The notes beneath the pieces are model-generated. The model ran no database searches, had not been told where the DNA came from, and saw nothing but the letters and a program-made list of their open reading frames with translations. Shown here piece by piece: positions 1 to 64,000 of a stretch of 64,000 bases of DNA. The position numbers and the translations under genes were made by a program. Numbering within the stretch: the first letter of the stretch is position 1; each line of letters starts with the position of its first letter. This stretch comes from a virus, in IMG/VR virus record IMGVR_UViG_3300035696_000017, positions 32,001 to 96,000 of that record; one strand, written 5' to 3'.

Positions 1-72
1 CTTGATGCCCAGGTACAGGCGGGTTCGCTTGTGGTGACCCTTCGAGCTGACGATGCCTTCGCGTGCCATGTC

Positions 73-276
73 TCACCTCAGGATTGCGGGATCATCTTCT
101 TCGAAGTCCCGTGGGTTACGTGTCGGTGGCTGCCTGCACACCGGCTCCACGTAGACTGTACGGTCCTGGACTTCCTGTGTACAAGGATCGCGACGAGGGG
201 TCTGTGGAACATCCCACTCCGCGTAACACGCAGTGAGAAAGACCAGGGACCCCAACGTCAGGAACAACCGCCTCAT
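73..276 (-). CDS. small putative lipoprotein
   Basis: Hydrophobic N-terminus with lipobox-like LTAC; co-oriented with neighbours. Confidence 0.55.
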   Translation of the reverse strand: MRRLFLTLGSLVFLTACYAEWDVPQTPRRDPCTQEVQDRTVYVEPVCRQPPTRNPRDFEEDDPAILR

Positions 277-291
277 GATGAGGCTATCGTA

Positions 292-942
292 TCACTCGGT
301 GCAGCAGGTCGCTTCGCCCTCGCACACCTTCAGCTCGCACTCGCACTTGGCTTCGCACCGGTCGCGGTCGCCACACATGGTGGAAACGCTCTGGCACTCG
401 CACATGCACTGGTTGTACTGCGATTCGCAGCAGCTGGCGTCGTTGCCTCCGCCGTGACCGCTGTCCACGGGTTCGCCCGCGTCCTTGCCGCCGCCGGAAC
501 CCGAGTCCTCGGGAGTGCTCGAGTCCTTGGACCCACCTGTCCCCGAGTCAGTGACCGTCCCGCTGTCGGGGTTGCCACCGGTGCCCGAGTCGACCGACGT
601 TCCTGAGTCGGTTCCGGGGCCGTAGCCGCTGTCGGTACCGGGACCCGTACCCGAGTCCGTGGAGGGGCCGGTGCCGGCATCCTCGTTGGAACCCGAGTCC
701 TCGGACGGGGGCACGCTGGAGTCTTCTCCTGTGCCCGAGTCGTCACCTGGTGGCGTCGTTGCGTCCTCGCCCGAGCCGGAGTCTTCCGATGGGGGCGGGG
801 TGACGTGGCCGTCTGCACCGGCGTCCTGCTGGGTCACCGAGCCGCCGTCGTTGTCGACAGGAAACTCGACGATCTGTGAGGTGCCGCTGCTGCCGCAGGC
901 GACGAGCGCCACGGCAAGCGATGCGATGAGGATCTTGTTCAT
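292..942 (-). CDS. lipoprotein with acidic DSG/DAG low-complexity repeats and Cys-rich C-terminus
   Basis: Lipobox LVAC; repeated (T/E)DSG units; CxxxCxC motifs; style typical of myxobacterial surface lipoproteins. Confidence 0.7.
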   Translation of the reverse strand: MNKILIASLAVALVACGSSGTSQIVEFPVDNDGGSVTQQDAGADGHVTPPPSEDSGSGEDATTPPGDDSGTGEDSSVPPSEDSGSNEDAGTGPSTDSGTGPGTDSGYGPGTDSGTSVDSGTGGNPDSGTVTDSGTGGSKDSSTPEDSGSGGGKDAGEPVDSGHGGGNDASCCESQYNQCMCECQSVSTMCGDRDRCEAKCECELKVCEGEATCCTE

Positions 943-2006
943 TGAGCGCTCCCTGCCGGGACCAGCTTCACCGTGACGGTGAACTCGACACGGCGGTTGA
1001 TGCTGCGGTGAGCCTCGGTGTCGTTCGGAGCGATGGGCTTGGTGGTGCCGAAGCCCTTCACCGTCAGGCGGTCAGCGGGAATGCCACCCTTGACGAGAGC
1101 GTCCTTGACTGCCTGAGCGCGCCGGACGGCGAGCTCGTTGTTGTGCTTCTCTGCCCACGGGTGGTTCTCGTAGGAAGCATGGCCGTCGATCTCGACGTTC
1201 CACCCGGGGTGGGCGGCGAGCTTCGACACGATGCTGGACAGCAGGGTGTCTGCTGCGACGGGGACCGCCGAGTCGAAACCGAACTGGACGGTGCCGGTGA
1301 TTTGGGCGACCTCTTCAGCCCGGATCGGTGGCTGTGCCGGGGGCTCGGGAGGAGGCAGCAGCTGGACCTGAAGGTCAGCGTGCTGGGGCTCTGCCGGGGA
1401 AGGCGGCGTCACCGTCGGCTTGGCGCGGCTGGGACCGAGCTCGATCTCGAGGCCGACGATCAGGACACGGGCATCGCCGTTGTCGTAACCCGGAGTGTGA
1501 TCGAGCGAATCGACCGCCTGTTCGTACCGGACGAACGGGCCGAGCCAGATGTTGCGTGCCGAGCTGGTGGGGACTTCCGCACCGACACCGACCGAGAACA
1601 TCGGGCGAGCCAGCGGGCCCGTGCCGATGAGCTGTGCATCAGCATCGACCCAAGGGACGACTGCCGAGAAGCCCGAGCCGGTGTTGTTGGTGAAGTCGAA
1701 CGGGCGGTGCAGACGTGCACCCACTCCGCCGCCCCACGCGCCGCCGGCGTTGACGCCGGAGACCTTTGACGGGAGGACGAGACCCGATACCGTCACGTTG
1801 GCATCGAGGAAGGGAAGCAACGCCAGGCTCGGCTTCAGCGCCAGGGCGCCACCCGGGTCGAACCGGCTGGACTGGGGCTGGGTGAGCGGGATGCCGACGC
1901 CCGGCTCAAGCCGCAGCATCCAATCAGGTCCGTCAGCGAACGCCGGAGAGGATGCCAGAAGCAGCCCCGCGGCAACGATGGCGGAAGTCACAAGTGTTCT
2001 TCGCAT
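939..2006 (-). CDS. OmpA-family outer membrane protein
   Basis: Signal peptide (SPAFA), beta-barrel-like N-half, Pro linker, OmpA_C motifs VQFGFDS, EIDGHAS, NNELAVRRAQAV, NRRVEF. Confidence 0.9.
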   Translation of the reverse strand: MRRTLVTSAIVAAGLLLASSPAFADGPDWMLRLEPGVGIPLTQPQSSRFDPGGALALKPSLALLPFLDANVTVSGLVLPSKVSGVNAGGAWGGGVGARLHRPFDFTNNTGSGFSAVVPWVDADAQLIGTGPLARPMFSVGVGAEVPTSSARNIWLGPFVRYEQAVDSLDHTPGYDNGDARVLIVGLEIELGPSRAKPTVTPPSPAEPQHADLQVQLLPPPEPPAQPPIRAEEVAQITGTVQFGFDSAVPVAADTLLSSIVSKLAAHPGWNVEIDGHASYENHPWAEKHNNELAVRRAQAVKDALVKGGIPADRLTVKGFGTTKPIAPNDTEAHRSINRRVEFTVTVKLVPAGSAQ

Positions 2007-2079
2007 GTGTTGTCTCCTTGACCCCGAGGGGTGCGAAGCCATCATACCATGCGACAGAAGAGCTTTTCAACCCGTCGGA

Positions 2080-3141
2080 TCACGGGTGCAATCCGCAGCC
2101 ACCGCCATCGGGTCCGTTGACCCACATCTGTTGGACCAAGAAGTCGCGATCGCCCCAGTGCACGTTGGCACGTGCGCCAGCGTCAGTGACGTAGGTCGGT
2201 TCGAACCGCCACACGCACATGTCACCGATCTCTTGTTCTTGGAACTGATCGAACCAAGCAGGGTCGCTGGAGACCAGCGGGTCCGTCGTTGCCTCGCACA
2301 TCTCGTGGACCATGACAGATGCCATGCCGTCAGCGCTCCAATCGTTGTTGGGACTGGGCGGGAGACCGCCGTCAGCTGGCAACGAGGACAGGGCTCCGAG
2401 GACGGTGCAGTTGGTGTAGCATTGGGCCGGGTCACCGACGAAGGCGTACTTGATCTGGTTTCCCTCGTACGTTGTTTCGTCATGGTAGCCGCAGTAGGTG
2501 CCGCAGAAAGTGTCACCCTCGTCGTCCATCGTCTCAGTGACGTCTGAAGACGTCAGGACATAGTAGATCGCGTCGGTGTCCGCGGGCAAGCTGCCCGCTT
2601 TCAAGGCATCGGTGACGATGCCTAGCACGTCACCCGCCATCAGGTTCTTGCCTCGGGTGTAGCTGACGCTGATGCTCTTGACCAACGCAGGCTGTCCCGT
2701 GGCGTAGGTCTTGGCGGCGTCGGCGACGCCGCCGTCAGCAGGTTGCGGCGTCTGGTAGTACCCCGTCAGGATCTGGGAGTACGGGGTGCCCCCGAAGCTT
2801 GTCAGCATGTCTTCCAGGATTGTAGGCGTCAGGTTGTTCGACCAGTCACCGTACCAGATGATGTAGAGGTGCGGAATGCTGGTGATGATGGGCCCGCCCC
2901 AGTAGACGATGGGACCCGGTGCAGGAGGGTAGAAGTCGTAGCCCGTGTCGGGTGCTTCCGCATCGAAGTTGTTGCCCGCATCGATGCCGCCACCATCACT
3001 CGAATCCGTCGTTGCATCGGGACCCAGGGTGTGTCCCGCCTCCAAGAGATTCGCATCGGGTGTCTCACCGGTGATCGGAGGGGTGTTGCCACATGCGACT
3101 ACGAGGGACAGCGTGGACAGGACAGCGAGCGCTCGGGTCAT
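2080..3141 (-). CDS. lipoprotein with PHI-1/EXORDIUM-like domain
   Basis: Lipobox VVAC; motifs YIIWYGDW, FCGTYCGYH, YAFVGD, PNNDWSADGMASVMVHEMCEATTDP, EIGDMC, FLVQQMW match the phosphate-induced protein 1 family as I know it. Confidence 0.75.
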   Translation of the reverse strand: MTRALAVLSTLSLVVACGNTPPITGETPDANLLEAGHTLGPDATTDSSDGGGIDAGNNFDAEAPDTGYDFYPPAPGPIVYWGGPIITSIPHLYIIWYGDWSNNLTPTILEDMLTSFGGTPYSQILTGYYQTPQPADGGVADAAKTYATGQPALVKSISVSYTRGKNLMAGDVLGIVTDALKAGSLPADTDAIYYVLTSSDVTETMDDEGDTFCGTYCGYHDETTYEGNQIKYAFVGDPAQCYTNCTVLGALSSLPADGGLPPSPNNDWSADGMASVMVHEMCEATTDPLVSSDPAWFDQFQEQEIGDMCVWRFEPTYVTDAGARANVHWGDRDFLVQQMWVNGPDGGGCGLHP

Positions 3142-3192
3142 GATGACCTCCTCGACTCACCCTACCACGCTTAGATCAGTTGAACAAGACTT

Positions 3193-3272
3193 TGGAGCCC
3201 CCGGCGGGATTCGAACCCGCATGTGGTCCAGTTAGCTTTCTCCCGCTTAGAAGGCGGGCGGCATACGGGGGC
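3193..3272 (-). tRNA. atypical D-armless tRNA-Arg(TCT)
   Basis: Acceptor GCCCCCG/CGGGGGC-T-CCA, anticodon arm CCCGC-CTTCTAA-GCGGG, T arm GCGGG-TTCGAAT-CCCGC; no D arm; 21-nt extra region. Confidence 0.7.
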
Positions 3273-3273
3273 G

Positions 3274-3349
3274 TGGCCTCCTCGGTGGGATTCGAACCCA
3301 CGACCTCTTGCTTCGGAGGCAAGCGCTCTATCCACTGAGCTACGAGGAG
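3274..3349 (-). tRNA. tRNA-Arg(CCG)
   Basis: Full cloverleaf, loop CTCCGAA, CCA encoded. Confidence 0.95.
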
Positions 3350-3350
3350 C

Positions 3351-3427
3351 TGGCCTCTCCGGAGGGATTCGAACCCCCGACGTCCGCCTTAGGAGTGCGG
3401 CATTCTGTCCAGCTGAATTACGGAGAG
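3351..3427 (-). tRNA. tRNA-Arg(CCT)
   Basis: Cloverleaf, loop CTCCTAA, CCA encoded. Confidence 0.93.
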
Positions 3428-4101
3428 ATTGGTTTGATGTCTTTGGTGAAGGCGCTGTAGTGCTCGACGTGGACCACCTTCAGCTTCGCCTGCAGCTCTT
3501 GGAAGCCAGCCTCGAAGTCTTTGAGCTCTGTGGTGTCGTTGAAGATCTTGGTGCCCGATGTCAGATAGGCCTGGATCTCATCGAACAGCGTCTTCTCGGT
3601 GTAACCCTTGGCAAACAACACGTGCCGGATGGCGTCGATGAGCTCGGGGTCGGTGTCGTTCAGGATGCCGAGGCAACGGTTGCGGTACACCTCGTCGAGG
3701 TAGTACATCGCGTGGGTCATCTCATGGACGTCGAGGTCGCCGACATCGCTCTGGACGCCGATCAGGTAGGCCCGGTCGGTCTGTGCCATCATGACGCGGT
3801 ACATGCTCAACATCAGCAGGTCGTAGTGGTTCGGGTCGTCGATGCCCAGGGCATGGACCTGGCCAATGACCTCGGCCGGGATGTTGAAACCGCCCCAGTC
3901 GCCCGACGGGTACGTGAAGGTGTTGTCCTTGTTCTGGGCCTTGACGTACCACGACATGTACTCAGCCAACGTGAACTTGCGGTCCTGGTACCGGGGGCTC
4001 TCGTAGAACTCCTGGTAGCGTAGGAAGGTCATGCACAGCTCGTACAGGTCATCGAACCTGAGCTCATACACTCCTTCACGAAGCTTGCTGAACTTGAACA
4101 T
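3418..4101 (-). CDS. hypothetical protein with HExxH motif (possible zinc peptidase-like)
   Basis: ATG at 4101 just past tRNA-Leu; VHEMTH and DEIQAY motifs. Confidence 0.7.
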   Translation of the reverse strand: MFKFSKLREGVYELRFDDLYELCMTFLRYQEFYESPRYQDRKFTLAEYMSWYVKAQNKDNTFTYPSGDWGGFNIPAEVIGQVHALGIDDPNHYDLLMLSMYRVMMAQTDRAYLIGVQSDVGDLDVHEMTHAMYYLDEVYRNRCLGILNDTDPELIDAIRHVLFAKGYTEKTLFDEIQAYLTSGTKIFNDTTELKDFEAGFQELQAKLKVVHVEHYSAFTKDIKPISP

Positions 4102-4104
4102 TCG

Positions 4105-4187
4105 TGCTAACGAAGGGACTCGAACCCCCACGCCCTTTCGGGCACCAGAACCTGAATCTGGCGCGGCTGCCATTACGCCACGTTAGC
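4105..4187 (-). tRNA. tRNA-Leu(CAG)
   Basis: Type II cloverleaf, loop TTCAGGT, variable arm GCCC-GAAA-GGGC. Confidence 0.95.
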
Positions 4188-4204
4188 GTGTGTCTACATC
4201 CTAC

Positions 4205-4630
4205 TCAACCCTCTTCCTTCTTACACTCCTCTCGGACCTCCATCAGGATCCGGCCCAGCCAGTTGCTGCCCCGGCCCCGGCAGACGCCCCAGAACGTGTC
4301 GTTCCAGGTGTTGCCCTCGACCAGCTTGGCGTCCTCGGTGGCGATGAGCATCGCCCGGAGGATCGGGTTCTTGAACTTCTCCCGCACGAACTTGCGCATC
4401 AGGTCGACCTTGACCTCGTCCCAGTCGGGACGGAGCTGGACGGCCTTGCCCAGCTTCTTGGCCTCGCCGGGGCGAGCGACCTCCCGGATCAGCTTCCGGG
4501 TCGCGGGGTCCAACGTCTTGGCGGCCTGGTAGGCGTGCTCGACTGAAGGGTACCGCTCTCCATCGATCCAGATCGACGCTTCGTGGAAGTTGCTCAGGAA
4601 GCCGAAGTCGCCCCGGAAGCTGTCAATCAC
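4205..4630 (-). CDS. NADAR (YbiA-like) family protein
   Basis: FLSNFH, YPSVEHAYQAAK, PGEAKKLGK, LVEGNTWNDTFWG, GSNWLGRILMEVR; GTG start at 4630 overlapping the upstream stop. Confidence 0.92.
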   Translation of the reverse strand: MIDSFRGDFGFLSNFHEASIWIDGERYPSVEHAYQAAKTLDPATRKLIREVARPGEAKKLGKAVQLRPDWDEVKVDLMRKFVREKFKNPILRAMLIATEDAKLVEGNTWNDTFWGVCRGRGSNWLGRILMEVREECKKEEG

Positions 4631-5294
4631 CGTCTCGGTCTGCGACGGGGACCCAGGAAGCGTCGGGAGCTGGGGTTGTTGTAGTTCCGTCAGCTTCGAT
4701 AGAACGTCGGATGGCTGCAAGGAGTTCTTCTTCTCGTTGTCGTTGCTCAAGTTGGTCCTCCGGGATGAGCTTGGTGATCGCCTCGGAGTAGCAGCGACTG
4801 AAGCCGGGTGCGTACTCGTCGAGACTCGCCTCGAAGTAGTTGCAGCGCTTCAGCCTGATCGCTGTCTCGTGTGGGTTGCCCCATTCGAACGAGGCCAGCG
4901 CTGGCTGGCAACGCTTGATGACTTCCCAGTAGGCAGCAGCACCGTCCTCGAAGTCGAAGAAGGCCCGGTACCAGTGCTTGTCGCCCCTGTTGAAGTAGAT
5001 GAGCTGCCCCTGTGCTGAGGCCCCGACGTTGCCGAGGTTGTGGTTGAAGGACCACTTGCCCCCGCCGTTCTCGAAGGCGACCTGGCCCCACGCCATCGCA
5101 AGCCTGCGATCGCTGGGGTACTTGCCGAAGACCTTGAGGTGACCCTCCCGTAGAGCGTGGAGCAGCTCCATCCGGGAGAGCGGAGTGCGCACAGTCGGGA
5201 CGTGTTCCGACGGGTCCGCCGAAGCGAGGGGCGCTGCGGTGGCGATGACGAGGATGAGGATGAACAACGTTGCCAGTCTCTTCGCTGGTGACAT
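4623..5294 (-). CDS. secreted glucosaminidase/lysozyme-like cell wall hydrolase
   Basis: Signal peptide; GQVAFENG (catalytic E), HNLGNV, YRAFFDFEDGAAAYW, LKRCNYF resemble FlgJ/GH73-type folds. Confidence 0.6.
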   Translation of the reverse strand: MSPAKRLATLFILILVIATAAPLASADPSEHVPTVRTPLSRMELLHALREGHLKVFGKYPSDRRLAMAWGQVAFENGGGKWSFNHNLGNVGASAQGQLIYFNRGDKHWYRAFFDFEDGAAAYWEVIKRCQPALASFEWGNPHETAIRLKRCNYFEASLDEYAPGFSRCYSEAITKLIPEDQLEQRQREEELLAAIRRSIEADGTTTTPAPDASWVPVADRDGD

Positions 5295-5347
5295 TGCCAC
5301 ACTCTACCGAGTGCGACTGACGTTGTTTCGTCACTTTCCGTTGAACA

Positions 5348-5893
5348 TCAGGCATCAGGTGCCTTTGGTGGAGTCTCGCCGCCTTGTGGGGACGAACTAT
5401 TTGCACCATCTGACGAGGTGCAGAGCTTCCAGGGCACCCCTGCCTTGACCACGCGGTCGAGCATGTCAGCCGTCCCGCGCGAGTCTTGGATGTTGTTGTG
5501 GAAGGCAAGGCACAGGTCGATGGGCTCTTCGGGCTTGTTCTCCACATCCAACATCTGTTGGTTGCGGATCGGACCCGCGGCTTTCTTGTGCTTCACCCAG
5601 TCGGCCGGGTAGGGCCTGACCTCAAACCGCAACGCTTCAGCGACTGCGGCGCAGATGATGTCTGCACCCCTGCACGCTCCGTGCACGAGTATGGTGCCAG
5701 GCCTATAACCCTTCAACTCTTCGACGACCCGAGTGATGTCTGACCACTCGCGGTCACCGGTGACCAGGATCTTGTGGACGTACTTCTCCGCGGGCAGCTT
5801 CCGGCGTTCTTCCGGATCGCGTTGCGTGTAGTAGCGCCGGTCAGATTTGGTCCGCCTGATGTCGCCCGTTCGTCGCCGTGGTTCGTCTGCCAT
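5348..5893 (-). CDS. SLOG-family (DUF2493/YspA-like) protein
   Basis: ILVTGDREW, LVHGACRGAD, ADWVKHKKAAGPIRNQQML, SRGTADM. Confidence 0.85.
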   Translation of the reverse strand: MADEPRRRTGDIRRTKSDRRYYTQRDPEERRKLPAEKYVHKILVTGDREWSDITRVVEELKGYRPGTILVHGACRGADIICAAVAEALRFEVRPYPADWVKHKKAAGPIRNQQMLDVENKPEEPIDLCLAFHNNIQDSRGTADMLDRVVKAGVPWKLCTSSDGANSSSPQGGETPPKAPDA

Positions 5894-6565
5894 CAGTCCC
5901 AGTCACCATTGTACCACCTCGACAGCCGGCTTTTTACACCCGTCCGGTGATCGGTGACCTGGTCGTCTTGCGTACGATACGTCCGCACCTTGTCGCCTCG
6001 TTGGCCGGTGCCGACCTGCTGCTTGCGTTCAGCTTCCTTTGCAAGACGCTGGCGTTCACGTTCGGCATCGTACAGCCTGGCCGCCATGACCTTCATAGCC
6101 AGGGCCTTGTTCTGGCTCTGGCTCCGCTCGTTGTCGATGCGGACCTGCAACCCCGTCGCCTTGTGGGTGACGATGACGCAGGACTCGGTCTTGTTGCGGT
6201 TCTGCCCGCCGGGACCCGAGCCCCGTGCGGTGGCGATGTCAACGTCCTGGTACGTCAGCTGCTTGCCGACGACGGTGTCAGGATCGAAGACGGCGACAGT
6301 CACCGTTGACGTCTGGACCCGTCCCCGCTTCTCAGTGGGAGGGATCCGCTGCCATCGGTGACCACCGCTCTCGTGCTGGAATGTCTGCTTGGCGCCCGTG
6401 CCTGAGAAGGCGACGGTGACCATGCCCGGTCGCTCGTCGATCAGCTCAGACTCAAAGACCCCTCCGCGACGCCACGTTGGCGTACGCACGGAGCTGTTCC
6501 TTGACCAGCAGCTTTGCGTCGTCGCCGCCCTCGGCGGCTCGGATCTCGATGATGACCGTTTCCAT
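5893..6565 (-). CDS. class I peptide chain release factor lacking domain 1, expressed via +1 programmed frameshift at 6457-6452 (about 223 aa)
   Basis: Frame 0 from ATG 6565: METVIIEIRAAEGGDDAKLL..RRGL-TGA; +1 frame continues ESELIDERPG..HRWQRIPPTEKRGRVQTS..SGPGGQNRNK..RSQSQNK..VRTY..VTDHR. Confidence 0.9.
6451..6466 (-). promoter_or_regulatory. RF2-type +1 frameshift cassette (internal SD GGAGG, 3-nt spacer, CTT TGA)
   Basis: Minus strand CGGAGG GGT CTT TGA G; same layout as bacterial prfB (AGGGGG TAT CTT TGA C). Confidence 0.88.
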
Positions 6566-6568
6566 GTT

Positions 6569-7015
6569 TCAGACCCCGGAAGGAGGAGCGTAGTGCTCCT
6601 CGAGGATGGTGCGGTACACCCGCATATTCGGGTGGTATCGCTTGAAGAAGTAGGTGTCGTCTCCCGTCCAGATTTTCGAGAGGGCGGCGCCGACGGCCGG
6701 CGAGCGGCTCAGGCCAGCGTCACAGTGGACGATGAAGCGTTGGGCCTCAGGGTACGTCTTGACGAGAGCCAAGATCTGGCGCGCTTGGCTAGGCTGGAAG
6801 AGGTCGGACTCGAGCTCCTCGATCCCGGGGAAGTGCTGGTCAAGATCGTGGAACGTCAGCCTCAGGATCTTGAGAGTGTGTTCGTTGGTCTTGATCTTGG
6901 CGCCCTCGGGCAACGCGGGGTCGCCCGGCGTCGTGATCGACACGATGATGTGCGGGACCTCGTGGGGCTCGATCGCCTCGATGGCCTGCCTGCTGTAGAC
7001 GAAGATGTCCTTCAT
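6569..7015 (-). CDS. predicted protein tyrosine/dual-specificity phosphatase
   Basis: CX5R loop VHCDAGLSRS; IVSIT and LRLTFHD motifs. Confidence 0.85.
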   Translation of the reverse strand: MKDIFVYSRQAIEAIEPHEVPHIIVSITTPGDPALPEGAKIKTNEHTLKILRLTFHDLDQHFPGIEELESDLFQPSQARQILALVKTYPEAQRFIVHCDAGLSRSPAVGAALSKIWTGDDTYFFKRYHPNMRVYRTILEEHYAPPSGV

Positions 7016-7320
7016 GGCTCCACGGCAGTCAGGATACCATAGACGTGGTCGAGCTTGCACCACCCGTTGACGTGTCCGTGGTTGTTGCTGATCTGGTACC
7101 TGCCATCGCTGCCGATAGCAGTGACCTTATGAAGCATCTGCTGGCCGTTGACCTTGCAGAGCACTGCGTCCCCCACCATGGGCACACGCCCGTTGAGAGG
7201 CTCGACAGTGACCAGCTGGCCCGACTCGATGATGGGTCGCATGCTGTTGCCATGAGGCCTGAATTTGACCGTCTTGCCCTCCTTGAGGGCCTGGACGTGT
7301 GTCAGTGTTCCGTCTCCCAT
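7012..7320 (-). CDS. S24/S26 peptidase-like protein
   Basis: GNSMRPII..GD.VL..LHKV. Confidence 0.7.
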   Translation of the reverse strand: MGDGTLTHVQALKEGKTVKFRPHGNSMRPIIESGQLVTVEPLNGRVPMVGDAVLCKVNGQQMLHKVTAIGSDGRYQISNNHGHVNGWCKLDHVYGILTAVEP

Positions 7321-7363
7321 GGCTCCAACCTTACCACCCGAGAATACTCGAGTGCACTCTCTG

Positions 7364-7436
7364 TCGTGGCTGCGGGACTCGAACCCGCTACGAGGTGCTT
7401 ATGAGACACCCGCCTATCCGCTTCGGCCTAACCACG
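7364..7436 (-). tRNA. tRNA-Met/Ile2(CAT)
   Basis: Cloverleaf, loop CTCATAA. Confidence 0.88.
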
Positions 7437-7437
7437 G

Positions 7438-7512
7438 TGCTGACGGTGGGAGTCGAACCCACAGTGAACTGGTTTCTAGGACCAGCGCGTATGCCTGTTC
7501 CGCCACGTCAGC
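7438..7512 (-). tRNA. tRNA-Leu(TAG), short variable arm, C33
   Basis: Leu-type D arm; loop CCTAGAA. Confidence 0.85.
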
Positions 7513-7594
7513 AGGAGCTCGCTATCAGGGACGCTCGGCGGGCAACAGCGCTATCTCTATCCGACTATGATGCGGACCCCCTACGAAACTTGTG

Positions 7595-7894
7595 TCAGCG
7601 TGTCGCGTCCCAAGGCGCGGGCTTCTTGGCCGCGGGCATGCCGCCCGGCGCAGGTTCCCAGCTGCCAGAGTGCAAGTCCTTCTCGCTGATCTTGTGGATC
7701 TTGCCTTGCTTGTCGCCAGCGACGATGGTCTGGCCAGCCTCACCTGGAACGACCTTGAGGACCTTGACGAAGGTGGGTGCCTCCGGGTCAAACGACCCGA
7801 CGTACCGCAGCACTTGGCCGGGCTTGATGTTGAGGCTGCTGTACTCAGCAACTTCACTCAGAATGCGTCGCAAGGTCTTGAGGCGGATCTTCAT
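7595..7894 (-). CDS. hypothetical protein with MKIRLxxLRRILxE N-terminal motif
   Basis: ATG 7894 preceded by ATACTTA motif. Confidence 0.7.
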   Translation of the reverse strand: MKIRLKTLRRILSEVAEYSSLNIKPGQVLRYVGSFDPEAPTFVKVLKVVPGEAGQTIVAGDKQGKIHKISEKDLHSGSWEPAPGGMPAAKKPAPWDATR

Positions 7895-7905
7895 GCCTCT
7901 AAGTA

Positions 7906-7982
7906 TGGTCTCCCCAGCAGGACTCGAACCCGCAATCTCCACGTTCGAAGCGTGGCGTCGTATCCATTGGAACCATGGGGAG
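7906..7982 (-). tRNA. tRNA-Arg(TCG)
   Basis: Cloverleaf, loop CTTCGAA, CCA encoded. Confidence 0.9.
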
Positions 7983-7988
7983 GTCGAG

Positions 7989-8339
7989 GTGGAGGACCGG
8001 TAAGCCGGGTTCTGTCGTTGGACGATCATTCCTCTGGGATGCGTGTTACCACGCACCTCAAGCAGCAACCCGGAAGCATCGGCCGAGCAGACCTCAAACG
8101 CTTCCTGTTTGCCTTGCTACGGATGGGGTTTGCCACAAGGGACTGTCACCAGCCCTGTCGGGGTCTCTTACACCTCGGTTTCGCCCTTACCTGAGCGAGG
8201 GGCGAACCCCAAGCCATCGGCGGTCTGTTTTCTGTTGCACTGTTCCGTCGCGTTACCGCGCCTGGCCGTTAGCCAGCATCCTGCTCTGTGTAGCCCGGAC
8301 TTTCCTCTGCATGGGTGCAGCGATCGTCTGGTCTTCCAC
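7989..8339 (-). ncRNA. rnpB: RNase P RNA, bacterial A-type
   Basis: Conserved GAGGAAAGTCCGGGC, AGTGCAACAGAAA and AACAGAACCCGGCTTA segments; P1 helix GTGGAAGACC/GGTCCTCCAC. Confidence 0.95.
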
Positions 8340-8425
8340 GGTGCCAACGACAGGAGTCGAACCTGCCCGGGCTTGCGCCCATGAGCTTCTGAGGCTCACG
8401 TGTCTACCAAATCCACCACGTTGGC
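8340..8425 (-). tRNA. tRNA-Leu(CAG)
   Basis: Type II cloverleaf, loop CTCAGAA. Confidence 0.93.
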
Positions 8426-8430
8426 ATACG

Positions 8431-8793
8431 TTACGTTATGTCTACGGCGACCTTCATCGCCTTTCCTCGAACCAGCTGGATCTTGTTGATGAAGACCAGG
8501 GTGTTGATAACCCCGACGTCACCCATCGGCCAACGCTGCATCTCGTTCTGCAGCTTCTCCGACATCTTCTCGCTGAGACCGGTCTCGCCCTGGGGACCGT
8601 CGACGACGACAGCAACGTCGATGTCGCTGCCCTCGTGGAACTGGGTCCTGTCGAGGACGCTGCCCACAACGTAGACCTCCCGGCATGGGACGCCGAGGAC
8701 GTCAGTCGCAGTGTTCCGGATGAAGCCAGCGTTCTGCTTCACCGTCTCGATGGCTTCCTTGCGGTACTCCTCAAGCTCCGGGTTGCTGCTCAT
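8431..8793 (-). CDS. minimal nucleotidyltransferase (Pol-beta superfamily)
   Basis: VYVVGSV..GSDIDVAVVV (hGS..DhD motif). Confidence 0.8.
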   Translation of the reverse strand: MSSNPELEEYRKEAIETVKQNAGFIRNTATDVLGVPCREVYVVGSVLDRTQFHEGSDIDVAVVVDGPQGETGLSEKMSEKLQNEMQRWPMGDVGVINTLVFINKIQLVRGKAMKVAVDIT

Positions 8794-9025
8794 TCTTGGT
8801 CTTCCTCACAGATAGGTAGGTCCCCAGCGCCGACCCCGCAGCCGCTGCCAGGATGAGCCAGTGGTTCCCCACGTACTCGATGACAACGATGCTGTTGGCG
8901 AAGATGATGCCCACCGCCCAGAACGATGCCCTCCCGGGCTCTCGTGCTGCTGCGGCGATGGTGTACTTGCCGAAGAAGTAATCGACGGCGACCATCGCTG
9001 AGAAGACGATGAGCGCTTGCAACAT
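8771..9025 (-). CDS. small membrane protein
   Basis: Three hydrophobic segments; GSALGTYLSV terminus. Confidence 0.7.
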   Translation of the reverse strand: MLQALIVFSAMVAVDYFFGKYTIAAAAREPGRASFWAVGIIFANSIVVIEYVGNHWLILAAAAGSALGTYLSVRKTKNEQQPGA

Positions 9026-9029
9026 TGGG

Positions 9030-9113
9030 TGCCGACGACAGGAGTCGAACCTGCCCGCCCTTTCGGGCACCAGTCTCTCAAACTGGCGTGTCTACCAAAT
9101 CCACCACGTCGGC
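9030..9113 (-). tRNA. tRNA-Leu(GAG)
   Basis: Type II cloverleaf, loop TTGAGAG. Confidence 0.93.
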
Positions 9114-9128
9114 GTTGTGTTACATGGG

Positions 9129-9203
9129 TGAGCCCAGCGGGATTCGGACCCGCGTTCTCTGGTTGAAGGCCAGGCGTCCTAGACCGGACTAGACGATGGG
9201 CCC
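9129..9203 (-). tRNA. tRNA-Glu(TTC), C33 and C55
   Basis: Glu-type D arm, loop CCTTCAA, T loop TCCGAAT. Confidence 0.85.
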
Positions 9204-9204
9204 A

Positions 9205-9280
9205 TGGGGTGACCGAGGAGGATCGAACTCCCGACAGCCGGGGCCACAACCCGGCGCTCTACCACTGAGCTACGGTCACC
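9205..9280 (-). tRNA. tRNA-His(GTG)
   Basis: G-1, C73, loop TTGTGGC, CCA. Confidence 0.95.
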
Positions 9281-9477
9281 ATGCGGTTCAGTTCGGCAGG
9301 TCCTTCGAACGTGCCTTGCTGTTCCTCTTGTGGTCGCGGTCCTCGTCATCACGATTGTGAGCGTCGTGGTGGTTCTTGTAGAGGACCATCCCGACAACGA
9401 TTGCGACAACGATGGCTGCGATCTTGAGCTTGTTCTTCATGTTCATATCGTACAACGGGGTGAAGAGAAGTGCAAGG

Positions 9478-9549
9478 AGCTGGCGAAGGGACTTGAACCC
9501 CCAACGACCTGTTTACAAAACAGGGGCTCTACCATTGAGCTACACCAGC
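9478..9549 (-). tRNA. tRNA-Thr(TGT)
   Basis: Cloverleaf, loop TTTGTAA. Confidence 0.93.
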
Positions 9550-9552
9550 ATC

Positions 9553-9633
9553 ACCGTTCACCTACTGCACAGGATTCGAACCTGACTGCCCACCTTCGAG
9601 GGGTGGTGCTCTTCCGACGAGCTCGCGAATGGT
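9553..9633 (-). ncRNA. tRNA-like RNA with non-standard acceptor ending GGTGAAC
   Basis: D, anticodon (CCTCGAA) and T arms present; 8-nt bulge, then ACCATTCGC/GTGAACGGT stem. Confidence 0.55.
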
Positions 9634-9641
9634 TACTAGGT

Positions 9642-9716
9642 TGGAGCGGGCGGCGGGATTCGAACCCGCGTGTCCAGGCTGGCGACCTGGTGCCTGTGCC
9701 TCTCGGCCACACCCGC
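9642..9716 (-). tRNA. tRNA-Gly(GCC), C33
   Basis: GCGGGTG acceptor, U73, loop TCGCCAG, CCA. Confidence 0.88.
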
Positions 9717-9721
9717 GTACG

Positions 9722-9815
9722 TCTTTCACTTCCGGTCTGACGGGATTCGAACCCGCACGCTCTTGCGAGCAGCCGGTTTTCTGCCGGCCGTGTCTACCAT
9801 TCCACCACAGCTGCC
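9722..9815 (-). ncRNA. tRNA-Leu-like RNA with broken acceptor stem
   Basis: Leu D arm, variable arm and T arm intact; loop CAGAAAA; 3' end GGAAGTGAAAG. Confidence 0.55.
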
Positions 9816-9843
9816 CGTTTCATGGGCGTAGTTACTTGACGGG

Positions 9844-9916
9844 AGCTAGCCACGGGAGTCGAACCCGTCATCTCGTCCGTACCAAGGACGCGTGTTCCCA
9901 CGCCTACTCGGCTAGC
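9844..9916 (-). tRNA. tRNA-Thr(GGT), weak D arm
   Basis: Loop TTGGTAC; acceptor GCTAGCC/GGCTAGC. Confidence 0.8.
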
Positions 9917-9920
9917 GTTT

Positions 9921-10042
9921 CGTTTTCACCTGCATGGGACTCGAACCCACAAGGCCTACTGCGATACCCCGTCACCGGGAGCACTCGGCCAGGCTCGTTT
10001 TTTTAGACGTGCCGCGTATGCCATTCCGCCACCCAGGAAGCG
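9921..10042 (-). ncRNA. tRNA-Leu-like RNA with about 40-nt extra arm and non-standard ends
   Basis: D arm GGCGGAATGGCATACGC, A-rich enlarged anticodon loop, T arm GTGGG-TTCGAGT-CCCAT, 3' GCAGGTGAAAACG. Confidence 0.55.
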
Positions 10043-10067
10043 CCCGGGGTCACATGGTTACTCACGG

Positions 10068-10141
10068 AGTCGAGGGTCGGATTCGAACCGACGAATGCCT
10101 GTGTTGCAGACAGGTCCCTTGAACCACTTGGGTACCTCGAC
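10068..10141 (-). tRNA. tRNA-Cys(GCA)
   Basis: Loop CTGCAAC, U73. Confidence 0.92.
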
Positions 10142-10151
10142 ATAGGGGATG

Positions 10152-10463
10152 TCACATGCCGCCGCCCATCCCATGGCGGCCGTTGTCGTTGTTGCTCTTG
10201 TTGTTGTACGAGACGCCGCGTGACTTGCCGTAGCTCGGCACGGGCGGTGACTGATCAAGATTGTCCTGGAGGGGCTTGTCATCAGCGTCATCCCGAGAGT
10301 TGGGTCCCTTGGGAAGACGTAGGTTGCCCAGGTCTGTGGGGTGGACGTCCGCCATCTTGTCGGGCACGCCGTAGACGTGCTCGACCTTGTCCTTCGGCCA
10401 TCCGTAGACTGCCTTGCCAGCCTCACGGATGACGCGGCGTAGATCTCCGAGGCGAACCTTCAT
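10152..10463 (-). CDS. hypothetical protein with MKVRLGDLRRVIRE N-terminal motif
   Basis: ATG 10463 preceded by ATACTTA. Confidence 0.7.
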   Translation of the reverse strand: MKVRLGDLRRVIREAGKAVYGWPKDKVEHVYGVPDKMADVHPTDLGNLRLPKGPNSRDDADDKPLQDNLDQSPPVPSYGKSRGVSYNNKSNNDNGRHGMGGGM

Positions 10464-10480
10464 CCTCGTAAGTATCCAGG

Positions 10481-10551
10481 TCCCCACGGCCGGACTCGAA
10501 CCGGCACCTCCTGGGCTTCAGCCAGGCGCTCGACCATCGAGCTGCAAGGGG
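10481..10551 (-). tRNA. tRNA-Phe(GAA), atypical (C8, acceptor mismatch)
   Basis: Loop CTGAAGC. Confidence 0.75.
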
Positions 10552-10552
10552 G

Positions 10553-10624
10553 TGGTGGGTATCGGAATCGAACCGATGACGCCCGGGTTTCAACCGAGTG
10601 CTCTACCGACTGAGCTAACCCACC
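10553..10624 (-). tRNA. tRNA-Phe(GAA)
   Basis: Loop TTGAAAC. Confidence 0.9.
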
Positions 10625-10627
10625 GTG

Positions 10628-10699
10628 TGGGGTGACCGACGGGAATCGAACCCGCGCTAGTCTGGGTCACAACCAGACGACCCGCCAATGGGCGGTCAC
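10628..10699 (-). tRNA. tRNA-His(GTG), shortened D region
   Basis: Loop TTGTGAC, C73-CCA; D arm CCC-ATTGGC-GGG follows the acceptor directly. Confidence 0.7.
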
Positions 10700-10701
10700 A
10701 G

Positions 10702-10773
10702 TCAGAGAGGTGGGACTCGAACCCACGGCTTCCTGGCTCCGGACCAGGCTGTCTGCCGCTGACTTACTCTCTG
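10702..10773 (-). tRNA. tRNA-Pro(CGG), C33
   Basis: C1-G72, A73, loop TCCGGAG. Confidence 0.85.
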
Positions 10774-10847
10774 GAGCTGGCGATGGGAGTCGAACCCACG
10801 TGTTCCTCTTTACGGGAGAGGTGCACCTGCCTCTGTGCTACACCAGC
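10772..10847 (-). tRNA. tRNA-Thr(CGT), C33
   Basis: Loop CCCGTAA; its CCA overlaps the next tRNA by 2 nt. Confidence 0.88.
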
Positions 10848-10857
10848 ATACGTTTCG

Positions 10858-10931
10858 TCGGTGTGGTGGGATTTGGACCCACGATCTTCTGCTCCCGAAG
10901 CAGACGCGATACCAGGCTTCGCTACACACCG
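10858..10931 (-). tRNA. tRNA-Pro(CGG), C55
   Basis: Loop TTCGGGA; T loop TCCAAAT. Confidence 0.9.
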
Positions 10932-10935
10932 AAGT

Positions 10936-11248
10936 CATCGACCGTCCAACCGTCCCGGTGAGGATGTCACTCCTCACACCTACCTCGTGTCAGTCACGTT
11001 GTTCCGTCACATGGCTCAGATGCTAGCTAGGCACCCTCAACACCACGGCGGGATTTTACCCGCATGCACCCAAGCTCTGACCGTTAGTAGGTCGGTGCAC
11101 CATCCCGCTGCCGAGTAGGAAACTGCCTGATCGGTGCGCTAATGACGTTACGCTTCCACACGCATCGGACCTGACCAGTTTCCGGTGCCAGTGCCTTTCC
11201 CCGAGCAAGGGATGGGCTTTCAGCCACGTGACGGTCGGACGGTCGATG
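10936..11248 (-). ncRNA. 313-nt structured RNA, possibly raiA-motif-like
   Basis: 19-bp closing helix (10936-10954 with 11230-11248), several internal hairpins, GTGGCTGAAAGCC start, CATCCC/GGGATG long-range pairing. Confidence 0.65.
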
Positions 11249-11323
11249 GTCGGAGTGGCGGGGTTCGAACCCACGATCTCTCGGCCCCCAGCCGAGCGCG
11301 ATACCAGACTTCGCTACACTCCG
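11247..11323 (-). tRNA. tRNA-Pro(GGG)
   Basis: Loop CTGGGGG, CCA. Confidence 0.93.
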
Positions 11324-11482
11324 ATGAATTGCTACTGTACTACACCTTCTTGCGATTTGGACAACCGTGCGTTTCACGGTCTCCACCTCAGTTGGCGTCA
11401 GCTAACACCCGTGAGGGAGAGCCGCTCAAGACGCGCCGTCCGGTATCCCGTTAGGACATCGTCAAACCTGAGGAACGCAGAG

Positions 11483-11555
11483 TCGAAATGGTGGGACTCG
11501 AACCCACGATCTTCTCCGTGTGAAGGAGTTGTTCTTGCCGCTGAACTACATTCCG
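11483..11555 (-). tRNA. tRNA-Val(CAC)
   Basis: Loop TTCACAC. Confidence 0.88.
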
Positions 11556-11582
11556 AAGACTTGAAAGCCTCCTTGGCTTCCG

Positions 11583-11656
11583 TCGGAGTGGAGGGACTCG
11601 AACCCTCGGAAAACGTGCACCCAAAGCACGCGCCATGGCCGCTAGGCGACACTCCG
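11583..11656 (-). tRNA. tRNA-Pro(TGG)
   Basis: Loop TTTGGGT. Confidence 0.9.
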
Positions 11657-11846
11657 ATTCTGCTTGTCTTCTGCCGGTTGTCTCTGCCGGCTGGCCGTTC
11701 AACCCCTATGGGGTGTGGCAATCGAAGCGGCAGCACGCCCGAGGTGGACGTGAGGCCGCCGACGCAAAAGCGCCGTCCTTCACTCCTACCTGTTAGCATG
11801 CTCGACATCATGACTGATCTCGCTTCAATTCGGGCAGTTGCCCTAG

Positions 11847-11918
11847 TGACCCCTACGGGACTCGAACCCGTGTTTTTACCGTGAGAAGGTAGCGTCCTAG
11901 CCGCTAGACGAAGGGGCC
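11847..11918 (-). tRNA. tRNA-Glu(CTC)
   Basis: Glu D arm, loop TTCTCAC. Confidence 0.92.
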
Positions 11919-11988
11919 GTCTCAGAACCATACTGTAGGCCGTTGGCTCGGCCTGTTTCACACTTTTCGCACTTTTTTCTTGGGTGAC

Positions 11989-12345
11989 TCAGCTTGTCTC
12001 TTCGAGGTCTTCGAGCTTCCCGCCGTTCCTCAGGTAGACTGAGTCCACATCGACGCCCAGCTTCCGCAGCTCCCGCTGGTTGAGCCGGATCACCTGACGT
12101 GCCCACATCTTCTGGTACGTAGTCGAGTGAGCCTGGGGCTTTTCGGTCGACTCATCGATGGTGGTGACCTTGCCGTTCGACTCCCTGACTGTCGCCACCA
12201 TCTGCCACGTGGCGCTGGTGAAGAGGGCTGTCATCTTGTCCTCGATGACAAGGGTGCCGGAGCCGGGAGTGCGTTGGGTTGACGGGGGCGGGTCTTCGTC
12301 GATCAGGTCACCGAGATCGAGCTCGCCGAAGTGCGTGTGCATCAT
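11989..12345 (-). CDS. hypothetical protein
   Basis: ATG with AGGAG and ATACGTA upstream. Confidence 0.7.
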   Translation of the reverse strand: MMHTHFGELDLGDLIDEDPPPSTQRTPGSGTLVIEDKMTALFTSATWQMVATVRESNGKVTTIDESTEKPQAHSTTYQKMWARQVIRLNQRELRKLGVDVDSVYLRNGGKLEDLEETS

Positions 12346-12357
12346 GCTCCTTACGTA

Positions 12358-12573
12358 TCAGTTGGCCTGGTTGTAACGGTACCACACGCTGCCCTCGTCG
12401 GTGCTCCAGACTCGGGACATCGACGGGCCACCGGGCGCATTGGGCCACTCCAGGATGATGCCCCAGCGGGCTTCATCCGCGTTGTAGACGAGATCGGCGA
12501 CGATTGCTCTGGCGTAGGGCTGCAGGTTGTTGTGGACAACGACCCGTTCGCCCACCTTGATCGGGGGTTCCAT
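12358..12573 (-). CDS. hypothetical SH3/KOW-like small protein, leaderless
   Basis: GTGCAA-N18-TACGGT-N6-ATG upstream; IKVGERVVV. Confidence 0.65.
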   Translation of the reverse strand: MEPPIKVGERVVVHNNLQPYARAIVADLVYNADEARWGIILEWPNAPGGPSMSRVWSTDEGSVWYRYNQAN

Positions 12574-13088
12574 GTCCCCACCGTACCACTTCTCGGCGGC
12601 TGTTTGCACCCACCGGCCGCCCACGGGCGCTCCCGCGCGCGATCCGTTCAGTTGCCACCGTCTGAGAGGTCGTTGATGTTGCAGAGGGCATCGAGACCGA
12701 TCCAACCCCGGCCCTCTCGGGCCCAGACGTAGGCTTCGTCTTCGAAGACGCCGACGACCAGCACGATTTGGCCCTTGCGGATCCAGCCCGTCACCACGTT
12801 GTCGCTGCGACCGGTGAAGGCCTCATGCTCCAACGCTTGCCCGGTGGTCCTGGACCTGAGCGGGATGTCCCCGCTGACGATGAAGTCGGGGTCAACACAT
12901 GCTGCATCGCCGGGAGCGATCTTGGGTTTGGCACCCCAGCCCTGCCCGTCGAGGTACGCGACGATGACGTCACCGAAGCTCACGGTATCACCTCGATGAA
13001 AGCGCCGAATGCCCAGCCACCACCGTTGGGGCCGAGGAGGTAGACGCTGCCACCGTCAGCTCGTTCAAGAGCAATGACCAGCGCGACG

Positions 13089-13568
13089 TCACGTTTTCCG
13101 AGACGGCTGATGACCCTGGGCAGGATCTTGCCCGCGATCGGCCTGGCTCCTCCCGGAATGCTGTACAGGTCGACGTCTTCGTCCAGCCACTCCACTGGCT
13201 TCACCAGCTGGCCTGCTTTGAAGACGCCGCTCATGCTGTACTGTACCCCGCAACGTCCCCAACATCCACTCCTCGATCGGGAGGTGTTGCAACCAGCGTT
13301 CCAACGTCGGAATGAAGCCCAGGTCCTCGACCACGTGGTCCTCGCCGACATCTCGGACGCTGACCTTCTTGCCGTCGCTGTTGGTGATGTTATGACCGAA
13401 CTGCTGCTCCAACAGGAAGATGCCGAAGCTGGAGTGGAGGATGGCGCGGTGACGCATGTCGGGCAGCGCCGCCTTGGTCTGGTCGAACCAGTCGTGTAGC
13501 TCGAGGTAGTCCTCGGGCTTGCCACCCCACTTCTTCGCCGAGTTCTTGGCGTGCTGCCAGGGTTTCAC
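13089..13568 (-). CDS. DUF6915-like protein
   Basis: PWQHAKNSAKKWGG..LHDWFDQTK..RHRAILHSSFGIF..GEDHVVEDLGFIPT. Confidence 0.75.
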   Translation of the reverse strand: MKPWQHAKNSAKKWGGKPEDYLELHDWFDQTKAALPDMRHRAILHSSFGIFLLEQQFGHNITNSDGKKVSVRDVGEDHVVEDLGFIPTLERWLQHLPIEEWMLGTLRGTVQHERRLQSRPAGEASGVAGRRRRPVQHSGRSQADRGQDPAQGHQPSRKT

Positions 13569-13885
13569 GTTGCAGCGGGAGGCCCAGGTGGAGTGCCGTC
13601 CTCGTCCTTCTTCTCGGCGGCCTTCTTCAGGTTGTCCTCGTGACGGGCAAGCGCCAGCAGGACCAACGCGGCTTCGGTGCCCTCCATCAGGATGCGTAGC
13701 GACGTCCAAGCCAACACCGTGACGATGATGATGACCAGGGGCCGGGGGTCAACGACGCCGCGGCAACCGTTGAAGACGATGCCGAAGCAGCCCAGGCCGA
13801 CCAGCATCGCGTAGATGACGCGGTAGTGGAGACCGAGCTTCGCTTGGAAAGCGTGGAACTTGGAGGGTTTCTGTTGCTCAGCCAT
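13565..13885 (-). CDS. membrane protein
   Basis: Two hydrophobic helices; coupled to neighbours. Confidence 0.65.
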   Translation of the reverse strand: MAEQQKPSKFHAFQAKLGLHYRVIYAMLVGLGCFGIVFNGCRGVVDPRPLVIIIVTVLAWTSLRILMEGTEAALVLLALARHEDNLKKAAEKKDEDGTPPGPPAAT

Positions 13886-14208
13886 CAGTCATCTCTCTTG
13901 TAGGAAAACGTCGCCCTGAACAGGTTGGCCACCGCGGCGCCAAACAGGGTGACGAAGTACGCAACGGGCCAGGGGATCAGGTGACAGCCCAGGGCGGGAA
14001 CCAGGCCACGGTTCCAACCGAGCCAGATGAGGGGTGACACCACCAGCGCCACCGCAAGGGTGACGATCCAGCCGATGACGACGGTGTACCCGAGACGGAC
14101 ACCGACCGTTGACACGTACTTGATGACAGCGTCTGTCGCTCCCGGCTTCCTGTCAGGGCTGCCAAAGTGGCGAAAGGGTCGGGCTCCAACGGGTTTGATC
14201 ACTGCCAT
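13885..14208 (-). CDS. membrane protein
   Basis: Hydrophobic segments; coupled to neighbours. Confidence 0.65.
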   Translation of the reverse strand: MAVIKPVGARPFRHFGSPDRKPGATDAVIKYVSTVGVRLGYTVVIGWIVTLAVALVVSPLIWLGWNRGLVPALGCHLIPWPVAYFVTLFGAAVANLFRATFSYKRDD

Positions 14209-14211
14209 CGT

Positions 14212-15648
14212 TCATCTCCACGCGCCCTTGATCTGGCGCTCCTTCGTCAGGTGGATCTGGATCTCGTCACACTCCTTGGCGAACAGGAGCTCACAGCCCT
14301 GGCCGAGGACCCAACCGCGCTTGATCCGGCTCGGGATGGGCTTGGGAGCGCAACCGTCGGTCATGATCAACATACCGTCCCACCTGCCCCGGTTCTTCGG
14401 GTTGTTGACGATGGCAGTGGGTGCCGAGAAGTCGGTGCCCCCGCGCTTGGTGCGCTGCAGCTTGGGCCGCATGCCACGCTTCCACTCGTAGAGGTCCTTG
14501 GGACCAGCGTAGCAGTCGAAGTGGCAGATGGTGATGTCGACCTTCCGGGTCAGCGAGTCGAGCTCATTGAAGAACATCTCACACATCTCGTCGCTGACCG
14601 ACCCAGACTCGTCGATGGCGATGAACAGCTTCGCCGTGTAACCACGCTTGACGCCCGGGTGGATGTACGGGTAGCGCCGGTTGATGCGCTTGATCGAGGT
14701 GGTCCGTGCGCCCCTGACGATGCTGCCGACGAACTGTCGCAACACTGCGCGCCAGTCGATGACAGTGTTGATGTAGCGCCGGATCTGGGCCCTGATCTCC
14801 TCGGGGATGGTGCCCCAGCCGTCAGCTTGGGAATCGGCGCGGCGGACCGCTTTCTCAACGATGCCCTTGACCTTGCCCTCGACGTACTCACGCAGCTCTT
14901 CCGGGATGTCGTCCCACCCGTCGTGGTCATCCATGCTGCCGATGGCATACTCCTGTCCCTCGTCCTCACCGTTCTTCTTGCGGTCGTCCTGGAGGGCGTG
15001 GAAGTACCACTCGCTCGACTTCAGGGGAGGAAAGCTCTTGATGAGCTCACAGCGCCGCAGAGTTGCAGCCTTCGACTTTTCGTCCAGCTCGGCGAAACGC
15101 TCGGGATCGATCCAGGGCATCACACCCGGGATCAGCGCCATCTTCGGCAGCGGCCGTGCCACCTGGCCGGGCTCGATGTCCCTGGGCTGACCGGCGTTCT
15201 TGATGATGCCGGAGTTGATGGCCAGGTCAGTCCCGACGTTCCAGTCGTCCGGGGGCGCTCGACGTCGTTCGTTGAGGTGACCGCCCCACAGGTGATCGAA
15301 CTCGTGGTTCAGGACGCCGCGGATCTCCCAGTTGGTGAGGGGGTCACAAGTGACGTCCTTCTTGCGAGCTTCGCTGTAGTAGGTGCCGCCACCCAGGAAC
15401 TCTGGGTTGACGTACATGACGACCTCGTCCTCCCGAGGATCAAAGGTGACCGCTGCGGTGGGGATGTCGTGAGTGTAACGCTTCTTGACGTAGCGCGAGA
15501 TCTCTGCATAGAACGGGACGTCTTGCAGGTACGGGATCAGGTGCCGACCGAGGTTGAAGTCGGTCTCACAGGTGCGCCACCCGTGGCGGGTGCGCGAGAC
15601 GTTCTGCTCCGTCATCGCCGGGAGCTTGTCGTCCTTCTTGTCGGCCAT
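14212..15648 (-). CDS. VWA-like domain protein with putative metallopeptidase domain (DUF2201-type)
   Basis: VLNHEFDH, WNVGTDLAIN, MIDAS AIDESGSVS, GGTDF, IMTDG. Confidence 0.9.
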   Translation of the reverse strand: MADKKDDKLPAMTEQNVSRTRHGWRTCETDFNLGRHLIPYLQDVPFYAEISRYVKKRYTHDIPTAAVTFDPREDEVVMYVNPEFLGGGTYYSEARKKDVTCDPLTNWEIRGVLNHEFDHLWGGHLNERRRAPPDDWNVGTDLAINSGIIKNAGQPRDIEPGQVARPLPKMALIPGVMPWIDPERFAELDEKSKAATLRRCELIKSFPPLKSSEWYFHALQDDRKKNGEDEGQEYAIGSMDDHDGWDDIPEELREYVEGKVKGIVEKAVRRADSQADGWGTIPEEIRAQIRRYINTVIDWRAVLRQFVGSIVRGARTTSIKRINRRYPYIHPGVKRGYTAKLFIAIDESGSVSDEMCEMFFNELDSLTRKVDITICHFDCYAGPKDLYEWKRGMRPKLQRTKRGGTDFSAPTAIVNNPKNRGRWDGMLIMTDGCAPKPIPSRIKRGWVLGQGCELLFAKECDEIQIHLTKERQIKGAWR

Positions 15649-15778
15649 GGACAAATCCTACCTTAAGAACGGCGTGAGTTTCACCGCTCGTAGTGGGTCG
15701 ACTTCATGCAGAGCGCATACGCAACGTACCAGCCCAGAGGGCCAGCAAGCGCAAGTGGGAGGAAGACCAGGGCGGGCA

Positions 15779-16168
15779 TCAGGTGAGGTCAATCTCGAAC
15801 AGAGCACCCTTGCCGCCAGAGCCGAAGCACTTCATGAAACCCTGGTTGGCATCACACCACTCCAGGACGACCTGGTTCTGGCGGCGGGTCAACACTGTGA
15901 CCCGCATGACCTTCATGCCGTCCATCCATCCCTCATCGAGGATGCGGGGGTCATTCATGATCTCGAGGCCATGGACGCTGGCGATGCGGTCGAGCTCCTC
16001 GCTGGCGAGCTGGGCCTGCCATGCCTGGTAGTCTGCGGGAACGTCGGCCCAACAGCCAGCCAAACGCCAGTTGTCCATCGACTGCTTGACGTCGTCGGGC
16101 ATCTGGGCTCGAACGGGTCGCGCGATGACAGAGTTCCTACGAGACGTGATGCTGACGACGTCACCCAT
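15779..16168 (-). CDS. hypothetical protein
   Basis: Minus-strand ORF in operon context. Confidence 0.6.
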   Translation of the reverse strand: MGDVVSITSRRNSVIARPVRAQMPDDVKQSMDNWRLAGCWADVPADYQAWQAQLASEELDRIASVHGLEIMNDPRILDEGWMDGMKVMRVTVLTRRQNQVVLEWCDANQGFMKCFGSGGKGALFEIDLT

Positions 16169-16786
16169 TGTTCAGCCCTTCGCTGCGAGGATGCAGCCTC
16201 CGATGTTGCCCAGGATGAGGAAGACGACCATGCTCCATCCCATGAAGGCCCAGGACGGCGAGTGGATCGCCATGCACCAAGCCACGATGAAGAGGCCCCA
16301 GAAGAACATTGCCCCCATGGACCCGACCATGCTGCCGACTACGTACTTGAACCCCTTTGGGAATAAGAGCCAAAGGCCGATGCAGGCACCCGCTGTCCAG
16401 AGCAACTCCATTTGTACATCCTACCAGGACTAGGCCGCGGCTTGCACCCGGATCTTGCGACCACGATTGATGGCATTCCCGAGGCATTCGACTGAGCCAC
16501 AGTGGCAGTCGAAGTGTTGGATGTCGTGAGTGTAGCCCTCGCGGTTCGCTTGCGCGTGCTTTACCGCCTCTTCCCAGCGAATGTGTCGCATCCGAGACTG
16601 GGGCATGAAGGCCCGACCACAGCGACTGATGTGCATGTGCCGACGGTCGCGTTGTCGGAGCCACTTCGCTGGCGTCTTTCGCTTACGTTCCATGTTTTCC
16701 TCAGCGCCGGGTGGTGGATGCGATCCACTCTTCGAGCCTTCTGGACGTCTCCAGGGACCCACCCTTCGGGGCCTACCAAGCGTTCG

Positions 16787-16857
16787 TGCGACGTATGGGA
16801 TTCGGACCCATGTCTCCGGGCCAACGCCCGGTGTCCTGTCCGCTAGACGAATGTCGC
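16787..16857 (-). tRNA. tRNA-Glu-like gene with aberrant anticodon loop (no assignable anticodon)
   Basis: Glu-type D arm and acceptor; anticodon arm CCGGGC-GTTG-GCCCGG. Confidence 0.6.
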
Positions 16858-17129
16858 TGTGCCCTTCGTTTGACCCGTTAGTCAGACGGTGTCTTTCAGA
16901 CACCAGTGAATGATGAGCGATGACTAGTCGCTCACCCCATCACTTACTGCCACTCTACCACGAGCCTCTCTTGGGTTACACCGACCCCTGCTTTTTCATG
17001 ACGGTGTAATTCTTGGCTCCTGAGTGACACCCAGGTGACTTTCGATGGCTTTAAGCGGCCCACAGACCGCCCACAGGATGACCCGGGCAGACGGGACGGG
17101 GTATAACCCCTTGGCCTGTCAAGGGCGGC

Positions 17130-17687
17130 TCAGGACGGTTTGGGCGCGGCAGTCTTGCCGAGGGTCTGGATCGCGGTGTCGTACTGGCCAAGCAGCGTCT
17201 TCAACGCTGCCTTCTCGGTGTCTCCAGTCGAGTTGTCGTTCTTCATGTAAGCCGACGCGCTCTTGTCCCAGGCTCCGTACACCGCGTTAGCAACATCGTT
17301 CTGTTGTGACGACAATGTCGGTGGCGGCGCAGGAGCCGGGCTGCCCGAGAAGCCGATGCCCGACAGGTAGCCGACCTGGGTCGTCGTCAACGTGGCGACG
17401 AACTTCTGGATGATCTGCTTGGCCCCGTCGGTCTGTGACTGGACGGTGGGCTGTCCCGTAGAGGGATCGGGCGCAGATCCGTAGGTGGTCGTGCCGCCGC
17501 CCGCGTTGCCGTACGCCGTGGCGCCCATGTCAGTGATGAACAGAGGTGGTTGTTGGCCCGATGTCTTCGCTGGGACCGTGGCGCCCTTGGCTTGTGCTGC
17601 CTTGACCTGATCGAGAAAGGGTGTCAGCTTTGGGTAGAGGTCAGTGAAACCCGTGAACGGGGGAGGTGTGGCCGTGTTGCTCGACAT
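17130..17687 (-). CDS. hypothetical Thr/Pro-rich protein (possible virion protein)
   Basis: 185-aa ORF with GAGG SD. Confidence 0.7.
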   Translation of the reverse strand: MSSNTATPPPFTGFTDLYPKLTPFLDQVKAAQAKGATVPAKTSGQQPPLFITDMGATAYGNAGGGTTTYGSAPDPSTGQPTVQSQTDGAKQIIQKFVATLTTTQVGYLSGIGFSGSPAPAPPPTLSSQQNDVANAVYGAWDKSASAYMKNDNSTGDTEKAALKTLLGQYDTAIQTLGKTAAPKPS

Positions 17688-17736
17688 GCCTCGATCCTAC
17701 TTCGTCGGGACGAGGAGGTCACAGTCCATGACCGCC

Positions 17737-18318
17737 TCAGTTGGCCACGAGCCATGCAACGGGCCACAGGCATGCAAGGTGGAAGAGCTGGTCCATGGTG
17801 ATGCAAAGCAACCCACCGATGGGAGTCATGAAGAAGGCCTTGAAAGCAGCTTCATCATCGTCATAGGTGATCGGCTGATCGACGACCTTGTCCTGCCAAC
17901 CCTTGGGATCGCGCGCTCGCTCCCTTGCTCGACGAAGCCGTTCCTCCGGCGTAAGCACCAGCTTGAACTGGCTCGCCCGACGCAGGTACTTGGCCCACAG
18001 CATCACCGGGATGTAGGTGTCAATGACGAAGTGGGTGCCCCACAGGATGGCCAACGACGTCCAGAACTGCCAACCCAGAACCAGCTCGGCGGTGGGCCCG
18101 TAGTCGAAGACCCCCTCGTGGATGCGGGTCCGGAGCAGGAGTAGCAGAGGCACGTAGATCGCAGCGTAGACCAGGCAATGTCGCGCTCGCACCAGGTGGT
18201 TCTTGGCCTTCGCCAACGCCTCCTTCTCGGACTGGAAGAGCCAGTCGGCCGGGAAGTGCCAGAATGCCAGCAGCACGTAGATTCCACCCAACAGGGCGAG
18301 CAACATCAACAGGTCCAT
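17737..18318 (-). CDS. DUF3307-like membrane protein
   Basis: HFPADWLFQS, HCLVY, THFVID, DQLFH. Confidence 0.8.
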   Translation of the reverse strand: MDLLMLLALLGGIYVLLAFWHFPADWLFQSEKEALAKAKNHLVRARHCLVYAAIYVPLLLLLRTRIHEGVFDYGPTAELVLGWQFWTSLAILWGTHFVIDTYIPVMLWAKYLRRASQFKLVLTPEERLRRARERARDPKGWQDKVVDQPITYDDDEAAFKAFFMTPIGGLLCITMDQLFHLACLWPVAWLVAN

Positions 18319-18638
18319 GGCTCGACCCTACACCCGAGTGCCGTTGCTTTTCACCACGGTGCGGGCTTCCACCCGCTGTGTTCGGGGTGGATTCGAACGT
18401 GCTCGACTGGTCTGGGTGTCTCCCCCAAACCAGATGACCAGCACCTCGTACCCGTTGACGGGTGCAGTCTTCTTCGCGTGTCGACGTGAGATGTCGGGGT
18501 AGTAGGCGATGACCATGCACGGACGCCAGGTATCGACCCAGTCATCCTTGAGGTGACGGCCCTCCTTGTCGAAGCGTGCAACACGCTTTTCAGACAGGCG
18601 GAGAAGCACCCGGCCTGGGACCAGATGCTTCTCCTTGA

Positions 18639-19499
18639 TCATGTCTCCTGCAACGCCTTGACAAACCGCTGCTTGAACAGCTTCGCTGCTCGAGCCCCGA
18701 TCGCCTTGCGTGCCTCCTTGGAGTCGATGATCTCGCCAGCACCCTCGCGGGTGACGTCTTCGACCATCGCGGCGATGACCTTGCCCGTGTCGGTGATGGT
18801 CGCCCCAGGCAGCTTGTCGAGGACATGGTCGAGCCGGGTCTCGGTGACCCACTCGAGAGCGATGGCCTCAGCCTCCTGCAGCACCTGCAGCTTGGCCGGG
18901 TCATCGACCTTGCGAGCCGTTGCGGTCTCCCGTTCGACGTCCCTCTTGTGCTTGCTGATGACGCGGTCAACACCGTTGGTACGGAACTCCATCAGGGGAC
19001 GGAGGACCACACCCTCACGGGGCTGGTCGCCCTCGACGCCGTTCTTGCGAGCCTGCTCGCTGGGTGCATCGCGCTCTGCGTTCAGGGCTTCGATCTCGGC
19101 GGGAACCTTCTTCCAATGGACGAAGTCGAGGCCGAGCCGGCGGGCGACCTGGTCAGCGTTGGGGACGTCGAGCCAGTAGTCACCAATCTTGACGTCGAAC
19201 GCAACGAAGCGCAGCTGCTTGCCGTAGCGCCAGGCCTGCTGTTGCTGCTTGCCACCGTAGGCCTCACCGAAGATGACGACTTCCGTGTGACCAAGGTCGT
19301 TCATGCCCTTGGCCAGGGCCTCGGCGTCGAACAGCTTGACGAAGTTGTCGTGCGACTCACCGCCCGAGTTGAAGTGGAGCTGCCCGTCCTTCCAGGAGAT
19401 GTGTGCCGACGTGCCGTGGATCTTCTCCATGGCGTAGCACTCCCGGAACATCAGGATGGTCTGGTTCTTGTAGAGATTGTCGATGTGCAGGTAGCCCAT
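18639..19499 (-). CDS. RNA ligase (Rnl2-like nucleotidyltransferase domain)
   Basis: Motif I EKIHGTS, III FGEAYG, IIIa FVAFDV, IV EGVVLRP, V ISKHK. Confidence 0.85.
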   Translation of the reverse strand: MGYLHIDNLYKNQTILMFRECYAMEKIHGTSAHISWKDGQLHFNSGGESHDNFVKLFDAEALAKGMNDLGHTEVVIFGEAYGGKQQQQAWRYGKQLRFVAFDVKIGDYWLDVPNADQVARRLGLDFVHWKKVPAEIEALNAERDAPSEQARKNGVEGDQPREGVVLRPLMEFRTNGVDRVISKHKRDVERETATARKVDDPAKLQVLQEAEAIALEWVTETRLDHVLDKLPGATITDTGKVIAAMVEDVTREGAGEIIDSKEARKAIGARAAKLFKQRFVKALQET

Positions 19500-20486
19500 G
19501 TTCGTTCAGGGAATGAAACCCCTCTCCCTCTTGTCTCTGCGTGTGATCAACCAGTGAACGAGCTTCGCCAACTGACGATCACTCATCCCATCAATCCTCT
19601 TCAGACCCAGCCAGAGAGCCAACCGACGAAGACCGCCAGACGGGCCACCCCGCCTGAGCTGGCTCTTCGTGAGCCCTCGCATGACGAAGTCCTTACTGCG
19701 CTTTGCGCGTTGCTTTCAAGTACGTGCCCAGTGCCTTGTGGAGCGCTTCGGCGTCCGTCGGCTGGAGGTCGAAGACGACCGTCCGTGCTGGGTTGAACCT
19801 GGGTTGCAGAGAGAAGGTGAACTCGCCGTCCGTCCCCGTCTGCCCGGGATCGATGAGCGCCATCTTGACCGTCTTGACGTTGTCCGACATGGAGACCATC
19901 CTACACCCTCGGGTGTGCCTTTGCACCCTCACCACAGGTCCCAACTCGACAGCGAAGGTGCATTGAAGCCCTCATCCCACCAGCGGTCAGGATCATGGAC
20001 CATCTGGCGAGTGACGTGGTTCAAGGCTCGACGGTGTCGACGGTTGGCATTCCGCTTGTCGTCGCGGAGGCTCTTGGCACCGATGCAGGCATAGCGTTTG
20101 ACGCGGCTGCAGTTTCCCTGCACCGCGGGCAGTGTTGCGATCATTCTCTAGGCTCCTTTCGTGAACCTAAAGCATGTCAGCCTCCATCCTCATGTCGAGT
20201 ACCTATTCGTGTGGGTAGCCCTCGAACACGGGCCTTTCGCCCTCTTCTTCGAACCTGTCGGCAGCCCAGTTCCAGTGCCGCCTGTCGGTGAGGTTCAACT
20301 CGAACATCCAGTCACCCCGGGCAAGGTAGACACGGAGCCCAGCGTGATCACCCCGAGTGTTGAAGCTGAAGTGGATGTCAGCCGACCGGATCGGGTGCCT
20401 GAGCAACCCTCCACCGATCTCCAACGATTTGTTGAGGATGGGTCCGACAGTGACGTACGCAGTGCCGTCATGAGTGTGGGCGCGGA

Positions 20487-21485
20487 TCACTTGGCGTCCT
20501 CGCAGCAACGGGTGCCCGTCTCGTACCAGCCGAACCACTCGTTGTGGCCGTCGGTGATCGCCCGGCACTGGTTGCGAACCCCGAAGACGTGGCCGCTCAT
20601 CAACCCGCTCCGGAAGGGCGCCTTCTTCGAGTGCTCGGGGATCGCGGTGTTGTCGATGAGTTCGTCGATGTTACCCACCATGTCATGGACGCCGAAGGGG
20701 CTGACGCAAGCGGGCATTGACCCAGCCGGGACCAGCAGGTCCTGGAGGATGCTACTGACGCGATCGCCAGGTTTCTTGGCATCGAAGACGCTGATCTTGT
20801 GGCCGGGGCGCAGCGGGTCTTCTGGGATCGGGTTGTCGAAGTTGCAGGCCGTCCTGTCGCGGGTGTAGCCCGGGTGCTCTCCCGGTCCCGCGTACGGGTA
20901 GGGCTGCATGTCGGGGCCTTCGCAGGAAAACGTCCATTCCTCTTTGGTGCAGAGGCGCTTGCCCTGTGCGGCGCAGGCGTTCTTCGCGCTGTACCAGTCC
21001 ATCCACGACTGGGGCCGTTGCCCCTCGACGTTGGGGTACTCGTAGGTGTCGACGCAGAAGTGCATGTGGGGCCGCTTGGCGACGGGGGTCAGGCACGTCG
21101 ACGGGTACTTCCACTCACCACACCGGCCCGTTGGGAACTTCTTGCTGGGCCTGGCCGCTTCCGACCGGTTGCCCTTGTAGTCGACCCAGTACAGGCACGT
21201 CTCCTGGACGTTGGGGCAGTAGGTGCCCTCGATTTCGATCATGCCCGCTGGGCAGGCGCCGTTCGAGGGAACGGGCGCAGTGACGGCATCGACGATGCTC
21301 TGGGCAAGGTCGGCATCGTGTTGCAAGTCGAGGACTGGTGTCGCTGGCGCAGCGGGAGGCGTCTCCCGGTGGAAGGACGTCATCGTCCGCCCGGGTGGGG
21401 TCTGGGCGATGTCGTGGTGGTTGTTGGTGCAGGCGATTGCGATGGCGGCGAGGGCGATGGGTATCGCCGCAGTCACTCGTCTCAT
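20487..21485 (-). CDS. formylglycine-generating-enzyme (SUMF1)-like domain lipoprotein
   Basis: CPAGMIEI, FCVDTYEYP, GKRLCTKEEWTFSC, SPFGVHDMVGNIDE, GTRCC. Confidence 0.85.
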   Translation of the reverse strand: MRRVTAAIPIALAAIAIACTNNHHDIAQTPPGRTMTSFHRETPPAAPATPVLDLQHDADLAQSIVDAVTAPVPSNGACPAGMIEIEGTYCPNVQETCLYWVDYKGNRSEAARPSKKFPTGRCGEWKYPSTCLTPVAKRPHMHFCVDTYEYPNVEGQRPQSWMDWYSAKNACAAQGKRLCTKEEWTFSCEGPDMQPYPYAGPGEHPGYTRDRTACNFDNPIPEDPLRPGHKISVFDAKKPGDRVSSILQDLLVPAGSMPACVSPFGVHDMVGNIDELIDNTAIPEHSKKAPFRSGLMSGHVFGVRNQCRAITDGHNEWFGWYETGTRCCEDAK

Positions 21486-21539
21486 GTGAGGGACCTCTAC
21501 TGCTGATCCTCCTACAGGAGGGGCTCGTTTTTCACCGTC

Positions 21540-21782
21540 TCAGTCGCGGTCGGCTTTCGCGCCGTTCGCAACGTCCTGTGGGACCCGGCTGTCCGGGACG
21601 ATGTGGTCGGTGCCGCAGACGCTGCACTTCACGTAGTACTTCTGCTCTCCGTTGTCCCCGGCGTAGTAGCACGCGTTGAAGGTGCCGATCCGGACGTCAG
21701 AGGCCTCAGCCTCGAGCTCAGTCTGGCAGCCCTTACACGTGAACTTGTGCTTCCACGGAGGCCGTGCTTTCACGACTTTCAT
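21540..21782 (-). CDS. zinc-ribbon protein
   Basis: CKGC...CSVC. Confidence 0.65.
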   Translation of the reverse strand: MKVVKARPPWKHKFTCKGCQTELEAEASDVRIGTFNACYYAGDNGEQKYYVKCSVCGTDHIVPDSRVPQDVANGAKADRD

Positions 21783-22311
21783 GTCAGTCTCCCCAGTCTG
21801 CCCCGCAGTCGGGGCACGAACACCGCGCCTTGTTGGGGTGGGAGCAGAACTGCTGGACGGTCTTTAACAACTCCTGGGTGATCCGAGCGTCAGCCTGGAG
21901 GCCTCGGAGGTGCTTGTACAGCATCTCGTGGGTCTCCTTGACCTGCTCCTGCGTCAGCGGGAACGTGACCTGGGGGATCGCCATCACTCCTCCTTCTTGC
22001 CGCTCTTGGAGCAGTGCTCCCAGTGGAAGCCGCTGTCGCGGCCGCACTCCTTGCACCACAGTGTGGGCCGGCCCATCATGTCGTTGGCGACACGGAAGCC
22101 AGCTGCGGCGACGGCCTGCTCGATGGGGGACCTCGGCGGCGCGTCAGGGTTGCCACCCAAGGCCTTGATCAGGCTGGGCAGCCCCTCGAGGTTCTTCTTG
22201 CGCGCCTCGTAGGCCTCCTTGTTCAGCCTCTCGTTGCGAGCGAGGTGCTCCAAGTGTTCCTCGAGCGAGGCGCAGCACTTCCACTTGGCGAGGCTCTCTT
22301 CGGGGGTCATC

Positions 22312-23751
22312 TCAGTCCTCGTTCTTGTCGCGGGTGACCGCATCGAGGCGCTCCTGGCGCTCGGCAGCGCTGAGGCCCTTCCACCACTTGTACGTGGCGG
22401 TGATGCTCTTGTCGACGTCGCCCGCCGGGCGGATCCGGCAGTAGACCGGGAACCGCATCTTGCCGTCCACAGTGAGGCCGTCCTTCGTCAGCGGGTCGGG
22501 CTGTGCCTCGCACTCGGCGACCTTGCCGTTCCAGGAATCGGGATCGTCCTGCTGGATCTGGGCGCGAAGAGCGTCGTTGAAGCCGCCGCCGACCCGGGTG
22601 ATGACCTGGTTGGGGAGCAGCACGTAGAAGCCACCGAACTGTCCCTCGCGCTTGGTGTTCTTGCGGCCCAGGTACGAGCCAACGATGACGCCCTCGTAGG
22701 TGACGCAGGGCTTCAGCTTCAGGATGTTCTTGGAGCGATCCCAGACGTAGGGAGTGTCGAGCGTCTTCAGCATGACGCCCTCGTAGCCGTCGCTCATGCA
22801 CTTCGAGAAGAAGGCCTTGAGCTCCTCCTCGTTCTTGGCGTTGATGTGGGGCACCTGCCGGACCCGAGCGGGCTCGTTGTCGAAGGAGACGCAGGCCAGC
22901 ACCACCTCGTGGACCAGCTTGACGCGGTCGCGGTAGAGCGTCTTGCCTTCCTGCGCCACCCACTCGTTGAGGGGCATCGCATCGAAGACGTTGTAGTAGA
23001 GGTTCGAGTCGTCCTTCTGCGTCTTGGACATCATGACGCTGGCGCTCTCGTTCCAGTCGGCCGCCATGCCCTCGCCGTCCAGGACGACGTTGTCGTACTT
23101 GGCACCCTCGAGGACCGCCTTGATCTTCGGCATCGACTCGAGGACGGTGCCGTTGCGGGTGTAGAAGGTGACCACGCCGTCCTTCTTGACGGCGATGCAC
23201 CGCAGCCCGTCGAGCTTCGGCTCGACCCGGACCGGGTAGTTGACCTTGTCGAGGATCTTGATGCCCTCGCCGCGGGTGAAGCTGCTGTTCAACGTCTTGG
23301 CCAGGGCGACCTCGAACCCCTTGATGAGGTTGGGCCACACCTTGTTGACGCTCTCCTGGACACCGGCACGGAGGTTCTTCAGCAGGATGCGCTGGCACCA
23401 CTTCTGCTGGAGCTCGGTCATCACGGCGAAACGCCTTTGGACAGCGTCCTTGGCAGCGTTGCCCGTCGTCTCACGGCGGGAGAGCGGGCCGAGAAAGTCC
23501 AGGAACTTCTCGATGAGGAGGTCGTCTGCCATGCCGTTCTTCCACCCAATCGGGGCGGTGGCCCAGGTCGCGCTGAGCGCCTTGGGCATCTTGAACTTGC
23601 TGACGTAGTAGACCGTGTACGGGTCCTGTGCCGCGACGAAGACCCGCTTCAGGAGGTCGTTCTTGCGAGCTGCCTCCATGATGTCGATCTTGGCAAGCTT
23701 GCCGGAGGTGGACTCGAGCTCTTCGAGGATGTCGATGACCGTTCGTGCCAT
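22312..23751 (-). CDS. ATP-dependent DNA ligase
   Basis: EPKLDGLRC, YTRNG, VLDGE, YNVFD, EGVMLK, LKLKP, OB fold VGGGF..RFPVY. Confidence 0.95.
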   Translation of the reverse strand: MARTVIDILEELESTSGKLAKIDIMEAARKNDLLKRVFVAAQDPYTVYYVSKFKMPKALSATWATAPIGWKNGMADDLLIEKFLDFLGPLSRRETTGNAAKDAVQRRFAVMTELQQKWCQRILLKNLRAGVQESVNKVWPNLIKGFEVALAKTLNSSFTRGEGIKILDKVNYPVRVEPKLDGLRCIAVKKDGVVTFYTRNGTVLESMPKIKAVLEGAKYDNVVLDGEGMAADWNESASVMMSKTQKDDSNLYYNVFDAMPLNEWVAQEGKTLYRDRVKLVHEVVLACVSFDNEPARVRQVPHINAKNEEELKAFFSKCMSDGYEGVMLKTLDTPYVWDRSKNILKLKPCVTYEGVIVGSYLGRKNTKREGQFGGFYVLLPNQVITRVGGGFNDALRAQIQQDDPDSWNGKVAECEAQPDPLTKDGLTVDGKMRFPVYCRIRPAGDVDKSITATYKWWKGLSAAERQERLDAVTRDKNED

Positions 23752-23787
23752 GGTTCTAGTCTACCTCAGGTGAGGTCCCGCTTTCAC
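23752..23787 (-). promoter_or_regulatory. example class A promoter giving a leaderless transcript (GTGAAA-N18-TAGACT-N6-ATG)
   Basis: The same spacing recurs upstream of many genes (see findings). Confidence 0.75.
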
Positions 23788-24230
23788 TGTTTCACGAAGT
23801 CCACGGGCAGCACGACAGCAATGGTCGAGCCACAGCTCCCACAGTTGCGCATCTCTAGGTCTGGGATGCCGTACTCTTTGGGAACCTTCTGGACCCCGAC
23901 GTAGTCGAGGGTGTCCCACTCCGCCTCCGAGATGTCGTGGCCGCAAGCGCAGTGCTTGGGCCACTTCTCGACGAAGAGCTCGCGTGTTTCCGGGTCGTCC
24001 ATCGCCGACTGCACCACGCTCACTTCGAAGCTTCCTTCTTCCCGAAAGCCTGCATCAGGCCCAAGATCAGGTGGTCGACGTTGAGGCCGCTGATGACCGT
24101 CCGGATCGCCTCGTTGTCGTCGTTCATCTGGACGACCTCGATCTCGCCAGTCTTCTGGTTCGCGTAGACCTGCAGCGTGGAGTTGGGACCGTCGAAGGAG
24201 AAGACCTCCTCCCACGGCTCTCGCTGGTAC

Positions 24231-24473
24231 TCACTGAGCTGGATCACGTTTGACATTGGCGAGCTTCTCCTCGATTTCGTCCTCATCTGCTCCAAATGCG
24301 ATGCTGAGAGTCTTGGCCAGCTCCAGCACCTGCTTCATCGACAGCAACGCGGGCTTGCCGTCGCCTGTTACGAACCTGACACGTCCCTTCGACGAGATGC
24401 TGACCCAGAGGTTGCCCCCGATGAAGACGTCTTGAACCCAACGCTCGTCGAACAACTGAACCACGTTGGCCAT
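24231..24473 (-). CDS. hypothetical protein, leaderless
   Basis: Class A promoter directly upstream. Confidence 0.65.
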   Translation of the reverse strand: MANVVQLFDERWVQDVFIGGNLWVSISSKGRVRFVTGDGKPALLSMKQVLELAKTLSIAFGADEDEIEEKLANVKRDPAQ

Positions 24474-25474
24474 GACCCAATCCTATCCCGGGCACCAGCC
24501 CGTTTGCACCTCAGCGGACGGTGGACACACCCTCTCGTGCTTCATACAGGATGGTCCCCGCGCGGATGGCGTTGGTCGCTTCCTCGAGGGTAGCGCCCTC
24601 GCCGACAAGCTTGTCCAACGCCTCGATCTCAGAGACGTGACCGAGCAGGTTCGCTGCCCGCTGGATCATCTTATCGATCCTCGGTTCCCACTCGATGTGA
24701 GCCTGAACGTTCGGGCTGATGGGCGGGATGTTGGTGAAGTCACGCATGGTCTGTTGCTTTCTTGAGGCTGATTTTGAACGATTCCCAGTGCTCGTCACAG
24801 GCCCATGTCTCGTCGACGGCCACCTTGGTCTGCACTCCAGACAGGCAGACGGGTCGAGCGTTGTAGAAACGCTGCTGTGCAGGTTTCCCGCAGGTGTACC
24901 CATTGTGGTGGCACGGGTGGGGACCGTCTCCAGAGTGCCCACATCTACAAGTCGACATGTTGTCACTCTACTTCAGTTCGTTGGGTTCTTACACCCGTCT
25001 GATCAGGTGCCAGTACCTGGACAGCTCGGCGAGAGACACGTAGAAAACTTGGCCACCCTCGTGAAGGTAGTGTAGCTTGCCACAACCCGTGCCTTCGTTG
25101 ATGAGGGTCAACCGAGCCTGACACCAGGTGTAGTTCCTGTTCGCTGGGTACCGCGAGTAGATCGCACCCAAGATGATCGGGACTGTCCCGGGTTCGACGT
25201 AGTGGGTGGCCATGTGACCCTCAGGAAAGCGCCGTGATGTCACCGGTGTGGACTGCCCCGAAGGGCACGAAGAAAAAGCCTGTGCCCTCGGAGGGCAGGA
25301 GCAGGTAGCCCTGTGCCGTCTCATCTGTCTGCGGGTCTGCCCGGAACCTGCGCTCCCGGGTCTCAACGGTACCGGGGGTGCCAGAAGCACGGGTGAAAGA
25401 CCAGGTGCCGACGATGACTCCGAGGCCCGAACCGGACACCTCACACAGGGTCCCGAGAGCGAGCCGGTCAGCTC

Positions 25475-25930
25475 TCACGTATGCATGACCAGCCGCAGGT
25501 CGTGGATGATGCACCTGCCGATGTTCGGGATGATGAAGGTGTGCTTCGGCACCTCCATGTCGACCAGCTGTCGGTTCGACCTGACCCGCTCGACGACCCT
25601 CACGGTACCGGCATAGATCATACACGCGCCCACCGGCACCACGATCAGCTCCCTGCGGTACGCCTCGCGGAGCGTCGGGAACGGGTAATTGGGACGCTCC
25701 TTGTCGATCTTGGACATCGGCAGCCGCGCCGCCATCAGTGCCCCGATGGTCAGCTTCTCTTTGAAGGAGCTGGTGAACACGCCAGGGCTTCGGTAACGAA
25801 GCGGCTTCTCCCGACGCCCCAGCCCATAGCCCGCATCCGGGTCCTTCCACGTGATGACGGGCTTGGGTTCCTTGGACGCGTGCCTTCGCCGGTTCGGGTT
25901 GCCGGATGAGTGAGGGGGTCGCCATGCCAT
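25475..25930 (-). CDS. hypothetical protein
   Basis: Class A promoter upstream. Confidence 0.6.
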   Translation of the reverse strand: MAWRPPHSSGNPNRRRHASKEPKPVITWKDPDAGYGLGRREKPLRYRSPGVFTSSFKEKLTIGALMAARLPMSKIDKERPNYPFPTLREAYRRELIVVPVGACMIYAGTVRVVERVRSNRQLVDMEVPKHTFIIPNIGRCIIHDLRLVMHT

Positions 25931-26133
25931 TGGTTACAGTGTACCACCTTGGGCCACCCGTTTGCACTGCTTAACGAAACAAGGCCGGCACCCACGGGTT
26001 AGTCCCAGTCGACCACGATTCAAGGTCACTGGGGCATCGCTCGGTCCGGCCAGGTTACCAGAGGGAATGCGGGTCCCTCGTTCACCTTCATTCAAGCATT
26101 GGTGTCCCCCATCGCCGCTGGGGACGTCACACT

Positions 26134-26589
26134 TCAAGTGTTGGGGGCCTGTGCGGTGGGCTTCGCCCTCTTCCCGAACTTCTCGCCTGCGCTCTCGAAG
26201 TTGGCGATCAGCGGCGCGATGTACGCATTCCAGACCTGGTCGAACACGAGCTGCTTGCGAGCGTTGAGCTCCTGACGGCTCGGGGTCTTCTTACCAACAC
26301 CCAGACGGGTCTTGGCAAGCAACTCCTTGGCGTCAGCGCGCTTTCCTTTCGGGCTTCCCACCTCCTTCTTCATTGCTTTGCGCCACATCTTCCTGAACTT
26401 TCGTTTCAGTTGACGTTGCTCGTCGGGCGACAGCTGCTTGAGGGCGCGCTCCATGTCGAGCGTAGTGCTCTCCATCGGCAGGATCCCGAGCTCGAACATG
26501 ACGGCGTGGATGAACGCTCGGTCAACGTCTCTCAGGTTCTTCCTAGGCTTCACTGTCGGTGCCACCGAGCGGTCCTCCGTGTCCATCAA
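26134..26589 (-). CDS. basic hypothetical protein
   Basis: K/R-rich ORF. Confidence 0.65.
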   Translation of the reverse strand: MMDTEDRSVAPTVKPRKNLRDVDRAFIHAVMFELGILPMESTTLDMERALKQLSPDEQRQLKRKFRKMWRKAMKKEVGSPKGKRADAKELLAKTRLGVGKKTPSRQELNARKQLVFDQVWNAYIAPLIANFESAGEKFGKRAKPTAQAPNT

Positions 26590-27106
26590 CCTGCAACGCC
26601 CACTTCATGTACGTCTTGATGTACGTAGCACGGGCGCGGTCAAAAAGCTTCTTGTCGATCCTGATGCCGAGGCGTCCTGCGAGCTTCCGTCCCCTGTCCC
26701 ACGCTTCGAACTCTTCATCAACAACGTCGATGCGGTGAACCAGGGTCTTCTTCTCGTTGGGCTCGTCAGCATTGTACCCCATGCCGTAGCGTTGGTCCTT
26801 CTCACGTTCCCCGATGAGGATATGTCCACACTCGTGTGCCAGGTTGTAGACTTGGTTCTCTGGGGAGAGGTGACAGTTGATCAGGATCGACTTTTCTTCG
26901 GAATCGACTTCACCTCCGACCGCTGTCTTCCCAAACCTGACGCTGTAGCCCTGGGCCTTGGCCCACTCAACGAACGCAGCGATGCCGTTGATGAACCTGA
27001 GGTCCCGCTTGTAGCGCCGGTTGGCCTCGGTGCGACGGGCGCGAGGAGCCCTGCGGAGCCTCTCCGCCGCCCGAGACTTCCAGACCTCCAGCGCAAACTC
27101 CGCCAC
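26543..27106 (-). CDS. ImmA/IrrE-like HExxH metallopeptidase
   Basis: LAHECGH..EEFEAW. Confidence 0.75.
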   Translation of the reverse strand: MAEFALEVWKSRAAERLRRAPRARRTEANRRYKRDLRFINGIAAFVEWAKAQGYSVRFGKTAVGGEVDSEEKSILINCHLSPENQVYNLAHECGHILIGEREKDQRYGMGYNADEPNEKKTLVHRIDVVDEEFEAWDRGRKLAGRLGIRIDKKLFDRARATYIKTYMKWALQVDGHGGPLGGTDSEA

Positions 27107-27126
27107 AACCCTTAGGTATCGTTCGA

Positions 27127-28338
27127 CTACTTGGCCCCCTTGGCCCCTTTCGCCGAGCCTTTGAAGATGCCTGGGATGTTCGGGATGATCCCGATCCCTG
27201 CTTCACCCATGGGCACGCCGAAGACGTTGAGGATGTCCTTGGCGCAGTGCTTGTGGATGCTCTTCGCGAGGCCGATCTTGTCGATACCGTGACTCGTCAT
27301 CTTCGACCACAGCGTGATCCGGTGCTCTTCGCCGAGCTCGGTCATGATGGCCGCGATGTTCTTGCCCTGCTGGTCCGTCAGGTTGGTGGTGACGTTCTTG
27401 GTGACGTAGTCCGCCAGCTTCTCGATGAGGCCGTTCCGTCGTTCGTGCGACTGGCGGTCGAACTTCCCGCGGATCGCTGCGGTGTGGAACTTGTTGAGCA
27501 TCTCCTCGCCGGTGATCTGGTTGTCCACTGTCTTGCAGTAGGCGTGGAACGCCGAGGCACACTCGTTGCCGACGAAGCCGCGGCACACGTCCCAGAAGAG
27601 CGGGTCGGCCGGGTTCTCGATGAGGCCGGAGTAGACCAGTGCCTCGTTGACGAACTCCCACCCACGCGGGGTCGGGTGCTGGGTGCCGGTCTCGGCGTTG
27701 GACGGGGGCAGCAGCCACTTCTCGTTCGCCTCGACGAAGTCCGGGATGAAGTAGTGGAGGTTGCCTCCCTGCTCGGGGTCAGTGTCACGGGCCCAGGCGA
27801 CGAACTCCTTGACGCTGGGGTGCAGGTCCACGACGAAGAAGCGGGACAGCAGCGCCGGGTCCATCTCGTTGACCTGGTACTGCGCGCCGGTGTTGATCGC
27901 GGTGTAGACCCGGGAGAGCGGGTGCATCTTGTTGAGGTCGAGCTCGTGGTCCAGAGCGATCTGGAACGCCGCCTGCATGACCTCGGGCGTCGCGCGGTTC
28001 AGCTCGTCCAGGAAGAGGCAGCACGGCTCGTCGCAGGCCATGCGGTACCAGTTGGGCGGGTTGAAGCGGGTCACCCGTCCGTCGGTGCTGGGGAGGCCGA
28101 TGACGTCGCCCTCGCTGCGCTGACCGAGCCGGATGTCGATGACCGGGTACCCGTTGACCGGGTCCTTGATCGCCTTCTTCTCGAAGAGTTGCTTCCTGAT
28201 CTTGGCACTGATCTGCCTGACCACCTTGCTCTTCCCGACGCCGTGACCCGCTCTGAGCAGGACTGACCGGCTCGGCGGGAGACACAGTGCGACCTTCTTC
28301 AGGGTCGCGATGGACATCGATGTCTCGGTCGCAGCCAT
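27127..28338 (-). CDS. MoxR-like AAA+ ATPase
   Basis: Walker A GHGVGKS, Walker B LFLDELNR, MDPALLSRF, PTPRGW. Confidence 0.92.
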   Translation of the reverse strand: MAATETSMSIATLKKVALCLPPSRSVLLRAGHGVGKSKVVRQISAKIRKQLFEKKAIKDPVNGYPVIDIRLGQRSEGDVIGLPSTDGRVTRFNPPNWYRMACDEPCCLFLDELNRATPEVMQAAFQIALDHELDLNKMHPLSRVYTAINTGAQYQVNEMDPALLSRFFVVDLHPSVKEFVAWARDTDPEQGGNLHYFIPDFVEANEKWLLPPSNAETGTQHPTPRGWEFVNEALVYSGLIENPADPLFWDVCRGFVGNECASAFHAYCKTVDNQITGEEMLNKFHTAAIRGKFDRQSHERRNGLIEKLADYVTKNVTTNLTDQQGKNIAAIMTELGEEHRITLWSKMTSHGIDKIGLAKSIHKHCAKDILNVFGVPMGEAGIGIIPNIPGIFKGSAKGAKGAK

Positions 28339-28419
28339 TCCTTGACTCCTCGTCAGTGGATGATTCCACCTTACCACGGAGGACCCGTGGTTTGCACTGT
28401 GGCTAAGACAAGAGTGAAG

Positions 28420-28827
28420 TCAGACGAGGCGCTTGCGCACCGAAGTCACAAGGCGAGGAAACTCGTCAGCGAGTTCCTCATATACGCGCCACTGCTGGCC
28501 CATCAGCCGGAAGCACCGGTAGTAGGACAGCCGGCCCACGCTCTCGACGAACTCACGGACGCCGTTGAAGTGTGCGGGCATCACGCTGTCGATGAACAGC
28601 ACCCAGTCGCCGATGCGTTGGAAGCCGACGAAGTCGCCGCGTTCGTTGGCGTCCAAGTACGCCAGCAGCACAGACTGGTTCGACAGGTCTTCGCCGTCCC
28701 ACTTACGCTTGCCCAACACTCCCACAACGTAGGCGACTGCCTCCGGGCTGGCGGGGATGCCCGTCAGCCTCTCAGCGAAGTGGTCACTGATTCCAGTCTT
28801 GGCGGCGGGGACGATCAGACCCATCAT
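28420..28827 (-). CDS. conserved-looking hypothetical protein
   Basis: QRIGDWVLF..GRLSYY..YEELADEF. Confidence 0.65.
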   Translation of the reverse strand: MMGLIVPAAKTGISDHFAERLTGIPASPEAVAYVVGVLGKRKWDGEDLSNQSVLLAYLDANERGDFVGFQRIGDWVLFIDSVMPAHFNGVREFVESVGRLSYYRCFRLMGQQWRVYEELADEFPRLVTSVRKRLV

Positions 28828-28833
28828 GGGTAA

Positions 28834-29271
28834 CTAGTCCTGCTTTGGGGGTTGAACCTTGTCTCGCTTCTGAAGCTTTTTCGATGGGCGGACCGTGTCC
28901 TCCTGCTCAGGTTCAGGAGACAAGAAAGGGTGGTCGGTCAGCACCAAGACACCGGGCTGCTCGACGGGTGCATCGGGATCGATCTGGTGGCCTGTGTGCT
29001 CGTCGATGACGGGAGGGGGCTCCAGCACCACGACGCCCTCCTGTGGGCTGTTCACTGGAGTGGGCCAGGCAGCCTTGAACTCCTCCTCGGTGGGCGGGAC
29101 GACCCCGATCCGGTCACACCAGGTCACCAACGCTTGGTGGGTGCTGATGCCCCGGTCGAGCAACATCTGCTTCAGTGTCGTCTTGCGGCGACGCAGCAAG
29201 TCGCTGAGCTTGAGCCGGGGCTGGTGCTTGGGCACGTACCGGCCGGGGACGCCTCGTCCGTCACGGTTCAT
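28834..29271 (-). CDS. hypothetical protein
   Basis: ATG overlapping the upstream stop. Confidence 0.6.
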   Translation of the reverse strand: MNRDGRGVPGRYVPKHQPRLKLSDLLRRRKTTLKQMLLDRGISTHQALVTWCDRIGVVPPTEEEFKAAWPTPVNSPQEGVVVLEPPPVIDEHTGHQIDPDAPVEQPGVLVLTDHPFLSPEPEQEDTVRPSKKLQKRDKVQPPKQD

Positions 29272-29582
29272 GCTGATACTATACCCCTCCGAGCGCGCCT
29301 CTCCGCCTCGACGACGTGGAGAAGGTCGGCAATGCCGTGCTGGAACTGCGGCGACTTGGCGATCTCGTCGATCCGCTGCTCGCTGAGATCCAGCTGCCAC
29401 TCGTCGGCCAGAGCCTTGACGAACTTCCTCATCACCCGCAGCACATAGTTGCGAGCAGACGAGTGGTTCATGCTGAACCCGAGCTCGGTCATCATGTCCG
29501 CGATCTCGCGGTAGTTGTCGCCTTCATCACCAGCGACTGTGGCGTATCCCCTGTCGACCGTCATTCCCCTGCGTAGTGCCAT
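29268..29582 (-). CDS. small HTH protein, sigma region-4-like
   Basis: NYREIADMMTELGFSMNHSSARNYVLRVMRK. Confidence 0.65.
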   Translation of the reverse strand: MALRRGMTVDRGYATVAGDEGDNYREIADMMTELGFSMNHSSARNYVLRVMRKFVKALADEWQLDLSEQRIDEIAKSPQFQHGIADLLHVVEAERRARRGIVSA

Positions 29583-29587
29583 GTGCC

Positions 29588-30007
29588 TCAGTCCTTCTTG
29601 GTTGTGTCATCAGGCTTCGGCATCTTCACCGGGAGCTGGACGACCTTTGCTGGTTCTTGCTTCGGTCTTGTGGGTGTGGGCTGCCGAGGTGTCGAGTACG
29701 GCCTCGTCCTGGGCGGGACCGCCCTTAGCGGTGGTACCACGCGGGGCCCGTCAGGTTCACCGGGCGAGGGCACGTGTTCAACTTGTCGTCGGCTGATGAT
29801 TGGCGCGTAACGTTGTGTCTGGAACGCTTGGAGGCGACCGACGAGGTCGTGCTCAGCAGGCGTCGGTTCGTCCCCGACACGTGTGGGTGCCGACGACGAG
29901 GGAAGCTTTCCCCCGCCCGGGCTGCGCACCAGCCTCACCGCCCATGCTCCGGAAACGAGCAGGCCGCTGATGCCGCCGCAGTACAGGAGGAAGTCCAGTG
30001 CCTGCAT
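29588..30007 (-). CDS. single-pass membrane protein, Pro-rich
   Basis: N-terminal hydrophobic helix. Confidence 0.55.
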   Translation of the reverse strand: MQALDFLLYCGGISGLLVSGAWAVRLVRSPGGGKLPSSSAPTRVGDEPTPAEHDLVGRLQAFQTQRYAPIISRRQVEHVPSPGEPDGPRVVPPLRAVPPRTRPYSTPRQPTPTRPKQEPAKVVQLPVKMPKPDDTTKKD

Positions 30008-30300
30008 CAGCTCGGGAGCTTCTCGAACCTCGACTTGGCGCAGTCGGCGTTGAAGATCTTCATGTAGCGGTTGTGCTTGATCTTGGCGTGGATGAGTCCA
30101 CCCAGGATAGACAAGCCGATGGCACCGCTCATGACGGCGATGGTGATCCCGAAGAGGCTGAAGCTACCTGCGAACATCTTCCTTCTCCTTCTTGGCTTTG
30201 ACGCTGTCGATGACCTTCAGCGTCGTCTTCCAGCCGACGTAGGTGCCAGCCGCGAACGCAACCCCGGCGACCATCCCGCCGCCGATGAGAACCCACTTGA

Positions 30301-31163
<863 letters not shown>

Positions 31164-31173
<10 letters not shown>

Positions 31174-31589
31174 CTCGGGCGGCCGCCAGTGGCCGCGTAA
31201 ACGAACGCGCTGTTGTCGAAGTCACCGGGCGGCAGCCTTGCTTCGAGATCATCGAAGGCTTTCTGCTCGCTCCGTACGAACTCAGAGTGGTTTTCACGGC
31301 GTGCGCGGCGCATCTGCTGCTCACGACGAACGTAGGCGATCTCCTCTTCCCAGGGCCGTGTTTCCACACGGGCCTCGAACGCCTTGTTGCGGTCCTCATC
31401 GAGGGCACGGAGGCGGACGATGAGGTCCGCGTCGTCAAGGGTCCCCAAGACGTCGCAGGAAACGACCTCGGGCAGGGGCACGACCTGGCGGCGGTTGGGA
31501 CGGGAAGGAAGGGAAGGAGTCGACTCTGAACGCTTCCGGGTCTTCTGCACGTAGTCCTCGTCTGGTTGGGGCCCGTCAGGGCGCTTCAC
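31164..31589 (-). CDS. hypothetical protein
   Basis: Coupled upstream of the sigma gene. Confidence 0.65.
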
Positions 31590-32300
31590 CGATGACAGTC
31601 ACTCCTGCGTCGCCATGAGGAAACTCAGGAGTGAAGGTAGTTGTGTTGACTGTAATCACTGCGGGGAGTCTTGTACAGGCGGAACTACCTCTTGTAGAAC
31701 GTCGAGGACTCTACGCCACATCACCTGGTGCACCCGTCGGCCGAAGACGAGGTCTTCCTCGTCCATCTCGTCTAGGGTCTTGCTGTTCAACTTCGACCAC
31801 ATGTAGACCAGCTCGAACGGGGACATCACCTGGACGCGGTTGGCGACGCTGCCCGGGCTGCCGTGCTGTGACATCAGGTCGGGCCTGACGTGCTCCAGGA
31901 AGGTGCTGAAGCCCGGGTCGAGCTCGTTGAACCGCTCGACCAGCGCCGCGTACGCTTCCTTGTGGGCCGGGTCTGGGCTGTCGCCCTGGACCAAGAAGTC
32001 GCTGGCGGTGAGAGACTTGATGTCCCTCAACGTCATCGCTCGGGCTTGGGAGGCAGTGATCACGGCAACACCCGGTGCTTCTTGATGTCGCTCAAGGCCC
32101 GGGCCACGTTGAGCGCCAGGGTCATCTGGCCTTGGGACCGCCCGCTGATGACCGAAGTGCAGAGCTCGTCTGCGGCACCGAGAGCGACCTTCAGCGTCGC
32201 AAGCTGTTCCTCGTTCAGAGTGATTGTCACCTCTTTCGCCATGTCGCCTCCTCGGGTTGGAGTCCAACCCTAAACCTGCGTTCCGTTGGTTTGCACTTGG

Positions 32301-32642
32301 TCAGTTGAGCGTGTTCTGGGGACGTTCTGAGTGAGAGCGGACGAAGACGATCTTCTCGCACTCCTCGACATCCAGCGCCATCTGGTGAAGGGCGCGGTAC
32401 CGCTCGCGGAGCTTCTCGATGATGTCGGGAGGTTGGCTGATGCCAATCTCTTGCAGCTCCTGAACCAGCGACGCCGTCTCCATGACAGAAGCACCAGCGT
32501 CAGCGATGCGGTCCTTGGCGACGGTCAGGTTGGGCTTGACCCCAAACGCACGCTTGGCGGCGGCGAACCGGGCATCGACCTGCTGGAGCATGACGTTGAG
32601 GTCGGCCGCCATCTGGCGGATGTCGACGGTCTGCTTGCTCAC
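32301..32642 (-). CDS. hypothetical coiled-coil protein
   Basis: Minus-strand ORF in operon context. Confidence 0.6.
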   Translation of the reverse strand: MSKQTVDIRQMAADLNVMLQQVDARFAAAKRAFGVKPNLTVAKDRIADAGASVMETASLVQELQEIGISQPPDIIEKLRERYRALHQMALDVEECEKIVFVRSHSERPQNTLN

Positions 32643-33000
32643 CGGGGCCCCACCCGCAGGAGGTTGGGGCTGACGCGCCAGGTCATGTCATGGTTGATGA
32701 ACTTGAGAACGTCGAGGAGTGTGGTTGCCATGGTCCCAGTCTACCATTGGAACCGTCAGGCTTGCACCATCTCGAGGTGGTCCTTGTACACTGCGTGGAC
32801 CTCACCTTCGTGGAGAACTACGACGTGGTCACGCTTCGGGTGACGCCGGATGACGTCAACGACGACACCCTTGTGCAGGGTGCCGGAGGGGACCATGTGC
32901 TCCACCACGTCCCACAACTGGGCGGTGAGCTTCGCGCGCGCTTTGAACATTTGACGATTCTACCCGGCTGGGCAGACTCGTTGCACAGCGTGAAAGAGGG

Positions 33001-33071
33001 CTGGGGCGGAGGGATTCGGACCCCCATCATTGGTGTCAAAGGCCAAGGTCCTGCCGTTAGACGACACCCCA
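33001..33071 (-). tRNA. tRNA-Gln(TTG), C55
   Basis: U1-A72, loop CTTTGAC. Confidence 0.88.
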
Positions 33072-33098
33072 ATGTGTTGACATCTGCGTTCCGTGTAG

Positions 33099-33169
33099 CT
33101 GGCCCGGAAGGATTCGAACCTTCATGACGACGGTCAGAGCGTCGCATCCTGCCGTTAGATGACAGGCCA
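33099..33169 (-). tRNA. tRNA-Gln(CTG)
   Basis: Loop CTCTGAC. Confidence 0.92.
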
Positions 33170-33183
33170 ATGTGTTGTCGAGG

Positions 33184-33252
33184 TCGCTCCGACTGGACTC
33201 GAACCAGTGGCTCCCGCTCCATGGTAACGGGTGTCCGCCGAGATGCGGAGCG
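33184..33252 (-). tRNA. atypical tRNA-like gene (CAT) with vestigial D arm
   Basis: Acceptor CGCTCCG/CGGAGCG-A, arm CCCGTT-ACCATGG-AGCGGG, T arm. Confidence 0.55.
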
Positions 33253-33254
33253 AT

Positions 33255-33353
33255 CGTCACGTCGAACGGAATCGAACCGTTGCTCGTAGTAGCAGCCGCG
33301 AGCCTTTCACAGGATTCTGTGTTTTTCTACGACCTTTCCTCGAACGACGTGAC
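33255..33353 (-). ncRNA. tRNA-like RNA without D stem and with a branched arm replacing the anticodon arm
   Basis: GTCACGTCG/CGACGTGAC stem, T arm AACGG-TTCGATT-CCGTT, helix TCGTAG/CTACGA. Confidence 0.6.
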
Positions 33354-33428
33354 TGGCAGGTGGACTGGGACTCGAACCCAGGTAGCGAGTTTTGGAGGCT
33401 CGCGTCCTAGCCGCTGAACGACCCACCT
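33354..33428 (-). tRNA. tRNA-Trp(CCA)
   Basis: Loop CTCCAAA, G73-CCA. Confidence 0.92.
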
Positions 33429-33440
33429 ATGTGTGAAAAC

Positions 33441-33515
33441 TGGCACCAACGACGGGACTCGAACCCGCGTATTCTCCTAGACAGGGAGACGTCCTAGCCG
33501 CTGAACGACGTCGGT
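33441..33515 (-). tRNA. tRNA-Asp(GTC)
   Basis: Loop CTGTCTA, G73-CCA. Confidence 0.9.
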
Positions 33516-33525
33516 ATGCAGAAAC

Positions 33526-33599
33526 TGGCGAGCACGGCGGGATTCGAACCCGTATACGCTTCCTAGACAGGGAAGTCGCCTCCCATGGCGCACGTGCCC
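33526..33599 (-). tRNA. tRNA-Asp(GTC)
   Basis: Loop CTGTCTA, G73-CCA. Confidence 0.85.
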
Positions 33600-33609
33600 A
33601 ATGTTGTGA

Positions 33610-33685
33610 TGGTGGAGCTCACGGGGATCGAACCCGTCACCTCCTGCTTGCAAGGCAGGCGCTCTCCCAAATGAGCTAGAGCCCC
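33610..33685 (-). tRNA. tRNA-Ala(TGC)
   Basis: G3-U70, loop CTTGCAA, CCA. Confidence 0.96.
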
Positions 33686-33698
33686 ATACGTATGGAAC

Positions 33699-33971
33699 AT
33701 GAAACCGTGGGAAAAAGAACACGATGAAGACCCGTCCCAAGAGGGCGGGATGGCACTTTCAAGCCTGAAACGCACCGCCAAGATGGCTAGAGAGTTGGTT
33801 GATCTAATCGGACCCAATGACACCCTACCCGGGTGGGTACAGGCTAAGCTGACCACGGTGTACGAGGATCTCAATGATGTTCACGGTTACATGATGGGTT
33901 TGGATCGCGGTGAAAGCCAGAGTGAGGTTCAAGAGGCTATCAACCAGCTAATCAAACGTCATCGCCGTTGA
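33699..33971 (+). CDS. hypothetical protein (EGGMA..LPGWVQAKLT motif, recalled from large-phage proteins)
   Basis: Plus-strand ORF preceded by ATACGTA motif. Confidence 0.65.
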   Translation: MKPWEKEHDEDPSQEGGMALSSLKRTAKMARELVDLIGPNDTLPGWVQAKLTTVYEDLNDVHGYMMGLDRGESQSEVQEAINQLIKRHRR

Positions 33972-33972
33972 A

Positions 33973-34311
33973 TCACAGCTTGCCCTTGTGGTTCATGCCG
34001 AGGCCGGCTTCGTGGACCTTAGTGAACTTGACGTTGGGAGTGCGCTTCTGGAAACCAAGCTGGCAAGACTTGCCAACCATCATGCCAGAATTGACCCACC
34101 ACATCTGACGATACTCTTCACGGTCAGCCTCGGAATCGAACTTGAGAATGGTGACACCAGCAGCTTTACCGTCAGCCGACTGAAGGCCAAGGTACTTGGG
34201 AACCGACTCTGAAGAACAATCAGGACAACAGGTTATGAGCCCGCCGACGCGGCGTTTCTCAGGTGACATCGGGTCGTACTCGCAATTGCAAACAATGCAG
34301 GTTCGCTCCAT
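33973..34311 (-). CDS. Cys-rich hypothetical protein
   Basis: CIVC..CPDC; class A promoter upstream. Confidence 0.7.
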   Translation of the reverse strand: MERTCIVCNCEYDPMSPEKRRVGGLITCCPDCSSESVPKYLGLQSADGKAAGVTILKFDSEADREEYRQMWWVNSGMMVGKSCQLGFQKRTPNVKFTKVHEAGLGMNHKGKL

Positions 34312-34352
34312 GAGTAGCCCAGTGTACCACAGCCAGGTAATGCTTTGCACTG

Positions 34353-34429
34353 TGGAGCTGGAGGGAGTCGAACCCTCAGTCACTCAGGTTCCATTGTCGG
34401 CTTTCCTGTGCGACTCGCCTTTCAGCCCC
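34353..34429 (-). ncRNA. mini-tmRNA-like RNA (tRNA-like domain only, Ala identity)
   Basis: GGGGCTG/CAGCTCC-A acceptor with G3-U70, unpaired D loop AAAGGCGA, P2-like helices GTCGC/GTGAC and CAGG/CCTG, T arm GAGGG-TTCGACT-CCCTC. Confidence 0.75.
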
Positions 34430-34439
34430 GTGTTTTCAG

Positions 34440-34512
34440 TGGAGCACGCGGGACTCGAACCCGCCACCTCAACGTTGCGAACGTTGCGCTCTCCCAGATG
34501 AGCTAGTGCCCC
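34440..34512 (-). tRNA. tRNA-Ala(CGC)
   Basis: G3-U70, loop TTCGCAA. Confidence 0.94.
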
Positions 34513-34514
34513 AT

Positions 34515-34589
34515 TGGCTGCGGGGGAAGGGTTTGAGCCTTCGTCTCCGAGCGTTGGATGCTCGGCGCCTTCGATCAGACCACCCCGCA
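34515..34589 (-). tRNA. atypical tRNA (CCA anticodon, 6-bp anticodon stem)
   Basis: CCGAGC-ATCCAAC-GCTCGG; T loop CTCAAAC; G73-CCA. Confidence 0.55.
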
Positions 34590-34590
34590 G

Positions 34591-34663
34591 TGGAGCTAGC
34601 GGGATTCGAACCCGCCACCTCTTCGATGCCATCGAAGCGCTCTCCCGAATGAGCTATAGCCCC
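34591..34663 (-). tRNA. tRNA-Ala(GGC)
   Basis: G3-U70, loop ATGGCAT. Confidence 0.94.
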
Positions 34664-34664
34664 G

Positions 34665-34737
34665 TCACCCGAGTGGGACTCGAACCCACGTTCTCTACCG
34701 TGTCAGGGTAGCGATCTCGCCGCTGATCTACCGGGTG
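34665..34737 (-). tRNA. tRNA-Val(GAC)
   Basis: Loop CTGACAC. Confidence 0.9.
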
Positions 34738-34793
34738 TTGGCCGGTCTCTCCCGGCAGTCATAGCGCGCCTGATGGGCACGCTCGGTTCGTCT

Positions 34794-34895
34794 CTACCTT
34801 CCCTTCCGCTTGTTGCGGTACTGCCGTCGCCAACAGGGCCGGCACATGTATGCCATCCCCGCGAGCTGTGCAGCGATCTGACACCACTTACACAT
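34794..34895 (-). CDS. 33-aa CxxC..CxxC basic peptide
   Basis: MCKWCQIAAQLAGMAYMCRPCWRRQYRNKRKGR; strong SD AAAGGAGG upstream. Confidence 0.5.
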   Translation of the reverse strand: MCKWCQIAAQLAGMAYMCRPCWRRQYRNKRKGR

Positions 34896-34977
34896 TCCGC
34901 GCCTCCTTTCTTGCGAAAGGGGGACGCTACGAATCTCTACTGTGTACCATGCTGAAGCACCTCTGGTTGGGTGAGGT

Positions 34978-35054
34978 TGGTTGCAAGCCCTGGGAGTCGA
35001 ACCCAGTGTCTCCGGGTTATGGGCCCGGCGAGGAAGCCGTTTCTCTCTGCTGCG
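34978..35054 (-). tRNA. initiator-like tRNA(CAT), degenerate, C33
   Basis: C1:A72 mismatch, GGG/CCC anticodon stem, loop CCCATAA, CCA. Confidence 0.7.
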
Positions 35055-35055
35055 G

Positions 35056-35129
35056 TAACGGGAGGTGGATTTGAACCACCGACCTCTGGGTTATGAGCCC
35101 AGCAAGCTACCTGGCTGCTCCATCCCGCT
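35056..35129 (-). tRNA. tRNA-fMet(CAT)
   Basis: Initiator-type D arm GGAGCAGCCAGGTAGCT, GGG/CCC stem. Confidence 0.9.
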
Positions 35130-35130
35130 G

Positions 35131-35202
35131 TGGGTCCACCCGGATTCGAACCGAGATCACGGCGCTTAAAAGGCGAGTCTCTGCCTGTTGAGTTATGGAC
35201 CC
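35131..35202 (-). tRNA. tRNA-Lys(TTT)
   Basis: Loop CTTTTAA; weak anticodon stem. Confidence 0.8.
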
Positions 35203-35208
35203 GTGTGT

Positions 35209-35287
35209 TGCGTTTCACCTGCTCGGATTTGCACCGCTCCTCCAGCTTTCAAGGGCCGGCGTGCTGACTGTTACACTAGCGATCGTA
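35209..35287 (-). ncRNA. tRNA-like RNA ending CAGGTGAAACG
   Basis: D arm GTGT/GCAC, arm CCGGC-CCTTGAAA-GCTGG, T-like loop TGCAAAT. Confidence 0.5.
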
Positions 35288-35317
35288 TGGGATCGTGACC
35301 GTGGTTACTTGCAACGG

Positions 35318-35388
35318 AGCCCCCGCTTGGAGTCAAACCAAGACCTTCGGGCCGCAAGGCCCGACGCTCTGCACTGAGCTACGGGGGC
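35318..35388 (-). tRNA. tRNA-like gene with sealed anticodon loop
   Basis: Normal acceptor/D/T arms; TCGGGCC-TTGC-GGCCCGA. Confidence 0.6.
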
Positions 35389-35393
35389 GTAAG

Positions 35394-35468
35394 TGGTGGG
35401 GAGGGGAGGATTCGACACCTCCAACCGCCGGGCTAAATGCCCGGTGCTCTATCTTGAGCTACCTCCCC
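35394..35468 (-). tRNA. tRNA-like gene with aberrant anticodon and T loops
   Basis: CCGGGC-ATTTA-GCCCGG; 8-nt T loop; CCA. Confidence 0.6.
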
Positions 35469-35489
35469 GTGACTACATTCTACACCTTG

Positions 35490-35563
35490 CCTCCCCGAGT
35501 GGATTCGAACCACCGACCTCCACCTTCGCAGGGTGGCGCTCTATCCAGCTGAGCTACGGGGAG
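35490..35563 (-). tRNA. tRNA-Arg(GCG)
   Basis: Arg-type D loop with A20, loop CTGCGAA. Confidence 0.9.
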
Positions 35564-35564
35564 A

Positions 35565-35700
35565 TGTCATCGTTGGACGTTCACATTCACAGGTTCACTG
35601 CCTGCCTCGCTCCTAAGCGTCCCGGGGATGAGTGCTCCGAAGAGCGGCCCCCAGGGCCCGATTCGAACGGGCTCAGTTTTGGGTTGTTACTTGTCGCGAC
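35565..35700 (-). ncRNA. circularly permuted tRNA mimic (YrlA Y-RNA-like topology)
   Basis: Order T arm, acceptor stem closed by a UUCG hairpin, D arm; flanked by ACTG/CAGT. Confidence 0.55.
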
Positions 35701-35702
35701 GG

Positions 35703-35778
35703 TGCATCTGGTGGGATTCGAACCCACAACCTACCGGGTAAGAGCCGGTTGCTGCTGAACCAGTTGAGCTACAGATGC
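35703..35778 (-). tRNA. tRNA-Lys(CTT)
   Basis: Loop CTCTTAC. Confidence 0.88.
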
Positions 35779-36182
35779 GTTGATGAAAGTTGAGTTGCTA
35801 CGTACGTTTCACTTCGGTACGACGGAAATCGTGACTTTTCTCGTCGTGGACATTTGGGACGACCAATGTTGCGGCCGCAGTATGTCGGGGTCTGCGCGTG
35901 ACAGTTCGGACAGATAAGACCAAGATTGGTCTTGTCACCATTCGTTGGGTTGCCATCACGGTGTTCAAGTTGAAGTGGGATGGGTTTGCCACGCCATTCT
36001 GTCAACCCACAATCTTCACATCGGTGACCTCGTTCAAAAATCAGTCGAGCTTTTTGAGCACCTTCGGAACGAATGAGAGCGAAGTCTCGATGAACTCGTC
36101 GCTTGTGTCCTGCTAGCTTCTGAGGTGAGTCAAACACATCTCCGCAGATCGAACACTTGCCGTCTGCACGCTTGTAGGACAT
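35769..36182 (-). CDS. HNH endonuclease with N-terminal C2H2 finger (free-standing homing-type)
   Basis: CSIC..HKRRVH; CEDC..LQLEHRDGN..N..LICPNCHAQT; lower GC than flanks. Confidence 0.9.
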   Translation of the reverse strand: MSYKRADGKCSICGDVFDSPQKLAGHKRRVHRDFALIRSEGAQKARLIFERGHRCEDCGLTEWRGKPIPLQLEHRDGNPTNGDKTNLGLICPNCHAQTPTYCGRNIGRPKCPRREKSRFPSYRSETYVATQLSSTHL

Positions 36183-36213
36183 ACGCTCATTCTACACTAC
36201 ATGAATGTGCTAG

Positions 36214-36287
36214 TGGGTCTGATGGGACTCGAACCCATATCTCACCGCTTAAGAGGCGGGACTCTGAACCAGTTGAGTTACAGACCC
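36214..36287 (-). tRNA. tRNA-Lys(CTT)
   Basis: Loop CTCTTAA. Confidence 0.9.
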
Positions 36288-36341
36288 AGATTGCGAGGTA
36301 GTTCTGCTGAGAGTTGGTGCCTCGCATCACGTTTGCTCTCA

Positions 36342-36417
36342 TGGCTGGGGAAGAAGGACTCGAACCTTCGTGTGGTAGGGTCAGAACCTACTGCTGTTGC
36401 CGCTGAGCCATTCCCCA
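36342..36417 (-). tRNA. tRNA-Gln(CTG)
   Basis: U1-A72, loop TTCTGAC, CCA. Confidence 0.88.
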
Positions 36418-36481
36418 ATGGGCCGACGCGGGGGAGAAGTGTTGTGCATCTCCATCCTTACGGGGGTCGCCGCGTCAGCTG

Positions 36482-36564
36482 CTCATGGAGTAGGAATCGA
36501 ACCTACCTACGGGTTTCCCCTGGCCGGTTAACAGCCGGCTGCCTGGCCAATAGGCTATCCATGA
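36482..36564 (-). tRNA. tRNA-Asn(GTT) with long variable arm
   Basis: Loop CTGTTAA, G73; extra arm GGG-GAAA-CCC. Confidence 0.85.
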
Positions 36565-36631
36565 ATGGCGGTGACGGCCAGGGGCGGACTCGGCTCTCAT
36601 CGAGCTCTGTCGGACCATAGCAGGTCACCAG

Positions 36632-36704
36632 CTGGCACAGCAGGCTTCGAACCTGCATCCTCCTGGTTAACAGCCAGGCGCACTGCCAATTGTGCTACAT
36701 GCCA
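36632..36704 (-). tRNA. tRNA-Asn(GTT)
   Basis: Loop CTGTTAA. Confidence 0.9.
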
Positions 36705-36756
36705 AAACGGAACGCAGATTGTCAAGGATCGGAGAGCAGCTTGCGCTGATCTTCGG

Positions 36757-36839
36757 TGGAGCGTAAGGGAGTCGAACCCCTCGGGGCATAAGCCGCCTGG
36801 GTTACAGCCAGGCCCATCTCCGTAGTGGTCTACCGCTCC
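36757..36839 (-). tRNA. tRNA-Tyr(GTA)
   Basis: Type II, loop CTGTAAC. Confidence 0.85.
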
Positions 36840-37071
36840 ATGCGGTCTGTGTCAGTGTCTTAAACGTCGAATGCCGAGGAACTCTTTCTTTCCTCGGCAA
36901 CCTCGTGGGGCTTCTCTTACCCTACTCAGTCGCTTCGGAAGCTCGAAGCGACAGGGTCGCTTCGTTCACGTATCGCGGGCTGCCGCATTGGCATACTGCC
37001 AACGCTTCTGATCCGCCTGTTGAACTTTGACTTGGGTATTCATGATGACTGTCTTTTGGGACTTGTCTTCG

Positions 37072-37145
37072 TAGGACGAAGTGGAATCGAACCACCGACC
37101 TCACGCTTATCAGGCGTGCGCTCTCACCAACTGAGCTACCGTCCT
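37072..37145 (-). tRNA. tRNA-Ile(GAT)
   Basis: Loop CTGATAA. Confidence 0.95.
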
Positions 37146-37467
37146 ATGCGACCTCCACGGAGAAACTCCGCGGCGGTATCGAGTACTTTATCCTGGTCAG
37201 GGAACCTGTTTCACACTTTTTTCAGCAGTGATGCTCTTTTTCTCAGTCCAGGAAATCGGCCGCTCTCAGCAACTCGCAGTCACAGACCTCACTGAACCAA
37301 AGTGGATGGGACCAGAGGACCTTGATGCGTTCCTCGCAGCCGTGGTGTCCCACTCTGGGATAATCGACCCCGATGACGACTCCCATCGAGAACATGGTCT
37401 CAGCGGTCCCTGGCCTCATCACCAGGTCACCGGGCTTCAGGTCTTTGGGTGCCGCCACCCCTCGATT

Positions 37468-38157
37468 CTACATCTCCCGACGTCGCAGCTCGGCCAGCAT
37501 CCAGTAGACCCGATCAGGCAAGCCCGGGAAGGGCCACTCCTCTGGGTTGTCAAGGATGAACTCGAGCTGGGAGTCCTCAGGGCGGTCCAGTTCGCTCTGG
37601 TGCTTGCGCCAGGCAGCTCCATCGTTCTTCTTCACCGGAGCGCGGACGTCGACACGGTGGGCACCCAGCCACTCGTGCAGGTTGTTGCGGTCGTTCTGGT
37701 AACGGGCGTCGTTGATGACGACGTTCTTGCCTGCCTCCATCATCGGGACCAGGTCCCACGTGGCGCGGAAAGTGAGGCAGTCCGGGTGGACCATGTCACG
37801 CAAGTACTCGCTGCCCAGGGGTTGGAGAGTGCTGCGGACGCTGATCTCGGTCTTGCCCGTGCCGTTGCACTTGGAACACGTGGACACAGCGTAATCGGGA
37901 GCAACGGGCTCCGGGTATGGGATCCTGATGCTGCCGGTGCCGCCGCACTTCACGCACTTGAGGTTCCACCTCGGGTTGTGCTGGTTGCGGGCATGCGAGG
38001 GCCCGTACAGCTGCTCCTGAGTGAAGCCGAACATGTCATCGGCGAAGCGCTTCAACGGCCCCGCCAACGAGAACAGCTCGAACCCGTGACGTTCGACCAG
38101 CACCTTGGCAGTGCTGTCCTTACCCGCACCCGCTTCGCCAGAGAGGACGATGATCAT
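37468..38157 (-). CDS. deoxynucleoside monophosphate kinase with inserted DnaJ-type zinc finger
   Basis: LSGEAGAGKD, SLAGPLK, R..LQPLGSEYLR, VVINDARYQND; CVKCGGTG..CSKCNGTG. Confidence 0.85.
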   Translation of the reverse strand: MIIVLSGEAGAGKDSTAKVLVERHGFELFSLAGPLKRFADDMFGFTQEQLYGPSHARNQHNPRWNLKCVKCGGTGSIRIPYPEPVAPDYAVSTCSKCNGTGKTEISVRSTLQPLGSEYLRDMVHPDCLTFRATWDLVPMMEAGKNVVINDARYQNDRNNLHEWLGAHRVDVRAPVKKNDGAAWRKHQSELDRPEDSQLEFILDNPEEWPFPGLPDRVYWMLAELRRREM

Positions 38158-38188
38158 GTTCCGATTCTACTTTCTCACCCTGGGGTGG

Positions 38189-38713
38189 TCACTCTTCGGG
38201 CTCGGGCCGGAACGACGAGTGGACAGTCGGACACGGGAGCCCCACCTTGAGAGCAGCGACGATCAACGTATCGCTTGCACGCTTGAAGTGGATCGACGGG
38301 GTCGTCGGAGGAGGCGGTGGGATCGTTGCTCGGAAGTCGTAAGCCGCCGTCGCCCGTCGCCTGATCTCGGGCTTGGTCGTCCGCTCACGACGTTCCTTGT
38401 CATGGGAAGCGTTCACCGCGTTGGCCATGTTGTCCCAGGACTGACGTAGGCCTTCCTCCTCGATGGGAACCGCCATCGACTCCTGGCTCGGAGTGCGAGG
38501 ACACGACAGGGCTTTGATGAGCTCGTCGGCGAGTCGCACCGCTTCGGTGACTCGCTCCATGGGGGACAGGTCGCGCATCAGCTCAGGGTTCATCATCGCA
38601 AGCCCGGCGAACCACTCGCGGACCGTGACCCCGGCAGGCGGAGGCGGAGGGCTTTCCTGCAATTGGCTGCGAATTGCCCTGAGTTCCATGGACCTCGTGC
38701 GTGTTCCTGCCAT
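38189..38713 (-). CDS. hypothetical protein
   Basis: GVTVREWFAGLAM..AVRLADELIKAL, a motif common in small phage proteins. Confidence 0.65.
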   Translation of the reverse strand: MAGTRTRSMELRAIRSQLQESPPPPPAGVTVREWFAGLAMMNPELMRDLSPMERVTEAVRLADELIKALSCPRTPSQESMAVPIEEEGLRQSWDNMANAVNASHDKERRERTTKPEIRRRATAAYDFRATIPPPPPTTPSIHFKRASDTLIVAALKVGLPCPTVHSSFRPEPEE

Positions 38714-38793
38714 GTAACCACCCTACCACGGTCACTCAGCGACTTTCACCGTTTCCGAGCGGTCCCGCGCGGAGTACAAGAAAGCAGACAGCC

Positions 38794-40152
38794 ATGAACG
38801 TACCCGTCATCCACGTCCACTCACAGTCAGACAAGGGAACCATCGGGTACGTCACTTTCATGTGGGAAACCATGAGAGCATTGGCGACCCACCCTGATGC
38901 GTTGAAGCTGTCAATCCATTGCATCGGTCCCACAGCGACTGAGCGTCTCAAGGGACTGCCCGCGTGCAAGACCTACTATGTGCCCAACGCCGACTCGGAC
39001 AAGGGCATGTCGGGTTCGACAGCTCATGGAGCTTGCGTCGAACACGCGCTCCAGATGACCGACGACGGCGACATCCACATCATCTGTGATTCAGACACAG
39101 TTGTCCTGGCGAAGGGGTGGGACGACTACGTCAGGTGTGAGCTCATCGACAAGATGCTCGGCACCATGGGCGCTACCTACGAGGACGTGGGAGGCTTCAG
39201 CTCGGGTGGGGGCAACGTCCAGACGTACAAGGGCGCTCCCAACGTCGTCTGGATGGCGCTGTCACCGACGTGCCGGTGGCGTGACCTACGAGCGATCCCA
39301 GCCAAGGGCGATGACATCCACATCACCAACGAAGGCCAGGCCAAGATGTATGGGCTTCCCATTGGCTACCATGTCCTCCGCGATGTAGGCTGGCAGATCC
39401 CAGAGTACCTCGCCTCACGGGGCATCACCCACGTGGGTTGGAAGCAACGCAAGGGGACCAAGGACGCAACTGTCATCAAGGACCTCAGCGATTACCACGA
39501 GGAGTTCCAGGTCACCGCCGACAACGTCCCATTCGTCGTCCACCAACGTGGCAGCCTTCGACACTCGTACCGTGGTGACCGGATCGGCCAGAACTTCTAC
39601 AACACCGTCGAGAAGTACCTCACTCAGGAGAAGACCAGGTCACCTCGATGGATCTGGCAACCGAACGCTTCGAATGAGGGCACTCTACGCACCATGCAAG
39701 CGACCAAGGAACAAGCGGCATCACGAATCGCTGAGTTCGAAAAGATGGCAGGTGTGACTCCGACTCCTCCCTCTCAACCGGGCCTCAATGTTCCACCGAC
39801 CCCGGCTCCCGTGCCCGGCCAGTCTGGACCGACGGTGTCGGGTTGGCTCAAGGCAACGTTGGACGGCGCAGGCGTTCACAACCGCTACTCGCAACCCGTA
39901 CAAGCAACGGTCGACATCAGCTTCACTCCCAGCGACCTCGGCAAGCACCTGAGGTTGGAGGGCACAGTGTCGGGCATCAATGTCAACTTGCCGGTGCCGT
40001 CCAATGACAAGCAGTACTGGATGACGGTCAGGAACTTGACGGCAGGCAACGTCAGGTTGCAGATCACCGGGGGCCGTCAGATGCTGGACGTGCCAACGAA
40101 CGTGTGTTACCAGGTCCTGGTCGACGTCGACGGACCCATTCACATCCAGTGA
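38794..40152 (+). CDS. GT-A-like glycosyltransferase domain with C-terminal beta domain
   Basis: STAHG, IICDSDTVVL..GWD (DxD); paralog of 54542-55336. Confidence 0.65.
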   Translation: MNVPVIHVHSQSDKGTIGYVTFMWETMRALATHPDALKLSIHCIGPTATERLKGLPACKTYYVPNADSDKGMSGSTAHGACVEHALQMTDDGDIHIICDSDTVVLAKGWDDYVRCELIDKMLGTMGATYEDVGGFSSGGGNVQTYKGAPNVVWMALSPTCRWRDLRAIPAKGDDIHITNEGQAKMYGLPIGYHVLRDVGWQIPEYLASRGITHVGWKQRKGTKDATVIKDLSDYHEEFQVTADNVPFVVHQRGSLRHSYRGDRIGQNFYNTVEKYLTQEKTRSPRWIWQPNASNEGTLRTMQATKEQAASRIAEFEKMAGVTPTPPSQPGLNVPPTPAPVPGQSGPTVSGWLKATLDGAGVHNRYSQPVQATVDISFTPSDLGKHLRLEGTVSGINVNLPVPSNDKQYWMTVRNLTAGNVRLQITGGRQMLDVPTNVCYQVLVDVDGPIHIQ

Positions 40153-40910
40153 TCAGGGCGGAAAGTTGTACTCGCTTTCCCTGAAGTTCCAGAGGACGTA
40201 GCACTCGAACTTCATGTCCCCGTGTGCCCGCTCGAGCGGGACAACACCGACGATGATCCCGATGCCGATGAGGCCCGTCTTGTCGAGGTGCTTCTGGCCC
40301 TTGTATGACGTCACCAGCATGCCCGGGTATGGGCGGAAATATTGACGGTCACCGCACCTGAACAGGTTTGGGAACTGCGTGTCCTGGCCCAACAGCTCCC
40401 ACGTGGTGCAGTTGTCCTGCTGGGTGAGAGCGACCGCGGGCTCGATCACGGGATTGCTTCGGGGTTCAGGCGCCAGTCCTTGAACTCCTTGGTGTGCCTG
40501 TCGAGGAAACCCCAGTCCTTCGACCGTGGGCCGGTGAAGAAGATGGTCCACGCACCCTTCTTTTCATCACGTAGATCGACCCGATGGAAGTCGGTCGTCT
40601 TGGGTAGCTTGGCCTCAAGCCACAGCAGCAGCCGGTGCATCATGCCCCGACAGTACCACGTGGGAAGGCCGTGTACCGGCTGACTCCAGGCGGGCGACGA
40701 CCTTGGTGTCCTTCAGCAACTCCACTCTCGTCCCGTGGGTCACGTGGGCGCACCACTTCAGGAACAACCCCCAAGCTTCGTGCTCGTTCTTGTCGACTGC
40801 GACCTTGTCATCAATCCTGACGGAGTAGACAGCGGGCTTGGCAGACGGGTGCACTGAGCGCTTGAGGGCCATGACCGTAGTGTACCACGGTCCGGTGCAC
40901 CGTTGCACCG

Positions 40911-41282
40911 TCACTCGTCAGGGCGGCTCAACAGCTTGTCGAGCTTCTCTTCGAGTTTCTTCAAGCGCTCATCAACATCATGGGTCAGGTCGTAGTCCCC
41001 ATACAACGCTTTTCGGTCCTTCTCAGCCTGCCTGTTCTGTGCCATCAGGATCATGGGCGCGGTGTAAGCAGCCTGGAGCGACAGCATCAGGTTGAGCAGG
41101 ATGTATGGGTACGGGTCGAAGTGAGCCAGTCCCGCAGAGTTGATGTAGACCCAGATCCCCAAGCCCAGGGTCTGGACAGCGAAGAATTGCCAGCTGCCCA
41201 CCTGTTTTGCAAGCGACTCGGCGAGCCGCTGGCTGAAAGTGGTGGGGGTCTTCTCGAGCTCTTCTTCGATGCCACCGCTCAT
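40911..41282 (-). CDS. DUF1003 membrane protein
   Basis: GSWQFF..FDPYPYILLNLMLSLQAAYTAPMILMAQNRQ. Confidence 0.9.
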   Translation of the reverse strand: MSGGIEEELEKTPTTFSQRLAESLAKQVGSWQFFAVQTLGLGIWVYINSAGLAHFDPYPYILLNLMLSLQAAYTAPMILMAQNRQAEKDRKALYGDYDLTHDVDERLKKLEEKLDKLLSRPDE

Positions 41283-41308
41283 GCCGTTAAGTAACGGCGA
41301 ACGACGGG

Positions 41309-41653
41309 TCAGTCGAGGCCTGTGTCCCAATTGCGCGCAGTGGGCTCACCGTGCTCGTCCCACCTGGGGTCCCCCACTCGTTTGCCACCGTGCTCTTCGC
41401 TGTGATCGTCCTCAGACTCGTCGAGGTCGGGACTCATCTCCAGGGGCTGCTCCATCGCGGGAGGCGGCACGTCGGGTCCCTGCATCTCGTCCAGGCCGAG
41501 GTCCCAGTTGCGCGCTGACGGATCCGGGTGAGCGTCCTTGTTGAAGTTCGGCTCCTTCTTGGTCTCGTCATTGGCAACGTACTCGCGGATCAAACCGCGG
41601 ACCAGTCCCCGGAACTGGGACTCAGTCATCACCCTCTTCTTTGGCTCACTCAT
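41309..41653 (-). CDS. acidic hypothetical protein with duplicated P(S/T)ARNWD(L/T)GLD motif
   Basis: N-terminal LVRGLIRE motif; internal repeat. Confidence 0.65.
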   Translation of the reverse strand: MSEPKKRVMTESQFRGLVRGLIREYVANDETKKEPNFNKDAHPDPSARNWDLGLDEMQGPDVPPPAMEQPLEMSPDLDESEDDHSEEHGGKRVGDPRWDEHGEPTARNWDTGLD

Positions 41654-42051
41654 CGGTGTCCCCCGTGACCGCCACCGTGGTAGCCGCCACCGCCGTGCCA
41701 GCCCCCACCTGCGTGTCCTTCATAATGGAAACCGCCGTGGTAGACTGGACCTCGCCAGCCACCGCCGTGGTACCAACCGTGCCCGTTCCAACCCATCCAC
41801 CCGTGGAAGACCCAACCGCTCGGGCCCCAGCCGTAGTAGTAACGGTACGGGACCCCAGCGTAGATGACGACGCGGTAGTAGACGCAGGGCTCCTCCATGA
41901 CGAAGCCATCGGGCACCACGACTGGTCCTGCCACACAGGCCCCAACGGGGACAACGGGCGGGGGATAGTCGTACTCGGCCACGCATGCCGTCGTCGTGGT
42001 CATCAACCCCAGGATGAGTGCCAGGGGGAGCAACAGTTTGGCGAGCTTCAT
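41650..42051 (-). CDS. Gly/His/Trp-rich lipoprotein
   Basis: Signal peptide TTAC; (W/Y)HGGG repeats. Confidence 0.7.
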   Translation of the reverse strand: MKLAKLLLPLALILGLMTTTTACVAEYDYPPPVVPVGACVAGPVVVPDGFVMEEPCVYYRVVIYAGVPYRYYYGWGPSGWVFHGWMGWNGHGWYHGGGWRGPVYHGGFHYEGHAGGGWHGGGGYHGGGHGGHR

Positions 42052-42069
42052 GAGGGTAACTATCTACCC

Positions 42070-42453
42070 TCAGCGGCCAGTCGGATAGCCCTCCGCCCAG
42101 TCTGTGAGCCTTTCCGTCAGGTCGTCGATGACATCTTTGGCTTCGTCATCGTCGTCCCACGAGGGCTCGAACACATCGAACTCGTACACCTTGAGGCCAT
42201 CGACGACCTTGCCGTTCTCGTCGAAGGTGACCTTGCAACCGTACTCGTCCTCGAAATCATCGATGAGTGAGTCGAGATCGTAGCCGCTCTCGCTGCCGTC
42301 AGCGAGGTGGACGACGCTGTTGGCCGGGTCGTTGATGATGTTCCCAGCGACGGGAGTCTCGATGCTCAAGCCCGATCTAGCGTGGACTCCATTGCCGTTC
42401 ATGGAGACCGGCTCGCCGTGGTAGGCACAGACCCTGAAGATGAAGCTGCTCAT
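42070..42453 (-). CDS. acidic hypothetical protein
   Basis: Class A-like promoter upstream. Confidence 0.6.
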   Translation of the reverse strand: MSSFIFRVCAYHGEPVSMNGNGVHARSGLSIETPVAGNIINDPANSVVHLADGSESGYDLDSLIDDFEDEYGCKVTFDENGKVVDGLKVYEFDVFEPSWDDDDEAKDVIDDLTERLTDWAEGYPTGR

Positions 42454-42644
42454 GTGTCTACCGTAACACGCTCAGGTGTCAAGTTGCACCAGCGTGAAGG
42501 CTGAGAGCGATGACGTCCTCACCAAACGCTGGTTGATGACGATGCTCCACTCCCACTCTGGACAGTCGACACCGTCCTCAGCGCTGTCACGCTGGTAGGG
42601 CAGCGAGGCGACGACGAGGCCGAAGCCCCGGCCCTTCGCATGGA

Positions 42645-43112
42645 CTAGGTCACCTGGCTTGAAACCGTACTTTGGGGGTCGTCTCGCCACCGTTCTGCTC
42701 GTTTCTGTTGGAGTTGGGCGATGACCTCGTCGGCCCTTCCACCCTTGCCAGCATGCATGTCGTGCCGGACGCCCTTCTCGTTATTGCAACGGGAGCATGC
42801 CAGCGCCAGGTTACGCGGGTCTGTTGGGTCACCCCCATCGCACAGCGGCTTGATGTGCTCAATGGTAGCGTCAGTGAGACCATCACGGGAGACGACGAGC
42901 TTGGTGTTGCAGTGGATGCAACGCCCGTGCCAGAGCCCCAACGAGTTTGCTAGGGGTGGGTCATCCCACCTGAGCTGGCCCGGCTTCCAGTGGAACGTGT
43001 TGTCGGTACGGACGATTGACAGGACGACTTCAGCCCTGCTCTTCGCCCTCGCCTTGTGCGGCGTCGGCTGCTGCCTCGCCGTCTTCTCCTTCTTCGCCTT
43101 CTTCCGGCTCAC
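42645..43112 (-). CDS. HNH endonuclease
   Basis: CIHC..TIEHIKP..GG..NLALACSRCNNEKG. Confidence 0.88.
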   Translation of the reverse strand: MSRKKAKKEKTARQQPTPHKARAKSRAEVVLSIVRTDNTFHWKPGQLRWDDPPLANSLGLWHGRCIHCNTKLVVSRDGLTDATIEHIKPLCDGGDPTDPRNLALACSRCNNEKGVRHDMHAGKGGRADEVIAQLQQKRAERWRDDPQSTVSSQVT

Positions 43113-44007
43113 CCTCAGAGTCTACATCGCCTCCACCGGGTTTTGCATTGGCTCCCAGCATCTTGCTGGTGTCGCTGCCACCTGAAAGCTCAGGGATCTC
43201 GGGAGCACGCCTGGATGCAACGCCGTCCATGCCCATCACCGACGGGTGCACCGTTGTCGGGTCGTTGTCACGTGGGTGCATCTTCAGCTGAGCCTGTGGG
43301 TCCTCTTCGCGGCGAAAATCGCCGTTGGTGCCCATGGGACGGGCGGGAGAAGCGTACCAGAAGCCGTCGATGTCTTCGCCGTCGTGATGATCGCGAGACA
43401 TGTCGAAGTCGGTGTAGAAGCCCTTGGGTTCCGTCGTTGGATCGACCATGCCCGCGCCGGGCGGGTACTCCAACAGCAGGTGTTTCTCTTGCTTGAAGAA
43501 CTCGCGGATCTCGTAGCGCAGCCACAGCGGCATCACGCTCTCCCCATAGAACCCTTTCTCAGGCTTCTCTTCTGGGGGTGACCCCAACGACGTCTTCTCC
43601 TCATCGCCCTTAAGATGGGGAGACATCTTCAGGTCATCATCGCTGTCGTCGGGGTCCGGGATGCCGTTGCCCTTGCCGTCACCGATCATGCGATCGTCGG
43701 TCTCATCCAGGTCGCCCTCAGCGCCTGAGGGTTGGCCTGTCGGGTCGCCGAGACGTTCGTGATCGTACGGTTCAGCCTCAAGCCCGTTCGGGAACCAGCG
43801 GCCCGGGACCCACGCTTCCTCGTCCATCTCACCCGGCTTGGGCGGGTTGCCGTTCTCATCATCAAGCGCCGCACTGCCCGGCAGCTCACTGGGCCGGTGC
43901 CCTGGAACGCCTGCGTCTGGGTCACCCGGCGCGGACGGGGAGTCCAACGCTGACATCGCCACCGCTTCGTACAGGTACTCCCGTAGCAGCCCCAGCCTGA
44001 CTTTCAC
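43030..44007 (-). CDS. acidic low-complexity protein with VKVRLGLLREYLYE N-terminus (possible head/internal protein)
   Basis: GTG start preceded by ATAGTTA. Confidence 0.7.
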   Translation of the reverse strand: MKVRLGLLREYLYEAVAMSALDSPSAPGDPDAGVPGHRPSELPGSAALDDENGNPPKPGEMDEEAWVPGRWFPNGLEAEPYDHERLGDPTGQPSGAEGDLDETDDRMIGDGKGNGIPDPDDSDDDLKMSPHLKGDEEKTSLGSPPEEKPEKGFYGESVMPLWLRYEIREFFKQEKHLLLEYPPGAGMVDPTTEPKGFYTDFDMSRDHHDGEDIDGFWYASPARPMGTNGDFRREEDPQAQLKMHPRDNDPTTVHPSVMGMDGVASRRAPEIPELSGGSDTSKMLGANAKPGGGDVDSEGEPEEGEEGEDGEAAADAAQGEGEEQG

Positions 44008-44278
44008 GAGAGTAACTATTCGACGTGGTAGATGGTCGCTTCGTTGAGTGTGGTGACGTCGTATTCCGTGTAGCCGTCCTTGCAGTTGCCGCCCCAGAGC
44101 ACCGCGATCTGTGAGACACCATCGTTGGCCACCACCATCCCGAGCCCGACGAAGGGCCTCAGGTGCGCGGGGGACCCCATCCTCTTCCACTCTTCGTTCT
44201 GATCGATCAGGATGAACTCACCGGGTGGCCACGTCTTGATGTCATGGAGGCTCCTCGTGCGGTGGGGGACTTTCTTCA

Positions 44279-44719
44279 TCACATCCCCGGCAAGTGCTCA
44301 GGTAGGTGGATGAACTCGAAGCCCGGCAGCGTCGGTTGCTTGCGCAACCTCGGGGGCAACGTCTCGATCGCCATGAACTGCTGCGGGATGATCCGGTGCG
44401 GGACCCTGGCGTTGATCCACTCCTTGAACGCTTGGGGTCCCATCACCCGACGTTTCCGGGAGATGACGTACACTGCGTCCAAGAGGCTCATGTTCTCGCG
44501 GAACCTGTTTCAGTTGTAGTGCGTGGGCGCCTTGTTCTGGTGAGCGTGCTTCGGGGCCAACGACCGGGGCATCAAGTGTTCGACAGTGATGCTCTCCAGG
44601 TTCTCGAACGGGTGGCCGCACAGGATGCACAGGAAGTCCCACTCTCGGAGGAGCCTGAGCCGCTTCTCGACGTCCCGTTGCTTCATCACCTCGGGAGGGC
44701 TGCGGTGCTTCTTTGCCAT
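44279..44719 (-). pseudogene. HNH endonuclease interrupted by an in-frame TGA at a Cys position
   Basis: CILC..TVEH..NKAPTHYN-TGA-NRFRENMSLL in one frame. Confidence 0.65.
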
Positions 44720-44811
44720 GTGGTTCTACCTTACCAGGATAGCCCCAGAAAATGCACAACGAGGGCCATCCATTGGACAGCCCTCGCCGGGGAGGTGAAC
44801 TCGAGAAGGGT

Positions 44812-45384
44812 TCAGTGGGACGGGGCGGGAGCCAGCTGGATCGGGCCCGCCTTCTTGGTGTCGAAGGCCTTCTGGGTCTCGTCGTTGATGACGATGTCGA
44901 AGACGCTCAGGTCCTTCTTCGGAAAGCCGAGGAAGTGGGCGAACTGGCCGTTCGGCATCGAACCCAGGTAGGTCTCGTAGACCCGCTTCTTGTCGAGCAG
45001 CGTCTTCTGGTCGGCCTCGAAGCTGTTGCGGCCCGCCTCGATGACCTGCTGGACCCGGATGTACATCTGGGGATCGAGGTTCGGGTTCGCTTCCGTCAGG
45101 ACCTGGAAGACGGCTTTCGACCCGTCGGCGCCGTAGCGACCCCGCATCGCACCGTCGTACACCTCCTTGAGCTTGGAGGCATACATGTCGGGGATCTGGA
45201 TCATCTCCTTGATCTTGTTGAAGTAGTTCGCGTAGTTGTTCTGGTTCTGCTTGTACTGCGCTTCGAGCCCAGCTTCCTGGGCGACGCAGGTGTTGTTGAC
45301 GCCGGCGACACAGCTGAAGCAGCCGACGCCGAAGACGAGGCACAGTGCCACGAGGGCGATGAGAGCCTTGAGAGCGGTTGACAT
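44812..45384 (-). CDS. LemA-like membrane-anchored protein
   Basis: N-terminal TM, coiled body, [22 protein letters not shown]. Confidence 0.65.
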
Positions 45385-45423
45385 GGGAAGGTTCTACCTT
45401 GTTTGGGTTGGTTGTTCAGTGTC

Positions 45424-46578
45424 TCAGTACGGTCCGCTACCCGACGTACCGTACCCGTATCGGTTGCGACGACGCTTGGGAGCATACCCAAAGTCGTCCT
45501 CGTCTCCCTCCTCGAAGGGATCCTCAAGTTCGAAGAAGACCGTCAGCCCGATGCTGACAATGAGGGCGATGATGAGGGTGACGACCCATGCTGTGGTCGA
45601 CGGGGTCATCTCGCTCTCCAGGTACTGGAAGTCAGCCATGGGCTTGCGGACGAAGTACTGCGAGACGTTGGTCTTTAGGTCTGCGATGACGGCGTCCTTG
45701 GTCAGGACCGGGTCGTTCATGACGTCGTCGCGGAGTTTGACCTTGAAGATCTCGTTAGTCGTCCAGCACATGACCGTCGCCCACTGGGGCTTCAGGTCGC
45801 CGTCAACACCGACCACCAGCACTACATCGTTTTTCTTGCCCCCGATCCACTTCTGCTCGAGGGCGTAGTACCAGTCCTGTGGCTGGTCTTTGACGAGGAC
45901 AACGATGATGTTGGCCTGTTTGGGCGCGCCGAGCTCGGCATTGAGCTCTTCCAACGCGGCATTCCAACCACGTGGATCGTCTACGCTGATGCCGACGGTG
46001 ACCAGCCGGTTGAGGTGCCAGTAGTCGTAGATGTTCTGCGGGTTGTTGGGCAGCGTCGTCGCGTACTTCTCGGTCAAGCCCTGGTGACGGAACAGGGTGC
46101 CAGGTGAGGCCTTGACATAGTTCTCGTACGAGTGGGTGACGCTGACAGGCTCGCCGACACGGGTGGACGTCCAACGCGGGGGCTCCCGCAGGCCCTGGCG
46201 ATCGATGGTGTCGATGCTGAAGCCACCCACTGTCGACGCCACGTCCCAGTCGACGTCGAAGCTGTGTTCGTAGCAGGTGTCGCAGACCTGGCTACACGAC
46301 CTGTTCTTGCCCGACCCACTGCACTCTTGTCTGCAATTGCAACTGTATGAGTGCCGGCAGCTGACCACATCACGGGTCTTGCTGGTCACCCGTCCGTTCA
46401 GGATCTCGACGTCATGCTTCGCCGAACACGACACGATGCCAGCGCTCGAACCCGCGATGACGATGTTGGCCAACAGGATGCAACCGGCCTCTTTCCAGTT
46501 GACGCCCTTCAGGAAGATGAAGGCTCCCGCTGGCACGACAACGGAGACCGCCAGCACGATCAGGAAGAATGACATCAT
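45424..46578 (-). CDS. membrane protein with Cys-rich periplasmic region and TPM-like domain
   Basis: N- and C-terminal TMs; WIGGKKNDVVLVVG. Confidence 0.7.
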   Translation of the reverse strand: MMSFFLIVLAVSVVVPAGAFIFLKGVNWKEAGCILLANIVIAGSSAGIVSCSAKHDVEILNGRVTSKTRDVVSCRHSYSCNCRQECSGSGKNRSCSQVCDTCYEHSFDVDWDVASTVGGFSIDTIDRQGLREPPRWTSTRVGEPVSVTHSYENYVKASPGTLFRHQGLTEKYATTLPNNPQNIYDYWHLNRLVTVGISVDDPRGWNAALEELNAELGAPKQANIIVVLVKDQPQDWYYALEQKWIGGKKNDVVLVVGVDGDLKPQWATVMCWTTNEIFKVKLRDDVMNDPVLTKDAVIADLKTNVSQYFVRKPMADFQYLESEMTPSTTAWVVTLIIALIVSIGLTVFFELEDPFEEGDEDDFGYAPKRRRNRYGYGTSGSGPY

Positions 46579-47027
46579 CGGACGATCCCCATCTCCAGGT
46601 CGTTCAACACCTGGAAGCCCTCGGTGATTGCTTTCTGGAACTCCTCGAACTCGTCCATCGTCATCGACATCGCACCAGCCGTGGCGATGTGGACGCACTT
46701 GCGGCTCTGTTCGACCGGACGCCTCACTGAGTCGAAGCGATGTTCAGCCAACTCCTTCCACCGTTTCTCGTTCTCGGGAGTCTGGCGGGTGTTGTAGCCC
46801 TTGTACCTGTAACCCTTCAGCGACAGGATGATGACGGTCGAGTCACGCCGGATCTCGACCTGTGGAAAGCCCAGGGTCGCGCCGACCAGCTTGGCCTTCC
46901 ATCGCAGGTTGTCATCGCGGCTCATGTTGGACATGAACGTCCCTGGGGGCGCTCCGTCTGCTTGGTTGCCGGCCCATTCCTCCTTCGAAAGGACGGGCTC
47001 GGGCTTGTCCCACATCAGGACTGTCAT
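46575..47027 (-). CDS. hypothetical protein
   Basis: TAGACT-N6-ATG upstream. Confidence 0.65.
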   Translation of the reverse strand: MTVLMWDKPEPVLSKEEWAGNQADGAPPGTFMSNMSRDDNLRWKAKLVGATLGFPQVEIRRDSTVIILSLKGYRYKGYNTRQTPENEKRWKELAEHRFDSVRRPVEQSRKCVHIATAGAMSMTMDEFEEFQKAITEGFQVLNDLEMGIVR

Positions 47028-47059
47028 GCTCCCAGTCTACCACTGGGTGGGGTGGGTAT

Positions 47060-48058
47060 TCACACCAGCTTGTTCAGGCGCTCGACGGCCAACGAGAGCA
47101 GCGAGTTGTCGATGGCGAGGTTGATTCGTGCTCGAGTCGAGTCACCGAAAGCGCTCCCGGGCGGGATGCGAACCTGGGCAAGTTCCGGGTTGAACTTGGG
47201 TCCGGGCTTGAACCAACCGAAGATGCCGTGCTCCGGCATGTCGCTGGTGTCCAGCACCTCGGGTGACAGCGTCTGCACCAATCGCTTGTTCTTGTTGAGC
47301 AACTCCCGTGCCATGATGTGGAAGGTGTCAGCCTCACTGGGATGGAGCCGTTCGTGCTCGACGATGTTGTAGAGGATCTGTTGTGACAGCAGAGAGACTC
47401 CCACCGTAGATGCTTCAACGTAGTCGCTCGCCAGCTTTGCGATGCGTTCGTCATCGGTGACAACCCAACCCACCCGGAGCCCGCTGAGCCCGTACATCTT
47501 GCTGGCGCTGTAGACGGTGGTTCCCGCTAGGGACCTGTCATCGTCAACGTAGACCGGCGTGTGGTATGCAGCATCGTGGACCAGGAACGTCTTGAGCTTG
47601 TCACACTTCTTCTGGAGTTCGTGAGCTTCGTCGACCGACGTGATGTGACCGTCCGGGTTGTTGGGGGAGACGACCAAGTACGATGTTCCCCACGTTGGTT
47701 CGTTGCTCAGGTGTAGGCCCAGCCCGCCCAAGCGGATCGCTTCGGGCATTTGTGACCAATAGGGCGACCGCATCGCCAGGTGGGTCTGGCCCAGCTTCCG
47801 CAACGCGTAGAAGACCGCTAGCAGCCCCTGCTTTGCCCCAGAAGTGATCACTACGTGGTCGCCGTACCGTTCTTCCAACGCTTGAACGAGGGGCATGTAG
47901 CCCTCAGGCGCCTGGTAGTCACAACCATCGGCGACACCCTCGAGGTTGAACAACGAGGGACCGTAGGCAACCTGCATCGCATGGCGGACCACGTGAGCCT
48001 CGCCGACTGCGAGGTCGATCCAACCGGGAGGGAGGTGCTTCCTGACGAGCGGGTCCAC
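47060..48058 (-). CDS. PLP-dependent aminotransferase class I/II
   Basis: ITSGAKQGL, SPNNPDG, HDAAY, SASKMYGLSGLRVGW. Confidence 0.92.
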   Translation of the reverse strand: MDPLVRKHLPPGWIDLAVGEAHVVRHAMQVAYGPSLFNLEGVADGCDYQAPEGYMPLVQALEERYGDHVVITSGAKQGLLAVFYALRKLGQTHLAMRSPYWSQMPEAIRLGGLGLHLSNEPTWGTSYLVVSPNNPDGHITSVDEAHELQKKCDKLKTFLVHDAAYHTPVYVDDDRSLAGTTVYSASKMYGLSGLRVGWVVTDDERIAKLASDYVEASTVGVSLLSQQILYNIVEHERLHPSEADTFHIMARELLNKNKRLVQTLSPEVLDTSDMPEHGIFGWFKPGPKFNPELAQVRIPPGSAFGDSTRARINLAIDNSLLSLAVERLNKLV

Positions 48059-48067
48059 AGATCAGAT

Positions 48068-49378
48068 CTACTCTGCTGTGCCCTCTTCGAACAAGCGAAC
48101 GTACCGCAGTGCGACCTTGGCCCAGGTGTTGTCGTTGAGGTAGGCAAGCTGCTTGTCGACCTGCGCTTTCCTCGCGACTGGGTTCGAGAACATCTGGTCG
48201 AGCGCGTCGGCGATCTCTTCGACATTGTCACCCTTCAACGTCGGTACGTCGCTGAAGTGGTTGACGTTGGTGGTGATGACGGGTGCCATCTTGGACATCG
48301 CCAGACGGGCAGCACCTGACACTCCAAAGACTTCGTGTGATGGGTGTGACACATACGGGAACAGGATGGCCTGGTTCGTCCGCATGTATGAATCCAACGC
48401 GACATCCGACTGGTAGCCTCGGATCAACGCCACGTTGGAGTGGAGGTCGAGGTCATCAACGAGCTGGCTCAGTTCGTCGAAGTAGACCTGGTGATCGACG
48501 CGGTTGTAGGGCGATTCGCTGAAGAGCCCGGTGAAGAACACGTCGGGGTACTTCTTGCGTAGCAGGTCAGCGGCACGGATCGCCAGCTCCCAGCCCTTGT
48601 AGCGGAAGCCGAAGCCAAACTGCATGAAAGTGTGATCGCTCTTGTAGAAGTTCCACAGCCTGTTGGTGCTCTCGACCGGAGCGCAGCCGTGCGGGATGAC
48701 CCAGACCTTGCCGGGCACTCCCTTCTCTTCCTTGAGGACCTGCCTCGCTCCCTCCAGGTGGACGACGATCTCCGGCATTGCCGCCTCAACGATCGTCTTG
48801 TCCTTGTGGTGGAAGACCGAGTGCATCGTCACGATGACGCGGTAGTTGCTGAGCTGGCCCATCAGCCCGAGCCAGTAACCGGCGTTGGGCCAGATGCCGA
48901 ACTCGTGTTGGATCCACACGATGTCTGGATCATACTCGCGGATCGCCTTTCCCAGCTCGGCCAGGGGTTCTCCACGACGCCAGCAGGCGATGACGCGGTC
49001 AGGCGGGATGGCTGTCTCACCGATGACGTTGCTGGGGCCCGTCGGAGCGTCGTTCTTCTCGATGAAGAGCCGGAAGTCCCCGACGTGCTTGGCAACCTCA
49101 GGCCACAGGTTCTCGCTGTAGGTAGCGATGCCACACTGCATCTTCCAGTTGCCGACGAAGGCCACTTTCAGGCTCTTGGCGGGACCCTTCCTCACACGGG
49201 TACGTGGTCGAAGCTTGCCGCCGTTGACCCGGAAGTTCAGCATCAGCTCCTGTGGCGTCAGGTGCTGGTGTTCTTCTGGGACCTCAACGATGACTCTGTC
49301 AGCATCCTCATGAAGGATGGGCGAGCTGGAGACGAGGTGGATCGTTCCGCGCTTGGCGATGACGTACTTGCTCTTCAC
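48068..49378 (-). CDS. glycosyltransferase family 4 (GT-B)
   Basis: CGIATYS, IQHEFG, VTMH, VIPHG, FGFGFRYKG, FPY..SGA. Confidence 0.88.
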   Translation of the reverse strand: MKSKYVIAKRGTIHLVSSSPILHEDADRVIVEVPEEHQHLTPQELMLNFRVNGGKLRPRTRVRKGPAKSLKVAFVGNWKMQCGIATYSENLWPEVAKHVGDFRLFIEKNDAPTGPSNVIGETAIPPDRVIACWRRGEPLAELGKAIREYDPDIVWIQHEFGIWPNAGYWLGLMGQLSNYRVIVTMHSVFHHKDKTIVEAAMPEIVVHLEGARQVLKEEKGVPGKVWVIPHGCAPVESTNRLWNFYKSDHTFMQFGFGFRYKGWELAIRAADLLRKKYPDVFFTGLFSESPYNRVDHQVYFDELSQLVDDLDLHSNVALIRGYQSDVALDSYMRTNQAILFPYVSHPSHEVFGVSGAARLAMSKMAPVITTNVNHFSDVPTLKGDNVEEIADALDQMFSNPVARKAQVDKQLAYLNDNTWAKVALRYVRLFEEGTAE

Positions 49379-50337
49379 TCCCGTTCCTTAATCACCGCCG
49401 CAATGCGGCCGATGACGTCATCGTACACTGCCCGGGGCGGGTGATAAGGATCGATCCGCATCGCCAACGCTTGCTCGACGCAGTCCCACACCGGGTCCTT
49501 CTGAACGCTGTAGTATGAAGTATCGGGCCCGCGATGCGGGTGTGAGAGTTTGAGCTTGTTGTGGTGGCTGATGCTAACGTATGGGACGCCGGCCATCTCA
49601 GCAAGGATGATGCCGTGGTAACGTTGCGTGATGACAACCCGGTAGTGCCTCATCAACCTCGTTGCCCACAACGGGTCCTTGCTGCAGGTGTAGACGTGGT
49701 AGTTGTCCCGTCGTGACATCCGGCCCATCAGCTCAGCAGCACACCAGGCATCGTCCTTGTGCGGGTTCTTGCACATCGACAGGAACGCGAGGGGGTGCTT
49801 GCGCTCGACCGCACGGTCCAGGACTTGAGCAAACTCGTTCTTGAAGTGTTCCCATCCCGCATGCTTCCAGTGCGGGTCAACATGGGTCGGCAACACCTCA
49901 CAGTTCGGGATGACCAGGACACCCTTGGGCTCATGGGCGGGGAGACCGTAGTGCTGGTCGAGGGCCAGCGCATCGAACCAGTATGCCAGGTCAGGAGTGT
50001 CGAGCTCCCGGAAGGCAACGACGGGAGATGCGTTGATCAGACGTTGGTGGATCGGGCTGATCTCTGTCTCTCCCCCCACCCCGACGTAGAAGACAGGCAC
50101 ACGTAGAGCCGCCAACGTCTCAACCGCGGTGTGACTGACGTCGGGATCGTCGGTCAGGATGCTGCCGCCGCCGAAGACAACGCCCGCTGCACCTTCAAGG
50201 ACGCCATCGTCGATCTTGTCGACGAACTTGGGTTCCAAGCCGTGAGCGACCAGCATCTCGCTGAGCGCCAGCTTCATCAGCTCGTCGCCAGCGTTCCCGC
50301 GCCCGTACCAGCCGTAGACGAGGACGGGACCAGCCAT
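49375..50337 (-). CDS. polysaccharide pyruvyl transferase family protein
   Basis: GWYGRGNAGDE, FGGGS, PDLA, RYHGIILA..GVP. Confidence 0.85.
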   Translation of the reverse strand: MAGPVLVYGWYGRGNAGDELMKLALSEMLVAHGLEPKFVDKIDDGVLEGAAGVVFGGGSILTDDPDVSHTAVETLAALRVPVFYVGVGGETEISPIHQRLINASPVVAFRELDTPDLAYWFDALALDQHYGLPAHEPKGVLVIPNCEVLPTHVDPHWKHAGWEHFKNEFAQVLDRAVERKHPLAFLSMCKNPHKDDAWCAAELMGRMSRRDNYHVYTCSKDPLWATRLMRHYRVVITQRYHGIILAEMAGVPYVSISHHNKLKLSHPHRGPDTSYYSVQKDPVWDCVEQALAMRIDPYHPPRAVYDDVIGRIAAVIKERE

Positions 50338-50341
50338 GAGC

Positions 50342-50689
50342 TCAATCCACTTCGAAGATCTTCCAGATGATGGTGCGTGCCGTGTTGACGCGCCAGGTGA
50401 TCCTGAGAAACAGCTGGCGACGAAGCTCTACAGCTTCCCACTTCAGCTCATCGGGAGCCGCGCCAGCACAGGGCGGGGGCGGGGGCTCCGTGGGGTCGAA
50501 CTCGACCAGCACTGCGTCTTCAGAACCGATCAGCAAAGCGCGTGAACGCTTCAGCGGCTCGTCAAGGGTGACGTGGCCTTTGCCGGTGACCAGCATCGAA
50601 CCTTCATTGACCACCTTGAGAGTGGGCTTTGGGTAGTGGACGTTGATGGGAGGCGGCGGGGGATTGGGCCTGCGGGGTCCTCGGGGCAT
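50342..50689 (-). CDS. hypothetical protein, paralog of 50691-51044
   Basis: FDP..PPPCAG..PDE..WE..WRV..RTIIW. Confidence 0.7.
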   Translation of the reverse strand: MPRGPRRPNPPPPPINVHYPKPTLKVVNEGSMLVTGKGHVTLDEPLKRSRALLIGSEDAVLVEFDPTEPPPPPCAGAAPDELKWEAVELRRQLFLRITWRVNTARTIIWKIFEVD

Positions 50690-50690
50690 T

Positions 50691-51044
50691 TCACAGCCTC
50701 ACATTCGCGGGCCCATCTGACGGCTCCTCTTGGAGGATCTGCCAGATGATGGTCCGTGATGACTGGACCCGCCACAAGATCTTGAGCTTCAGGACATCAC
50801 GCTTGTTCTTCTTGAAGCCAAACATGCCCACATCGTGGACGTGTTGATAGAACAGCTCCCAGTCAACCTCATCAGGCAGGCCACCCGCGCAAGGAGGCGG
50901 AGCGGGCTGTGAGGGGTCGAACTGGACGACGATGTAGGCTTCTGGGTTCTCCAGGAGAGCCTTGTTCTGGGGAAGAGTCTCGTCAATGACGACTTCATCC
51001 TCCCCAGTGACCTGGAGGGTGCCTGATGCATAGACGCTTGTCAT
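50691..51044 (-). CDS. hypothetical protein, paralog of 50342-50689
   Basis: Same motif string. Confidence 0.7.
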   Translation of the reverse strand: MTSVYASGTLQVTGEDEVVIDETLPQNKALLENPEAYIVVQFDPSQPAPPPCAGGLPDEVDWELFYQHVHDVGMFGFKKNKRDVLKLKILWRVQSSRTIIWQILQEEPSDGPANVRL

Positions 51045-51134
51045 GTTCTTCTTCCCTGAGGTCCCGAGCGTAGAGCACGGAAACCATGCTCGTTAACTAC
51101 CCTACTCGGGGAACGAAGAACAGTTACAACGGCG

Positions 51135-51512
51135 TTACGGACGGTGGGTCTTGCGTTTCTGGGTGAAGCCCGGGACCCTGATCTTGTCCAGCCGCGCCGC
51201 CAGTGCCTCGACGTAGCTGACGATCGTTGCGACGTGGATCCGCTGGTCGGGGGTCAGCTCGTCGTTGGGAGCCCCGAGAGCCTTCGATGCTTCGTCGATG
51301 AAGATGGTCAGACCCACCTTGGCATCGCCCAACCGTTCCAGCGGTGTCACCGGCTGTTCATCAGCACCCATGAAGAACTGGGTGGTGTACGTGCCAGTGT
51401 CCATCTCCTTCGAAGCGGGCACGCTGATGCCGGGCCGGTTGCCCGGGACGGGCATGCTCAGGAGGTCGTCAACTGCCTTGAAACTGTCGTCGAGGCCTGT
51501 GTCAGTGTCCAT
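51135..51512 (-). CDS. hypothetical protein, leaderless
   Basis: GTGCAA-N18-TACACT-N6-ATG. Confidence 0.65.
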   Translation of the reverse strand: MDTDTGLDDSFKAVDDLLSMPVPGNRPGISVPASKEMDTGTYTTQFFMGADEQPVTPLERLGDAKVGLTIFIDEASKALGAPNDELTPDQRIHVATIVSYVEALAARLDKIRVPGFTQKRKTHRP

Positions 51513-51928
51513 GGTCCCAGTGTACCACGGGCGGTTGAACACTTGCACCAGGTCAATTGATGATTTCGCCCATGAGCTCTTCGAGCTCGATGGTGATGTC
51601 TTGGAACTCGACCATGCAGTTGAAGATGTCACGGCAGCACAGCAGCTCGTATGTGATGTCGTTTTGCTTCCGTGCGAACAACATATCGTCGATGTGGTCC
51701 AACACTTCGACCATCCGCTCAGGGGGCAGCGCTCTCGGGTTGAAATGCGACAGCATGTCATCGATGAGGCGCCGAGCTGCTGTCACCCTGACTTCGGGCG
51801 AGACGAATGCACGGTTGCGAGCAACGGTCGTGATGTCATCAACACCGTCTCCATCGTCGATGTAGTGGACAACCAGCAGGTAGACCGTCGCCATGGTGTG
51901 TGCATCCTACCCCACGTGTGGGGGCTGT

Positions 51929-52672
51929 TCAGCGTGTCAGCTCTTCCCATCGGGCTTCAAGGAATCGCGCGTACGGCAGGCCCGCGAGCCCGTACGACCC
52001 GAGCGCGTAGCCCTCGTTGGCCTCGACCAGCAACGTCTGGTGGGTGCCATCTTCGTTCTCGACGACGCCCAAGTCGATCGAGTATGCCGCGGGCATCTTG
52101 CCCTTGCAACACTTGATCGCCTTGTTATAGACCGACTTGTCGAGCGAGATGAAGCTGTCGCCCCGGTAGTGTTTGACCCCGATGGGCTGGTCGTGCTTGA
52201 TGAAGCACCTGTACTCGCTGACGAAGTTGACCTCGTCGCTGATGATGCAGGGAGTGTCGTCCGGGTAGGGGGCGACGGCCAGGCGTGACCGCGGGTCGAG
52301 TGGGTCAAAGACGAAGCCACCGAACAGCTTCTGCTTCACCGGCTTGACGAACTTGCGGGTGATGAGACCCCTGACCTGCTCGAGCGTGACGTAGTCGAAC
52401 TGCCGGCCCATCAGCCACATCAGGTGCTCGGGGTAGTCGAGCGGGGGTGGGATGGGTTTGCCGAGCAACGTCAACGTCTCCCAGACGTCGCCGATGTTGC
52501 CGCAGACGATCGTCGATGGCCCAAGGTCGGGCATGTTCTGGAGCGTGAGGTCGCCGAAGCCGTAGAAGGGCACCACCGGGATGCCCTGGATGTGGAAGCC
52601 CTCGGCTGCAGCGTAGGTGTTGGCGTTGTCCGGGATGTTCTCTCGGAACCTGACGTATGCCTTGTCCAACAT
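51929..52672 (-). CDS. ATP-grasp domain protein (DUF4343/R2K-like)
   Basis: DYPEHL, FVKP..KLF.G, SEYRCFI, YSIDLGV, LVEANEGYALGSYG. Confidence 0.85.
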   Translation of the reverse strand: MLDKAYVRFRENIPDNANTYAAAEGFHIQGIPVVPFYGFGDLTLQNMPDLGPSTIVCGNIGDVWETLTLLGKPIPPPLDYPEHLMWLMGRQFDYVTLEQVRGLITRKFVKPVKQKLFGGFVFDPLDPRSRLAVAPYPDDTPCIISDEVNFVSEYRCFIKHDQPIGVKHYRGDSFISLDKSVYNKAIKCCKGKMPAAYSIDLGVVENEDGTHQTLLVEANEGYALGSYGLAGLPYARFLEARWEELTR

Positions 52673-52969
52673 CAGTCGAACTCCCTCAACAACAGCTTCA
52701 GCCCATCAACTGCAGTGTCGATGCGTTCCTGGTGCTCCTGGACGTGCTGCTCCAGGCACCGGGTCAGGTGTGTCTCCATCTCCCGGTACAGGCGCTCGGG
52801 GTCGTTGCCAACGAGCACCGGCTCCTCGTGGGCGTAGTGACGCCCGAACTCCCAGCACGCCAGAGCGTACTGGGCGCCGTAGTGGTTGTCCTCGGGCAGC
52901 GGCCAGAAGTGGACCTGCGGCTCGATGCCGAGGACCCGGTGCAGGCGCACCAGGCGGTCATGGAGGACC

Positions 52970-53914
52970 TCACAGATCGGGCTCAGCTTCGGGACGGGCA
53001 TCTGAAAACTCCTCGACCAACATCAGGCCGTGTTCGACGTAGTACTCCACCGGCTTGCCGACGTCCAGGACGCCCGCACGCATCATCGCCTCGAGCTCGT
53101 CACGCACCGCGTTGCACCACTTGCCTGGCCGGGTGGCGACCTTCGACATGATGATGCCCATGGTGCCCTTCGGCAGCTTGGGCGCGTTGTCCTCCTCGTA
53201 GACCAGCTTGACGCGGGCCTCAAGCTCTGCAGCACGGGCCAGGGCACGTGCACGCTTGTCCGGACGCTTCGTGGTGAGGTCGGCGCGGGACAGTGCCATC
53301 AGGCGCTCGAAGTTGCGCAGGTCCCCAATGTCGACCAGCAGACGCCGGACCCCCGAGTCACCCCAGGACTTCTTGTACGCAGCGGGCCGTAGGTGGTTCA
53401 GCACCAGCGCGCGGACCGTCGTGAACAGGCTGTGGTCGGTCTTGAACAGGTCCAGCCGGTGCTCGATGGTGTCCAGCATCCGGGCCCCCACCACATCGTG
53501 CTGGTGGAAGGTGACGATGCCATTGATGAACTTCCGGGTCCGCGCCTTGCCGATGTCGTGCATCAGCGCGCCCCAACGCAGCTCCAGCTGCGTGGGAACA
53601 CCCGCGACGACCTGCTTGGTGTGATCCCAGACGTCCTTGTGGAGAGCCGCACGCGGGTCCTCGCCCAAGCCACGCATCTCGCGGATCTCGGGCAGCAACG
53701 CCTCGAGGCAGCCCGTCCTCATCAGGAGCTCGAGCCCGTCAGCCGGGTGGGACCCACACAGGATCGCGTCGAGCAGAGCCCTGACCTGCGCCGGGTTGCG
53801 ACGCCACAGGTCCTCGAACTCTCCCGCGGTGAAGATGCGGGGGACGACAAGGTCGTCAGGGGCCCCTTGTTCGGAACCCCTGACGCACAGTTGAAGCAGC
53901 TCGATCGGGTCCAT
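52970..53914 (-). CDS. HD-domain protein resembling the C-terminal half of CCA-adding enzyme/poly(A) polymerase
   Basis: GLELL..G.L..LLPE, HKDVWDHT, ALMHDIGK, FHQHDVVGA, NHLR, ADLTTK; no N-terminal NTase domain. Confidence 0.85.
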   Translation of the reverse strand: MDPIELLQLCVRGSEQGAPDDLVVPRIFTAGEFEDLWRRNPAQVRALLDAILCGSHPADGLELLMRTGCLEALLPEIREMRGLGEDPRAALHKDVWDHTKQVVAGVPTQLELRWGALMHDIGKARTRKFINGIVTFHQHDVVGARMLDTIEHRLDLFKTDHSLFTTVRALVLNHLRPAAYKKSWGDSGVRRLLVDIGDLRNFERLMALSRADLTTKRPDKRARALARAAELEARVKLVYEEDNAPKLPKGTMGIIMSKVATRPGKWCNAVRDELEAMMRAGVLDVGKPVEYYVEHGLMLVEEFSDARPEAEPDL

Positions 53915-53953
53915 TCGGACCCTATCGTACCACAATCACCTGTGGCTTTTCAC

Positions 53954-54403
53954 TCACGAGGCTGCAACGAAAACCCAGATTTGTGCAGTGGGATTGTTGA
54001 TGGGAAAAGCGTACATACCCTGGACTGCTTGACTCGGGTAGTCTCCATCGACATCAATCGGACAGGTGTACAAGAAGCGACCAACCAACGGTGTAACGGG
54101 AGGACTTCCACCCGAACCCGACAATTGACCCGCAACCACCAGCTGACCATTCTGCGACGGAGTCCCGCCTCCGGGCTTGGGGCTGCTAGCGACGACGATG
54201 GCTTGATCGTAGACCTCCATGTAGACGGCGGTGACTTGATCACCAGTACCTCCGTCTAGTGGGATCGATGACAAGCCAGAATCAGGTGTTACTTCATAAG
54301 TGAAGACCGATGTGTAGTAGACGTTGTCCAGAAAATTCACCACGTTCAGCGGCGCACCTGACGGTTGCCAGGACAGACTTCCACTCAATGCAACTTGATC
54401 CAT
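53954..54403 (-). CDS. hypothetical beta-rich protein
   Basis: 149-aa ORF in a lower-GC segment. Confidence 0.55.
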   Translation of the reverse strand: MDQVALSGSLSWQPSGAPLNVVNFLDNVYYTSVFTYEVTPDSGLSSIPLDGGTGDQVTAVYMEVYDQAIVVASSPKPGGGTPSQNGQLVVAGQLSGSGGSPPVTPLVGRFLYTCPIDVDGDYPSQAVQGMYAFPINNPTAQIWVFVAAS

Positions 54404-54541
54404 TCATACCTCATTGCGTACACCACCCTCGTAACGAGAGACCAATCAGAAGTGATGGTCGCTCGAACGTTAGATGGCAGCCATGGATAGTATACCATCA
54501 GGCGCACAAGGACCGGCGTGGAGTATAGTTTATGCACCAGC

Positions 54542-55336
54542 ATGATCACCGTGCACATCCCATGTGACGTCAACACGAGACCGTACGCCGAGTACGCAAT
54601 CAACGCCATGCGAAACCTTGCGCGTGACCCGACACAACTACGATTCGAACACCACTCCATCACTCACAAGCACGCTGGCGTCGCCGGGCCCAGCACCGAT
54701 CACAGCATCGCGGTGCGGGAAGCTCTCAGGTCGATCGAAAACACGCCCTGTGACACCCACATCATCTGTGACAGCGACACCGTCGTCGTCCAGCCCGGAT
54801 GGGACATTACCACCAAGCGACTCCTGGAGGAGTTTGACTGCGTCGGTGGTGCATATAAGCCCTTCAACCAGAACACGTGGATCAATGCCTGGCAAGGCAA
54901 ACCCAGTGTAACATGGCTGGCATTGAGGCCTGGTAAACCCTGGCATCGTTTTGAGCCGATGCCCCCATTCAAGGAAACTCCGTACGTCAATGACGATGCA
55001 GATTCGGAGCTCTGGGGGCTGCCCGTCGGACAGTCGGTTCACTGTGATGTCTGTTGGAACTTCCCGATCTTCCTACATAACAACCATCTGACGTCGCTAG
55101 CGTTCCAGAACACCGGGACGACGGGTGATGAGTGGGTGTTGCCTGATGGCTCGCCGTTCGTCGTTCACCAGGGCAGGTCGTTGAGCATGTCGTTCCGTGG
55201 GACGGAACACTCTCGAACATTTTACGATCGCTGTGACCAGCTACTTGGTCGGGCGATGGTACAGCTGGCGTTCTGCGATAGCGAACAGCTTGCCGTCGCG
55301 CTTGAAGACCCAGACCTGGTCGCGGGTCGGACCTGA
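54542..55336 (+). CDS. GT-A-like glycosyltransferase, paralog of 38794-40152
   Basis: STDHS, HIICDSDTVVVQPGWD, PFVVHQ. Confidence 0.65.
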   Translation: MITVHIPCDVNTRPYAEYAINAMRNLARDPTQLRFEHHSITHKHAGVAGPSTDHSIAVREALRSIENTPCDTHIICDSDTVVVQPGWDITTKRLLEEFDCVGGAYKPFNQNTWINAWQGKPSVTWLALRPGKPWHRFEPMPPFKETPYVNDDADSELWGLPVGQSVHCDVCWNFPIFLHNNHLTSLAFQNTGTTGDEWVLPDGSPFVVHQGRSLSMSFRGTEHSRTFYDRCDQLLGRAMVQLAFCDSEQLAVALEDPDLVAGRT

Positions 55337-55528
55337 CGGCTTCTTGACGAGCTCAGCGTCCGAGAAGTAGGTGACCTGGGGCAGCGTGGTGTAACGCCAG
55401 GCCCGGGCAGGTTCGCCTTCGAACTTGAAGAGGACCTCACTCCCGCCGCGGACGACCCACTCGCCCTCGCCTGACATCCAGGCCTCACGGATGAACTGTC
55501 GGACTTGCTCGACGGTCAGCTGGCTCAC
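55241..55528 (-). CDS. hypothetical protein with VRQFIRE N-terminal motif
   Basis: GTG start preceded by ATAGTTA. Confidence 0.55.
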   Translation of the reverse strand: MSQLTVEQVRQFIREAWMSGEGEWVVRGGSEVLFKFEGEPARAWRYTTLPQVTYFSDAELVKKPSGPTRDQVWVFKRDGKLFAIAERQLYHRPTK

Positions 55529-56003
55529 GCTCAATAACTATCGGGCCCGTACGCCCACTTGGGGAACTCTTGCCGGCAGCACGCGGGCAGGCGCCACATG
55601 TCGCTCAGCATCGGGTAGGTGTCGAGGAGGTGCTCAGTGCCCCCAGCGCCTGACCCGCAGGCACTTCGGACACATCCGCAGCTGTCGTCCCTGGCGCAGC
55701 CAGCGAACCCACATCAGCCACAGCGTCCGGAACCACGAGCGCTTCCTCACGCCGGTAACTGGCGCACTGGGTGTTACGGTGTCGAAACATCGTCGAAATT
55801 TCTCGATTCCTTCTCGAAGGGCGACGTCCAGGGCATCCAGATCCTGACGGTGACGATGATCAGCAAGCCACCGATCCACATCTGTGGGAACTCGACCCGG
55901 TATCCCAGTTGGTCGGCCAAGATGAACTTCATGCTGAGGGCCGCGCCCGTCAGCACCCCCAGGCGCACCAACCAGACAACCATGTTGCCAATTGCCCATC
56001 GGA

Positions 56004-56408
56004 TCACAGTGGGCCGCAGCCTTCCTGTTCTGGCAGACCAGCGCCGTCGGGGAAGAGGTGCTGCATCAGGTTGACGGTGTCGCGGAGGAGCTCGGTCTTG
56101 AAGTGGAGCAGGCCCGTCTCCTGGACGTAGTCGACTTCGACCTTGGGCCACTCGGGCGGGTGTGGGGGCGTCCAGATCACGCAGACCCGGCTCAGCAGGG
56201 CGTAGGCACGCCACCGGCGCTCGGGGTCCGGGTCGGTGTCGATGATGGTGTTGAGGACGTTGACCAGCCGCGCCGTCTGCGGCGGGAAGATGGGTACCTT
56301 CGGGTTCTTGGGCGGGCGTTCCTTCTTGCCACGCCAGTCGGTGTCGTACGTCTGGATGGCGATGCGCTTCTGCTCGCTCTTCGAGATAGCGACCTGCTTC
56401 GTCTTCAT
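56004..56408 (-). CDS. hypothetical protein
   Basis: Coupled to upstream ORF. Confidence 0.6.
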   Translation of the reverse strand: MKTKQVAISKSEQKRIAIQTYDTDWRGKKERPPKNPKVPIFPPQTARLVNVLNTIIDTDPDPERRWRAYALLSRVCVIWTPPHPPEWPKVEVDYVQETGLLHFKTELLRDTVNLMQHLFPDGAGLPEQEGCGPL

Positions 56409-56660
56409 AGGTCGTCCTTTCCTGTCGGGTCCTTGAGGACGTCGTGGACAAGCTCACGGGCCTGTTGCATGCGTTCGAGCTCGCTCTGCAGGTTTGCGAC
56501 GTGGTGGTCTGCAAGCAGCTCGCCCCAGTCCGTGTCCACGATGCGTTTGATGCAGGCAATGCCCTGATCGAGCCCGTCTTGTGCGGACTTCAGGTTGGTC
56601 GCCAGGCGTTGCTGCTTCGTGGCCATGGCACCATCGTACCACGGGGCGGTGTTGCTTGCA

Positions 56661-57218
56661 CTAGTAGCAGTATGACAACCCGTCGAGGTTGATTTGCCAC
56701 CATGCGGCAACTTGAGCGACGGTCGTCTTGTCGGGACAGACGAAGGTGTGTGGGTACCAACGTGGGTTCATCAAGGTGCCTGCGACGTGTTGTGCTCCGA
56801 AGGCGTGTCCCATCTCGTGTTGGAGGATGCCGCTGACATCTTGCTCATACCAGTTCTTCCGCATCGAGATCTCGAAGCCACCCAGGTGTGACGTCCACGC
56901 CAGGGGCCTGTGGTTGGAGGCATCATCCTCGGGAGCGTCAGCAGTCTCATGGACCCACAGAGTGCAGACATCGATCCAGGGCTTGCCGTGGTCAACGGCT
57001 TCAACGTGGCGCCACTGGTGCAGAGCGTGATCCCACTGGTTCACCGCGTCGTGGGCTCCGGGCAGCTGCGCGTCGGGTAGGTCGAGGCACACGTAGATGT
57101 GACCCTGTTCGTCTGCAGGAACTTCCAACGCGGGTTTGGACCATTGCGGGCCCACGCATGCCGGTGTCAGAGCACATGCCAGAACAGACGCGAGAACCAA
57201 CCCTGCGATCTTCTTCAT
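56661..57218 (-). CDS. matrixin-like (metzincin) metalloprotease lipoprotein
   Basis: HEMGHAFGAQH plus Met-turn TLMNP; signal peptide. Confidence 0.85.
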   Translation of the reverse strand: MKKIAGLVLASVLACALTPACVGPQWSKPALEVPADEQGHIYVCLDLPDAQLPGAHDAVNQWDHALHQWRHVEAVDHGKPWIDVCTLWVHETADAPEDDASNHRPLAWTSHLGGFEISMRKNWYEQDVSGILQHEMGHAFGAQHVAGTLMNPRWYPHTFVCPDKTTVAQVAAWWQINLDGLSYCY

Positions 57219-57253
57219 GGCCGACAGGGAGTACCTATCGGCCCGGACGCGGA

Positions 57254-57889
57254 CTACGAGTTGTGGCGACGAAACGTCAGGGAGACTCGGGTGCCCACAC
57301 GGGACGGCTCTTCGGGGATGCTGTGGTGGTAATGGGTGTCACAGTTCCCGTACATGACAAAGAGGTCCCCGCTGGCGAGCTGGACGCTGATCGGAGCGCC
57401 ACCCTTGACCCGCTTGTTGGTGGCGGGATCGGCAGGGTGCAGGAGGAAGGTGCGGGTGCAGCCGAAGGACAGGGCGGCGATGGTGGGTGTGTTGCCCAGC
57501 TGCGGGATGTAGTTGCCGTCCCGGTGCGGGTAGAGGCCCGACGTGGGTTCGTAGGAGTTGATGACGACGCAGTTGAAGGCGGTGCCCAACGCGAGATCGA
57601 CCCGCACCAGCGCCTGGCACAGGGCAGGGGTGAAGGGGAACATGGGCTTGGGCTTGCCCTTGTAGGTGTAGGTAACGCCCGGGGCGCCGAAGCGGGCCAT
57701 GGTGTGACCCTTGTCCACACGAGCGGGCCAGCCCTTGCTGTACGACAGCTGAGCCTTCCACCGGTCACACGTTTCGGTGACGATGGCAGCGCCGAGGGCA
57801 TCGGCGACAGCGGGGGTGAGGAAACCGGGCACGTGGAAAGCACACCCGGGGATGGTTTGGACGGCGTTGGGAGGGGTGGTGATGGGCAT
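57254..57889 (-). CDS. AlkB-family 2OG-Fe(II) dioxygenase
   Basis: FNCVVINSY, HRD, IAALSFG..R.F, L.SGDLFVM, HSIP, RVSLTFR. Confidence 0.92.
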   Translation of the reverse strand: MPITTPPNAVQTIPGCAFHVPGFLTPAVADALGAAIVTETCDRWKAQLSYSKGWPARVDKGHTMARFGAPGVTYTYKGKPKPMFPFTPALCQALVRVDLALGTAFNCVVINSYEPTSGLYPHRDGNYIPQLGNTPTIAALSFGCTRTFLLHPADPATNKRVKGGAPISVQLASGDLFVMYGNCDTHYHHSIPEEPSRVGTRVSLTFRRHNS

Positions 57890-57930
57890 GGTCACCATCC
57901 TACCAGGCTTCCCAGCCGACTTGCACTGTC

Positions 57931-58392
57931 TCAGTAGCGATCGCGGTCCGGGTTGTTCAGTTCCTCGAGCGCCTTCAGGAACTCGGGGCTGGGAGGGCCA
58001 TCTCCACCCCGTGAACCGTCGTCCATGTTCGGGATGCGGACCGGGTTCGAGGCAGTCATCCAGTGCTTCTTGTCAGGTCGGTACTCCCAGGGTGCTGTCT
58101 CGCGACGACGATCGATGCCGGGGTCGCCTCCCCGAGCGGGAACCAAGCGTTCGAGCTCCTTGCGCTTGACCTCGGTCTTCAGGCGATCGATCTCGGCCTG
58201 GAGCTGCTGGCGCTCGCCGTCAAACGCATCCTTCGGCACCTTCTGGCCGAACAACGTCATCACTGCATCGCGGCACTTGTTGAAGAAGTCGAAGACCTGT
58301 CTGGAGTCGATGTCATCACCGAAGCGAACGCCACGAGCGTCCTCGGGAGGGACATCGGTCTCACGGACGCTGAAGTCAATGCGGAGCTTCAC
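57931..58392 (-). CDS. hypothetical protein sharing its N-terminal domain with the L7/L12 fusion
   Basis: LRIDFSVRE..VRFGDD..VFDFFNKC..MTLF. Confidence 0.65.
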   Translation of the reverse strand: MKLRIDFSVRETDVPPEDARGVRFGDDIDSRQVFDFFNKCRDAVMTLFGQKVPKDAFDGERQQLQAEIDRLKTEVKRKELERLVPARGGDPGIDRRRETAPWEYRPDKKHWMTASNPVRIPNMDDGSRGGDGPPSPEFLKALEELNNPDRDRY

Positions 58393-59045
58393 TTTTTCCT
58401 CGCGCTGTTGAACGCCCTGGCGTGGTACTGGATGCGGTAGGCACCGCAGACGACGACGAGCTGTTGGAACCAGTAGTGGAAGATGGGAGGGCGCCCGTGC
58501 TTCCACCAGTCCCCCGCGGCGTAACCGAAGACGATGCCGGTGACGACGATGAGGACCAATGTCCACACCAGGTGGTAGCGGGCGAGCTTCGTCATTCCCA
58601 GGGCCTCTTCACCTTGAGCTTCGTCGCGGGCCTGATGACCTCGGTGATGATGATCTTGCCCCTGCTTCTCGGGTGGGGCCACACCAGGTATGACAGGCGG
58701 GCGACCAACAACGACAGGACGAGGATCAACGCGATGACGGGAAGCGTCAACCCGTCGCCCCTCCTGACCCAGACGCAGTAGGCCGCCAGCGCTGCCCCGA
58801 TCGTGTTGAGGGCATGGTGGAGCCAGTTGGGGATCTTTCTCATGGCAACCTGTCCAGCCGGCGACGGCGGCGCCAGGCGTTGAAGCGGAGCCGCAGGTCG
58901 TTGTAGAGGACGTAGAGGTTCCAGCCGACGAACAGCACGCACAGGAGGGTGCTGACGCTGAAGCGCCCGCGGGTCTCCCACAGAGAGTTCAACATCCACG
59001 TGGTGAAGCCGACGATCAGGACATAGTGCAACCAACGGGGCATCT

Positions 59046-59516
59046 TCATGCGGGCCTCCGGTACGTGGCGATGGGAGCGAGGGCGATGCCGCCCTGTCCC
59101 CGGCGGTCTCCCGGGGTGGAGATGGTGCGGACCTCGACCTTGGCCCCAGCATCGGACATCATCCGGAGCGCGTGCTGCAACGAGTAGCTGTCCTCGGTGA
59201 CCAGGACCGGAGTGCCCGACGGGGCCTCGACGATGTCCTTGGCTTCCTTCAACCCGTGGCCCGTCAGCTCACGGACCACCTTGATGAGGGCGATCTTGTT
59301 GGGCCCATGGTCGACCAGACACAGGACGGTGCTGCCCTGGCGGAACATCAGGCCCATGGCGTTGCCGCAGCGGTCGAAGAAGTCCCGAACGTGTGGGATG
59401 GGCACGTCGTCCCCGAACCTGATGTAGCGTAGGTCGTCGGTGGGAGTGCCGTCATCGGCCACCTCTTGGACGATGAAGTCGATCCTGAGGTGGGTCTTGC
59501 GAGCTTCTTCTGTCAC
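59046..59516 (-). CDS. ribosomal protein L7/L12 C-terminal domain fused to a novel N-terminal domain
   Basis: [41 protein letters not shown]. Confidence 0.85.
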
Positions 59517-60337
59517 GCCAGTATCTCCTCGCCGCGGACGTGCTCCAACAACTCTATCCCCTTGTGGCTGATGCGAACAAGGTCGGTACCGGCGTGGCCC
59601 TCGCAGCAGAACTCAACGAGGCCCAGGCGCTTCAGGGCCCGCACCGTGGCGAGCTTGACGTGCCGGTTGTAGCGCATGTAGGTCCAGCCCTTGTTCCATC
59701 CCCTCTTGGTCGCGCGGGCGATCGCTTTCTGCCGGATCGCTGTCTCGGCCAGGTGCTCGAGGACGGCGTACCCGTGCTTGGTGCACAGGTTCAGGCACTG
59801 CTCGAGGGTGAACTCGGTGGTGGGGTGGGCGACTGGGACGCCGACGATGCCCGGGATCATGCTTCCTTCTCCTCGCCGGCAGTGAAGCCGACGCCCTTCT
59901 CTTTCCACGACGGGTGACGAAGTTCGATGAGAGCTTCGAGCATGACGCCGCCCAGAGCACGCATCGAGAGCTCGCTGAACCGTTTCGGCTCGGCGGTGTA
60001 CGGGTAGACGCTGACGACGCGGTCACCGGGTTGGAGCTTGCTCTTGAGCGCCCTCTCCAGGTTGCTAGGGTTCCCGACGTGGACGATGAGGTAACGAGGT
60101 GAGTCTTCCATCACGGCTGCCTCGGAGCGGGCTCGGCACACAGGCACTGGTGATCGAGGAGGCGGCTGACCTGGCCGTTGGGGCAGGTGATCTTGCTGCA
60201 GTCCTTCTCGTTGGAGTCGGCGACAGTGTAGGCGATCACCGCAACGATGACGATGAAGATGACACCGAACCAACCACCGGGGCCGAAGATGATGGCGTCG
60301 TCCGTCACGTTGTTTGCATCATCCCAATCGAACATGG

Positions 60338-60949
60338 TCAAACCTCCGGGGGCCGGCAACGCCACGGCAACCGCGCCGGGCACTCAGACGGGACGTCGAG
60401 CTCAGCCAGCGCTGACATGCCCTCGCTGCGGGCACAGACCAGCTGGAAGCCGGCGCTCTTGAAGAAGGTGTCGGACCGCCCGTTCCAGGGGGAAGCGGTG
60501 ATGCGACCGATGCCGAGCCGGTGGGAGAGGCGGGTGGCTTCGTTGACGAGCAACGCACCCAGGCCACGCTTGCGCCAGGCGGGCGAGGTGTAGACGGCGA
60601 TGCGGAAGGTGGGAGCGTACCGGGAGGGCTCTGGTCGGAGCAAGCACCAAGCGACCGGGCCCCGGTGCTGCGAGCCCTGAGGCCAGACGGTGATGACCCA
60701 CCAGTCGGTGGCGTTGGCGACCCCGATGTTGTAGTCGTCGATGAGCTCCCGCATCAAGCTGCCAGCGTTGGCGCCCACGTCGGTGAGGTCCCCACGCTCG
60801 CCCGAGTTGGTCAGGCGGTTGCGGAGGTCGAGGATGAGCTGCTTGGGAAGCGCATGCCACGGCTCGGCCTCCAGCCGGAGGGAGACCGGCAGGGGCGGGG
60901 GCACGCTTCGAGGACGCTCAGGTGAGGCAGGAAAACTCGCCAGGGCCAT
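60338..60949 (-). CDS. GNAT-family acetyltransferase
   Basis: VYTSPAWRKRGLGALLV..FFKSAGF. Confidence 0.8.
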   Translation of the reverse strand: MALASFPASPERPRSVPPPLPVSLRLEAEPWHALPKQLILDLRNRLTNSGERGDLTDVGANAGSLMRELIDDYNIGVANATDWWVITVWPQGSQHRGPVAWCLLRPEPSRYAPTFRIAVYTSPAWRKRGLGALLVNEATRLSHRLGIGRITASPWNGRSDTFFKSAGFQLVCARSEGMSALAELDVPSECPARLPWRCRPPEV

Positions 60950-61250
60950 GATAGCAGTGTACCACGGCCTGGCTCACGCTTTCACTGCTTCTTCTTGCCC
61001 TTCTCGGGCTTGTCCTGTGGCTTGGCCATCTCACGGATCTCGACGGTGAATCGCTGGTACGAGCTGCCGTCCTTCAAGAAGGCCTTGACCCGTGCAACGT
61101 CCTCGTCGGTCTTGGTGGCGACCATCAGGCCGAAAGCGCCGCCGCCCATCCGGGCAGCGACGGGGAGACCGAGAGCCTTCTCCAACGACTGTCGGGCTTC
61201 GCTGAGCTTGCCGATGGTCGCTGTCGACGTCCCGCCAGAACGGGTGGCCA

Positions 61251-61547
61251 TCAGAGGCCCCCCTTGGGAGACGATCTCTTGAGGATGAACATGTCCTCGT
61301 TGACTGCCATCGGGTTGCCGCCCTTGTCGAGGCGTTCCGTCAGGTAGTCGCTGAGGCCCGTTGCGGCGCCGTTCCAGGCAACGAGCTTGTCGGCCAGCTG
61401 CGCGTCGAGCGGGCGGATGCGGTCAGCGATCTCGCTGGCGGTCATCGACTCGACGCCGTCGACCGAGAACGAGATGGTGCGGGGCAGGTAGCGGTGGAGG
61501 CACTCGGCGATGAAGCGGAGCTGCTCCTTCGAGAGGGGGTTGCTCAC
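61251..61547 (-). CDS. hypothetical helical protein
   Basis: IRPLDAQLADKL..DYLTERLD. Confidence 0.6.
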   Translation of the reverse strand: MSNPLSKEQLRFIAECLHRYLPRTISFSVDGVESMTASEIADRIRPLDAQLADKLVAWNGAATGLSDYLTERLDKGGNPMAVNEDMFILKRSSPKGGL

Positions 61548-62369
61548 GGTTCAGCCCCCGGTCTTCGTCGACGCCAGGAACTCGCCCTTGGTGGCGCAGT
61601 ACTCGCCGAACTCACGCATGCTGGTCATGATGGCCTCGAACTTGGTGGCCATCACGGTGTCGAACTTGCGGATCTCGGCGACCATCAGCGGGCCCTCCTT
61701 GACCAGCAGCTGGAAGTCGCCATGGGGGTCAGCCATGTCCTGGATGACTTCCGTCACCATCTCCTGGAAGTCTTCCTTGGTCAGCTCGGGACGCTCGAAC
61801 TCGCGGGTGTTGCTCATGTGGGTTACCTCTCCACCGAGCATCATATCCCACGGGTGCACGTTGGTCAACGGTTCCATCAGCGGCCCGACAGGTTCTTGTC
61901 CTTGCCCTCGGGCTTGCCACCGCCACCCTTCTTGACGCGGGTGCGGGTGCGGCCGATGCACTGCGGGTTCTTGGCGAAGTTGGCGCGCTTGTTGTGCATC
62001 CAGTCCTGGACCTGGATGACGGTGACGTCGTCCTTCTGGCTGCGGAGCCAGGCCTTCAGCGAGAGCTTCGAGGCCGACTTGTGCCACTTGGTGATGAGGG
62101 ACCGGCGGGCCGAGGCATGGGGCGTCGGGGGCACGCGCTTGCTGGGCTGCTTGGTCGAGGCGTAGTGGGACTTGGACTCGGGCACGGTCACTTCTCCTTC
62201 TTGGTCGTCTTGACGAACACGGGCTCGGGCCCGTTGAGCTTGGGGTCATCCTTGCACGTGCTGCACAGGTGACGCGGATCGAGTTGGACTGCGACTGCCA
62301 TGCAGCAGTGGTTGCTGCACAGCGGGGCACAAGCGGGTCGGCCGGTCGTCATGAGACCAGTCTACCCCG

Positions 62370-62627
62370 TCAGCCCGGTTGCTTGCACTCCAGGCGGGCG
62401 TTGAGGTAGTCGAGGATGCGCTGGCTGTTCTTGCCGCGTTCCTCGATGCCCTGCTTCAGGAGGACGGCGAGGCCCGGGTCGTGGGCAGCGAGGCGGTCCA
62501 GGGCCCGGTTGGAGTTGTCTCGCACGAGCTGCGCGGACTTGACGTTGTTCTTGGCGGTGAGGATGATGTTCCCCAGCATCGCCCGGAAGGCTTCGTTGGT
62601 CATCTTATCGACGTCGGACATGGTCAC
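62370..62627 (-). CDS. hypothetical helical protein
   Basis: LAAHDPGLA..DYLNARLE. Confidence 0.6.
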   Translation of the reverse strand: MTMSDVDKMTNEAFRAMLGNIILTAKNNVKSAQLVRDNSNRALDRLAAHDPGLAVLLKQGIEERGKNSQRILDYLNARLECKQPG

Positions 62628-63409
62628 CTCAAATTACAGCACCAGATGCTGAAGGACAACCCCCAAGCAAACGACGCAGAGAAAAAGCGGGGGCCACCAG
62701 AGGCGAAGGCGGGCCATCACGGCACCTCCATCTGGTGGAACTGCTGCATGTCGAGGCCCTCCTCGATGCGAGCCATGTAACCGGCCCACAGGACGACCAG
62801 GGCGGCAGCGCTGGCAAGGACCAGGAGGACAACGAGCCCATCATGGACGATGCGTTTCAGCATGGAGTGGGTTGTCTCTCAGCAAAATGGGAGGACGGCA
62901 TCAGCGTTTCTTCTCGAGGCGGATGCGGCACTCCTGCCGCAGGTCGGGGTTCTTGATGAACTCACACTCGGACTTCAGGTTGCCGTCGAGGGCTCGGCAC
63001 ATGTGGCGCGCGTCTGCATCGTGCAGGACGCTGCAGTCGGCGCCGTGCGCGATCCTCGCGAGGCCAAAGGCGCCGCAACAGAAGAGGAGGATGACCACCG
63101 ACGCTCGCTCCATGTTCCCCACCCTACACCTGAGCGCGGCGGGCTTTCACCCGTTTGGGCGGCCGGCCGAAGGCAGCCCTTGCCCCGAGCTCGAGGGGAT
63201 CCTGCTGCCAGGGCAGCCACATCATGTAGACGAGGCCGTCCCAGAGCCCGATGCAGGTGCCGACCCGCGGGCGGATGCCGTTGCCCTCCGGGCGCATGGC
63301 GACGAAGGCACCGGGGACCAACGACCGGGAACCATCGGGGGCGACGATGTCGCACCGGCGCGGGGACTCGAAGTAGCCGTCGATGATCCGGTGGGTCTTG
63401 AACTCGATG

Positions 63410-63880
63410 TCAGCCATCGTTGTGGAAGACGAGGTGGCGGTGGGTGGGGGCCTGAAAGAAGGGCTTGTTCATCAGCATGTAGACGACCCAGCGCCAGCGC
63501 TTGGGCCGGGTCAACAGGTTGCGGACGTGCTTGAAGAAGGGGGTCCTGACCCAGCGCCAGTCGACAGCGAGGCCGTGCTCGACCAGGTACGCCTCGAAAG
63601 CCCGGCGGTCCTCATCCAAATAGAGGGCCTGCGAGACGACCAGCGTCGCGCTGTCGCACTGCTGCGCGTGCTCGACGACAGCGCGGCTGAGGACCTGCAC
63701 GAACTCCCGGATGACCCCGCGTGGGATGGGCTTGAAGCGGCCCGACCTGTCCAGCAGCTCGTGGGTGACGACGCTGTCGCCCTCGAAGAAGCAGAAGCCG
63801 CGGTCCCCAGCGTACCTCTCGGCGCACCAGGACTTGCCGGAACCCATCTCACCGAAGAAGACAACGACGCGTTGGGCCAT
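63410..63880 (-). CDS. P-loop kinase (gluconate/shikimate kinase-like)
   Basis: FFGEMGSGKS, FFEGD, VVSQALY. Confidence 0.75.
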   Translation of the reverse strand: MAQRVVVFFGEMGSGKSWCAERYAGDRGFCFFEGDSVVTHELLDRSGRFKPIPRGVIREFVQVLSRAVVEHAQQCDSATLVVSQALYLDEDRRAFEAYLVEHGLAVDWRWVRTPFFKHVRNLLTRPKRWRWVVYMLMNKPFFQAPTHRHLVFHNDG

Positions 63881-64000
63881 GGTGGGCTGCTCCCCTCAGA
63901 CGGGTGTGAGGCAGTGCCTCACACCGGATCGTTCTCCTGCCTCGAGACCCAGAGGCGGACCTCCTGCTCGACCTTGGCTTCCTCGCGCTCGGCTTCGAGG

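Follow-up and report, generated by a model that had tools for sequence, protein, structure and literature searches.

The +1 frameshift at CUU-UGA is the textbook case of a gene that measures its own product, and to our knowledge a +1 frameshift switch in bacteria is known for release factor 2 (RF2) only; we know of no frameshifting in prfA. Among the shorter GGQ proteins, PrfH (RF-H) is an RtcB-linked factor for damaged ribosomes, and ArfB has a GGQ domain, a basic C-terminal tail and no decoding domain. In prfB the cassette is made of a Shine-Dalgarno (SD)-like element, three nucleotides and CTT TGA C, and it acts as an autoregulatory +1 frameshift (PMC12421855; PMC5009743). A 2025 survey of 12,753 genomes found this motif in 8,164 prfB genes, with TAA as the stop in 1.4% and TAG in none; no programmed frameshift turned up in prfA (PMC12421855). 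A 2016 review had set the early in-frame stop of RF2 genes beside a UAG counterpart in RF1 genes, which it gave as unknown. In viruses, the class-I release factor gene of Mimivirus and Megavirus has its own stops passed by frameshift and readthrough (Jeudy et al. 2012, PMC3521657), and this giant-virus factor was the only gene cited in the 2016 review as combining the two. Additionally, the TGA-recoded Jade phages carry an RF1 in a 'code-change module', for which no frameshift or in-frame stop was reported (Borges et al., 10.1101/2021.08.26.457843).

Here we describe, from a huge phage of peat soil, a prfB-like device that is conserved in a new family of genes for short RF1-type factors. This variant is real and apparently unpublished; a full-text literature search found no published description of a short RF1-type family or of an RF1-type +1 cassette.

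Anatomy of the locus

The window, by which we mean the whole 64-kb stretch of DNA that was analysed (GC about 61%), covers bases 32001-96000 of a 114-kb IMG/VR viral contig that is 31% complete according to CheckV. This contig is collinear, at 70-80% nucleotide identity, with a complete phage genome of 369 kb with terminal repeats (G001). The features of the short release-factor gene and of the gene that follows it are:

6455-6565, minus strand: ORF1, frame 0, from the ATG at 6563-6565 through 37 codons to Leu-37 (CTT, 6455-6457)
6461-6465, minus strand: internal SD-like element GGAGG, extending as GGAGGGG to 6459, in the Arg-Arg codons CGG AGG
6458-6460, minus strand: spacer GGT, 3 nt, between the SD-like element and CTT
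6454-6457, minus strand: slippery CTT-T, the Leu codon CTT (6455-6457) and the first base of the stop
6452-6454, minus strand: gate stop TGA in frame 0, with G (6451) as the next base
5896-6453, minus strand: ORF2, +1 frame, 186 codons, with the remaining decoding domain, the GGQ domain and the C-terminal part
6334-6342, minus strand: PPT tripeptide in place of the PxT of RF1, within the invariant HRWQRIPPTE
6202-6210, minus strand: GGQ, the catalytic motif for peptidyl-tRNA hydrolysis (invariant G82 G83 Q84 of the second piece)
5893-5895, minus strand: terminal TGA of the factor gene, base 5893 being common with the next gene's ATG at 5891-5893 (TGATG)
5348-5893, minus strand: SLOG/YAcAr-family protein, whose ATG overlaps the stop of the factor

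The initial annotation had placed the start at ATG 6565 and had described CTT TGA preceded by GGAGG and a 3-nt spacer, with the GGQ in the +1 frame; all of this was found at those positions, and the sequence anatomy supports its claim that expression depends on a +1 shift at a cassette of the prfB type. Frame 0 ends as CGG AGG GGT CTT TGA G (6451-6466, minus strand), the first codon of the +1 frame is GAG (6451-6453) and this frame closes at the TGA at 5893-5895, so that one 4-base step at CTT-T gives a joined product of 223 residues, while zero-frame readthrough of the gate meets a further TGA one codon on. ORF1 encodes the strand and helix bearing IEIRAAEGGDDAKLL. According to Pfam, the PCRF domain is split between the two pieces (profile positions 101-134 on ORF1 and 153-194 on ORF2) and the RF-1 (GGQ) domain lies on ORF2 (2.5e-28). 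The 14-nt cassette pattern GGAGGNNNCTTTGA occurs once in the 64-kb window, where shuffled sequences give an expectation of 0.01.

The locus therefore resembles prfB in its early in-frame stop, in the CTT before that stop, in an SD-like element three bases upstream and in a main reading frame in +1. However, the gene is of the RF1 type and not RF2, and its site comes after helix alpha-5 of the decoding domain, opposite RF1 residue 140/141 and around position 150 in the prfB model, and not at codon 26 in domain 1, which means that the two sites are not homologous.

Evidence for a real gene

The only observation that speaks for a gene broken by a 1-nt deletion, or for an assembly error, is that the source is a single contig of modest depth (6.9), and we regard the chance of either as negligible. 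The 1-nt assembly error that the initial annotation had considered was not seen: three further peat metagenome runs, which come from different samples and studies, yielded contigs that span 6452-6457 with identical letters, without a difference or a gap. The uninterrupted homologues that it had also considered amount to only 3 of 84 distinct relatives, and 61 distinct genes are interrupted at the same codon and carry stimulatory elements. Furthermore, substitutions among the relatives follow the codon positions of frame 0 upstream of the site (53, 34 and 130 at positions 1, 2 and 3) and those of the +1 frame downstream of it (104, 72 and 232), so purifying selection acts on both frames, and for practical purposes both an assembly error and a dead gene can be dismissed. 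We also rejected a second start within the +1 frame, since in several relatives this frame is already closed 6-11 codons ahead of the site and has no space for a start of its own.

In three peat runs, more abundant contigs match only the 35 bases at 6450-6484 of the window, with 2 differences, one of these contigs being 5.2 kb long with a depth of 27. Other short factor genes of the same peat community thus appear, from these matches, to share the cassette almost letter for letter. Among 50,697 phage records, blastn found nothing similar to the locus, and no RNA run was found to contain it.

Predicted product and its relation to RF1

From its sequence, the product is predicted to be a 223-aa class-I release factor of the RF1 type without domain 1, in agreement with the initial annotation on both counts. 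The joined protein aligns with residues 107-320 of Thermus thermophilus RF1 without a gap at the junction and scores 158.7 bits, as against 137.8 bits for the second piece alone. ORF1 aligns to residues 107-140, with G13 and D16 on G116 and E119, a region that we take to be the reader of the first base of the stop codon, and the junction RRGL|ESEL falls on EMGF|ETEV of RF1 residues 137-144. On ORF2, the PPT aligns with the PxT of solved RF1: the Q, the P-P-T and the T of the family fall on Q181, P184-V185-T186 and T194, and the equivalents of Q181, P184, T186 and T194, presumably the readers of the second and third bases, are invariant in the family. The family departs from RF1 at three positions of the decoding site: Glu119 is replaced by Asp, the middle residue of the PxT is Pro, and Trp precedes Gln181. 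As all the residues with which RF1 reads UAA and UAG are kept, the product most likely terminates at UAA and UAG and not at UGA. In this regard, work on tripeptide swaps is said to have pointed to the Ser of RF2 at the position that admits G as second base.

The likeness to RF1 extends to the whole chain. The short factor has a PxT-type loop, the GGQ, the equivalents of Gln181 and Thr194 and 37-38% identity with prfA products, and the AlphaFold model of the joined product (pLDDT 82.6) superposes on ribosome-bound RF1 with a TM-score of 0.84-0.85 and an rmsd of 3.0 A, a little better than on RF2 and better than on PrfH (0.63). It differs from prfA products in being about 105 residues shorter, by the lack of domain 1, in carrying Asp in place of Glu119 and in forming a separate clade. 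Its NCBIfam scores (prfA 218, prfB 137, prfH 101.5 and ArfB 23 bits) are all under the curated cut-offs, including those of the RF1 equivalogs (217.9 bits versus 400 for NF001859 and 207.9 versus 423 for TIGR00019). The ArfB match is confined to residues 103-133 and, unlike ArfB, the short factor has a decoding domain. A separate gene for domain 1 was considered and rejected, since positions 1-93 of the PCRF profile have no match in the contig of the window; they were likewise unmatched in two complete related genomes.

A family of short RF1-type genes and their gates

A scan of viral contigs yielded 40 related loci, mostly on contigs of 50-467 kb. About 45 more came from prokaryote genomes, scanned with one representative for each species; these are mainly Myxococcota loci, some of them on complete chromosomes, those of Archangium gephyra and Minicystis rosea. 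Neither HRWQRIPPTE nor GGQ varies across the family. In a quick IQ-TREE analysis, of which we relied only on branches with SH-aLRT of at least 95, the short factors group in a single clade, which a long branch with full support sets apart from canonical RF1. Five complete related genomes, 362-467 kb in size, contain no other gene with an RF-1 domain; in five Myxococcota genomes the short gene accompanies two full-length factors. Because gene callers overlook the true start and report a shortened protein, the family is hidden in databases.

The conservation of the cassette in phage homologues, which the initial annotation had proposed to check, is clear. In 61 of 85 distinct genes, from huge phages and Myxococcota genomes, CTT and a stop lie exactly 32 codons past IEIRAAEGG and a +1 shift is needed. 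CTT precedes the stop in all 61; the exact GGAGG with a 3-nt spacer is present in 28, and a match at four of its five bases in 12 more (40 in total); codon -3 is CGG in 45 and codon -2 is AGG in 34. The stop is TGA in 42, TAG in 18 and TAA in one. The rarity of TAA and the C that follows the stop in 50 of the 61 are shared with prfB, whereas 18 TAG gates here stand against none in the 8,164 prfB genes, and the gene of the window has G after its stop.

Gates are found at three different codons across the family. Besides the majority site there is a second one, CTT TGA C, which lies ten codons later and is seen for instance in Thiobacillus and Achromobacter contigs that are rich in tRNA genes and resemble prophages; the third, in AT-rich phages, reads CTT TAG C. 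Other members have an in-frame TGA or TAG within the same stretch of 20 codons, sometimes two. In the AT-rich loci L031, L033 and L037 (at about 3001-3130) an in-frame TGA is followed eight codons on by an in-frame TAG, and their sister gene in L030 has TGA at both places, so that the type of stop changes at one column.

TGA and TAG gates flip between close relatives, with at least 8 changes forced by well-supported branches, and TAG gates are no more clustered on the tree than in shuffles. In the AT-rich relatives TAA makes up about 80% of gene ends, yet their gates are only TGA or TAG. What is selected and conserved is therefore an early stop that just one release factor reads. Moreover, since the gate stop flips while the decoding loop is invariant, a sensor of a host factor fits better than a sensor of the product.

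Genetic code of the phage

Gene calls in this DNA are crude and GC3-based; taken as such, they bear out the remark of the initial annotation that many genes end in TGA, which closes 68 of 89 called genes in the window and 108 of 148 (about 73%) in the contig, where TAG closes 27 and TAA 13. When TGA stops were aligned with G001, 17 of 18 remained TGA, one was a sense codon and none was TGG. TGA is thus a genuine stop in this phage, which uses the standard code, and recoding of TGA to Trp was rejected. Under codes that treat TGA or TAG as sense, coverage by long ORFs was uninformative, since random open frames inflate it in GC-rich DNA. A cross-genome tblastn for in-frame stops, of low power with genomes this diverged, found them only in wrong frames and in the release-factor gene. 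The phage resembles the Jade phages in encoding an RF1-type factor, which in its relatives occurs together with suppressor tRNAs, but differs from them in having TGA as its main stop and no recoding.

Proposed regulation of the short factor

The reading that we prefer, to which we give a probability of about 0.5, is that a kinetic gate read by the RF2 of the host controls an RF1-type factor, which would be cross-regulation and not the self-regulation of prfB. Ribosomes would begin at ATG 6565, translate 37 codons and pause once CUU occupies the P site and UGA the A site; GGAGG three bases upstream would meanwhile pair with the anti-SD tail of 16S rRNA. Fast reading of UGA by host RF2 would release a useless peptide of 37 residues; at slow reading, we infer, tRNA-Leu would slip from CUU to UUU, and translation would continue in the +1 frame and yield the complete factor. 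The phage has a tRNA-Leu(GAG) gene of its own, whose product can decode CUU through wobble pairing. In the window the gate stop is UGA, which in contrast to prfB is a stop that its product is not expected to read. As the product would read UAA and UAG rather than UGA, such a gate would report the UGA termination capacity of the cell, at a codon that ends about three quarters of the phage genes, and an RF1-type factor independent of RF3 would be released when that capacity runs short. Under cross-regulation, the UAG-gated relatives would be the true self-regulators. The initial annotation had offered two explanations, a factor that reads UGA despite its PxT and regulates itself, or a back-up switched on when RF2 activity falls. 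The sequence evidence leans to the back-up, because the gate stop alternates between UGA and UAG without any change in the RF1-specific decoding residues.

The weak point of this cross-regulation is that low RF2 would induce a factor blind to UGA, which would repair little: UAA and UAG end only about 27% of the phage genes, which puts the benefit of the factor in doubt. The level of the factor would, in addition, be uncontrolled in such a scheme, which has no feedback. It also counts against this reading that the next base here is G, not C as in prfB and in 50 of the 61 relatives, and that the family departs from RF1 at the three decoding-site positions named above.

Feedback would be restored for all gates if the short factor read UGA as well as UAG and UAA, each gate then sensing its own product as prfB does. 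We consider this unlikely, even though one invariant decoding loop serves UGA and UAG gates that flip between close relatives, the gene is the sole release-factor gene in complete phage genomes whose main stop is TGA, a gate that opens at slow UGA termination makes most sense if the product reads UGA, and the family-specific changes (Asp for Glu119, PPT and Trp) sit at the decoding site. The tripeptide with Pro first and Thr third and the equivalents of Gln181 and Thr194 are nevertheless the pattern of RF1, and nothing in the decoding loop is RF2-like. That the PPT loop and Asp for Glu119 together make an omnipotent class-I factor reading UAA, UAG and UGA is doubtful; if true, huge phages and myxobacteria would carry a self-regulated, RF3-independent termination system in a single protein, and every gate of the family would be a true feedback sensor. 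About as improbable is a fixed attenuator, in which the stop would act simply as a slow codon and the cassette would set a low, constant yield of a factor harmful in excess. The interchange of TGA and TAG, in a 42:18 ratio near the genomic stop usage, would agree with this, as would the lowered fitness caused by overproduced release factors (PMC12421855). A weak start site or promoter would, however, serve this end more simply, even the AT-rich relatives avoid TAA, and gates at three codons and in the form of in-frame stops point to selection for a stop codon as such.

A codon-independent rescue of ribosomes, as by PrfH or ArfB, is considerably less probable. The short factor shares with PrfH a length of about 200 residues, a GGQ domain and the lack of domain 1, TIGR03072 aligns with it end to end, and tmRNA is present in related phages. 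Nonetheless, its 101.5 bits are well under the PrfH cut-off of 166.65 (TIGR03072), its fold is nearer to RF1 (TM 0.84) than to PrfH (0.63), and its stop-reading residues are invariant, whereas PrfH has no stop-codon tripeptide. PrfH, moreover, adjoins RtcB, and the short factor has no RtcB partner: no RtcB gene was found in the contig of the window or its complete relative G001, nor in G004 and G005, and in G002 it lies 60 kb from the factor gene. A PrfH-RtcB pair was accordingly rejected, and the action on non-stop complexes that the initial annotation had suggested finds no support, the stop-reading residues being all kept and an RtcB partner missing. The chance is similarly slim that the gate is controlled in trans by phage tRNAs of the UCA type with enlarged anticodon loops, through quadruplet reading of UGA and the next base or through competition with RF2. 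This idea draws on the two tandem tRNAs of G001 with 8-nt loops, in a genome whose gate is UGA-A, on their orthologues in a 436-kb phage, which are tRNA(UCA) with closing pairs unpaired, and on a tRNA(CUA) that lies 13.6 kb from an in-frame TAG gate in one phage. Against it, the fourth base of the gate is mostly C and here G, a mismatch with UUCA; a matching tRNA is missing in two of the five complete genomes and from the contig of the window, which represents 31% of its genome; and zero-frame readthrough would run into the second TGA described above. That UCA- and CUA-type tRNAs of the complete relatives could also act at the gate nevertheless counts against the RF2-read cross-regulation that we prefer.

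The same device has been built independently, at another place, in an RF1-type gene. In its family UGA and UAG are used interchangeably and an in-frame stop replaces the frameshift gate in some relatives, which offers a natural way to tell whether the cassette senses the product or the termination capacity of the cell. Huge phages, with their near-complete tRNA sets, would in this way also control their own termination factor, and the cassette could serve as a compact, portable sensor of RF1 or RF2 activity. The closest viral parallel is the Mimivirus and Megavirus factor, likewise a virus-encoded termination factor with an interrupted gene, and some relatives of the short factor also combine frameshift and readthrough; however, that factor is of the eukaryotic/archaeal eRF1 type and belongs to an amoeba virus, sequences and hosts being unrelated.

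Suppressor-type tRNAs, tmRNA and neighbouring genes

The complete relatives carry several unusual tRNA genes. G001 (L127-L145) has an amber-suppressor-type tRNA(CUA) at 36781-36856, a tmRNA at 265088-265457 with the tag ANDNGFADDVRLAA, and two tandem tRNAs at 336639-336792 whose 8-nt anticodon loops, AUUUCAAC, contain UUCA; its gate reads CTT TGA A, and an anticodon UUCA could pair with this gate over four bases. The part of the genome expected to hold this tandem pair lies outside the contig of the window. In the 436-kb genome G002 (L146-L167), which has no sign of TGA recoding, a tandem tRNA(UCA) pair at 139122-139296 is orthologous to that of G001 (88% and 76% identity) and has non-Watson-Crick closing pairs in the anticodon stem; a tmRNA lies at 141433-141807 and the RtcB gene at 69276-70397. 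The 467-kb genome G003 (L206-L229) has a tRNA(CUA) at 195861-195937, 13.6 kb from its short factor gene, where the gate is an in-frame TAT TAG at the codon at which others frameshift, and its own tRNA(CUA) could open this gate. Of the remaining two, G004 has a tRNA(CUA) only and G005 no suppressor-type tRNA. Additionally, a tRNA-like gene with an 8-nt anticodon loop ('taag') is found at L008:395-472, 2.5 kb from a frameshift-gated short factor gene.

The factor gene of the window lies inside a tRNA array, as it does at 24 of the 40 phage loci. There are 48 tRNA genes in the window (3274-37145, minus strand) and 58 in the 114-kb contig, close to a full set. Further neighbours of the factor gene, all on the minus strand, are a NADAR-domain protein at 4205-4750, a protein weakly like dual-specificity phosphatases at 6569-7063 and an S24-peptidase-like one at 7012-7320; together with the SLOG/YAcAr-family protein, they are conserved in the three closest relatives only. 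Over 92 loci, no conserved protein-coding neighbours were found beyond the closest three relatives, and apparent 'clusters' of neighbours were discarded as other frames of the release-factor gene itself. In contigs of Myxococcaceae and Polyangiales (L051, L053 and L055), genes for tRNA-Tyr and tRNA-His lie 150-400 bases upstream of the chromosomal short factor gene and may mark an integrated element. Lastly, three tRNA-like calls in the window have 6-nt anticodon loops, at 16786-16857, at 33182-33273 (92 nt, with a long extra arm) and at 35316-35388.

Follow-up and report, generated by a model that had tools for sequence, protein, structure and literature searches.

RNase P RNA, the ribozyme that processes newly made tRNAs, is counted among the hallmarks of cellular life. 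A gene for this RNA among the tRNA genes of a presumed phage raises the questions of whether the gene is genuine, whether the DNA that carries it is viral, and what such an RNA would do during infection. We examined one such locus in a 64-kb stretch of DNA (the window), which comprises bases 32001–96000 of a 114,053-bp IMG/VR record that CheckV rates as 31% complete. A motif scan of IMG/VR yielded two relatives, a complete genome (G001) and a 23.6-kb contig (L024). We confirm a phage-borne type-A RNase P RNA that is genuine and under selection, and we propose a role for it in the maturation of phage tRNAs.

Identity and fold of the RNase P RNA gene

A search of the whole window with Rfam cmscan returned a single match to RNaseP_bact_a (RF00010), at 7985–8339 on the minus strand. 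The match covers model positions 1–367 of 367 and scores 276.6 bits against a gathering score of 100 (E = 3e-89). The first-pass annotation had described a complete A-type rnpB directly between tRNA-Leu and tRNA-Arg and had named a search of this family as a check; the full-model match above the cut-off, together with the ARAGORN calls of both tRNAs, bears out that description. The span given there, 7989–8339, runs from the first to the last base of P1, and the Rfam match adds a 4-nt 3′ tail. The gene for this bacterial type-A RNase P RNA is thus 355 nt long, with P1 extending from 8339 to 7989 and the tail following. It is the only rnpB copy in the 114-kb record.

The flanking tRNA genes, both called by ARAGORN and Rfam on the same strand as rnpB, lie extremely close to it. 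tRNA-Leu(CAG) (8340–8425, minus strand) ends with the discriminator A followed by CC, an incomplete CCA, and the base after this CC is G1 of the RNase P RNA, in P1, leaving a spacer of 0 nt. The same junction measures 0–1 nt in both relatives (three assemblies). On the other side, 2 nt (7983–7984, minus strand) separate the 3′ end of the rnpB match from the 5′ end of tRNA-Arg(UCG) (7906–7982, minus strand), which has a 7-bp acceptor stem and an encoded CCA and starts 6 nt past the end of P1. The distance from rnpB to tRNA-Arg is 591–652 nt in the two relatives compared with 2 nt here; as far as these genomes tell, only this phage has the tight 3′ junction, so a 3′ end released by RNase P is not something that the lineage conserves. 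In the 23.6-kb relative, the 652 nt before tRNA-Arg are filled by a 194-aa open reading frame (ORF) antisense to rnpB (L024 7767–8351, minus strand). A consensus scan found no promoter-like or terminator-like sites adjoining rnpB on its strand. Upstream of tRNA-Leu, a 120-aa ORF with a nucleotidyltransferase fold (8431–8793, minus strand; PF01909, E = 4.3e-5; 76% amino-acid identity in the complete relative) has its stop codon 5 nt before the tRNA gene. Downstream, a possible 99-aa ORF (7595–7894, minus strand) starts 11 nt after tRNA-Arg; tblastn found no match to it in the relatives except to the part of a longer frame that overlaps rnpB.

ARAGORN detected 48 tRNA or tRNA-like genes in the window, all on the minus strand and arranged in two arrays, both of presumed substrates: array 1 (3274–11918) holds 24 tRNA genes and contains rnpB, and array 2 (32998–37145) holds 23 tRNA or tRNA-like genes. 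The whole 114-kb record has 58 tRNA genes, which cover all 20 amino acids. An earlier impression that the tRNAs are tightly packed and sometimes overlapping was correct, as 11 of the 47 gaps between successive tRNA genes in the window are 3 nt or shorter and three of these are overlaps. Many tRNAs of the window end with an incomplete CCA.

The window holds other unusual elements. Three tRNA-like genes have irregular anticodon loops to which ARAGORN assigned two-base ‘anticodons’ (16786–16857, 33182–33273 and 35316–35388, all minus strand). Small ORFs with matches to NADAR, SLOG (YAcAr), S24-peptidase-like and minimal nucleotidyltransferase domains are interleaved with the tRNAs (4205–4750, 5348–5893, 7012–7320 and the 120-aa ORF at 8431–8793, all minus strand). 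Also inside the tRNA array is a 198-aa ORF (5893–6489, minus strand) that matches RF-1 (2.9e-28) and PCRF (5.6e-11), a short class-I release-factor-like protein that is 85–88% identical in the two relatives. The complete relative has a tRNA with anticodon CUA between two tRNA-Ala genes (36781–36856, minus strand; L049). This phage has tRNA-Trp(CCA) at the same position (34515–34589, minus strand), with a similar acceptor stem, and the CUA tRNA of the relative looks like a Trp-like amber suppressor. TAG stops end 22 of the 157 ORF calls in this record.

We mapped the structure of the RNA by hand onto the type-A scheme, with the Rfam alignment as a guide. A fold computed with RNAalifold from three sequences was discarded, because its P4 was a nested helix that took the place of P2. 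In the hand-mapped structure, all helices from P1 to P18 can be drawn, with 104 of 108 pairs canonical; coordinates below are on the minus strand. The catalytic-core pseudoknot P4 is formed by its 5′ strand (CR-I, 8294–8302, with a bulged U at 8299) and its 3′ strand (CR-V, 8002–8009), with 8 of 8 pairs, and both strands are invariant in the three phage relatives and across 23 aligned rnpBs. The P6 pseudoknot, in which the P5–P7 joining region pairs with loop L17, is likewise complete (8282–8286 with 8085–8089; 5 of 5 pairs) and is 100% paired in the three-phage alignment. P6 and the other type-A-specific elements P13/P14, P16/P17 and P18 can all be drawn with canonical pairs. The bases that are invariant across the 23 rnpBs are all present: both P4 strands, AGCAA in J5/15, and AGA..AU between P18 and P2.

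The specificity domain (P10, P11, P12, P13 and P14) occupies 8126–8246; its P12 is lengthened by an insertion capped with a UUCG tetraloop. P18 (8038–8057) has 8 bp, one of them with a compensatory change. GNRA tetraloops are found in L9 (GUAA), L14 (GUGA) and L18 (GUAA), loops that make long-range contacts in type-A RNAs. The helix map and the sequence place a GGU motif at 8068–8070, within the GGGU (RNA nt 269–272, window 8068–8071) of the 3′ side of the internal loop of P15; the motif is known from bacterial RNase P RNAs, where it base-pairs with the RCCA at the 3′ end of pre-tRNA (PMC11143913). The structure departs from the type-A standard in few places. The P3 hairpin (8307–8320) is short, with 5 bp and a 4-nt loop compared with 9 bp and a 6-nt loop in the Rfam consensus, and this shortened region lies near the protein-binding site. 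Three pairs are non-canonical, an A–C in P1 and an A–G in each of P11 and P17, and both A–G pairs are common to the relatives.

Comparison within the phage lineage indicates selection on the RNA. At 91.2% identity, rnpB is better conserved between this phage and the complete relative than neighbouring protein genes (70–80%) or the adjacent tRNA-Leu (70%). Mapping the three phage rnpBs onto the structure revealed 11 pairs that changed on both sides, located in P1, P2, P5, P7, P9, P16, P17 and P18, with 96.9% of pair cells occupied by standard pairs. Shuffled controls gave a mean of 4.0 both-side changes and none of 500 reached 11, and controls in which partners were slid by 1–3 columns gave 0–2. 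The sample is small, at three sequences only; even so, its direction is clear and points to a fold preserved inside the phage lineage.

Viral context, companion genes and origin

The complete relative places the locus in a phage genome. It measures 369,475 bp, has direct terminal repeats (an IMG/VR class that is not provirus) and is rated 100% complete, and 95 of the 157 ORFs of our record are collinear with it, in the same order and at 36–90% amino-acid identity. It encodes a T4-type large terminase (56 bits to PF03237) that is 38.6% identical to the TerL of a Flavobacterium myophage and has matches in 3011 phage records, and it carries 55 tRNA genes and a tmRNA gene. PHROGs matches in the record itself include a T4 gp63-like RNA ligase, a second RNA ligase, a DNA ligase, an HNH endonuclease and a sigma factor; six large ORFs at its left end match no PHROGs family. 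Neither megablast of 20 kb of the window nor tblastn of a 1267-aa protein gave a match in 50,697 phage records.

The sequence is also contained in peat metagenome runs of several studies. A 3.7-kb contig spans 5000–8400, and with it both rnpB junctions, without differences (its run is possibly the source of this DNA), and a 433-nt contig from a second study (7885–8317) covers the tRNA-Arg/rnpB junction, also without differences. These contigs bear on the possibility that the record is a cellular contig, or a chimeric assembly of bacterial rnpB and phage DNA. The conserved P4 region does draw reads of many organisms, with depths of 47–65 in the bin 8216–8416 in three of four runs, which speaks for such an artefact. 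Nevertheless, two further assemblies, made from other samples and including the complete terminal-repeat genome, have the gene at the corresponding position, a single contig bridges both junctions, and the 114-kb record has its 58 tRNA genes. Because of the collinear complete phage genome, its terminase and the junction-covering contigs, a cellular or chimeric origin is very unlikely, and the viral nature of the contig, which the first-pass annotation had assumed subject to confirmation, is established.

We next consider the protein subunit. The same annotation had seen no RnpA gene, and this observation holds: six-frame searches with PF00825 gave no match at E ≤ 0.1 in the record or in the complete 369-kb relative, nor in three other viral records. 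A control search with this profile matched in 10 of 14 reference genomes, and a very divergent RnpA could be missed by a Pfam profile. RNase Z (TIGR02651) and tyrosine integrase (PF00589) are absent from the contig and the complete relative. The complete relative does have a 394-aa open frame of the CCA-adding enzyme/poly(A) polymerase family (179391–179774, minus strand, L206; PF01743, 117.6 bits), in a region not covered by our 31% fragment. Such an enzyme fits the many tRNA genes with incomplete CCA. The tmRNA gene of the complete relative (265088–265457, minus strand; L061) has the predicted tag ANDNGFADDVRLAA; the matching part of the genome of this phage lies outside the 114-kb fragment.

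A close bacterial donor was not found. The best blastn identity to the phage rnpB was 73% in Actinomycetota (301 genomes), 74% in Pseudomonadota (301) and 70% in Acidobacteriota (201), and Verrucomicrobiota (151 genomes) gave no match at E 1e-30. Nine genomes of the Actinomycetota sample are unpublished and enter only into its size. With at most 74% identity in about 950 sampled genomes of four phyla, the gene is not a recent capture. An exact-word scan of genome contigs with a 16-mer from the P15 region hit 120 places, none in rnpB; these were chance matches and uninformative on the donor. In a quick maximum-likelihood tree, the three phage rnpBs form a clade (SH-aLRT 99) that stands beside the rnpBs of other large viral contigs, with weak support, and is not nested in the sampled bacteria. 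The tree, in which another tRNA-array clade falls among the actinobacterial sequences, suggests several independent captures, of which the one in this lineage would be old. With such thin sampling and so short a marker as rnpB, the host stays unresolved.

Other large viral contigs also carry rnpB. IMG/VR was scanned for exact motifs from the two P4 strands, which hit 40 and 105 places, and Rfam identified full-length RF00010 matches in ten contigs of 100–497 kb and one further match clipped by the end of the locus. By motif and ARAGORN, rnpB lies within a tRNA cluster in at least 16 further viral contigs. Three arrangements from other huge-phage lineages resemble the one described here: tRNA-Thr, rnpB and tRNA-Gly with gaps of 0 and −1 nt; tRNA-Cys and tRNA-Gly each 6 nt from the rnpB between them; and a tRNA-Trp that directly abuts rnpB. 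Some copies in large viral contigs are reduced, two lacking P13/P14 (463 and 101 kb) and three lacking P18 (372, 497 and 31 kb). The reduced copies lie at L012 4030–4350, L019 4462–4786, L027 6583–6880, L007 12670–13008, L041 3911–4249 and L043 65–392. The copies in the 372- and 497-kb contigs are identical to each other, and that in a 202-kb contig is only 298 nt long; the latter contig also has a group I intron match (RF00028, 68.4 bits; L027 3325–3528, minus strand) 3 kb from rnpB.

Sequenced phages agree with the initial expectation that rnpB is uncommon in viruses: blastn found an rnpB-like segment in 6 of 50,697 phage records. Two of these are doubtful, one being a Salmonella contig and one having its match among bacterial-looking genes, and the remaining four, uncultured-phage or faecal contigs, were not inspected. 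The match among bacterial-looking genes is that of ‘Microcystis phage MaAM05’ (MW495066.1 112823–117978; L207), which was not counted as a cultured phage with rnpB, because genes annotated mtgA, engB and fabI surround the match and this part of the record looks bacterial.

Proposed role and alternative explanations

We think it likely that the RNA, which belongs to a lineage of tailed phages with genomes of about 370 kb, is an active ribozyme that is co-transcribed with the tRNAs, released by tRNA processing and joined by host RnpA, and that it matures the packed phage tRNAs. Catalysis and expression are inferred here, as we have no assay and no RNA data. Co-transcription is also an inference, drawn because the spacers are 0 and 2 nt and no promoter-like or terminator-like site was found; having no detectable promoter or terminator of its own, rnpB would probably be transcribed within a polycistronic tRNA transcript. 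Its ends, on the same inferential footing, would be formed by processing of the neighbouring tRNAs. One and the same cut would generate the tRNA-Leu(CAG) 3′ end and the 5′ end of rnpB, and RNase P cleavage at the 5′ end of tRNA-Arg, 2 nt off in this phage, would make the 3′ end of rnpB, so that the ribozyme would retain 6 nt beyond P1. The freed RNA could then fold into the canonical type-A ribozyme, a fold that sequence and covariation show to be possible, and would most likely bind host RnpA. The host protein is the likely partner because the phage encodes none that we could detect; its use remains inferred, with support by analogy from the known activity of a hybrid holoenzyme that combines B. 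subtilis RNA with E. coli protein (PMC11143913).

The benefit to the phage, likewise inferred, may be that the resulting enzyme raises or secures RNase P capacity in infection, given 58 tRNA genes that are packed, often spacer-less and CCA-incomplete. At near-zero gaps, a single RNase P cut would yield the 5′ end of the downstream tRNA together with the 3′ end of the upstream one. The CCA-adding-type enzyme and the RNA ligases encoded elsewhere in the lineage may work alongside the ribozyme. The short P3 and the three non-canonical pairs count against this reading, as does the unknown host, which makes RnpA compatibility a matter of inference only. A further possibility, which we raise tentatively and regard as doubtful, is that the phage has its own form of RNase P, tuned to spacer-less, CCA-incomplete tRNAs and to the odd tRNA-like elements. 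Such an enzyme would excise its own RNA, work when the host enzyme is limiting or disabled, and use host RnpA or possibly need little help from it. If this were true, the ribozyme would stand with the CCA-adding-type enzyme, the ligases, the tmRNA and the release-factor-like gene at the centre of a virus-borne pathway of tRNA maturation and repair.

Other explanations accept an active or at least functional RNA and differ in what it is for. The phage may keep an active RNA as a substitute for a host RNase P RNA that is lost, degraded or attacked in infection, by phage shut-off nucleases or by a host abortive-infection system, rather than for capacity. The evidence for an active ribozyme applies equally to this explanation, and the two RNA ligases, the tmRNA and the release-factor-like gene look like insurance against an attack on the translation apparatus. 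However, there is no evidence here of host RNA depletion, no nuclease aimed at the host RNase P RNA was identified, and bacterial RNase P RNA is a stable RNA; we consider this explanation unlikely. Alternatively, the RNA could act as a decoy that sequesters host RnpA or pre-tRNAs and halts host tRNA maturation without any need for catalysis. The phage has no detected RnpA, so any RnpA-binding phage RNA competes with the host RNA. A protein-binding surface alone would suffice for this, whereas the catalytic core, the specificity domain, P6, the GGU motif and the GNRA contacts are all conserved and kept by compensatory changes, and the 58 tRNAs of the phage themselves need RNase P, which makes a decoy improbable.

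Explanations without a working RNA fare no better. That host rnpB was captured along with tRNA genes and is carried as a functionless passenger has some precedent, since phages do acquire host tRNA-region DNA, and the clade of another set of tRNA-array rnpBs (162-, 190- and 31-kb contigs) nests among actinobacterial sequences, suggesting repeated captures. Yet rnpB is the most conserved segment of the region even though phage proteins have diverged to 40–90% identity, eleven of its pairs carry compensatory changes, and the lack of any bacterial rnpB above 74% identity in the genomes sampled excludes a recent capture; we see only a slim chance that it is a passenger. Many short IMG/VR contigs have rnpB at the contig end, which might hint at an rnpB-derived sequence retained as a site for integration, a use to which tRNA and tmRNA genes are also put. 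This idea is hardly tenable, as the gene is full length rather than a 3′ fragment, neither the contig nor the complete relative has a tyrosine integrase, and the ends of that relative are direct terminal repeats, not those of a provirus. We thus return to an active, co-transcribed ribozyme working with host RnpA as the reading that we favour.

Comparison with known systems

We found no paper describing a virus-encoded RNase P RNA in a full-text literature search, which left subscription journals largely uncovered, and the papers on huge, jumbo and mega-phages that it returned make no mention of RNase P RNA. A 2024 review discusses phage tRNAs solely as RNAs that the host enzyme processes and lists the handling by RNase P of multimeric precursors with almost no spacer as an open question (PMC11143913). 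A natural tRNA–ribozyme–tRNA transcript, as inferred here, would offer a study case for such near-spacerless precursors. With a complete copy under selection in a huge phage, the parts of the translation apparatus known to be carried by viruses come to include a catalytic RNA besides tRNAs and protein factors, and RNase P research gains natural variants whose evolution took place in the absence of a gene for the cognate protein. A testable idea follows as well: for huge phages with dozens of expressed tRNAs, the 5′ maturation of these tRNAs may be limiting. The locus shares the style of huge-phage genomic islands, with tRNAs, a tmRNA (in the relative), a release-factor-like gene and RNA ligases.

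The phage RNA belongs to the same type-A family (RF00010) as E. coli M1 RNA, the product of rnpB, as its 276.6-bit match attests. It differs from the bacterial type-A RNA in being encoded by a virus with no rnpA detected, in having no promoter or terminator of its own that we could find, in lying 0 and 2 nt from tRNA genes and in having a P3 of only 5 bp. The tRNA cluster of phage T4 resembles that of this phage in its multimeric precursors, its spacers of a few nucleotides and its tRNAs that in some cases lack an encoded CCA, and T4 tRNAs need RNase P and CCA addition (PMC11143913). T4 depends wholly on the host ribozyme, whereas this phage supplies its own catalytic RNA and has a set of tRNA genes about seven times as large; unlike T4, the complete relative also carries a CCA-adding-type enzyme. 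A parallel in gene arrangement is yeast mitochondrial RPM1, which has a tRNA gene on either side and is released when these tRNAs are processed. Like the phage rnpB, RPM1 is an RNase P RNA gene in a small genome without a gene for the protein subunit, and its product, Rpm1r, arises by maturation of larger precursors (PMC3790967). The yeast RNA is AU-rich and highly reduced, and its protein, Rpm2p, bears no relation to RnpA, whereas the phage RNA is a full bacterial-type ribozyme.

Follow-up and report, generated by a model that had tools for sequence, protein, structure and literature searches.

Small structured RNA genes with a paired terminal clamp in the tRNA arrays of uncultured GC-rich jumbo phages

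The non-tRNA content of tRNA arrays in jumbo phages has mostly been ignored or left unannotated, and the locus analysed here raises the question of what such content may be. The window is a stretch of 64,000 nucleotides (positions 32,001 to 96,000 of IMG/VR record IMGVR_UViG_3300035696_000017) from a giant peat phage, in which ARAGORN detects 48 tRNA genes, all on the minus strand. In an initial annotation, made from the letters only, four elements in this region had been described as tRNA bodies that lack an acceptor end and share a 3' (A/G)GTGAA, and they had been tentatively interpreted as non-chargeable tRNA mimics. Are they decayed tRNA genes, unusual tRNAs or members of a separate RNA family, and what might they do?

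A two-stranded clamp around units between tRNA genes

The four non-canonical elements and their common 3' RGTGAA are real, and all of them are located on the minus strand in gaps between tRNA genes. Their acceptor stem had been thought to be replaced by a GTGAA-containing stem, of which the shared 3' motif holds up but the 5' half had been missed: the actual site is a two-stranded terminal clamp, in which an AGTAAC(C/T)A located 5' of each element is paired with its 3' (A/G)GTGAA. The extents first assigned to the elements were also too short, and the revised ones are given in Table 1. A pairing between a 5' TCGC and GTGA, suggested for two of the elements, appears as an alternative fold in the minimum free energy structure of E1 but is lacking in the E1 orthologue of one related phage (G008) and in the E4 orthologue of another (G002). 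Altogether, five clamp units were identified in the window and six in the whole record, beside the 58 tRNAs of that record; those in the window share the strand of the tRNAs and occupy gaps between them.

Three layers can be distinguished in the clamp, namely a covarying outer helix, an AGUA/GAA internal loop and an inner helix of the form A-C-N/N'-G-U. The 5' strand consists of the outer helix (3-8 bp, different in every copy) followed by N-AGUA-ACN-V, and the 3' strand reads G-N-A-N'GU-GAA-M and then continues into the outer helix. RGTGAAMG alone occurs at chance level (12 matches against 10 expected); AGTAACYA is found five times against 0.69 expected, and four of the five lie directly 5' of E1-E4. 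In the 114-kb record the combined 5' and 3' pattern has exactly four matches, each of them on the tRNA strand, against none in the control, and a relaxed clamp pattern, with nine matches on the reverse strand against one in the control, adds two more units. The outer helix and ACC/GGU were also found unprompted by RNAfold in E1-E4 and E5.

The AGUA/GAA loop, with a Watson-Crick pair beside its A/G side, corresponds to the sarcin-ricin / loop E / S-turn consensus, and on the strength of this consensus it probably adopts S-turn geometry. Because AGTA and GAA were preset in the search pattern across the 44 instances described below, their invariance among these instances is not independent evidence. 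Support for the consensus that does not depend on the pattern comes from the enrichment of AGTAACYA and from the inner helix, since a generalised S-turn clamp with any inner triplet is found at background level and enrichment over the control is restricted to A-C-N/N'-G-U. We consider the clamp structure of the units to be well supported.

Table 1. Clamp units and promoter-like sites (window positions unless a record is named; clamp strands written 5' to 3' as RNA)
Feature	Position	Strand	Context	Composition
E1	9550..9641	-	between tRNA-Gly(gcc) and tRNA-Thr(tgt)	92 nt; clamp and class-I tRNA-like body
E1 5' clamp strand	9631..9641	-		outer ACC 9639-9641, U, AGUA 9634-9637, inner ACC 9631-9633
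E1 3' clamp strand	9553..9565	-		G-U-A, inner GGU 9560-9562, GAA 9557-9559, C, outer GGU 9553-9555
E2	9717..9841	-	between tRNA-Thr(ggt) and tRNA-Gly(gcc)	clamp, 5' hairpin and Leu-type body
E3	9917..10066	-	between tRNA-Cys and tRNA-Thr(ggt)	clamp, 5' hairpin and Leu-type D arm
E4	35203..35315	-	between an odd tRNA (35316-35388) and tRNA-Lys(ttt)	clamp and class I cargo
E5	about 35564..35701	-	between tRNA-Lys(ctt) and tRNA-Arg(gcg)	clamp; absent from the initial annotation
Sixth unit	G000:28021-28072		outside the window	52 nt
Promoter-like site GTGAAA-N18-TAnnnT	11932..11961	-	upstream of the tRNA block with E1-E3	
Phage promoter-like site	37185..37214	-	upstream of the tRNA block with E4 and E5	

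What the clamp encloses, hereafter the cargo, differs among the five units. As had been noticed before, the bodies derive from different tRNA types (Leu-type with long variable arms for E2 and E3, class I for E1 and E4); D, anticodon-like and T arms, reported for all four, are indeed kept together with the elbow nucleotides in E1-E3, but the T arm of E4 is degenerate, and E5 does not show this set. The anticodon-like loop of E1 is CCUCGAA (C33), and its 3' tail is GAU. In E2 the outer helix is GUC/GAC, the internal loop A-AGUA/GAA-A and the inner helix ACU/AGU, a compensatory variant; its anticodon-position loop is CAGAAAA (A33) and its tail GUAC. The clamp of E3 (outer CGU/ACG, G-AGUA/GAA-A, inner ACC/GGU) surrounds a 5' hairpin that replaces the acceptor 5' strand, a 10-nt A-rich loop, a variable region of ~39 nt and a T arm, followed by a tail AAAC, and that of E4 (outer GUUGC/GCAAC, A-AGUA/GAA-AC, inner ACC/GGU) holds a 5' hairpin CGAUC..GAUCG, a D arm and an 8-nt loop CCUUGAAA before the degenerate T arm and a tail ACAC. 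E5 carries the inner-helix variant ACA/UGU (GAC-A-AGUA-ACA / UGU-GAA-C-GUC), its cargo begins with a T-arm-like hairpin and continues with more hairpins, and three tandem GUGAA copies are present on its 3' side, likewise in its G002 orthologue. An HNH endonuclease gene adjoins this unit.

Conservation and covariation in related phages

At least six related uncultured jumbo phages have the same clamp in syntenic tRNA arrays (44 instances), and it is present in 13 viral contigs. On the tRNA strand of G001-G004 the clamp is over-represented; in the complete 369-kb genome of G002, 14 matches were counted against 3-4 in the control, and this complete relative carries about 13 units. Conservation in relatives, which the initial annotation had named as a check on the motif, is thus observed. 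Pattern matches in AT-rich G006 look chance-like, as do nearly all of the 21 matches in 596 Gb of cellular genomes, and the clamp was not found in the cultured Tunturiibacter phage Tunturi_5, though tRNA arrays are present there. Among the phages of the collection, protein identity reaches 24% at most.

Pairing of the flanks was evaluated over the 44 unfiltered instances. In the N-AGUA/GAA-N register, at least 3 bp are formed by 50% of the units with their own flanks and by 7.9% with swapped flanks, and the mean best helix is 3.55 for own against 2.18 for swapped flanks (permutation p<1e-4). Among 31 distinct outer helices there are 120 Watson-Crick and 14 G-U pairs. The third inner pair also covaries (C-G 19, U-A 5, A-U 4; control 1/0/0).

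Units range from 46 to 150 nt, and their cargo extends from tRNA-like folds, with either an acceptor-like stem of 0-6 bp or a 5' hairpin at that site, down to one or two hairpins; some are units of 46-70 nt whose hairpin cargo is not tRNA-like, and these minimal units do not have the D, anticodon and T arms with elbow nucleotides. Because the clamp is also wrapped around such 46-70-nt hairpin cargo, the family is not defined by tRNA mimicry. The cargo is under structural constraint in both kinds of unit. For seven Leu-like units RNAalifold recovered the clamp and the D, variable and T stems, with compensatory change at 10 of 21 pairs, and nucleotides engaged in tRNA tertiary contacts (D-loop GG and T-loop UUCGA) are kept in this family; when the 52-nt sixth unit is compared with a 53-nt unit of G002, the differences in the hairpin are compensatory. 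Anticodon-position loops vary between orthologous units, and copies of the phage's own tRNA anticodon arms were sought in the cargo arms and not found; there is no obvious specific tRNA that is mimicked.

These data bear on the possibility that no RNA is involved at all, the bodies being decayed tRNA pseudogenes and their flanks DNA signals such as a -35 box (GTGAAA) or a site of recombination or homing. The -35 hexamer of the phage, GTGAAA (9 sites against 0.42 expected), does resemble the 3' clamp strand, and the HNH endonuclease gene beside E5 might fit a homing site. Nevertheless, promoters have neither the G-N-A context nor a 5' partner, and TAnnnT is absent 17-19 nt further on at every unit, so that the promoter pattern is unmatched there; the nine GTGAAA-17-19 nt-TAnnnT sites of the window include promoter-like sites upstream of tRNA blocks and none at units. 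The flanks are mutually complementary yet divergent, contain G-U pairs and are confined to the transcribed strand, and the cargo stems covary, all of which speaks against a DNA signal, and we give this reading almost no credence. The view of the initial annotation that the elements are not independently decayed tRNAs is upheld, since the motif is part of a structure that covaries and compensatory changes preserve the tRNA-like cargo. Our results show that the units are conserved genes for small structured RNAs, which a single clade of uncultured GC-rich jumbo phages carries in its polycistronic tRNA arrays. A good part of the array 'spacers' is a conserved modular RNA family with interchangeable, often tRNA-shaped cargo.

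Relation to tRNAs and to known RNA families

The units resemble canonical tRNAs (RF00005) in their array location, their strand and their tRNA-like packing, and in many cargos the D, anticodon, variable and T arms are retained along with the elbow nucleotides. They differ in having no 7-bp acceptor with N73-CCA, in ending in the clamp, and in frequent non-U33 or oversized loops. None of the five was called by ARAGORN. With the Rfam tRNA model (cut-off 29 bits), E2 scores 31.9 bits over model positions 5-66 only, with no acceptor stem, E4 remains below the cut-off at 17.9 bits, and E1, E3 and E5 have no match at E<=10. A 7-bp acceptor stem plus CCA was found in no unit, in agreement with the initial annotation: at most about 3 canonical acceptor pairs can be formed in E1 and E2, the 5' hairpin takes their place in E3 and E4, and the 3' strand runs on into RGU-GAA, whose pairing partner is the 5' leader. 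U33 is missing in about half of the anticodon-position loops (relatives included), some of which are 8 or 10 nt long. The units cannot serve as ordinary tRNAs.

It is conceivable that they are unusual pre-tRNAs, in which the clamp is a removable leader-trailer duplex and the body gains CCA afterwards, for example to supply a missing UUG reader. The 58 tRNAs of the record include neither Leu(CAA) nor Leu(UAA) while UUG makes up 12% of Leu codons, a G002 unit shows CAA in its loop, and the E3 orthologues in G002 and G004 keep an acceptor-like stem of 5-6 bp followed by A and then by GGU at the CCA site. The acceptor pairing of E1-E4 just described does not agree with such a product, nor do loops with A33, C33 or G33 or of 8-10 nt; moreover, E2 would put a Phe anticodon on a Leu body, and hairpin-only units cannot yield tRNAs. 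We regard this scenario as highly improbable.

A parallel in overall design is offered by the YrlA-type Y RNAs of bacteria and mycobacteriophages, in which a tRNA-like domain is combined with an end-paired stem bearing a conserved protein-binding motif (Chen et al. 2014, PMC4201824). YrlA-type Y RNAs occur in some phages and are as a rule not aminoacylated (PMC4201824). The resemblance is partial: both are modular, with tRNA-like D/T arms and a stem in which the two RNA ends pair, and a closed hairpin occupies the acceptor strand site of E3 and E4; however, in YrlA the terminal stem takes the place of the anticodon arm, whereas the clamp projects from the acceptor position and the anticodon-like arm is kept, and the clamp, unlike YrlA, also holds non-tRNA cargo. 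Identity with Y RNAs was rejected, as the YrlA model (RF02553) reached only 14.4-15.4 bits against a gathering threshold of 69, mainly on T-arm sequence of neighbouring tRNAs. The Y RNA motif GNCGAAN0-1G was not seen in E1-E4 on reading, and the Ro/TROVE gene (PF05731) had no match in G000 (the present record), G001 (91% complete), G002 (complete), G003 and G004, while control genomes responded.

With regard to the internal loop, the clamp is similar to the S-turns of the 23S rRNA sarcin-ricin loop, eukaryotic 5S loop E and T-box Stem I/II in placing AGUA against GAA, with a Watson-Crick pair at the A/G side and, on the other side, a mismatch and then a regular stem. It differs from these systems in being a terminal stem that joins the RNA ends beside a multi-helix junction, in its near-invariant A-C-N/N'-G-U helix and G-N-A turn, and in lacking the GAGA tetraloop of the sarcin-ricin loop. 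The S-turn, a straight helical docking element in which a sheared G-A pair and an A-A pair are combined with a G-U platform and its Hoogsteen A-U pair (PMC7583486), is a building block and not a family that the units could join.

This likeness also suggests an imitation of a ribosomal or RNA-docking surface, in which the S-turn clamp would be the functional part and the cargo would only position it; the target could be a translation GTPase, a sarcin-ricin-directed toxin or the minor groove of an RNA duplex, as with the T-box Stem II S-turn, which binds such a duplex. AGUA/GAA, the flanking mismatches and the Watson-Crick stem match the architecture of the sarcin-ricin stem according to established knowledge of the motif and PMC7583486. 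Considering that the GAGA tetraloop is the very part that GTPases contact and toxins cut or depurinate, and that the S-turn is common to many RNAs, we find this idea improbable.

Other phage non-coding RNAs are likewise situated by or among tRNA genes, such as GOLLD (RF01998), ROOL (RF03087) and tRNA-flanking self-cleaving ribozymes. HDV-like 'theta' ribozymes lie directly 3' of phage tRNAs and help to make tRNA 3' ends, a position that resembles the clamp site straight after N73-CC(A). The units are distinguished from all of these by their size of 46-150 nt, their variable cargo and a core that is a two-stranded internal loop with no known catalytic fold. AGUA/GAAM also resembles loop A of the hairpin ribozyme, whose second conserved docking loop is absent in the units, and GGUGAA occurs in the decoding-site strand of 16S rRNA as well; ACC/GGU might mimic the pairing of CCA with L15 of RNase P, although the occurrence of ACU/AGU and ACA/UGU as variants points to plain pairing. 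Rfam scans with gathering and permissive thresholds returned only tRNA and RNase P and no ribozyme or large-RNA family, matches of the units to tmRNA and mascRNA being far below cut-offs, and full-text searching of the literature found no description of a clamp RNA family. By these comparisons, the family appears to match no Rfam family or published description that we found.

Placement in the arrays and possible roles

In 21 of 25 cases the clamp follows tRNA position 72 after 2-4 nt, straight behind N73-C(C)(A); the linker between the clamp and the next tRNA measures 3-4 nt in 12 of 22, and AGUA lies 5-13 nt past the upstream tRNA in 34 of the 44 instances. Two tRNAs that directly follow each other in the arrays are spaced just as closely (peaks at 2 and 5 nt), which implies that cutting at the following unit generates the 3' ends. 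A role in processing alone would account for the close spacing behind tRNAs just as well as the explanation favoured below.

The explanation that we favour, with a probability of roughly 40%, takes the units as a clamp family expressed as discrete sealed RNAs that carry a recognition handle and act as tRNA mimics. From the gene layout, the units probably exist as discrete sealed RNAs. The cuts that mature the neighbouring tRNAs, namely RNase P cleavage at the next 5' end and 3'-end processing of the upstream tRNA, would also free each unit, and its ends would then be sealed in the clamp with a short tail left; the tails are short and A/U-rich and never CCA. With sealed ends and a non-CCA tail, a unit would not be CCA-tailed, charged or used in decoding, and should resist exonucleases. 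The invariant S-turn together with the A-C/G-U helix may serve as a common recognition handle, read by a single partner that could be a protein or an RNA surface, and tRNA-derived cargo could offer its elbow and anticodon-like arm to tRNA-binding factors. Our guess at the function is that such sealed, non-chargeable mimics bind or titrate factors interacting with tRNA, for instance tRNA-targeting nucleases or modification and processing enzymes. The earlier proposal of non-chargeable mimics with a shared binding or processing site is therefore a fair reading in that a canonical acceptor end is missing, but it does not cover the non-tRNA cargo that the clamp also encloses; given the many units with such cargo, a function in tRNA mimicry cannot hold for the entire family. 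The use as decoys for anticodon nucleases or tRNA-sensing defences, which the initial annotation had put forward, is likewise conjecture.

A more serious competitor is that the clamp is a punctuation module for array processing, which packs any non-tRNA spacer as a tRNA-like unit and whose cargo is largely incidental. An endonuclease, most simply RNase P, would cut at the base of the outer helix, freeing the upstream tRNA with N73-CC(A) and leaving a 3-4-nt leader on the next one. The observed layout accords with this, as the clamp starts within 13 nt after a tRNA in the 34 instances mentioned, is preceded by N73-C(C)(A) and followed by a short A/U-rich leader, and the tRNA-tRNA junctions are just as tight; some cargos are no more than minimal hairpins, and several clamp phages have their own RNase P RNA in the array, located at 7985-8339 in the window. 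That gene is limited to several of the clamp phages, however, and is missing in clamp-bearing G001 (91% complete). Compensatory change in the cargo fold and the D-loop GG and T-loop UUCGA kept in the Leu-like family would be unexpected for filler, under packaging constraint a phage could drop a spacer or insert another tRNA instead, and a processing helix leaves the invariant AGUA/GAA loop unexplained. We assign this module an appreciable but minor chance.

Extending the favoured reading of sealed tRNA mimics, one may speculate that the clamp is a portable handle by which duplicated tRNA genes or bare anticodon-type hairpins are turned into end-sealed RNAs excluded from translation, which might even be circularised because the clamp would set a 5'-phosphate next to a 3'-OH. 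One dedicated partner would read the S-turn, and the RNAs could work as programmable decoys or sponges, aimed at tRNA-targeting defences of the host or at translation factors that recognise surfaces of the sarcin-ricin type; this extension is doubtful.

No clamp-specific companion was recognised among phage RNase P RNA, RNA ligase, RtcB and Ro/TROVE. A PF09414 RNA ligase was discarded as a candidate because it is present everywhere, including clamp-less Tunturi_5; RtcB was sought and is absent, and small ORFs inside the array matched no informative family.

If the units are stable RNAs, they would represent a new class of tRNA mimics that are by construction not chargeable, and the clamp could find use as a natural scaffold on which RNA hairpins are displayed. 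Gene finders overlook or mis-call clamp units; in related phages, some of them carry the ARAGORN labels 'tRNA-???', 'tRNA-His(atg)' and a 68-nt 'tRNA-Gln'.

A terminal clamp enclosing the tRNA-bodied elements

RGTGAA lies at the 3' end of all four tRNA-bodied elements (E1-E4), as the initial annotation had it, but that description was half complete and overlooked a 5' partner, AGTAACYA. The 3' motif by itself occurs at chance level (12 matches vs. 10 expected); the 5' motif is present in 5 copies vs. 0.69 expected, four of them directly 5' of E1-E4, and the record of 114 kb has exactly four copies of the combined pattern, always on the tRNA strand (reversed control: 0). In the terminal stem that joins each unit's own ends (hereafter the clamp), the 5' strand runs outer helix, N, AGUA, ACY and the 3' strand RGU, GAA, N, outer helix. 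RNAfold predicted both helices unprompted in 4/4 units, the inner helix being ACC/GGU in E1, E3, and E4 and, by compensatory change, ACU/AGU in E2. The TCGC:GTGA pairing proposed earlier survives as an alternative in the minimum free energy fold of E1 and is missing from the orthologues of E1 and E4 (in the related viral records G008 and G002, respectively). A relaxed search revealed a fifth unit in the window (E5) and a sixth, of 52 nt, beyond it in the whole record (G000). Three tandem GUGAA copies are located on the 3' side of E5 and of its G002 orthologue, of which only the last takes part in the predicted clamp pairing.

Covariation was examined across seven phages, at 11 array loci, in all AGTAACN...N'GTGAA instances lying on the tRNA strand (n = 44), with no outer-helix filter. 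At least 3 bp could form between a unit's own flanks (N-AGUA/GAA-N register) in 50% of the 44 instances vs. 7.9% after 3' flanks were swapped between instances, and the mean best outer helix was 3.55 vs. 2.18 (permutation p <1e-4). There were 31 distinct outer-helix sequences, comprising 120 Watson-Crick and 14 G-U pairs. When any complementary inner triplet was allowed, the count equaled background; only ACC/GGU (19 vs. 1), ACU/AGU (5 vs. 0), and ACA/UGU (4 vs. 0) exceeded the control. A-C and G-U are thus invariant, with covariation at the third inner pair. The extended consensus of the 44 instances is 5' C-N-AGUA-ACY-V and 3' G-N-A-RGU-GAA-M. These results establish the clamp and its covariation. 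That the shared flanks are instead DNA-level signals is a lesser alternative.

Judged by sequence, AGUA across from GAA, with a Watson-Crick pair on the A/G side, corresponds to the bulged-G or S-turn consensus. In this motif, a sheared G-A pair and an A-A pair enclose a G-U platform linked to a Hoogsteen A-U pair, forming a straight helical element used for docking (PMC7583486). Clamp units may therefore adopt S-turn geometry; another lesser alternative is that the clamp mimics a ribosomal or RNA-docking surface.

Coordinates of the clamp units and of associated features
Feature	Position	Strand	Details
E1	9550-9641	minus	outer helix ACC/GGU; anticodon-position loop C33
E2	9717-9841	minus	outer helix GUC/GAC; loop A33
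E3	9917-10066	minus	outer helix CGU/ACG; loop 10 nt
E4	35203-35315	minus	outer helix GUUGC/GCAAC; loop 8 nt
E5	~35564-35701	minus	clamp GAC-A-AGUA-ACA / UGU-GAA-C-GUC
Tandem GUGAA copies, E5	35571-35600	minus	three copies
Tandem GUGAA copies, G002 orthologue of E5	L082:18385-18410		three copies
Promoter-like sites	11932-11961, 15655-15684, 18325-18354, 23758-23787, 37185-37214, 38720-38749, 53924-53953, 60956-60985, 63121-63150	minus	GTGAAA-N18-TAnnnT
"tRNA-???" calls	16786-16857, 33182-33273, 35316-35388	minus	ARAGORN
HNH endonuclease gene	35769-36182	minus	within the tRNA array, between tRNA-Lys(ctt) genes, just upstream of E5
Minimal nucleotidyltransferase gene	8431-8793	minus	120 aa; NTP_transf_2 / Pol-beta type
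RNase P class-A match	G001:262137-262225		L099; 21 bits, 89 nt

Identity, relatives and cargo

Clamp units are a real, conserved RNA family, and apparently one undescribed so far: they matched no Rfam family, and literature searches did not find a clamp RNA family described. A tRNA reading was rejected on the acceptor, CCA, and U33 criteria; that they are disguised pre-tRNAs is likewise a lesser possibility. YrlA-type Y RNA was rejected, with model scores far under the cut-off, a different topology, and no Ro gene in any phage tested, as was a promoter reading, on comparison with the GTGAAA-N18-TAnnnT sites. Among candidate companion genes, RtcB and TROVE were absent from the phages tested, RNA ligase was ubiquitous (even in the clamp-less Tunturi_5), and small ORFs within the array matched no informative family.

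When the search pattern had to include both clamp strands and a T-loop, 16 loci matched, spread over 13 other viral contigs, of which several measure 300-370 kb. The identical pattern gave just 21 matches in 596 Gb of cellular genomes, which by sequence look like chance: the third inner position is often unpairable, many matches are normal tRNAs whose flanks fit by coincidence, and no match is part of an array. On one 6.5-kb contig of an Acidobacteria bacterium MAG (JAGNMH010000325.1) there is a clamp-like unit with an upstream flank similar to that of the phage units; the contig could be a relative or phage fragment binned in error and may, weakly, hint at the phage host. In whole-record scans, clamp strands alone were enriched on the tRNA strand of four related records (G001-G004), with 14 matches in the complete, 369-kb G002 vs. 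3-4 in the control. The relatives' tRNA arrays are syntenic with the window, the same slots being filled by clamp units. The clamp was not found in the large arrays of Tunturi_5, a cultured Acidobacteria jumbo phage (308 kb), and no close cultured phage was found in the collection (best protein identity, 24%).

The inserts enclosed by the clamp (cargo) are very diverse. Leu-type bodies occur in E2, E3, and counterparts in five phages; an alignment of seven such units conserves the clamp strands, Leu-type D arm, and T loop, and RNAalifold recovered clamp, D, variable-arm, and T stems, with 10 of 21 pairs maintained by changes on both sides. In some orthologues (G002 and G004), an acceptor-like stem of 5-6 bp is kept and precedes an A and then GGU in place of CCA, and in E3, E4, and close orthologues the acceptor 5' strand is replaced by a covarying hairpin. 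Other units (46-70 nt) have one or two hairpins only, and orthologous units of 52 nt (G000) and 53 nt (G002) differ by compensatory changes. Selection on the cargo is regarded as established. Across relatives, U33 is missing from about half of the anticodon-position loops, which vary between orthologues, and comparison with the phage's own tRNA arms found no copies.

Placement in tRNA arrays and possible function

The window (G+C, 61%) spans bases 32001-96000 of an IMG/VR virus record with an estimated completeness of 31%, from which a jumbo phage genome of about 370 kb follows. ARAGORN detected 48 tRNA genes in the window, all on the minus strand, which also encodes a bacterial type-A RNase P RNA, and the whole record (G000) has 58 tRNAs; neighboring genes include those for an RF1-like factor, NADAR protein, RNA ligase, DNA ligase, and small nucleotidyltransferase. 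The minus-strand order is Cys-[E3]-Thr(ggt)-[E2]-Gly(gcc)-[E1]-Thr(tgt), and E4 occupies the gap between an odd tRNA and Lys(ttt). Promoter-like sites number nine vs. 0.42 expected; every one is on the gene strand, often with GG or TG immediately before TA. Since two (at 11961 and 37214) are just upstream of tRNA blocks, the elements appear to sit within polycistronic tRNA transcripts.

In 21 of 25 junctions, the outer helix starts 2-4 nt past position 72 of the preceding tRNA, after a linker reading N73-C(C)(A); in 12 of 22, it stops 3-4 nt short of position 1 of the tRNA that follows, with an A/U-rich tail that is never CCA. AGUA lies 5-13 nt past an upstream tRNA in 34/44 instances, and the distances between adjacent tRNAs in these arrays show peaks at 2 and 5 nt. 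Each unit thus takes up its place in the array much as a closely packed tRNA does, a placement we regard as established. Many tRNA genes in the window and in related arrays (L081-L090) encode N73-C or N73-CC without the final A, often with just 2 or 5 nt between neighbors, which suggests that cleavage at the following unit generates their 3' ends, to which a CCA-adding enzyme then adds what is missing.

We tentatively propose (probability about 0.4) that the units mimic tRNAs but are sealed and non-chargeable, and that they share a handle. Cuts releasing neighboring tRNAs would also release each unit, whose ends would remain locked in the clamp and thus be closed to CCA-tailing, charging, or decoding; the invariant S-turn and A-C/G-U helix could serve as a handle for one common partner, and tRNA-like cargo would give tRNA-binding factors access to an elbow and an anticodon-type arm. 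The main rival, which we consider less likely, is a pure processing module that allows the 3' end of the upstream tRNA to be generated where the outer helix begins. It agrees well with the placement data, and several of these phages encode RNase P RNA, but G001 has clamps without RNase P RNA and the conserved cargo fold is left unexplained. The mimic and processing models are not mutually exclusive and can both hold.

The only RNase P match in G001 is weak, covers model positions 1-367 within 89 nt, and overlaps a clamp unit in a tRNA array; it is probably spurious. The minimal nucleotidyltransferase gene lies just downstream of tRNA-Leu(gag) and shortly upstream of a tRNA-Leu(cag)-RNase P RNA pair. 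"tRNA-???" calls, also made at several G001-G004 loci, have 2- or 4-base "anticodons" (6- or 8-nt anticodon loops) and recur in these phage arrays; some in relatives are in fact clamp units. None of the 58 tRNAs of G000 (window plus G000:26463-31621) reads UUG (neither Leu-CAA nor Leu-UAA), although 48 high-GC3 ORFs use it for 12% of their Leu codons; UUA is nearly unused. Leu(taa) or Leu(caa) is located beside clamp units in relatives.

What the first reader, a model, noticed from the sequence alone, without database searches (positions are those of the whole stretch)
10936..11248. 313-nt structured ncRNA between two tRNA-Pro genes, resembling a divergent raiA-motif RNA
Seen: a 19-bp terminal helix (CATCGACCGTCCGACCGTC paired with GACGGTTGGACGGTCGATG) encloses several hairpins (CTGGTC/GATCAG, GTGCACC/GGTGCAT, GCGGG-TAAAAT-CCCGC, GTGAGGA/TCCTCAC) and a possible pseudoknot CATCCC/GGGATG. 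There is no credible ORF. Inference from memory: the segments GTGGCTGAAAGCCCATCCC, GGATGGTGC, TCCCGCCG and AGGTAGGTGTGAGG follow the order of conserved blocks in the raiA motif RNA, which is known from Bacillota/Actinomycetota and has no known function. A copy in a phage tRNA operon would be notable; otherwise this is a new large RNA class.
Basis: partly seen in the sequence, partly recalled or inferred. Interest (0 to 1): 0.85.

Follow-up and report, generated by a model that had tools for sequence, protein, structure and literature searches.

The report
New folded RNA in phage tRNA array
A huge soil and peat phage carries, between two proline tRNA genes, a gene for a roughly 311-base knotted non-coding RNA of no catalogued family; it is not a raiA RNA, matching mutations in related phages preserve its fold, it turns up on its own in environmental RNA samples, and its job is unknown.

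Summary
Window 10932-11248, minus strand (the tRNA strand), folds far better than shuffles (z -5.3). No reading frame stays open across all four phage copies.

The raiA reading fails. No Rfam 15 family, including raiA, GOLLD, ROOL, SRP, RNase P, 6S and tmRNA, matches this copy or its three homologues.

Homologues (78-92% identical, almost no indels) lie at the same site, after tRNA-Pro(GGG), in three related phage contigs; one is a complete 369-kb genome. More distant relatives with the same tRNA order lack the RNA.

Across the four sequences, 98% of modelled base-pair cells pair and 18 pairs changed on both sides. Registers slid by 1-3 columns give 0-2. The changes support a terminal clamp helix, seven further helices and one long pseudoknot.

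Contigs from three metatranscriptome studies cover only this RNA, not its flanks.

Best reading: a new family of stable RNA, cut out of the tRNA precursor by tRNA-processing enzymes and acting in trans. Its function is unknown. The nearest analogues by behaviour are GOLLD, ROOL and the phage T4 stable RNAs.

The scan noted this stretch before only in an overlapping window of the same genome, not on other DNA.

The parts
10932..11248 (-). The ncRNA gene (about 311 nt between the CCA of the upstream tRNA and the 5' end of the downstream tRNA)
   Evidence: Fold z -5.3. Three homologues 78-92% identical at the same site. Covariation. RNA-run contigs covering only this stretch.
11230..11247 (-). 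P1, 5' strand of the terminal clamp helix. Its first base is the A of the upstream tRNA's CCA.
   Evidence: Pairs with 10937-10954. The outer 11 bp pair in all four sequences, with one G-C to C-G swap in G002. The inner 7 bp are imperfect in G001 and G002 (helix 1).
10937..10954 (-). P1, 3' strand. Four to five unpaired nt (10932-10936) follow, then tRNA-Pro(CGG) begins.
   Evidence: DNA run X3 carries three variants here; two of them keep pairing.
11186..11226 (-). 5' domain: invariant unpaired blocks UGGCUGAAAGC (11216-11226) and AAGGCACUGGCA (11186-11197), flanking a small invariant hairpin (11198-11212)
   Evidence: Identical in all four homologues. No complementary target in the window.
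11168..11183 (-). Pseudoknot helix X, 5' strand
   Evidence: Pairs with 11118-11132. Three pairs changed on both sides; two are events specific to G002 (helix 3).
11118..11132 (-). Pseudoknot helix X, 3' strand. It lies inside the loop closed by helices A, C and B.
   Evidence: helix 3.
11141..11162 (-). 5' strands of long-range helices A (11150-11162), C (11144-11147) and B (11141-11143)
   Evidence: A pairs with 10986-10999 (four doubly changed pairs, one specific to L064). C pairs with 11005-11008 (invariant). B pairs with 11102-11104 (two doubly changed pairs, one specific to G002). helices 4-6.
10986..11008 (-). 3' strands of helices C (11005-11008) and A (10986-10999)
11064..11104 (-). 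3' strand of helix B (11102-11104), then P5 (11094-11100 with 11064-11070), whose apical hairpin varies in length and sequence
   Evidence: Two compensated pairs in P5 (helix 7). The apical hairpin changes sequence but stays a hairpin. RNA run X5 carries paired changes at 11084 and 11089.
11048..11063 (-). P6 hairpin (5 bp, 6-nt A-rich loop)
   Evidence: One compensated pair in L064 (helix 8).
11010..11047 (-). P7 extended hairpin with an invariant 7-nt loop CUAGCUA (11024-11030) that contains the self-complementary UAGCUA
   Evidence: Five compensated pairs in the two stem segments while the loop never changes (helices 9-10). RNA runs X9 and X10 add a further pair-keeping stem variant.
10958..10977 (-). 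P9 hairpin (7 bp)
   Evidence: Pairs in all four sequences, with two one-sided pair-keeping changes (helix 11).
11247..11323 (-). Upstream tRNA-Pro(GGG) with an encoded CCA. Its 3' maturation sets the ncRNA's 5' end.
10857..10931 (-). Downstream tRNA-Pro(CGG). An RNase P cut at its 5' end would set the ncRNA's 3' end.
7985..8339 (-). Phage-encoded class A RNase P RNA in the same array, itself flanked directly by tRNAs. Context for processing.
   Evidence: 276.6 bits, E 3e-89.

Best explanation
This is the gene for a previously uncatalogued stable, complex-folded non-coding RNA. It is carried by a narrow clade of roughly 370-kb phages from peat, moss and soil.

What the data show:
- It lies on the tRNA strand, in single copy.
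- It is as conserved as, or more conserved than, its flanking tRNAs.
- Its fold is kept by compensating mutations: a terminal clamp helix, a multi-branched core and one long pseudoknot.
- RNA-library contigs contain it without its flanks.

Inferred from position and known enzymology:
- No own promoter or terminator was found, so it is probably transcribed as part of the tRNA polycistron.
- tRNA-processing enzymes would release it. Maturation of the upstream tRNA-Pro(GGG) 3' end would make its 5' end. RNase P, cutting 4-5 nt after the clamp helix at the downstream tRNA, would make its 3' end. The phage's own RNase P RNA lies 2.6 kb further along the array.
- The clamp helix would then protect both ends.

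Speculative: the free RNA acts in trans during infection as a structured scaffold or decoy within the phage's tRNA and translation take-over programme. It would bind a partner through its invariant unpaired blocks and possibly pair with a second copy through the invariant self-complementary loop UAGCUA.
For: Folding: z -5.3 on the minus strand. 50 of 352 modelled pair cells are G.U, so the minus strand is the one that pairs.

Homologues: three at the same site after tRNA-Pro(GGG), 78-92% identical, each 311 nt. The flanking tRNAs are 60-91% identical; the neighbouring Val-Pro spacer is 57-71% identical with many indels.

Covariation: 98% of cells pair, and 18 pairs changed on both sides against 0-2 in slid registers; 0 of 500 shuffles reach the observed values for four of five measures (60 of 500 for further pair types). 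Between the window and G002, 33 columns differ; 16 of them form 8 compensated pairs and only 2 pairs are lost.

Copy number: one per genome, including the complete 369-kb relative.

Transcription signals: no promoter-like or terminator-like site for it.

Expression: contigs of three metatranscriptome studies cover only the RNA (X5 10952-11222, 99% identical; X9 11024-11248; X10 11024-11228). The DNA run X3 covers the flanks as well.

Context: an RNase P RNA embedded between tRNAs in the same way in the same array.
Against: - Only four sequences, falling into two sequence groups, underlie the structure, and the model was derived from them. The pseudoknot and some alternative registers are therefore not settled; columns 92-94 and 110-112 of alignment A4 also fit local hairpins.
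- The RNA evidence comes from assembled contigs. They cannot show ends, strand or amount.
- In two homologues the 3' end is not next to a tRNA: a 121-nt spacer follows in L064 and a 255-aa ORF in G002. RNase P cannot be the general 3'-end maker.
- Related phages with the same tRNA order lack the RNA, so it is dispensable.
- Nothing here identifies a partner or an activity.
Confidence: 0.7

Rival explanations
1. A divergent raiA-motif RNA carried by a phage.
For: Both RNAs are pseudoknotted and abundant.
Against: No raiA hit at E<=10 in a 421-nt search, in the whole phage and its complete relative, or in the three homologues. The length is 311 nt against about 200. raiA is defined by 51 highly conserved nucleotides, six major stems (P1-P6) and two pseudoknots, and is found with that covariance model (PMC10861870).
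Confidence: 0.02
2. A purely cis-acting processing spacer. The clamp helix and fold would only present the two tRNAs to RNase P, RNase Z or RNase III, like the processing stems of rRNA operons, and the excised piece would be waste.
For: It is flanked directly by tRNAs, and P1 brings the 3' end of one tRNA next to the 5' end of the other. It has no promoter or terminator of its own. Relatives manage without it.
Against: - Waste spacers in the same array diverge fast and take indels (57-71% identical), whereas this stretch keeps its length.
- It keeps long invariant unpaired blocks and a pseudoknotted core.
- It is present without its flanks in RNA contigs from three studies.
- In G002 and L064 the downstream tRNA is not adjacent.
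Confidence: 0.1
3. A miniature inverted-repeat mobile element (MITE-like insertion) whose terminal inverted repeats look like a helix.
For: 19-22-bp terminal inverted repeats, no ORF, and a clean presence/absence polymorphism exactly between two tRNA genes (filled in the window, empty in G004).
Against: - Single copy in the complete 369-kb genome and in the window's record.
- Every copy found in the viral and metagenome scans sits at the same syntenic site.
- No target-site duplication is visible at the filled versus empty site.
- The interior shows helix-by-helix compensation and conserved loops rather than one long palindrome.
Confidence: 0.05
4. A very divergent copy of a housekeeping RNA (second RNase P RNA, SRP RNA, 6S, tmRNA or a Y RNA).
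For: Huge phages carry translation-related RNAs, and this one has RNase P RNA. Short resemblances exist, such as GGUCAGGUCCG (SRP helix 8, recalled from memory) and GACGGAACA, which is shared with the phage's own RNase P RNA.
Against: - No hit to any of these families or clans at E<=10 or E<=5 for any of the four copies.
- ARAGORN finds no tmRNA.
- The phage and its complete relative encode no SmpB, SRP54 or Ro/TROVE partner.
- The helix topology does not match these RNAs (my own comparison, not a computed test).
Confidence: 0.03

Closest known systems
ROOL and GOLLD RNAs (large ornate RNAs of phages and prophages)
   Same: They are encoded in phages, often near tRNA islands (PMC12286853), GOLLD also inside Mycobacterium tRNA arrays (cited there). 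They have complex pseudoknotted folds, high abundance, no known protein partner and unknown function. ROOL and GOLLD self-assemble through kissing loops and A-minor contacts; this RNA has an invariant self-complementary loop.
   Different: No match to either Rfam model. This RNA is about 311 nt; they are, from my own knowledge, roughly 500-800 nt. Multimer formation is untested here. The distribution is very narrow (four to five phage sequences from soil and peat).
Phage T4 stable RNAs species 1 and 2 (rnaC, rnaD) in the T4 tRNA cluster (from established knowledge, not tested here)
   Same: Non-tRNA stable RNAs encoded inside a phage tRNA cluster, made from the same precursor by tRNA-processing enzymes, function unknown.
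   Different: The T4 RNAs are much smaller (about 120-140 nt) and simpler. No sequence or model comparison was possible with the tools here.
raiA motif RNA (Rfam RF03072)
   Same: A complex-folded, pseudoknotted, abundant bacterial-type ncRNA of unknown biochemical function.
   Different: It fails the family model outright. Length and helix plan differ. raiA is chromosomal in Bacillota and Actinomycetota, not phage-borne (PMC10861870).
Bacterial class A RNase P RNA (the copy at 7985-8339 of this window)
   Same: It is embedded between tRNA genes in the same array, has a terminal helix formed by its 5' and 3' ends, and has a pseudoknotted core of similar size.
   Different: No match to any RNase P or MRP family. 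The universally conserved P4 sequences are not present (my inspection).

Membership tests
raiA motif RNA (RF03072) | Scores at or above the family covariance model's gathering score (101.3 bits) | tested here: not met
   No hit at E<=10 at the locus. No hit in the three homologues at E<=5.
raiA motif RNA (RF03072) | About 200 nt, with six major stems (P1-P6), two pseudoknots and 51 highly conserved nucleotides (PMC10861870) | tested here: not met
   This RNA is 311 nt with a different helix plan. The conserved positions are what the failed covariance model encodes.
raiA motif RNA (RF03072) | Chromosomal gene of Bacillota or Actinomycetota | tested here: not met
   The record is a phage fragment. 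All homologues are phage contigs inside tRNA arrays.
GOLLD / ROOL | Match to the Rfam family models | tested here: not met
   All 4227 Rfam 15 families were scanned at E<=10 and E<=5, with no hit in any of the four copies.
GOLLD / ROOL | Location in phages or prophages next to tRNA islands | tested here: met
   It lies between two tRNA genes in arrays totalling 48 tRNA genes in the window. This is a 'works like' feature, not sufficient for membership.
GOLLD / ROOL | RNA-only homo-oligomeric assembly | not testable with these tools
   Only a hint: the invariant palindromic loop UAGCUA at 11024-11029.
MITE-like mobile element | Multiple dispersed copies with terminal inverted repeats and target-site duplications | tested here: not met
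   Inverted repeats are present. But there is one copy per genome, all copies are syntenic, and no duplication is visible at the filled versus empty site.
Housekeeping RNAs (RNase P, SRP, 6S, tmRNA, YrlA) | Match to the family or clan model, or presence of the cognate protein partner | tested here: not met
   No Rfam hit. No tmRNA by ARAGORN. No TROVE, SmpB or SRP54 in the phage or its complete relative.
Stable RNAs processed out of phage tRNA operons (T4 rnaC/rnaD type) | Non-tRNA RNA co-transcribed with tRNAs and released by tRNA-processing nucleases | tested here: inconclusive
   The position, the lack of its own promoter or terminator and RNA contigs limited to the RNA all fit. Ends and co-transcription were not measured.

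The most novel reading that the evidence does not exclude
The RNA is a new functional class with an activity of its own. It would be either an RNA-only quaternary assembly, as with ROOL and GOLLD, nucleated by the invariant palindromic loop, or a catalytic RNA acting on tRNAs. It may also exist as an end-joined (circular) molecule: one soil metatranscriptome contig joins the 3' strand of the clamp helix directly to the RNA's 5' start, in a way that would close the helix with a 3-nt loop. The phage also encodes an RNA ligase family protein 8 kb away.
Probability: 0.12. Interest if true: 0.85.

Novelty: new variant of a known kind. Interest (0 to 1): 0.6.

Why it matters
Large, intricately folded RNAs are rare, and almost every well-understood one does something fundamental. 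Phage tRNA islands are emerging as a place where such RNAs hide: GOLLD, ROOL and the never-explained T4 stable RNAs. This adds a compact (311-nt) family supported by covariation and seen in RNA libraries from three studies. It sits beside a phage-encoded RNase P RNA. Its size makes it tractable for chemical probing and cryo-EM, and its precise tRNA-RNA-tRNA layout makes processing directly testable in vitro. The weak points are the narrow distribution, the uncultured host and the lack of any functional clue.

Tried and rejected
- Rfam at permissive thresholds on all four copies: nothing. The dedicated raiA search found only 7-bit noise elsewhere.
- BLAST of the RNA against GenBank phages and PLSDB plasmids: no match.
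- Covariance model R1 on more distant relatives (G003, G004, G006, G007, G008, G010, G013): no copy.
- Two genome-contig scans (protein family A3; an RNA pattern): nothing.
- A viral scan with a 3'-domain pattern gave two extra loci (L084, L086). Neither matches the model nor holds tRNAs, so they are chance hits.
- The metagenome pattern scan gave 39 loci, of which only three are real copies, one of them new.
The ENA and Logan contigs that encode homologues of the neighbouring 118-aa protein, which probably hold more copies, could not be fetched.
- Partner-protein checks in the phage and its complete relative: no TROVE/Ro, SmpB, SRP54 or RtcB.
- Search for a target complementary to the invariant block AAGGCACUGGCA in the window: only the gene itself.
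- The 290-nt gap at the equivalent place in G007 is not a homologue; it holds decayed tRNA-like arms and folds no better than shuffles.
- The helix 15-27 with 233-245 from the two-sequence fold was set aside. It never varies, is broken once in G002, and overlaps the covarying outer stem of P7.

Full report
**What is there**

The window is part of a 114-kb IMG/VR phage record estimated to be 31% complete. It carries 48 tRNA genes, all on the minus strand, and a full class A RNase P RNA wedged between two of them (276.6 bits).

The flagged stretch lies on the same strand, between tRNA-Pro(GGG) (11247-11323) and tRNA-Pro(CGG) (10857-10931). Read on the minus strand, the discriminator base of the upstream tRNA is followed by CCA. 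The A of that CCA is already the first base of the terminal helix. After the helix's 3' strand come four to five unpaired bases, and then the downstream tRNA begins.

The stretch folds to -147.4 kcal/mol, with z -5.32 and no shuffle as good. The opposite strand reaches only -128.9 kcal/mol. Every reading frame has stops in at least three of the four copies described below.

**Not raiA, and not any catalogued family**

- cmscan against all 4227 Rfam 15 families at E<=10 on the 421-nt stretch returned only the two cut-off flanking tRNAs and three noise hits of 12-14 bits.
- A dedicated search with the raiA model (RF03072, gathering score 101.3 bits) over the phage record and its complete relative found nothing at the locus.
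- The three homologues also hit nothing inside the RNA at E<=5.
- raiA RNAs are about 200 nt and are defined by six major stems, two pseudoknots and 51 highly conserved positions (PMC10861870).

**Homologues and distribution**

An exact-word scan of IMG/VR found a complete relative of 369,475 bp with direct terminal repeats (G001). A DNA-ligase-based search found 13 loci on related contigs. A BLAST search of 12 of those records found the RNA in one further contig, G002. A two-block pattern scan of JGI metagenomes added one new contig (L064).

In all four the RNA follows tRNA-Pro(GGG), within the same order Glu-Pro-Val-Pro(GGG)-RNA-Pro(CGG)-Thr. In the window and in G001 the next tRNA follows within a few bases. 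In L064 a 121-nt spacer with a T-arm-like piece intervenes. In G002 a 255-aa ORF has been inserted.

There is one copy per genome. More distant relatives with the same tRNA order lack it:
- G004 has Pro(GGG) abutting Pro(CGG).
- G008 lacks both Pro(GGG) and the RNA.
- The model finds nothing in G003, G006, G007, G010 or G013.

No copy turned up in GenBank phages, in plasmids or in a pattern scan of one genome per GTDB species. Sequencing runs that hold the stretch come from peat, moss and soil.

**Conservation**

The four copies are each 311 nt long and 78-92% identical. The flanking tRNAs are 60-91% identical. The neighbouring Val-Pro spacer is 57-71% identical, with lengths from 129 to 184 nt. 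Which copies are closest to each other differs between neighbouring segments, so these phages recombine within the array.

**Structure**

I combined RNAalifold output with an exhaustive list of helices that pair in all four sequences. I then scored the resulting model, pseudoknot included.

| Measure | Observed | Control |
|---|---|---|
| Cells forming a standard pair | 98% | 33-47% when the 3' partners are slid by 1-3 columns |
| Pairs changed on both sides | 18 | 0-2 when slid |
| Shuffles reaching the observed value | 0 of 500 for four of five measures (60 of 500 for the count of further pair types) | - |

Between the window and G002, 33 columns differ. Sixteen of them form eight compensated pairs, five more changes keep their pair, and two pairs are lost.

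The supported elements are:
- **P1, the clamp helix.** The outer 11 bp are solid, with one G-C to C-G swap. The inner 7 bp are imperfect in two copies.
- **A small invariant hairpin** between two long invariant unpaired blocks in the 5' domain.
- **Helix X** (11168-11183 with 11118-11132), with three compensated pairs.
- **Long-range helices A, C and B.** Together they close a junction holding P5, P6 and P7.
  - A has four compensated pairs.
  - C never varies.
  - B has two compensated pairs.
- **P5**, with two compensated pairs and an apical hairpin that changes sequence and length but stays a hairpin.
- **P6**, with one compensated pair.
- **P7, the extended hairpin**, with five compensated pairs.
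- **P9**, which keeps all pairs with only one-sided changes.

Helix X crosses A, C and B, so the model is a long pseudoknot. Both sides of the crossing are backed by changes specific to single sequences (G002 for X and B, L064 for A).

The caveats are real. There are only four sequences. The model was derived from them. A few columns (92-94 and 110-112 of alignment A4) also fit local hairpins.

Fifty of the 352 pair cells are G.U, which the opposite strand could not form.

**Expression**

Logan contigs from three RNA libraries of three studies were laid on 10700-11560.
- The moss metatranscriptome X5 has a 271-nt contig that lies entirely inside the RNA (10952-11222, two differences, depth 14.6).
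- The soil libraries X9 and X10 have contigs over 11024-11248 and 11024-11228.
- None of the three covers the spacers. The tRNA flanks are touched only by short, divergent pieces that look like other organisms' tRNAs. The DNA run X3 covers the whole stretch.

Contigs cannot show ends, strand or level. This is therefore a hint of a discrete, stable transcript, not proof.

The variants in these runs again respect the fold. X9 and X10 carry a third version of the P7 stem in which all pairs are kept. X5 carries a double change at 11084 and 11089 in the apical hairpin of P5.

**An unexplained junction**

The X9 contig runs 17 nt past the RNA's 5' start. Those 17 nt are the 3' strand of P1, carrying the same three variants as DNA run X3. 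They are not the reverse complement of the 5' strand, so this is not a snap-back artefact. An RNA-derived contig thus joins the 3' part of the RNA to its 5' start, skipping about 9 nt.

The possible readings are:
- reverse-transcriptase jumping between abundant copies, which would mark the mature ends;
- a circular form, whose junction would close P1 with a 3-nt loop;
- tandem copies in that strain.

I could not lay reads a second time. The phage encodes an RNA-ligase-family protein at window 18951-19442 but no RtcB.

**How it most likely works**

The RNA has no promoter-like or terminator-like site of its own and is bracketed by tRNAs. It is therefore most likely excised from the tRNA precursor. 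tRNA 3'-end maturation upstream would create its 5' end. RNase P at the downstream tRNA, or tRNA-like piece, would create its 3' end. P1 would then shield both ends. The RNase P RNA in the same array is laid out the same way.

What the free RNA does is unknown. Four features argue for a trans-acting scaffold rather than a spacer:
- long invariant unpaired blocks (UGGCUGAAAGC and AAGGCACUGGCA);
- an invariant loop on a freely covarying stem;
- a knotted core;
- presence without its flanks in RNA contigs.

The invariant loop CUAGCUA contains the self-complementary UAGCUA. Palindromic loops and kissing loops are the usual glue of natural RNA dimers and cages (PMC12286853, PMC12990946). A 6-nt palindrome in one of about six loops is not improbable by chance, though.

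The phage and its complete relative lack Ro/TROVE, SmpB and SRP54. The neighbouring genes encode a NADAR domain protein, an RF1-type release factor, a small nucleotidyltransferase and an RNA ligase. This places the array in a translation, RNA-repair and counter-defence neighbourhood.

**Comparison and novelty**

By behaviour, the closest known cases are:
- ROOL and GOLLD, which are phage-borne, sit next to tRNA islands, are ornate and abundant, and have no known function (PMC12286853);
- the two stable RNAs of the phage T4 tRNA cluster (established knowledge).

It is a member of none of these families. A MITE-like insertion is the most serious non-RNA-gene rival because of the inverted ends and the clean filled/empty polymorphism. 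However, the element is single-copy, always syntenic and without target duplication, and its interior evolves helix by helix.

Earlier notes of this scan describe several other uncatalogued folded RNAs in phage tRNA arrays. None shares sequence with this one.

**Verdict**

This is a real, conserved non-coding RNA of a new family, seen in RNA libraries. The raiA link is rejected. The function is open.

Noticed in passing
window 7985-8339 (-): A complete class A RNase P RNA (276.6 bits) sits directly between tRNA-Arg(TCG) and tRNA-Leu(CAG) in the phage array. I did not look for an RnpA protein.
   Followed up: partly
window 11657-11845 (-): The 189-nt spacer between tRNA-Glu(CTC) and tRNA-Pro(TGG) is 73-90% identical among the four phages and folds with z -3.3. 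It may be a second conserved RNA element. The neighbouring Val-Pro spacer (11324-11481) is poorly conserved and folds with z -0.85.
   Followed up: partly
window 10945-10948 and 11248 (RNA run X9): An RNA-derived contig joins the 3' strand of the clamp helix to the RNA's 5' start. This could be template jumping, a circular form or tandem copies; it is unresolved.
   Followed up: partly
L021:1772-2539 (+) and L030:13960-14769 (+): A 255-269-aa ORF with an HE(V/L)EHS motif is inserted at different places in the tRNA arrays of G002 (right after the RNA, overlapping its 3' end as called) and G004. The arrays therefore trade protein-coding cassettes.
   Followed up: no
L030:14846-15568 (+): A 240-aa ORF with Cys pairs and an HNH-like motif lies between tRNA-Pro(CGG) and tRNA-Thr in G004. 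It is a likely homing endonuclease inside the array.
   Followed up: no
window 5893-6489 (-), 4205-4750 (-), 5348-5893 (-), 8431-8793 (-): Between the tRNA blocks lie an RF1-type release factor (PCRF and RF-1 domains), a NADAR domain protein, a YAcAr/SLOG protein and a 120-aa nucleotidyltransferase.
   Followed up: partly
window 18951-19442 (-), inside ORF 18639-19499: A protein of the RNA ligase family (PF09414, 52 bits). The complete relative G001 has two such genes. No RtcB is present.
   Followed up: partly
L031:3320-3609 (-): At the equivalent place in relative G007, a 290-nt gap holds two T-arm-like sequences without full tRNAs (decayed or non-canonical tRNA-like pieces). It folds no better than shuffles (z -1.4).
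   Followed up: partly
L064:3659-3779 (+): The 121-nt spacer after the RNA in L064 contains a T-arm-like GGTTCGAGTCC piece, so a tRNA-like processing signal may follow the RNA there too.
   Followed up: no
window 10857-11845 and syntenic loci: Which phages are closest differs from segment to segment. For the RNA, the window pairs with G002 and G001 with L064. For the Glu-Pro spacer, the window pairs with L064. For tRNA-Pro(CGG), G002 pairs with L064. This indicates recombination within the array.
   Followed up: partly
Viral-contig scan: The pattern scan returned G002 but not G001, although the G001 copy contains the pattern (alignment). Collection scans can therefore miss records.
   Followed up: no
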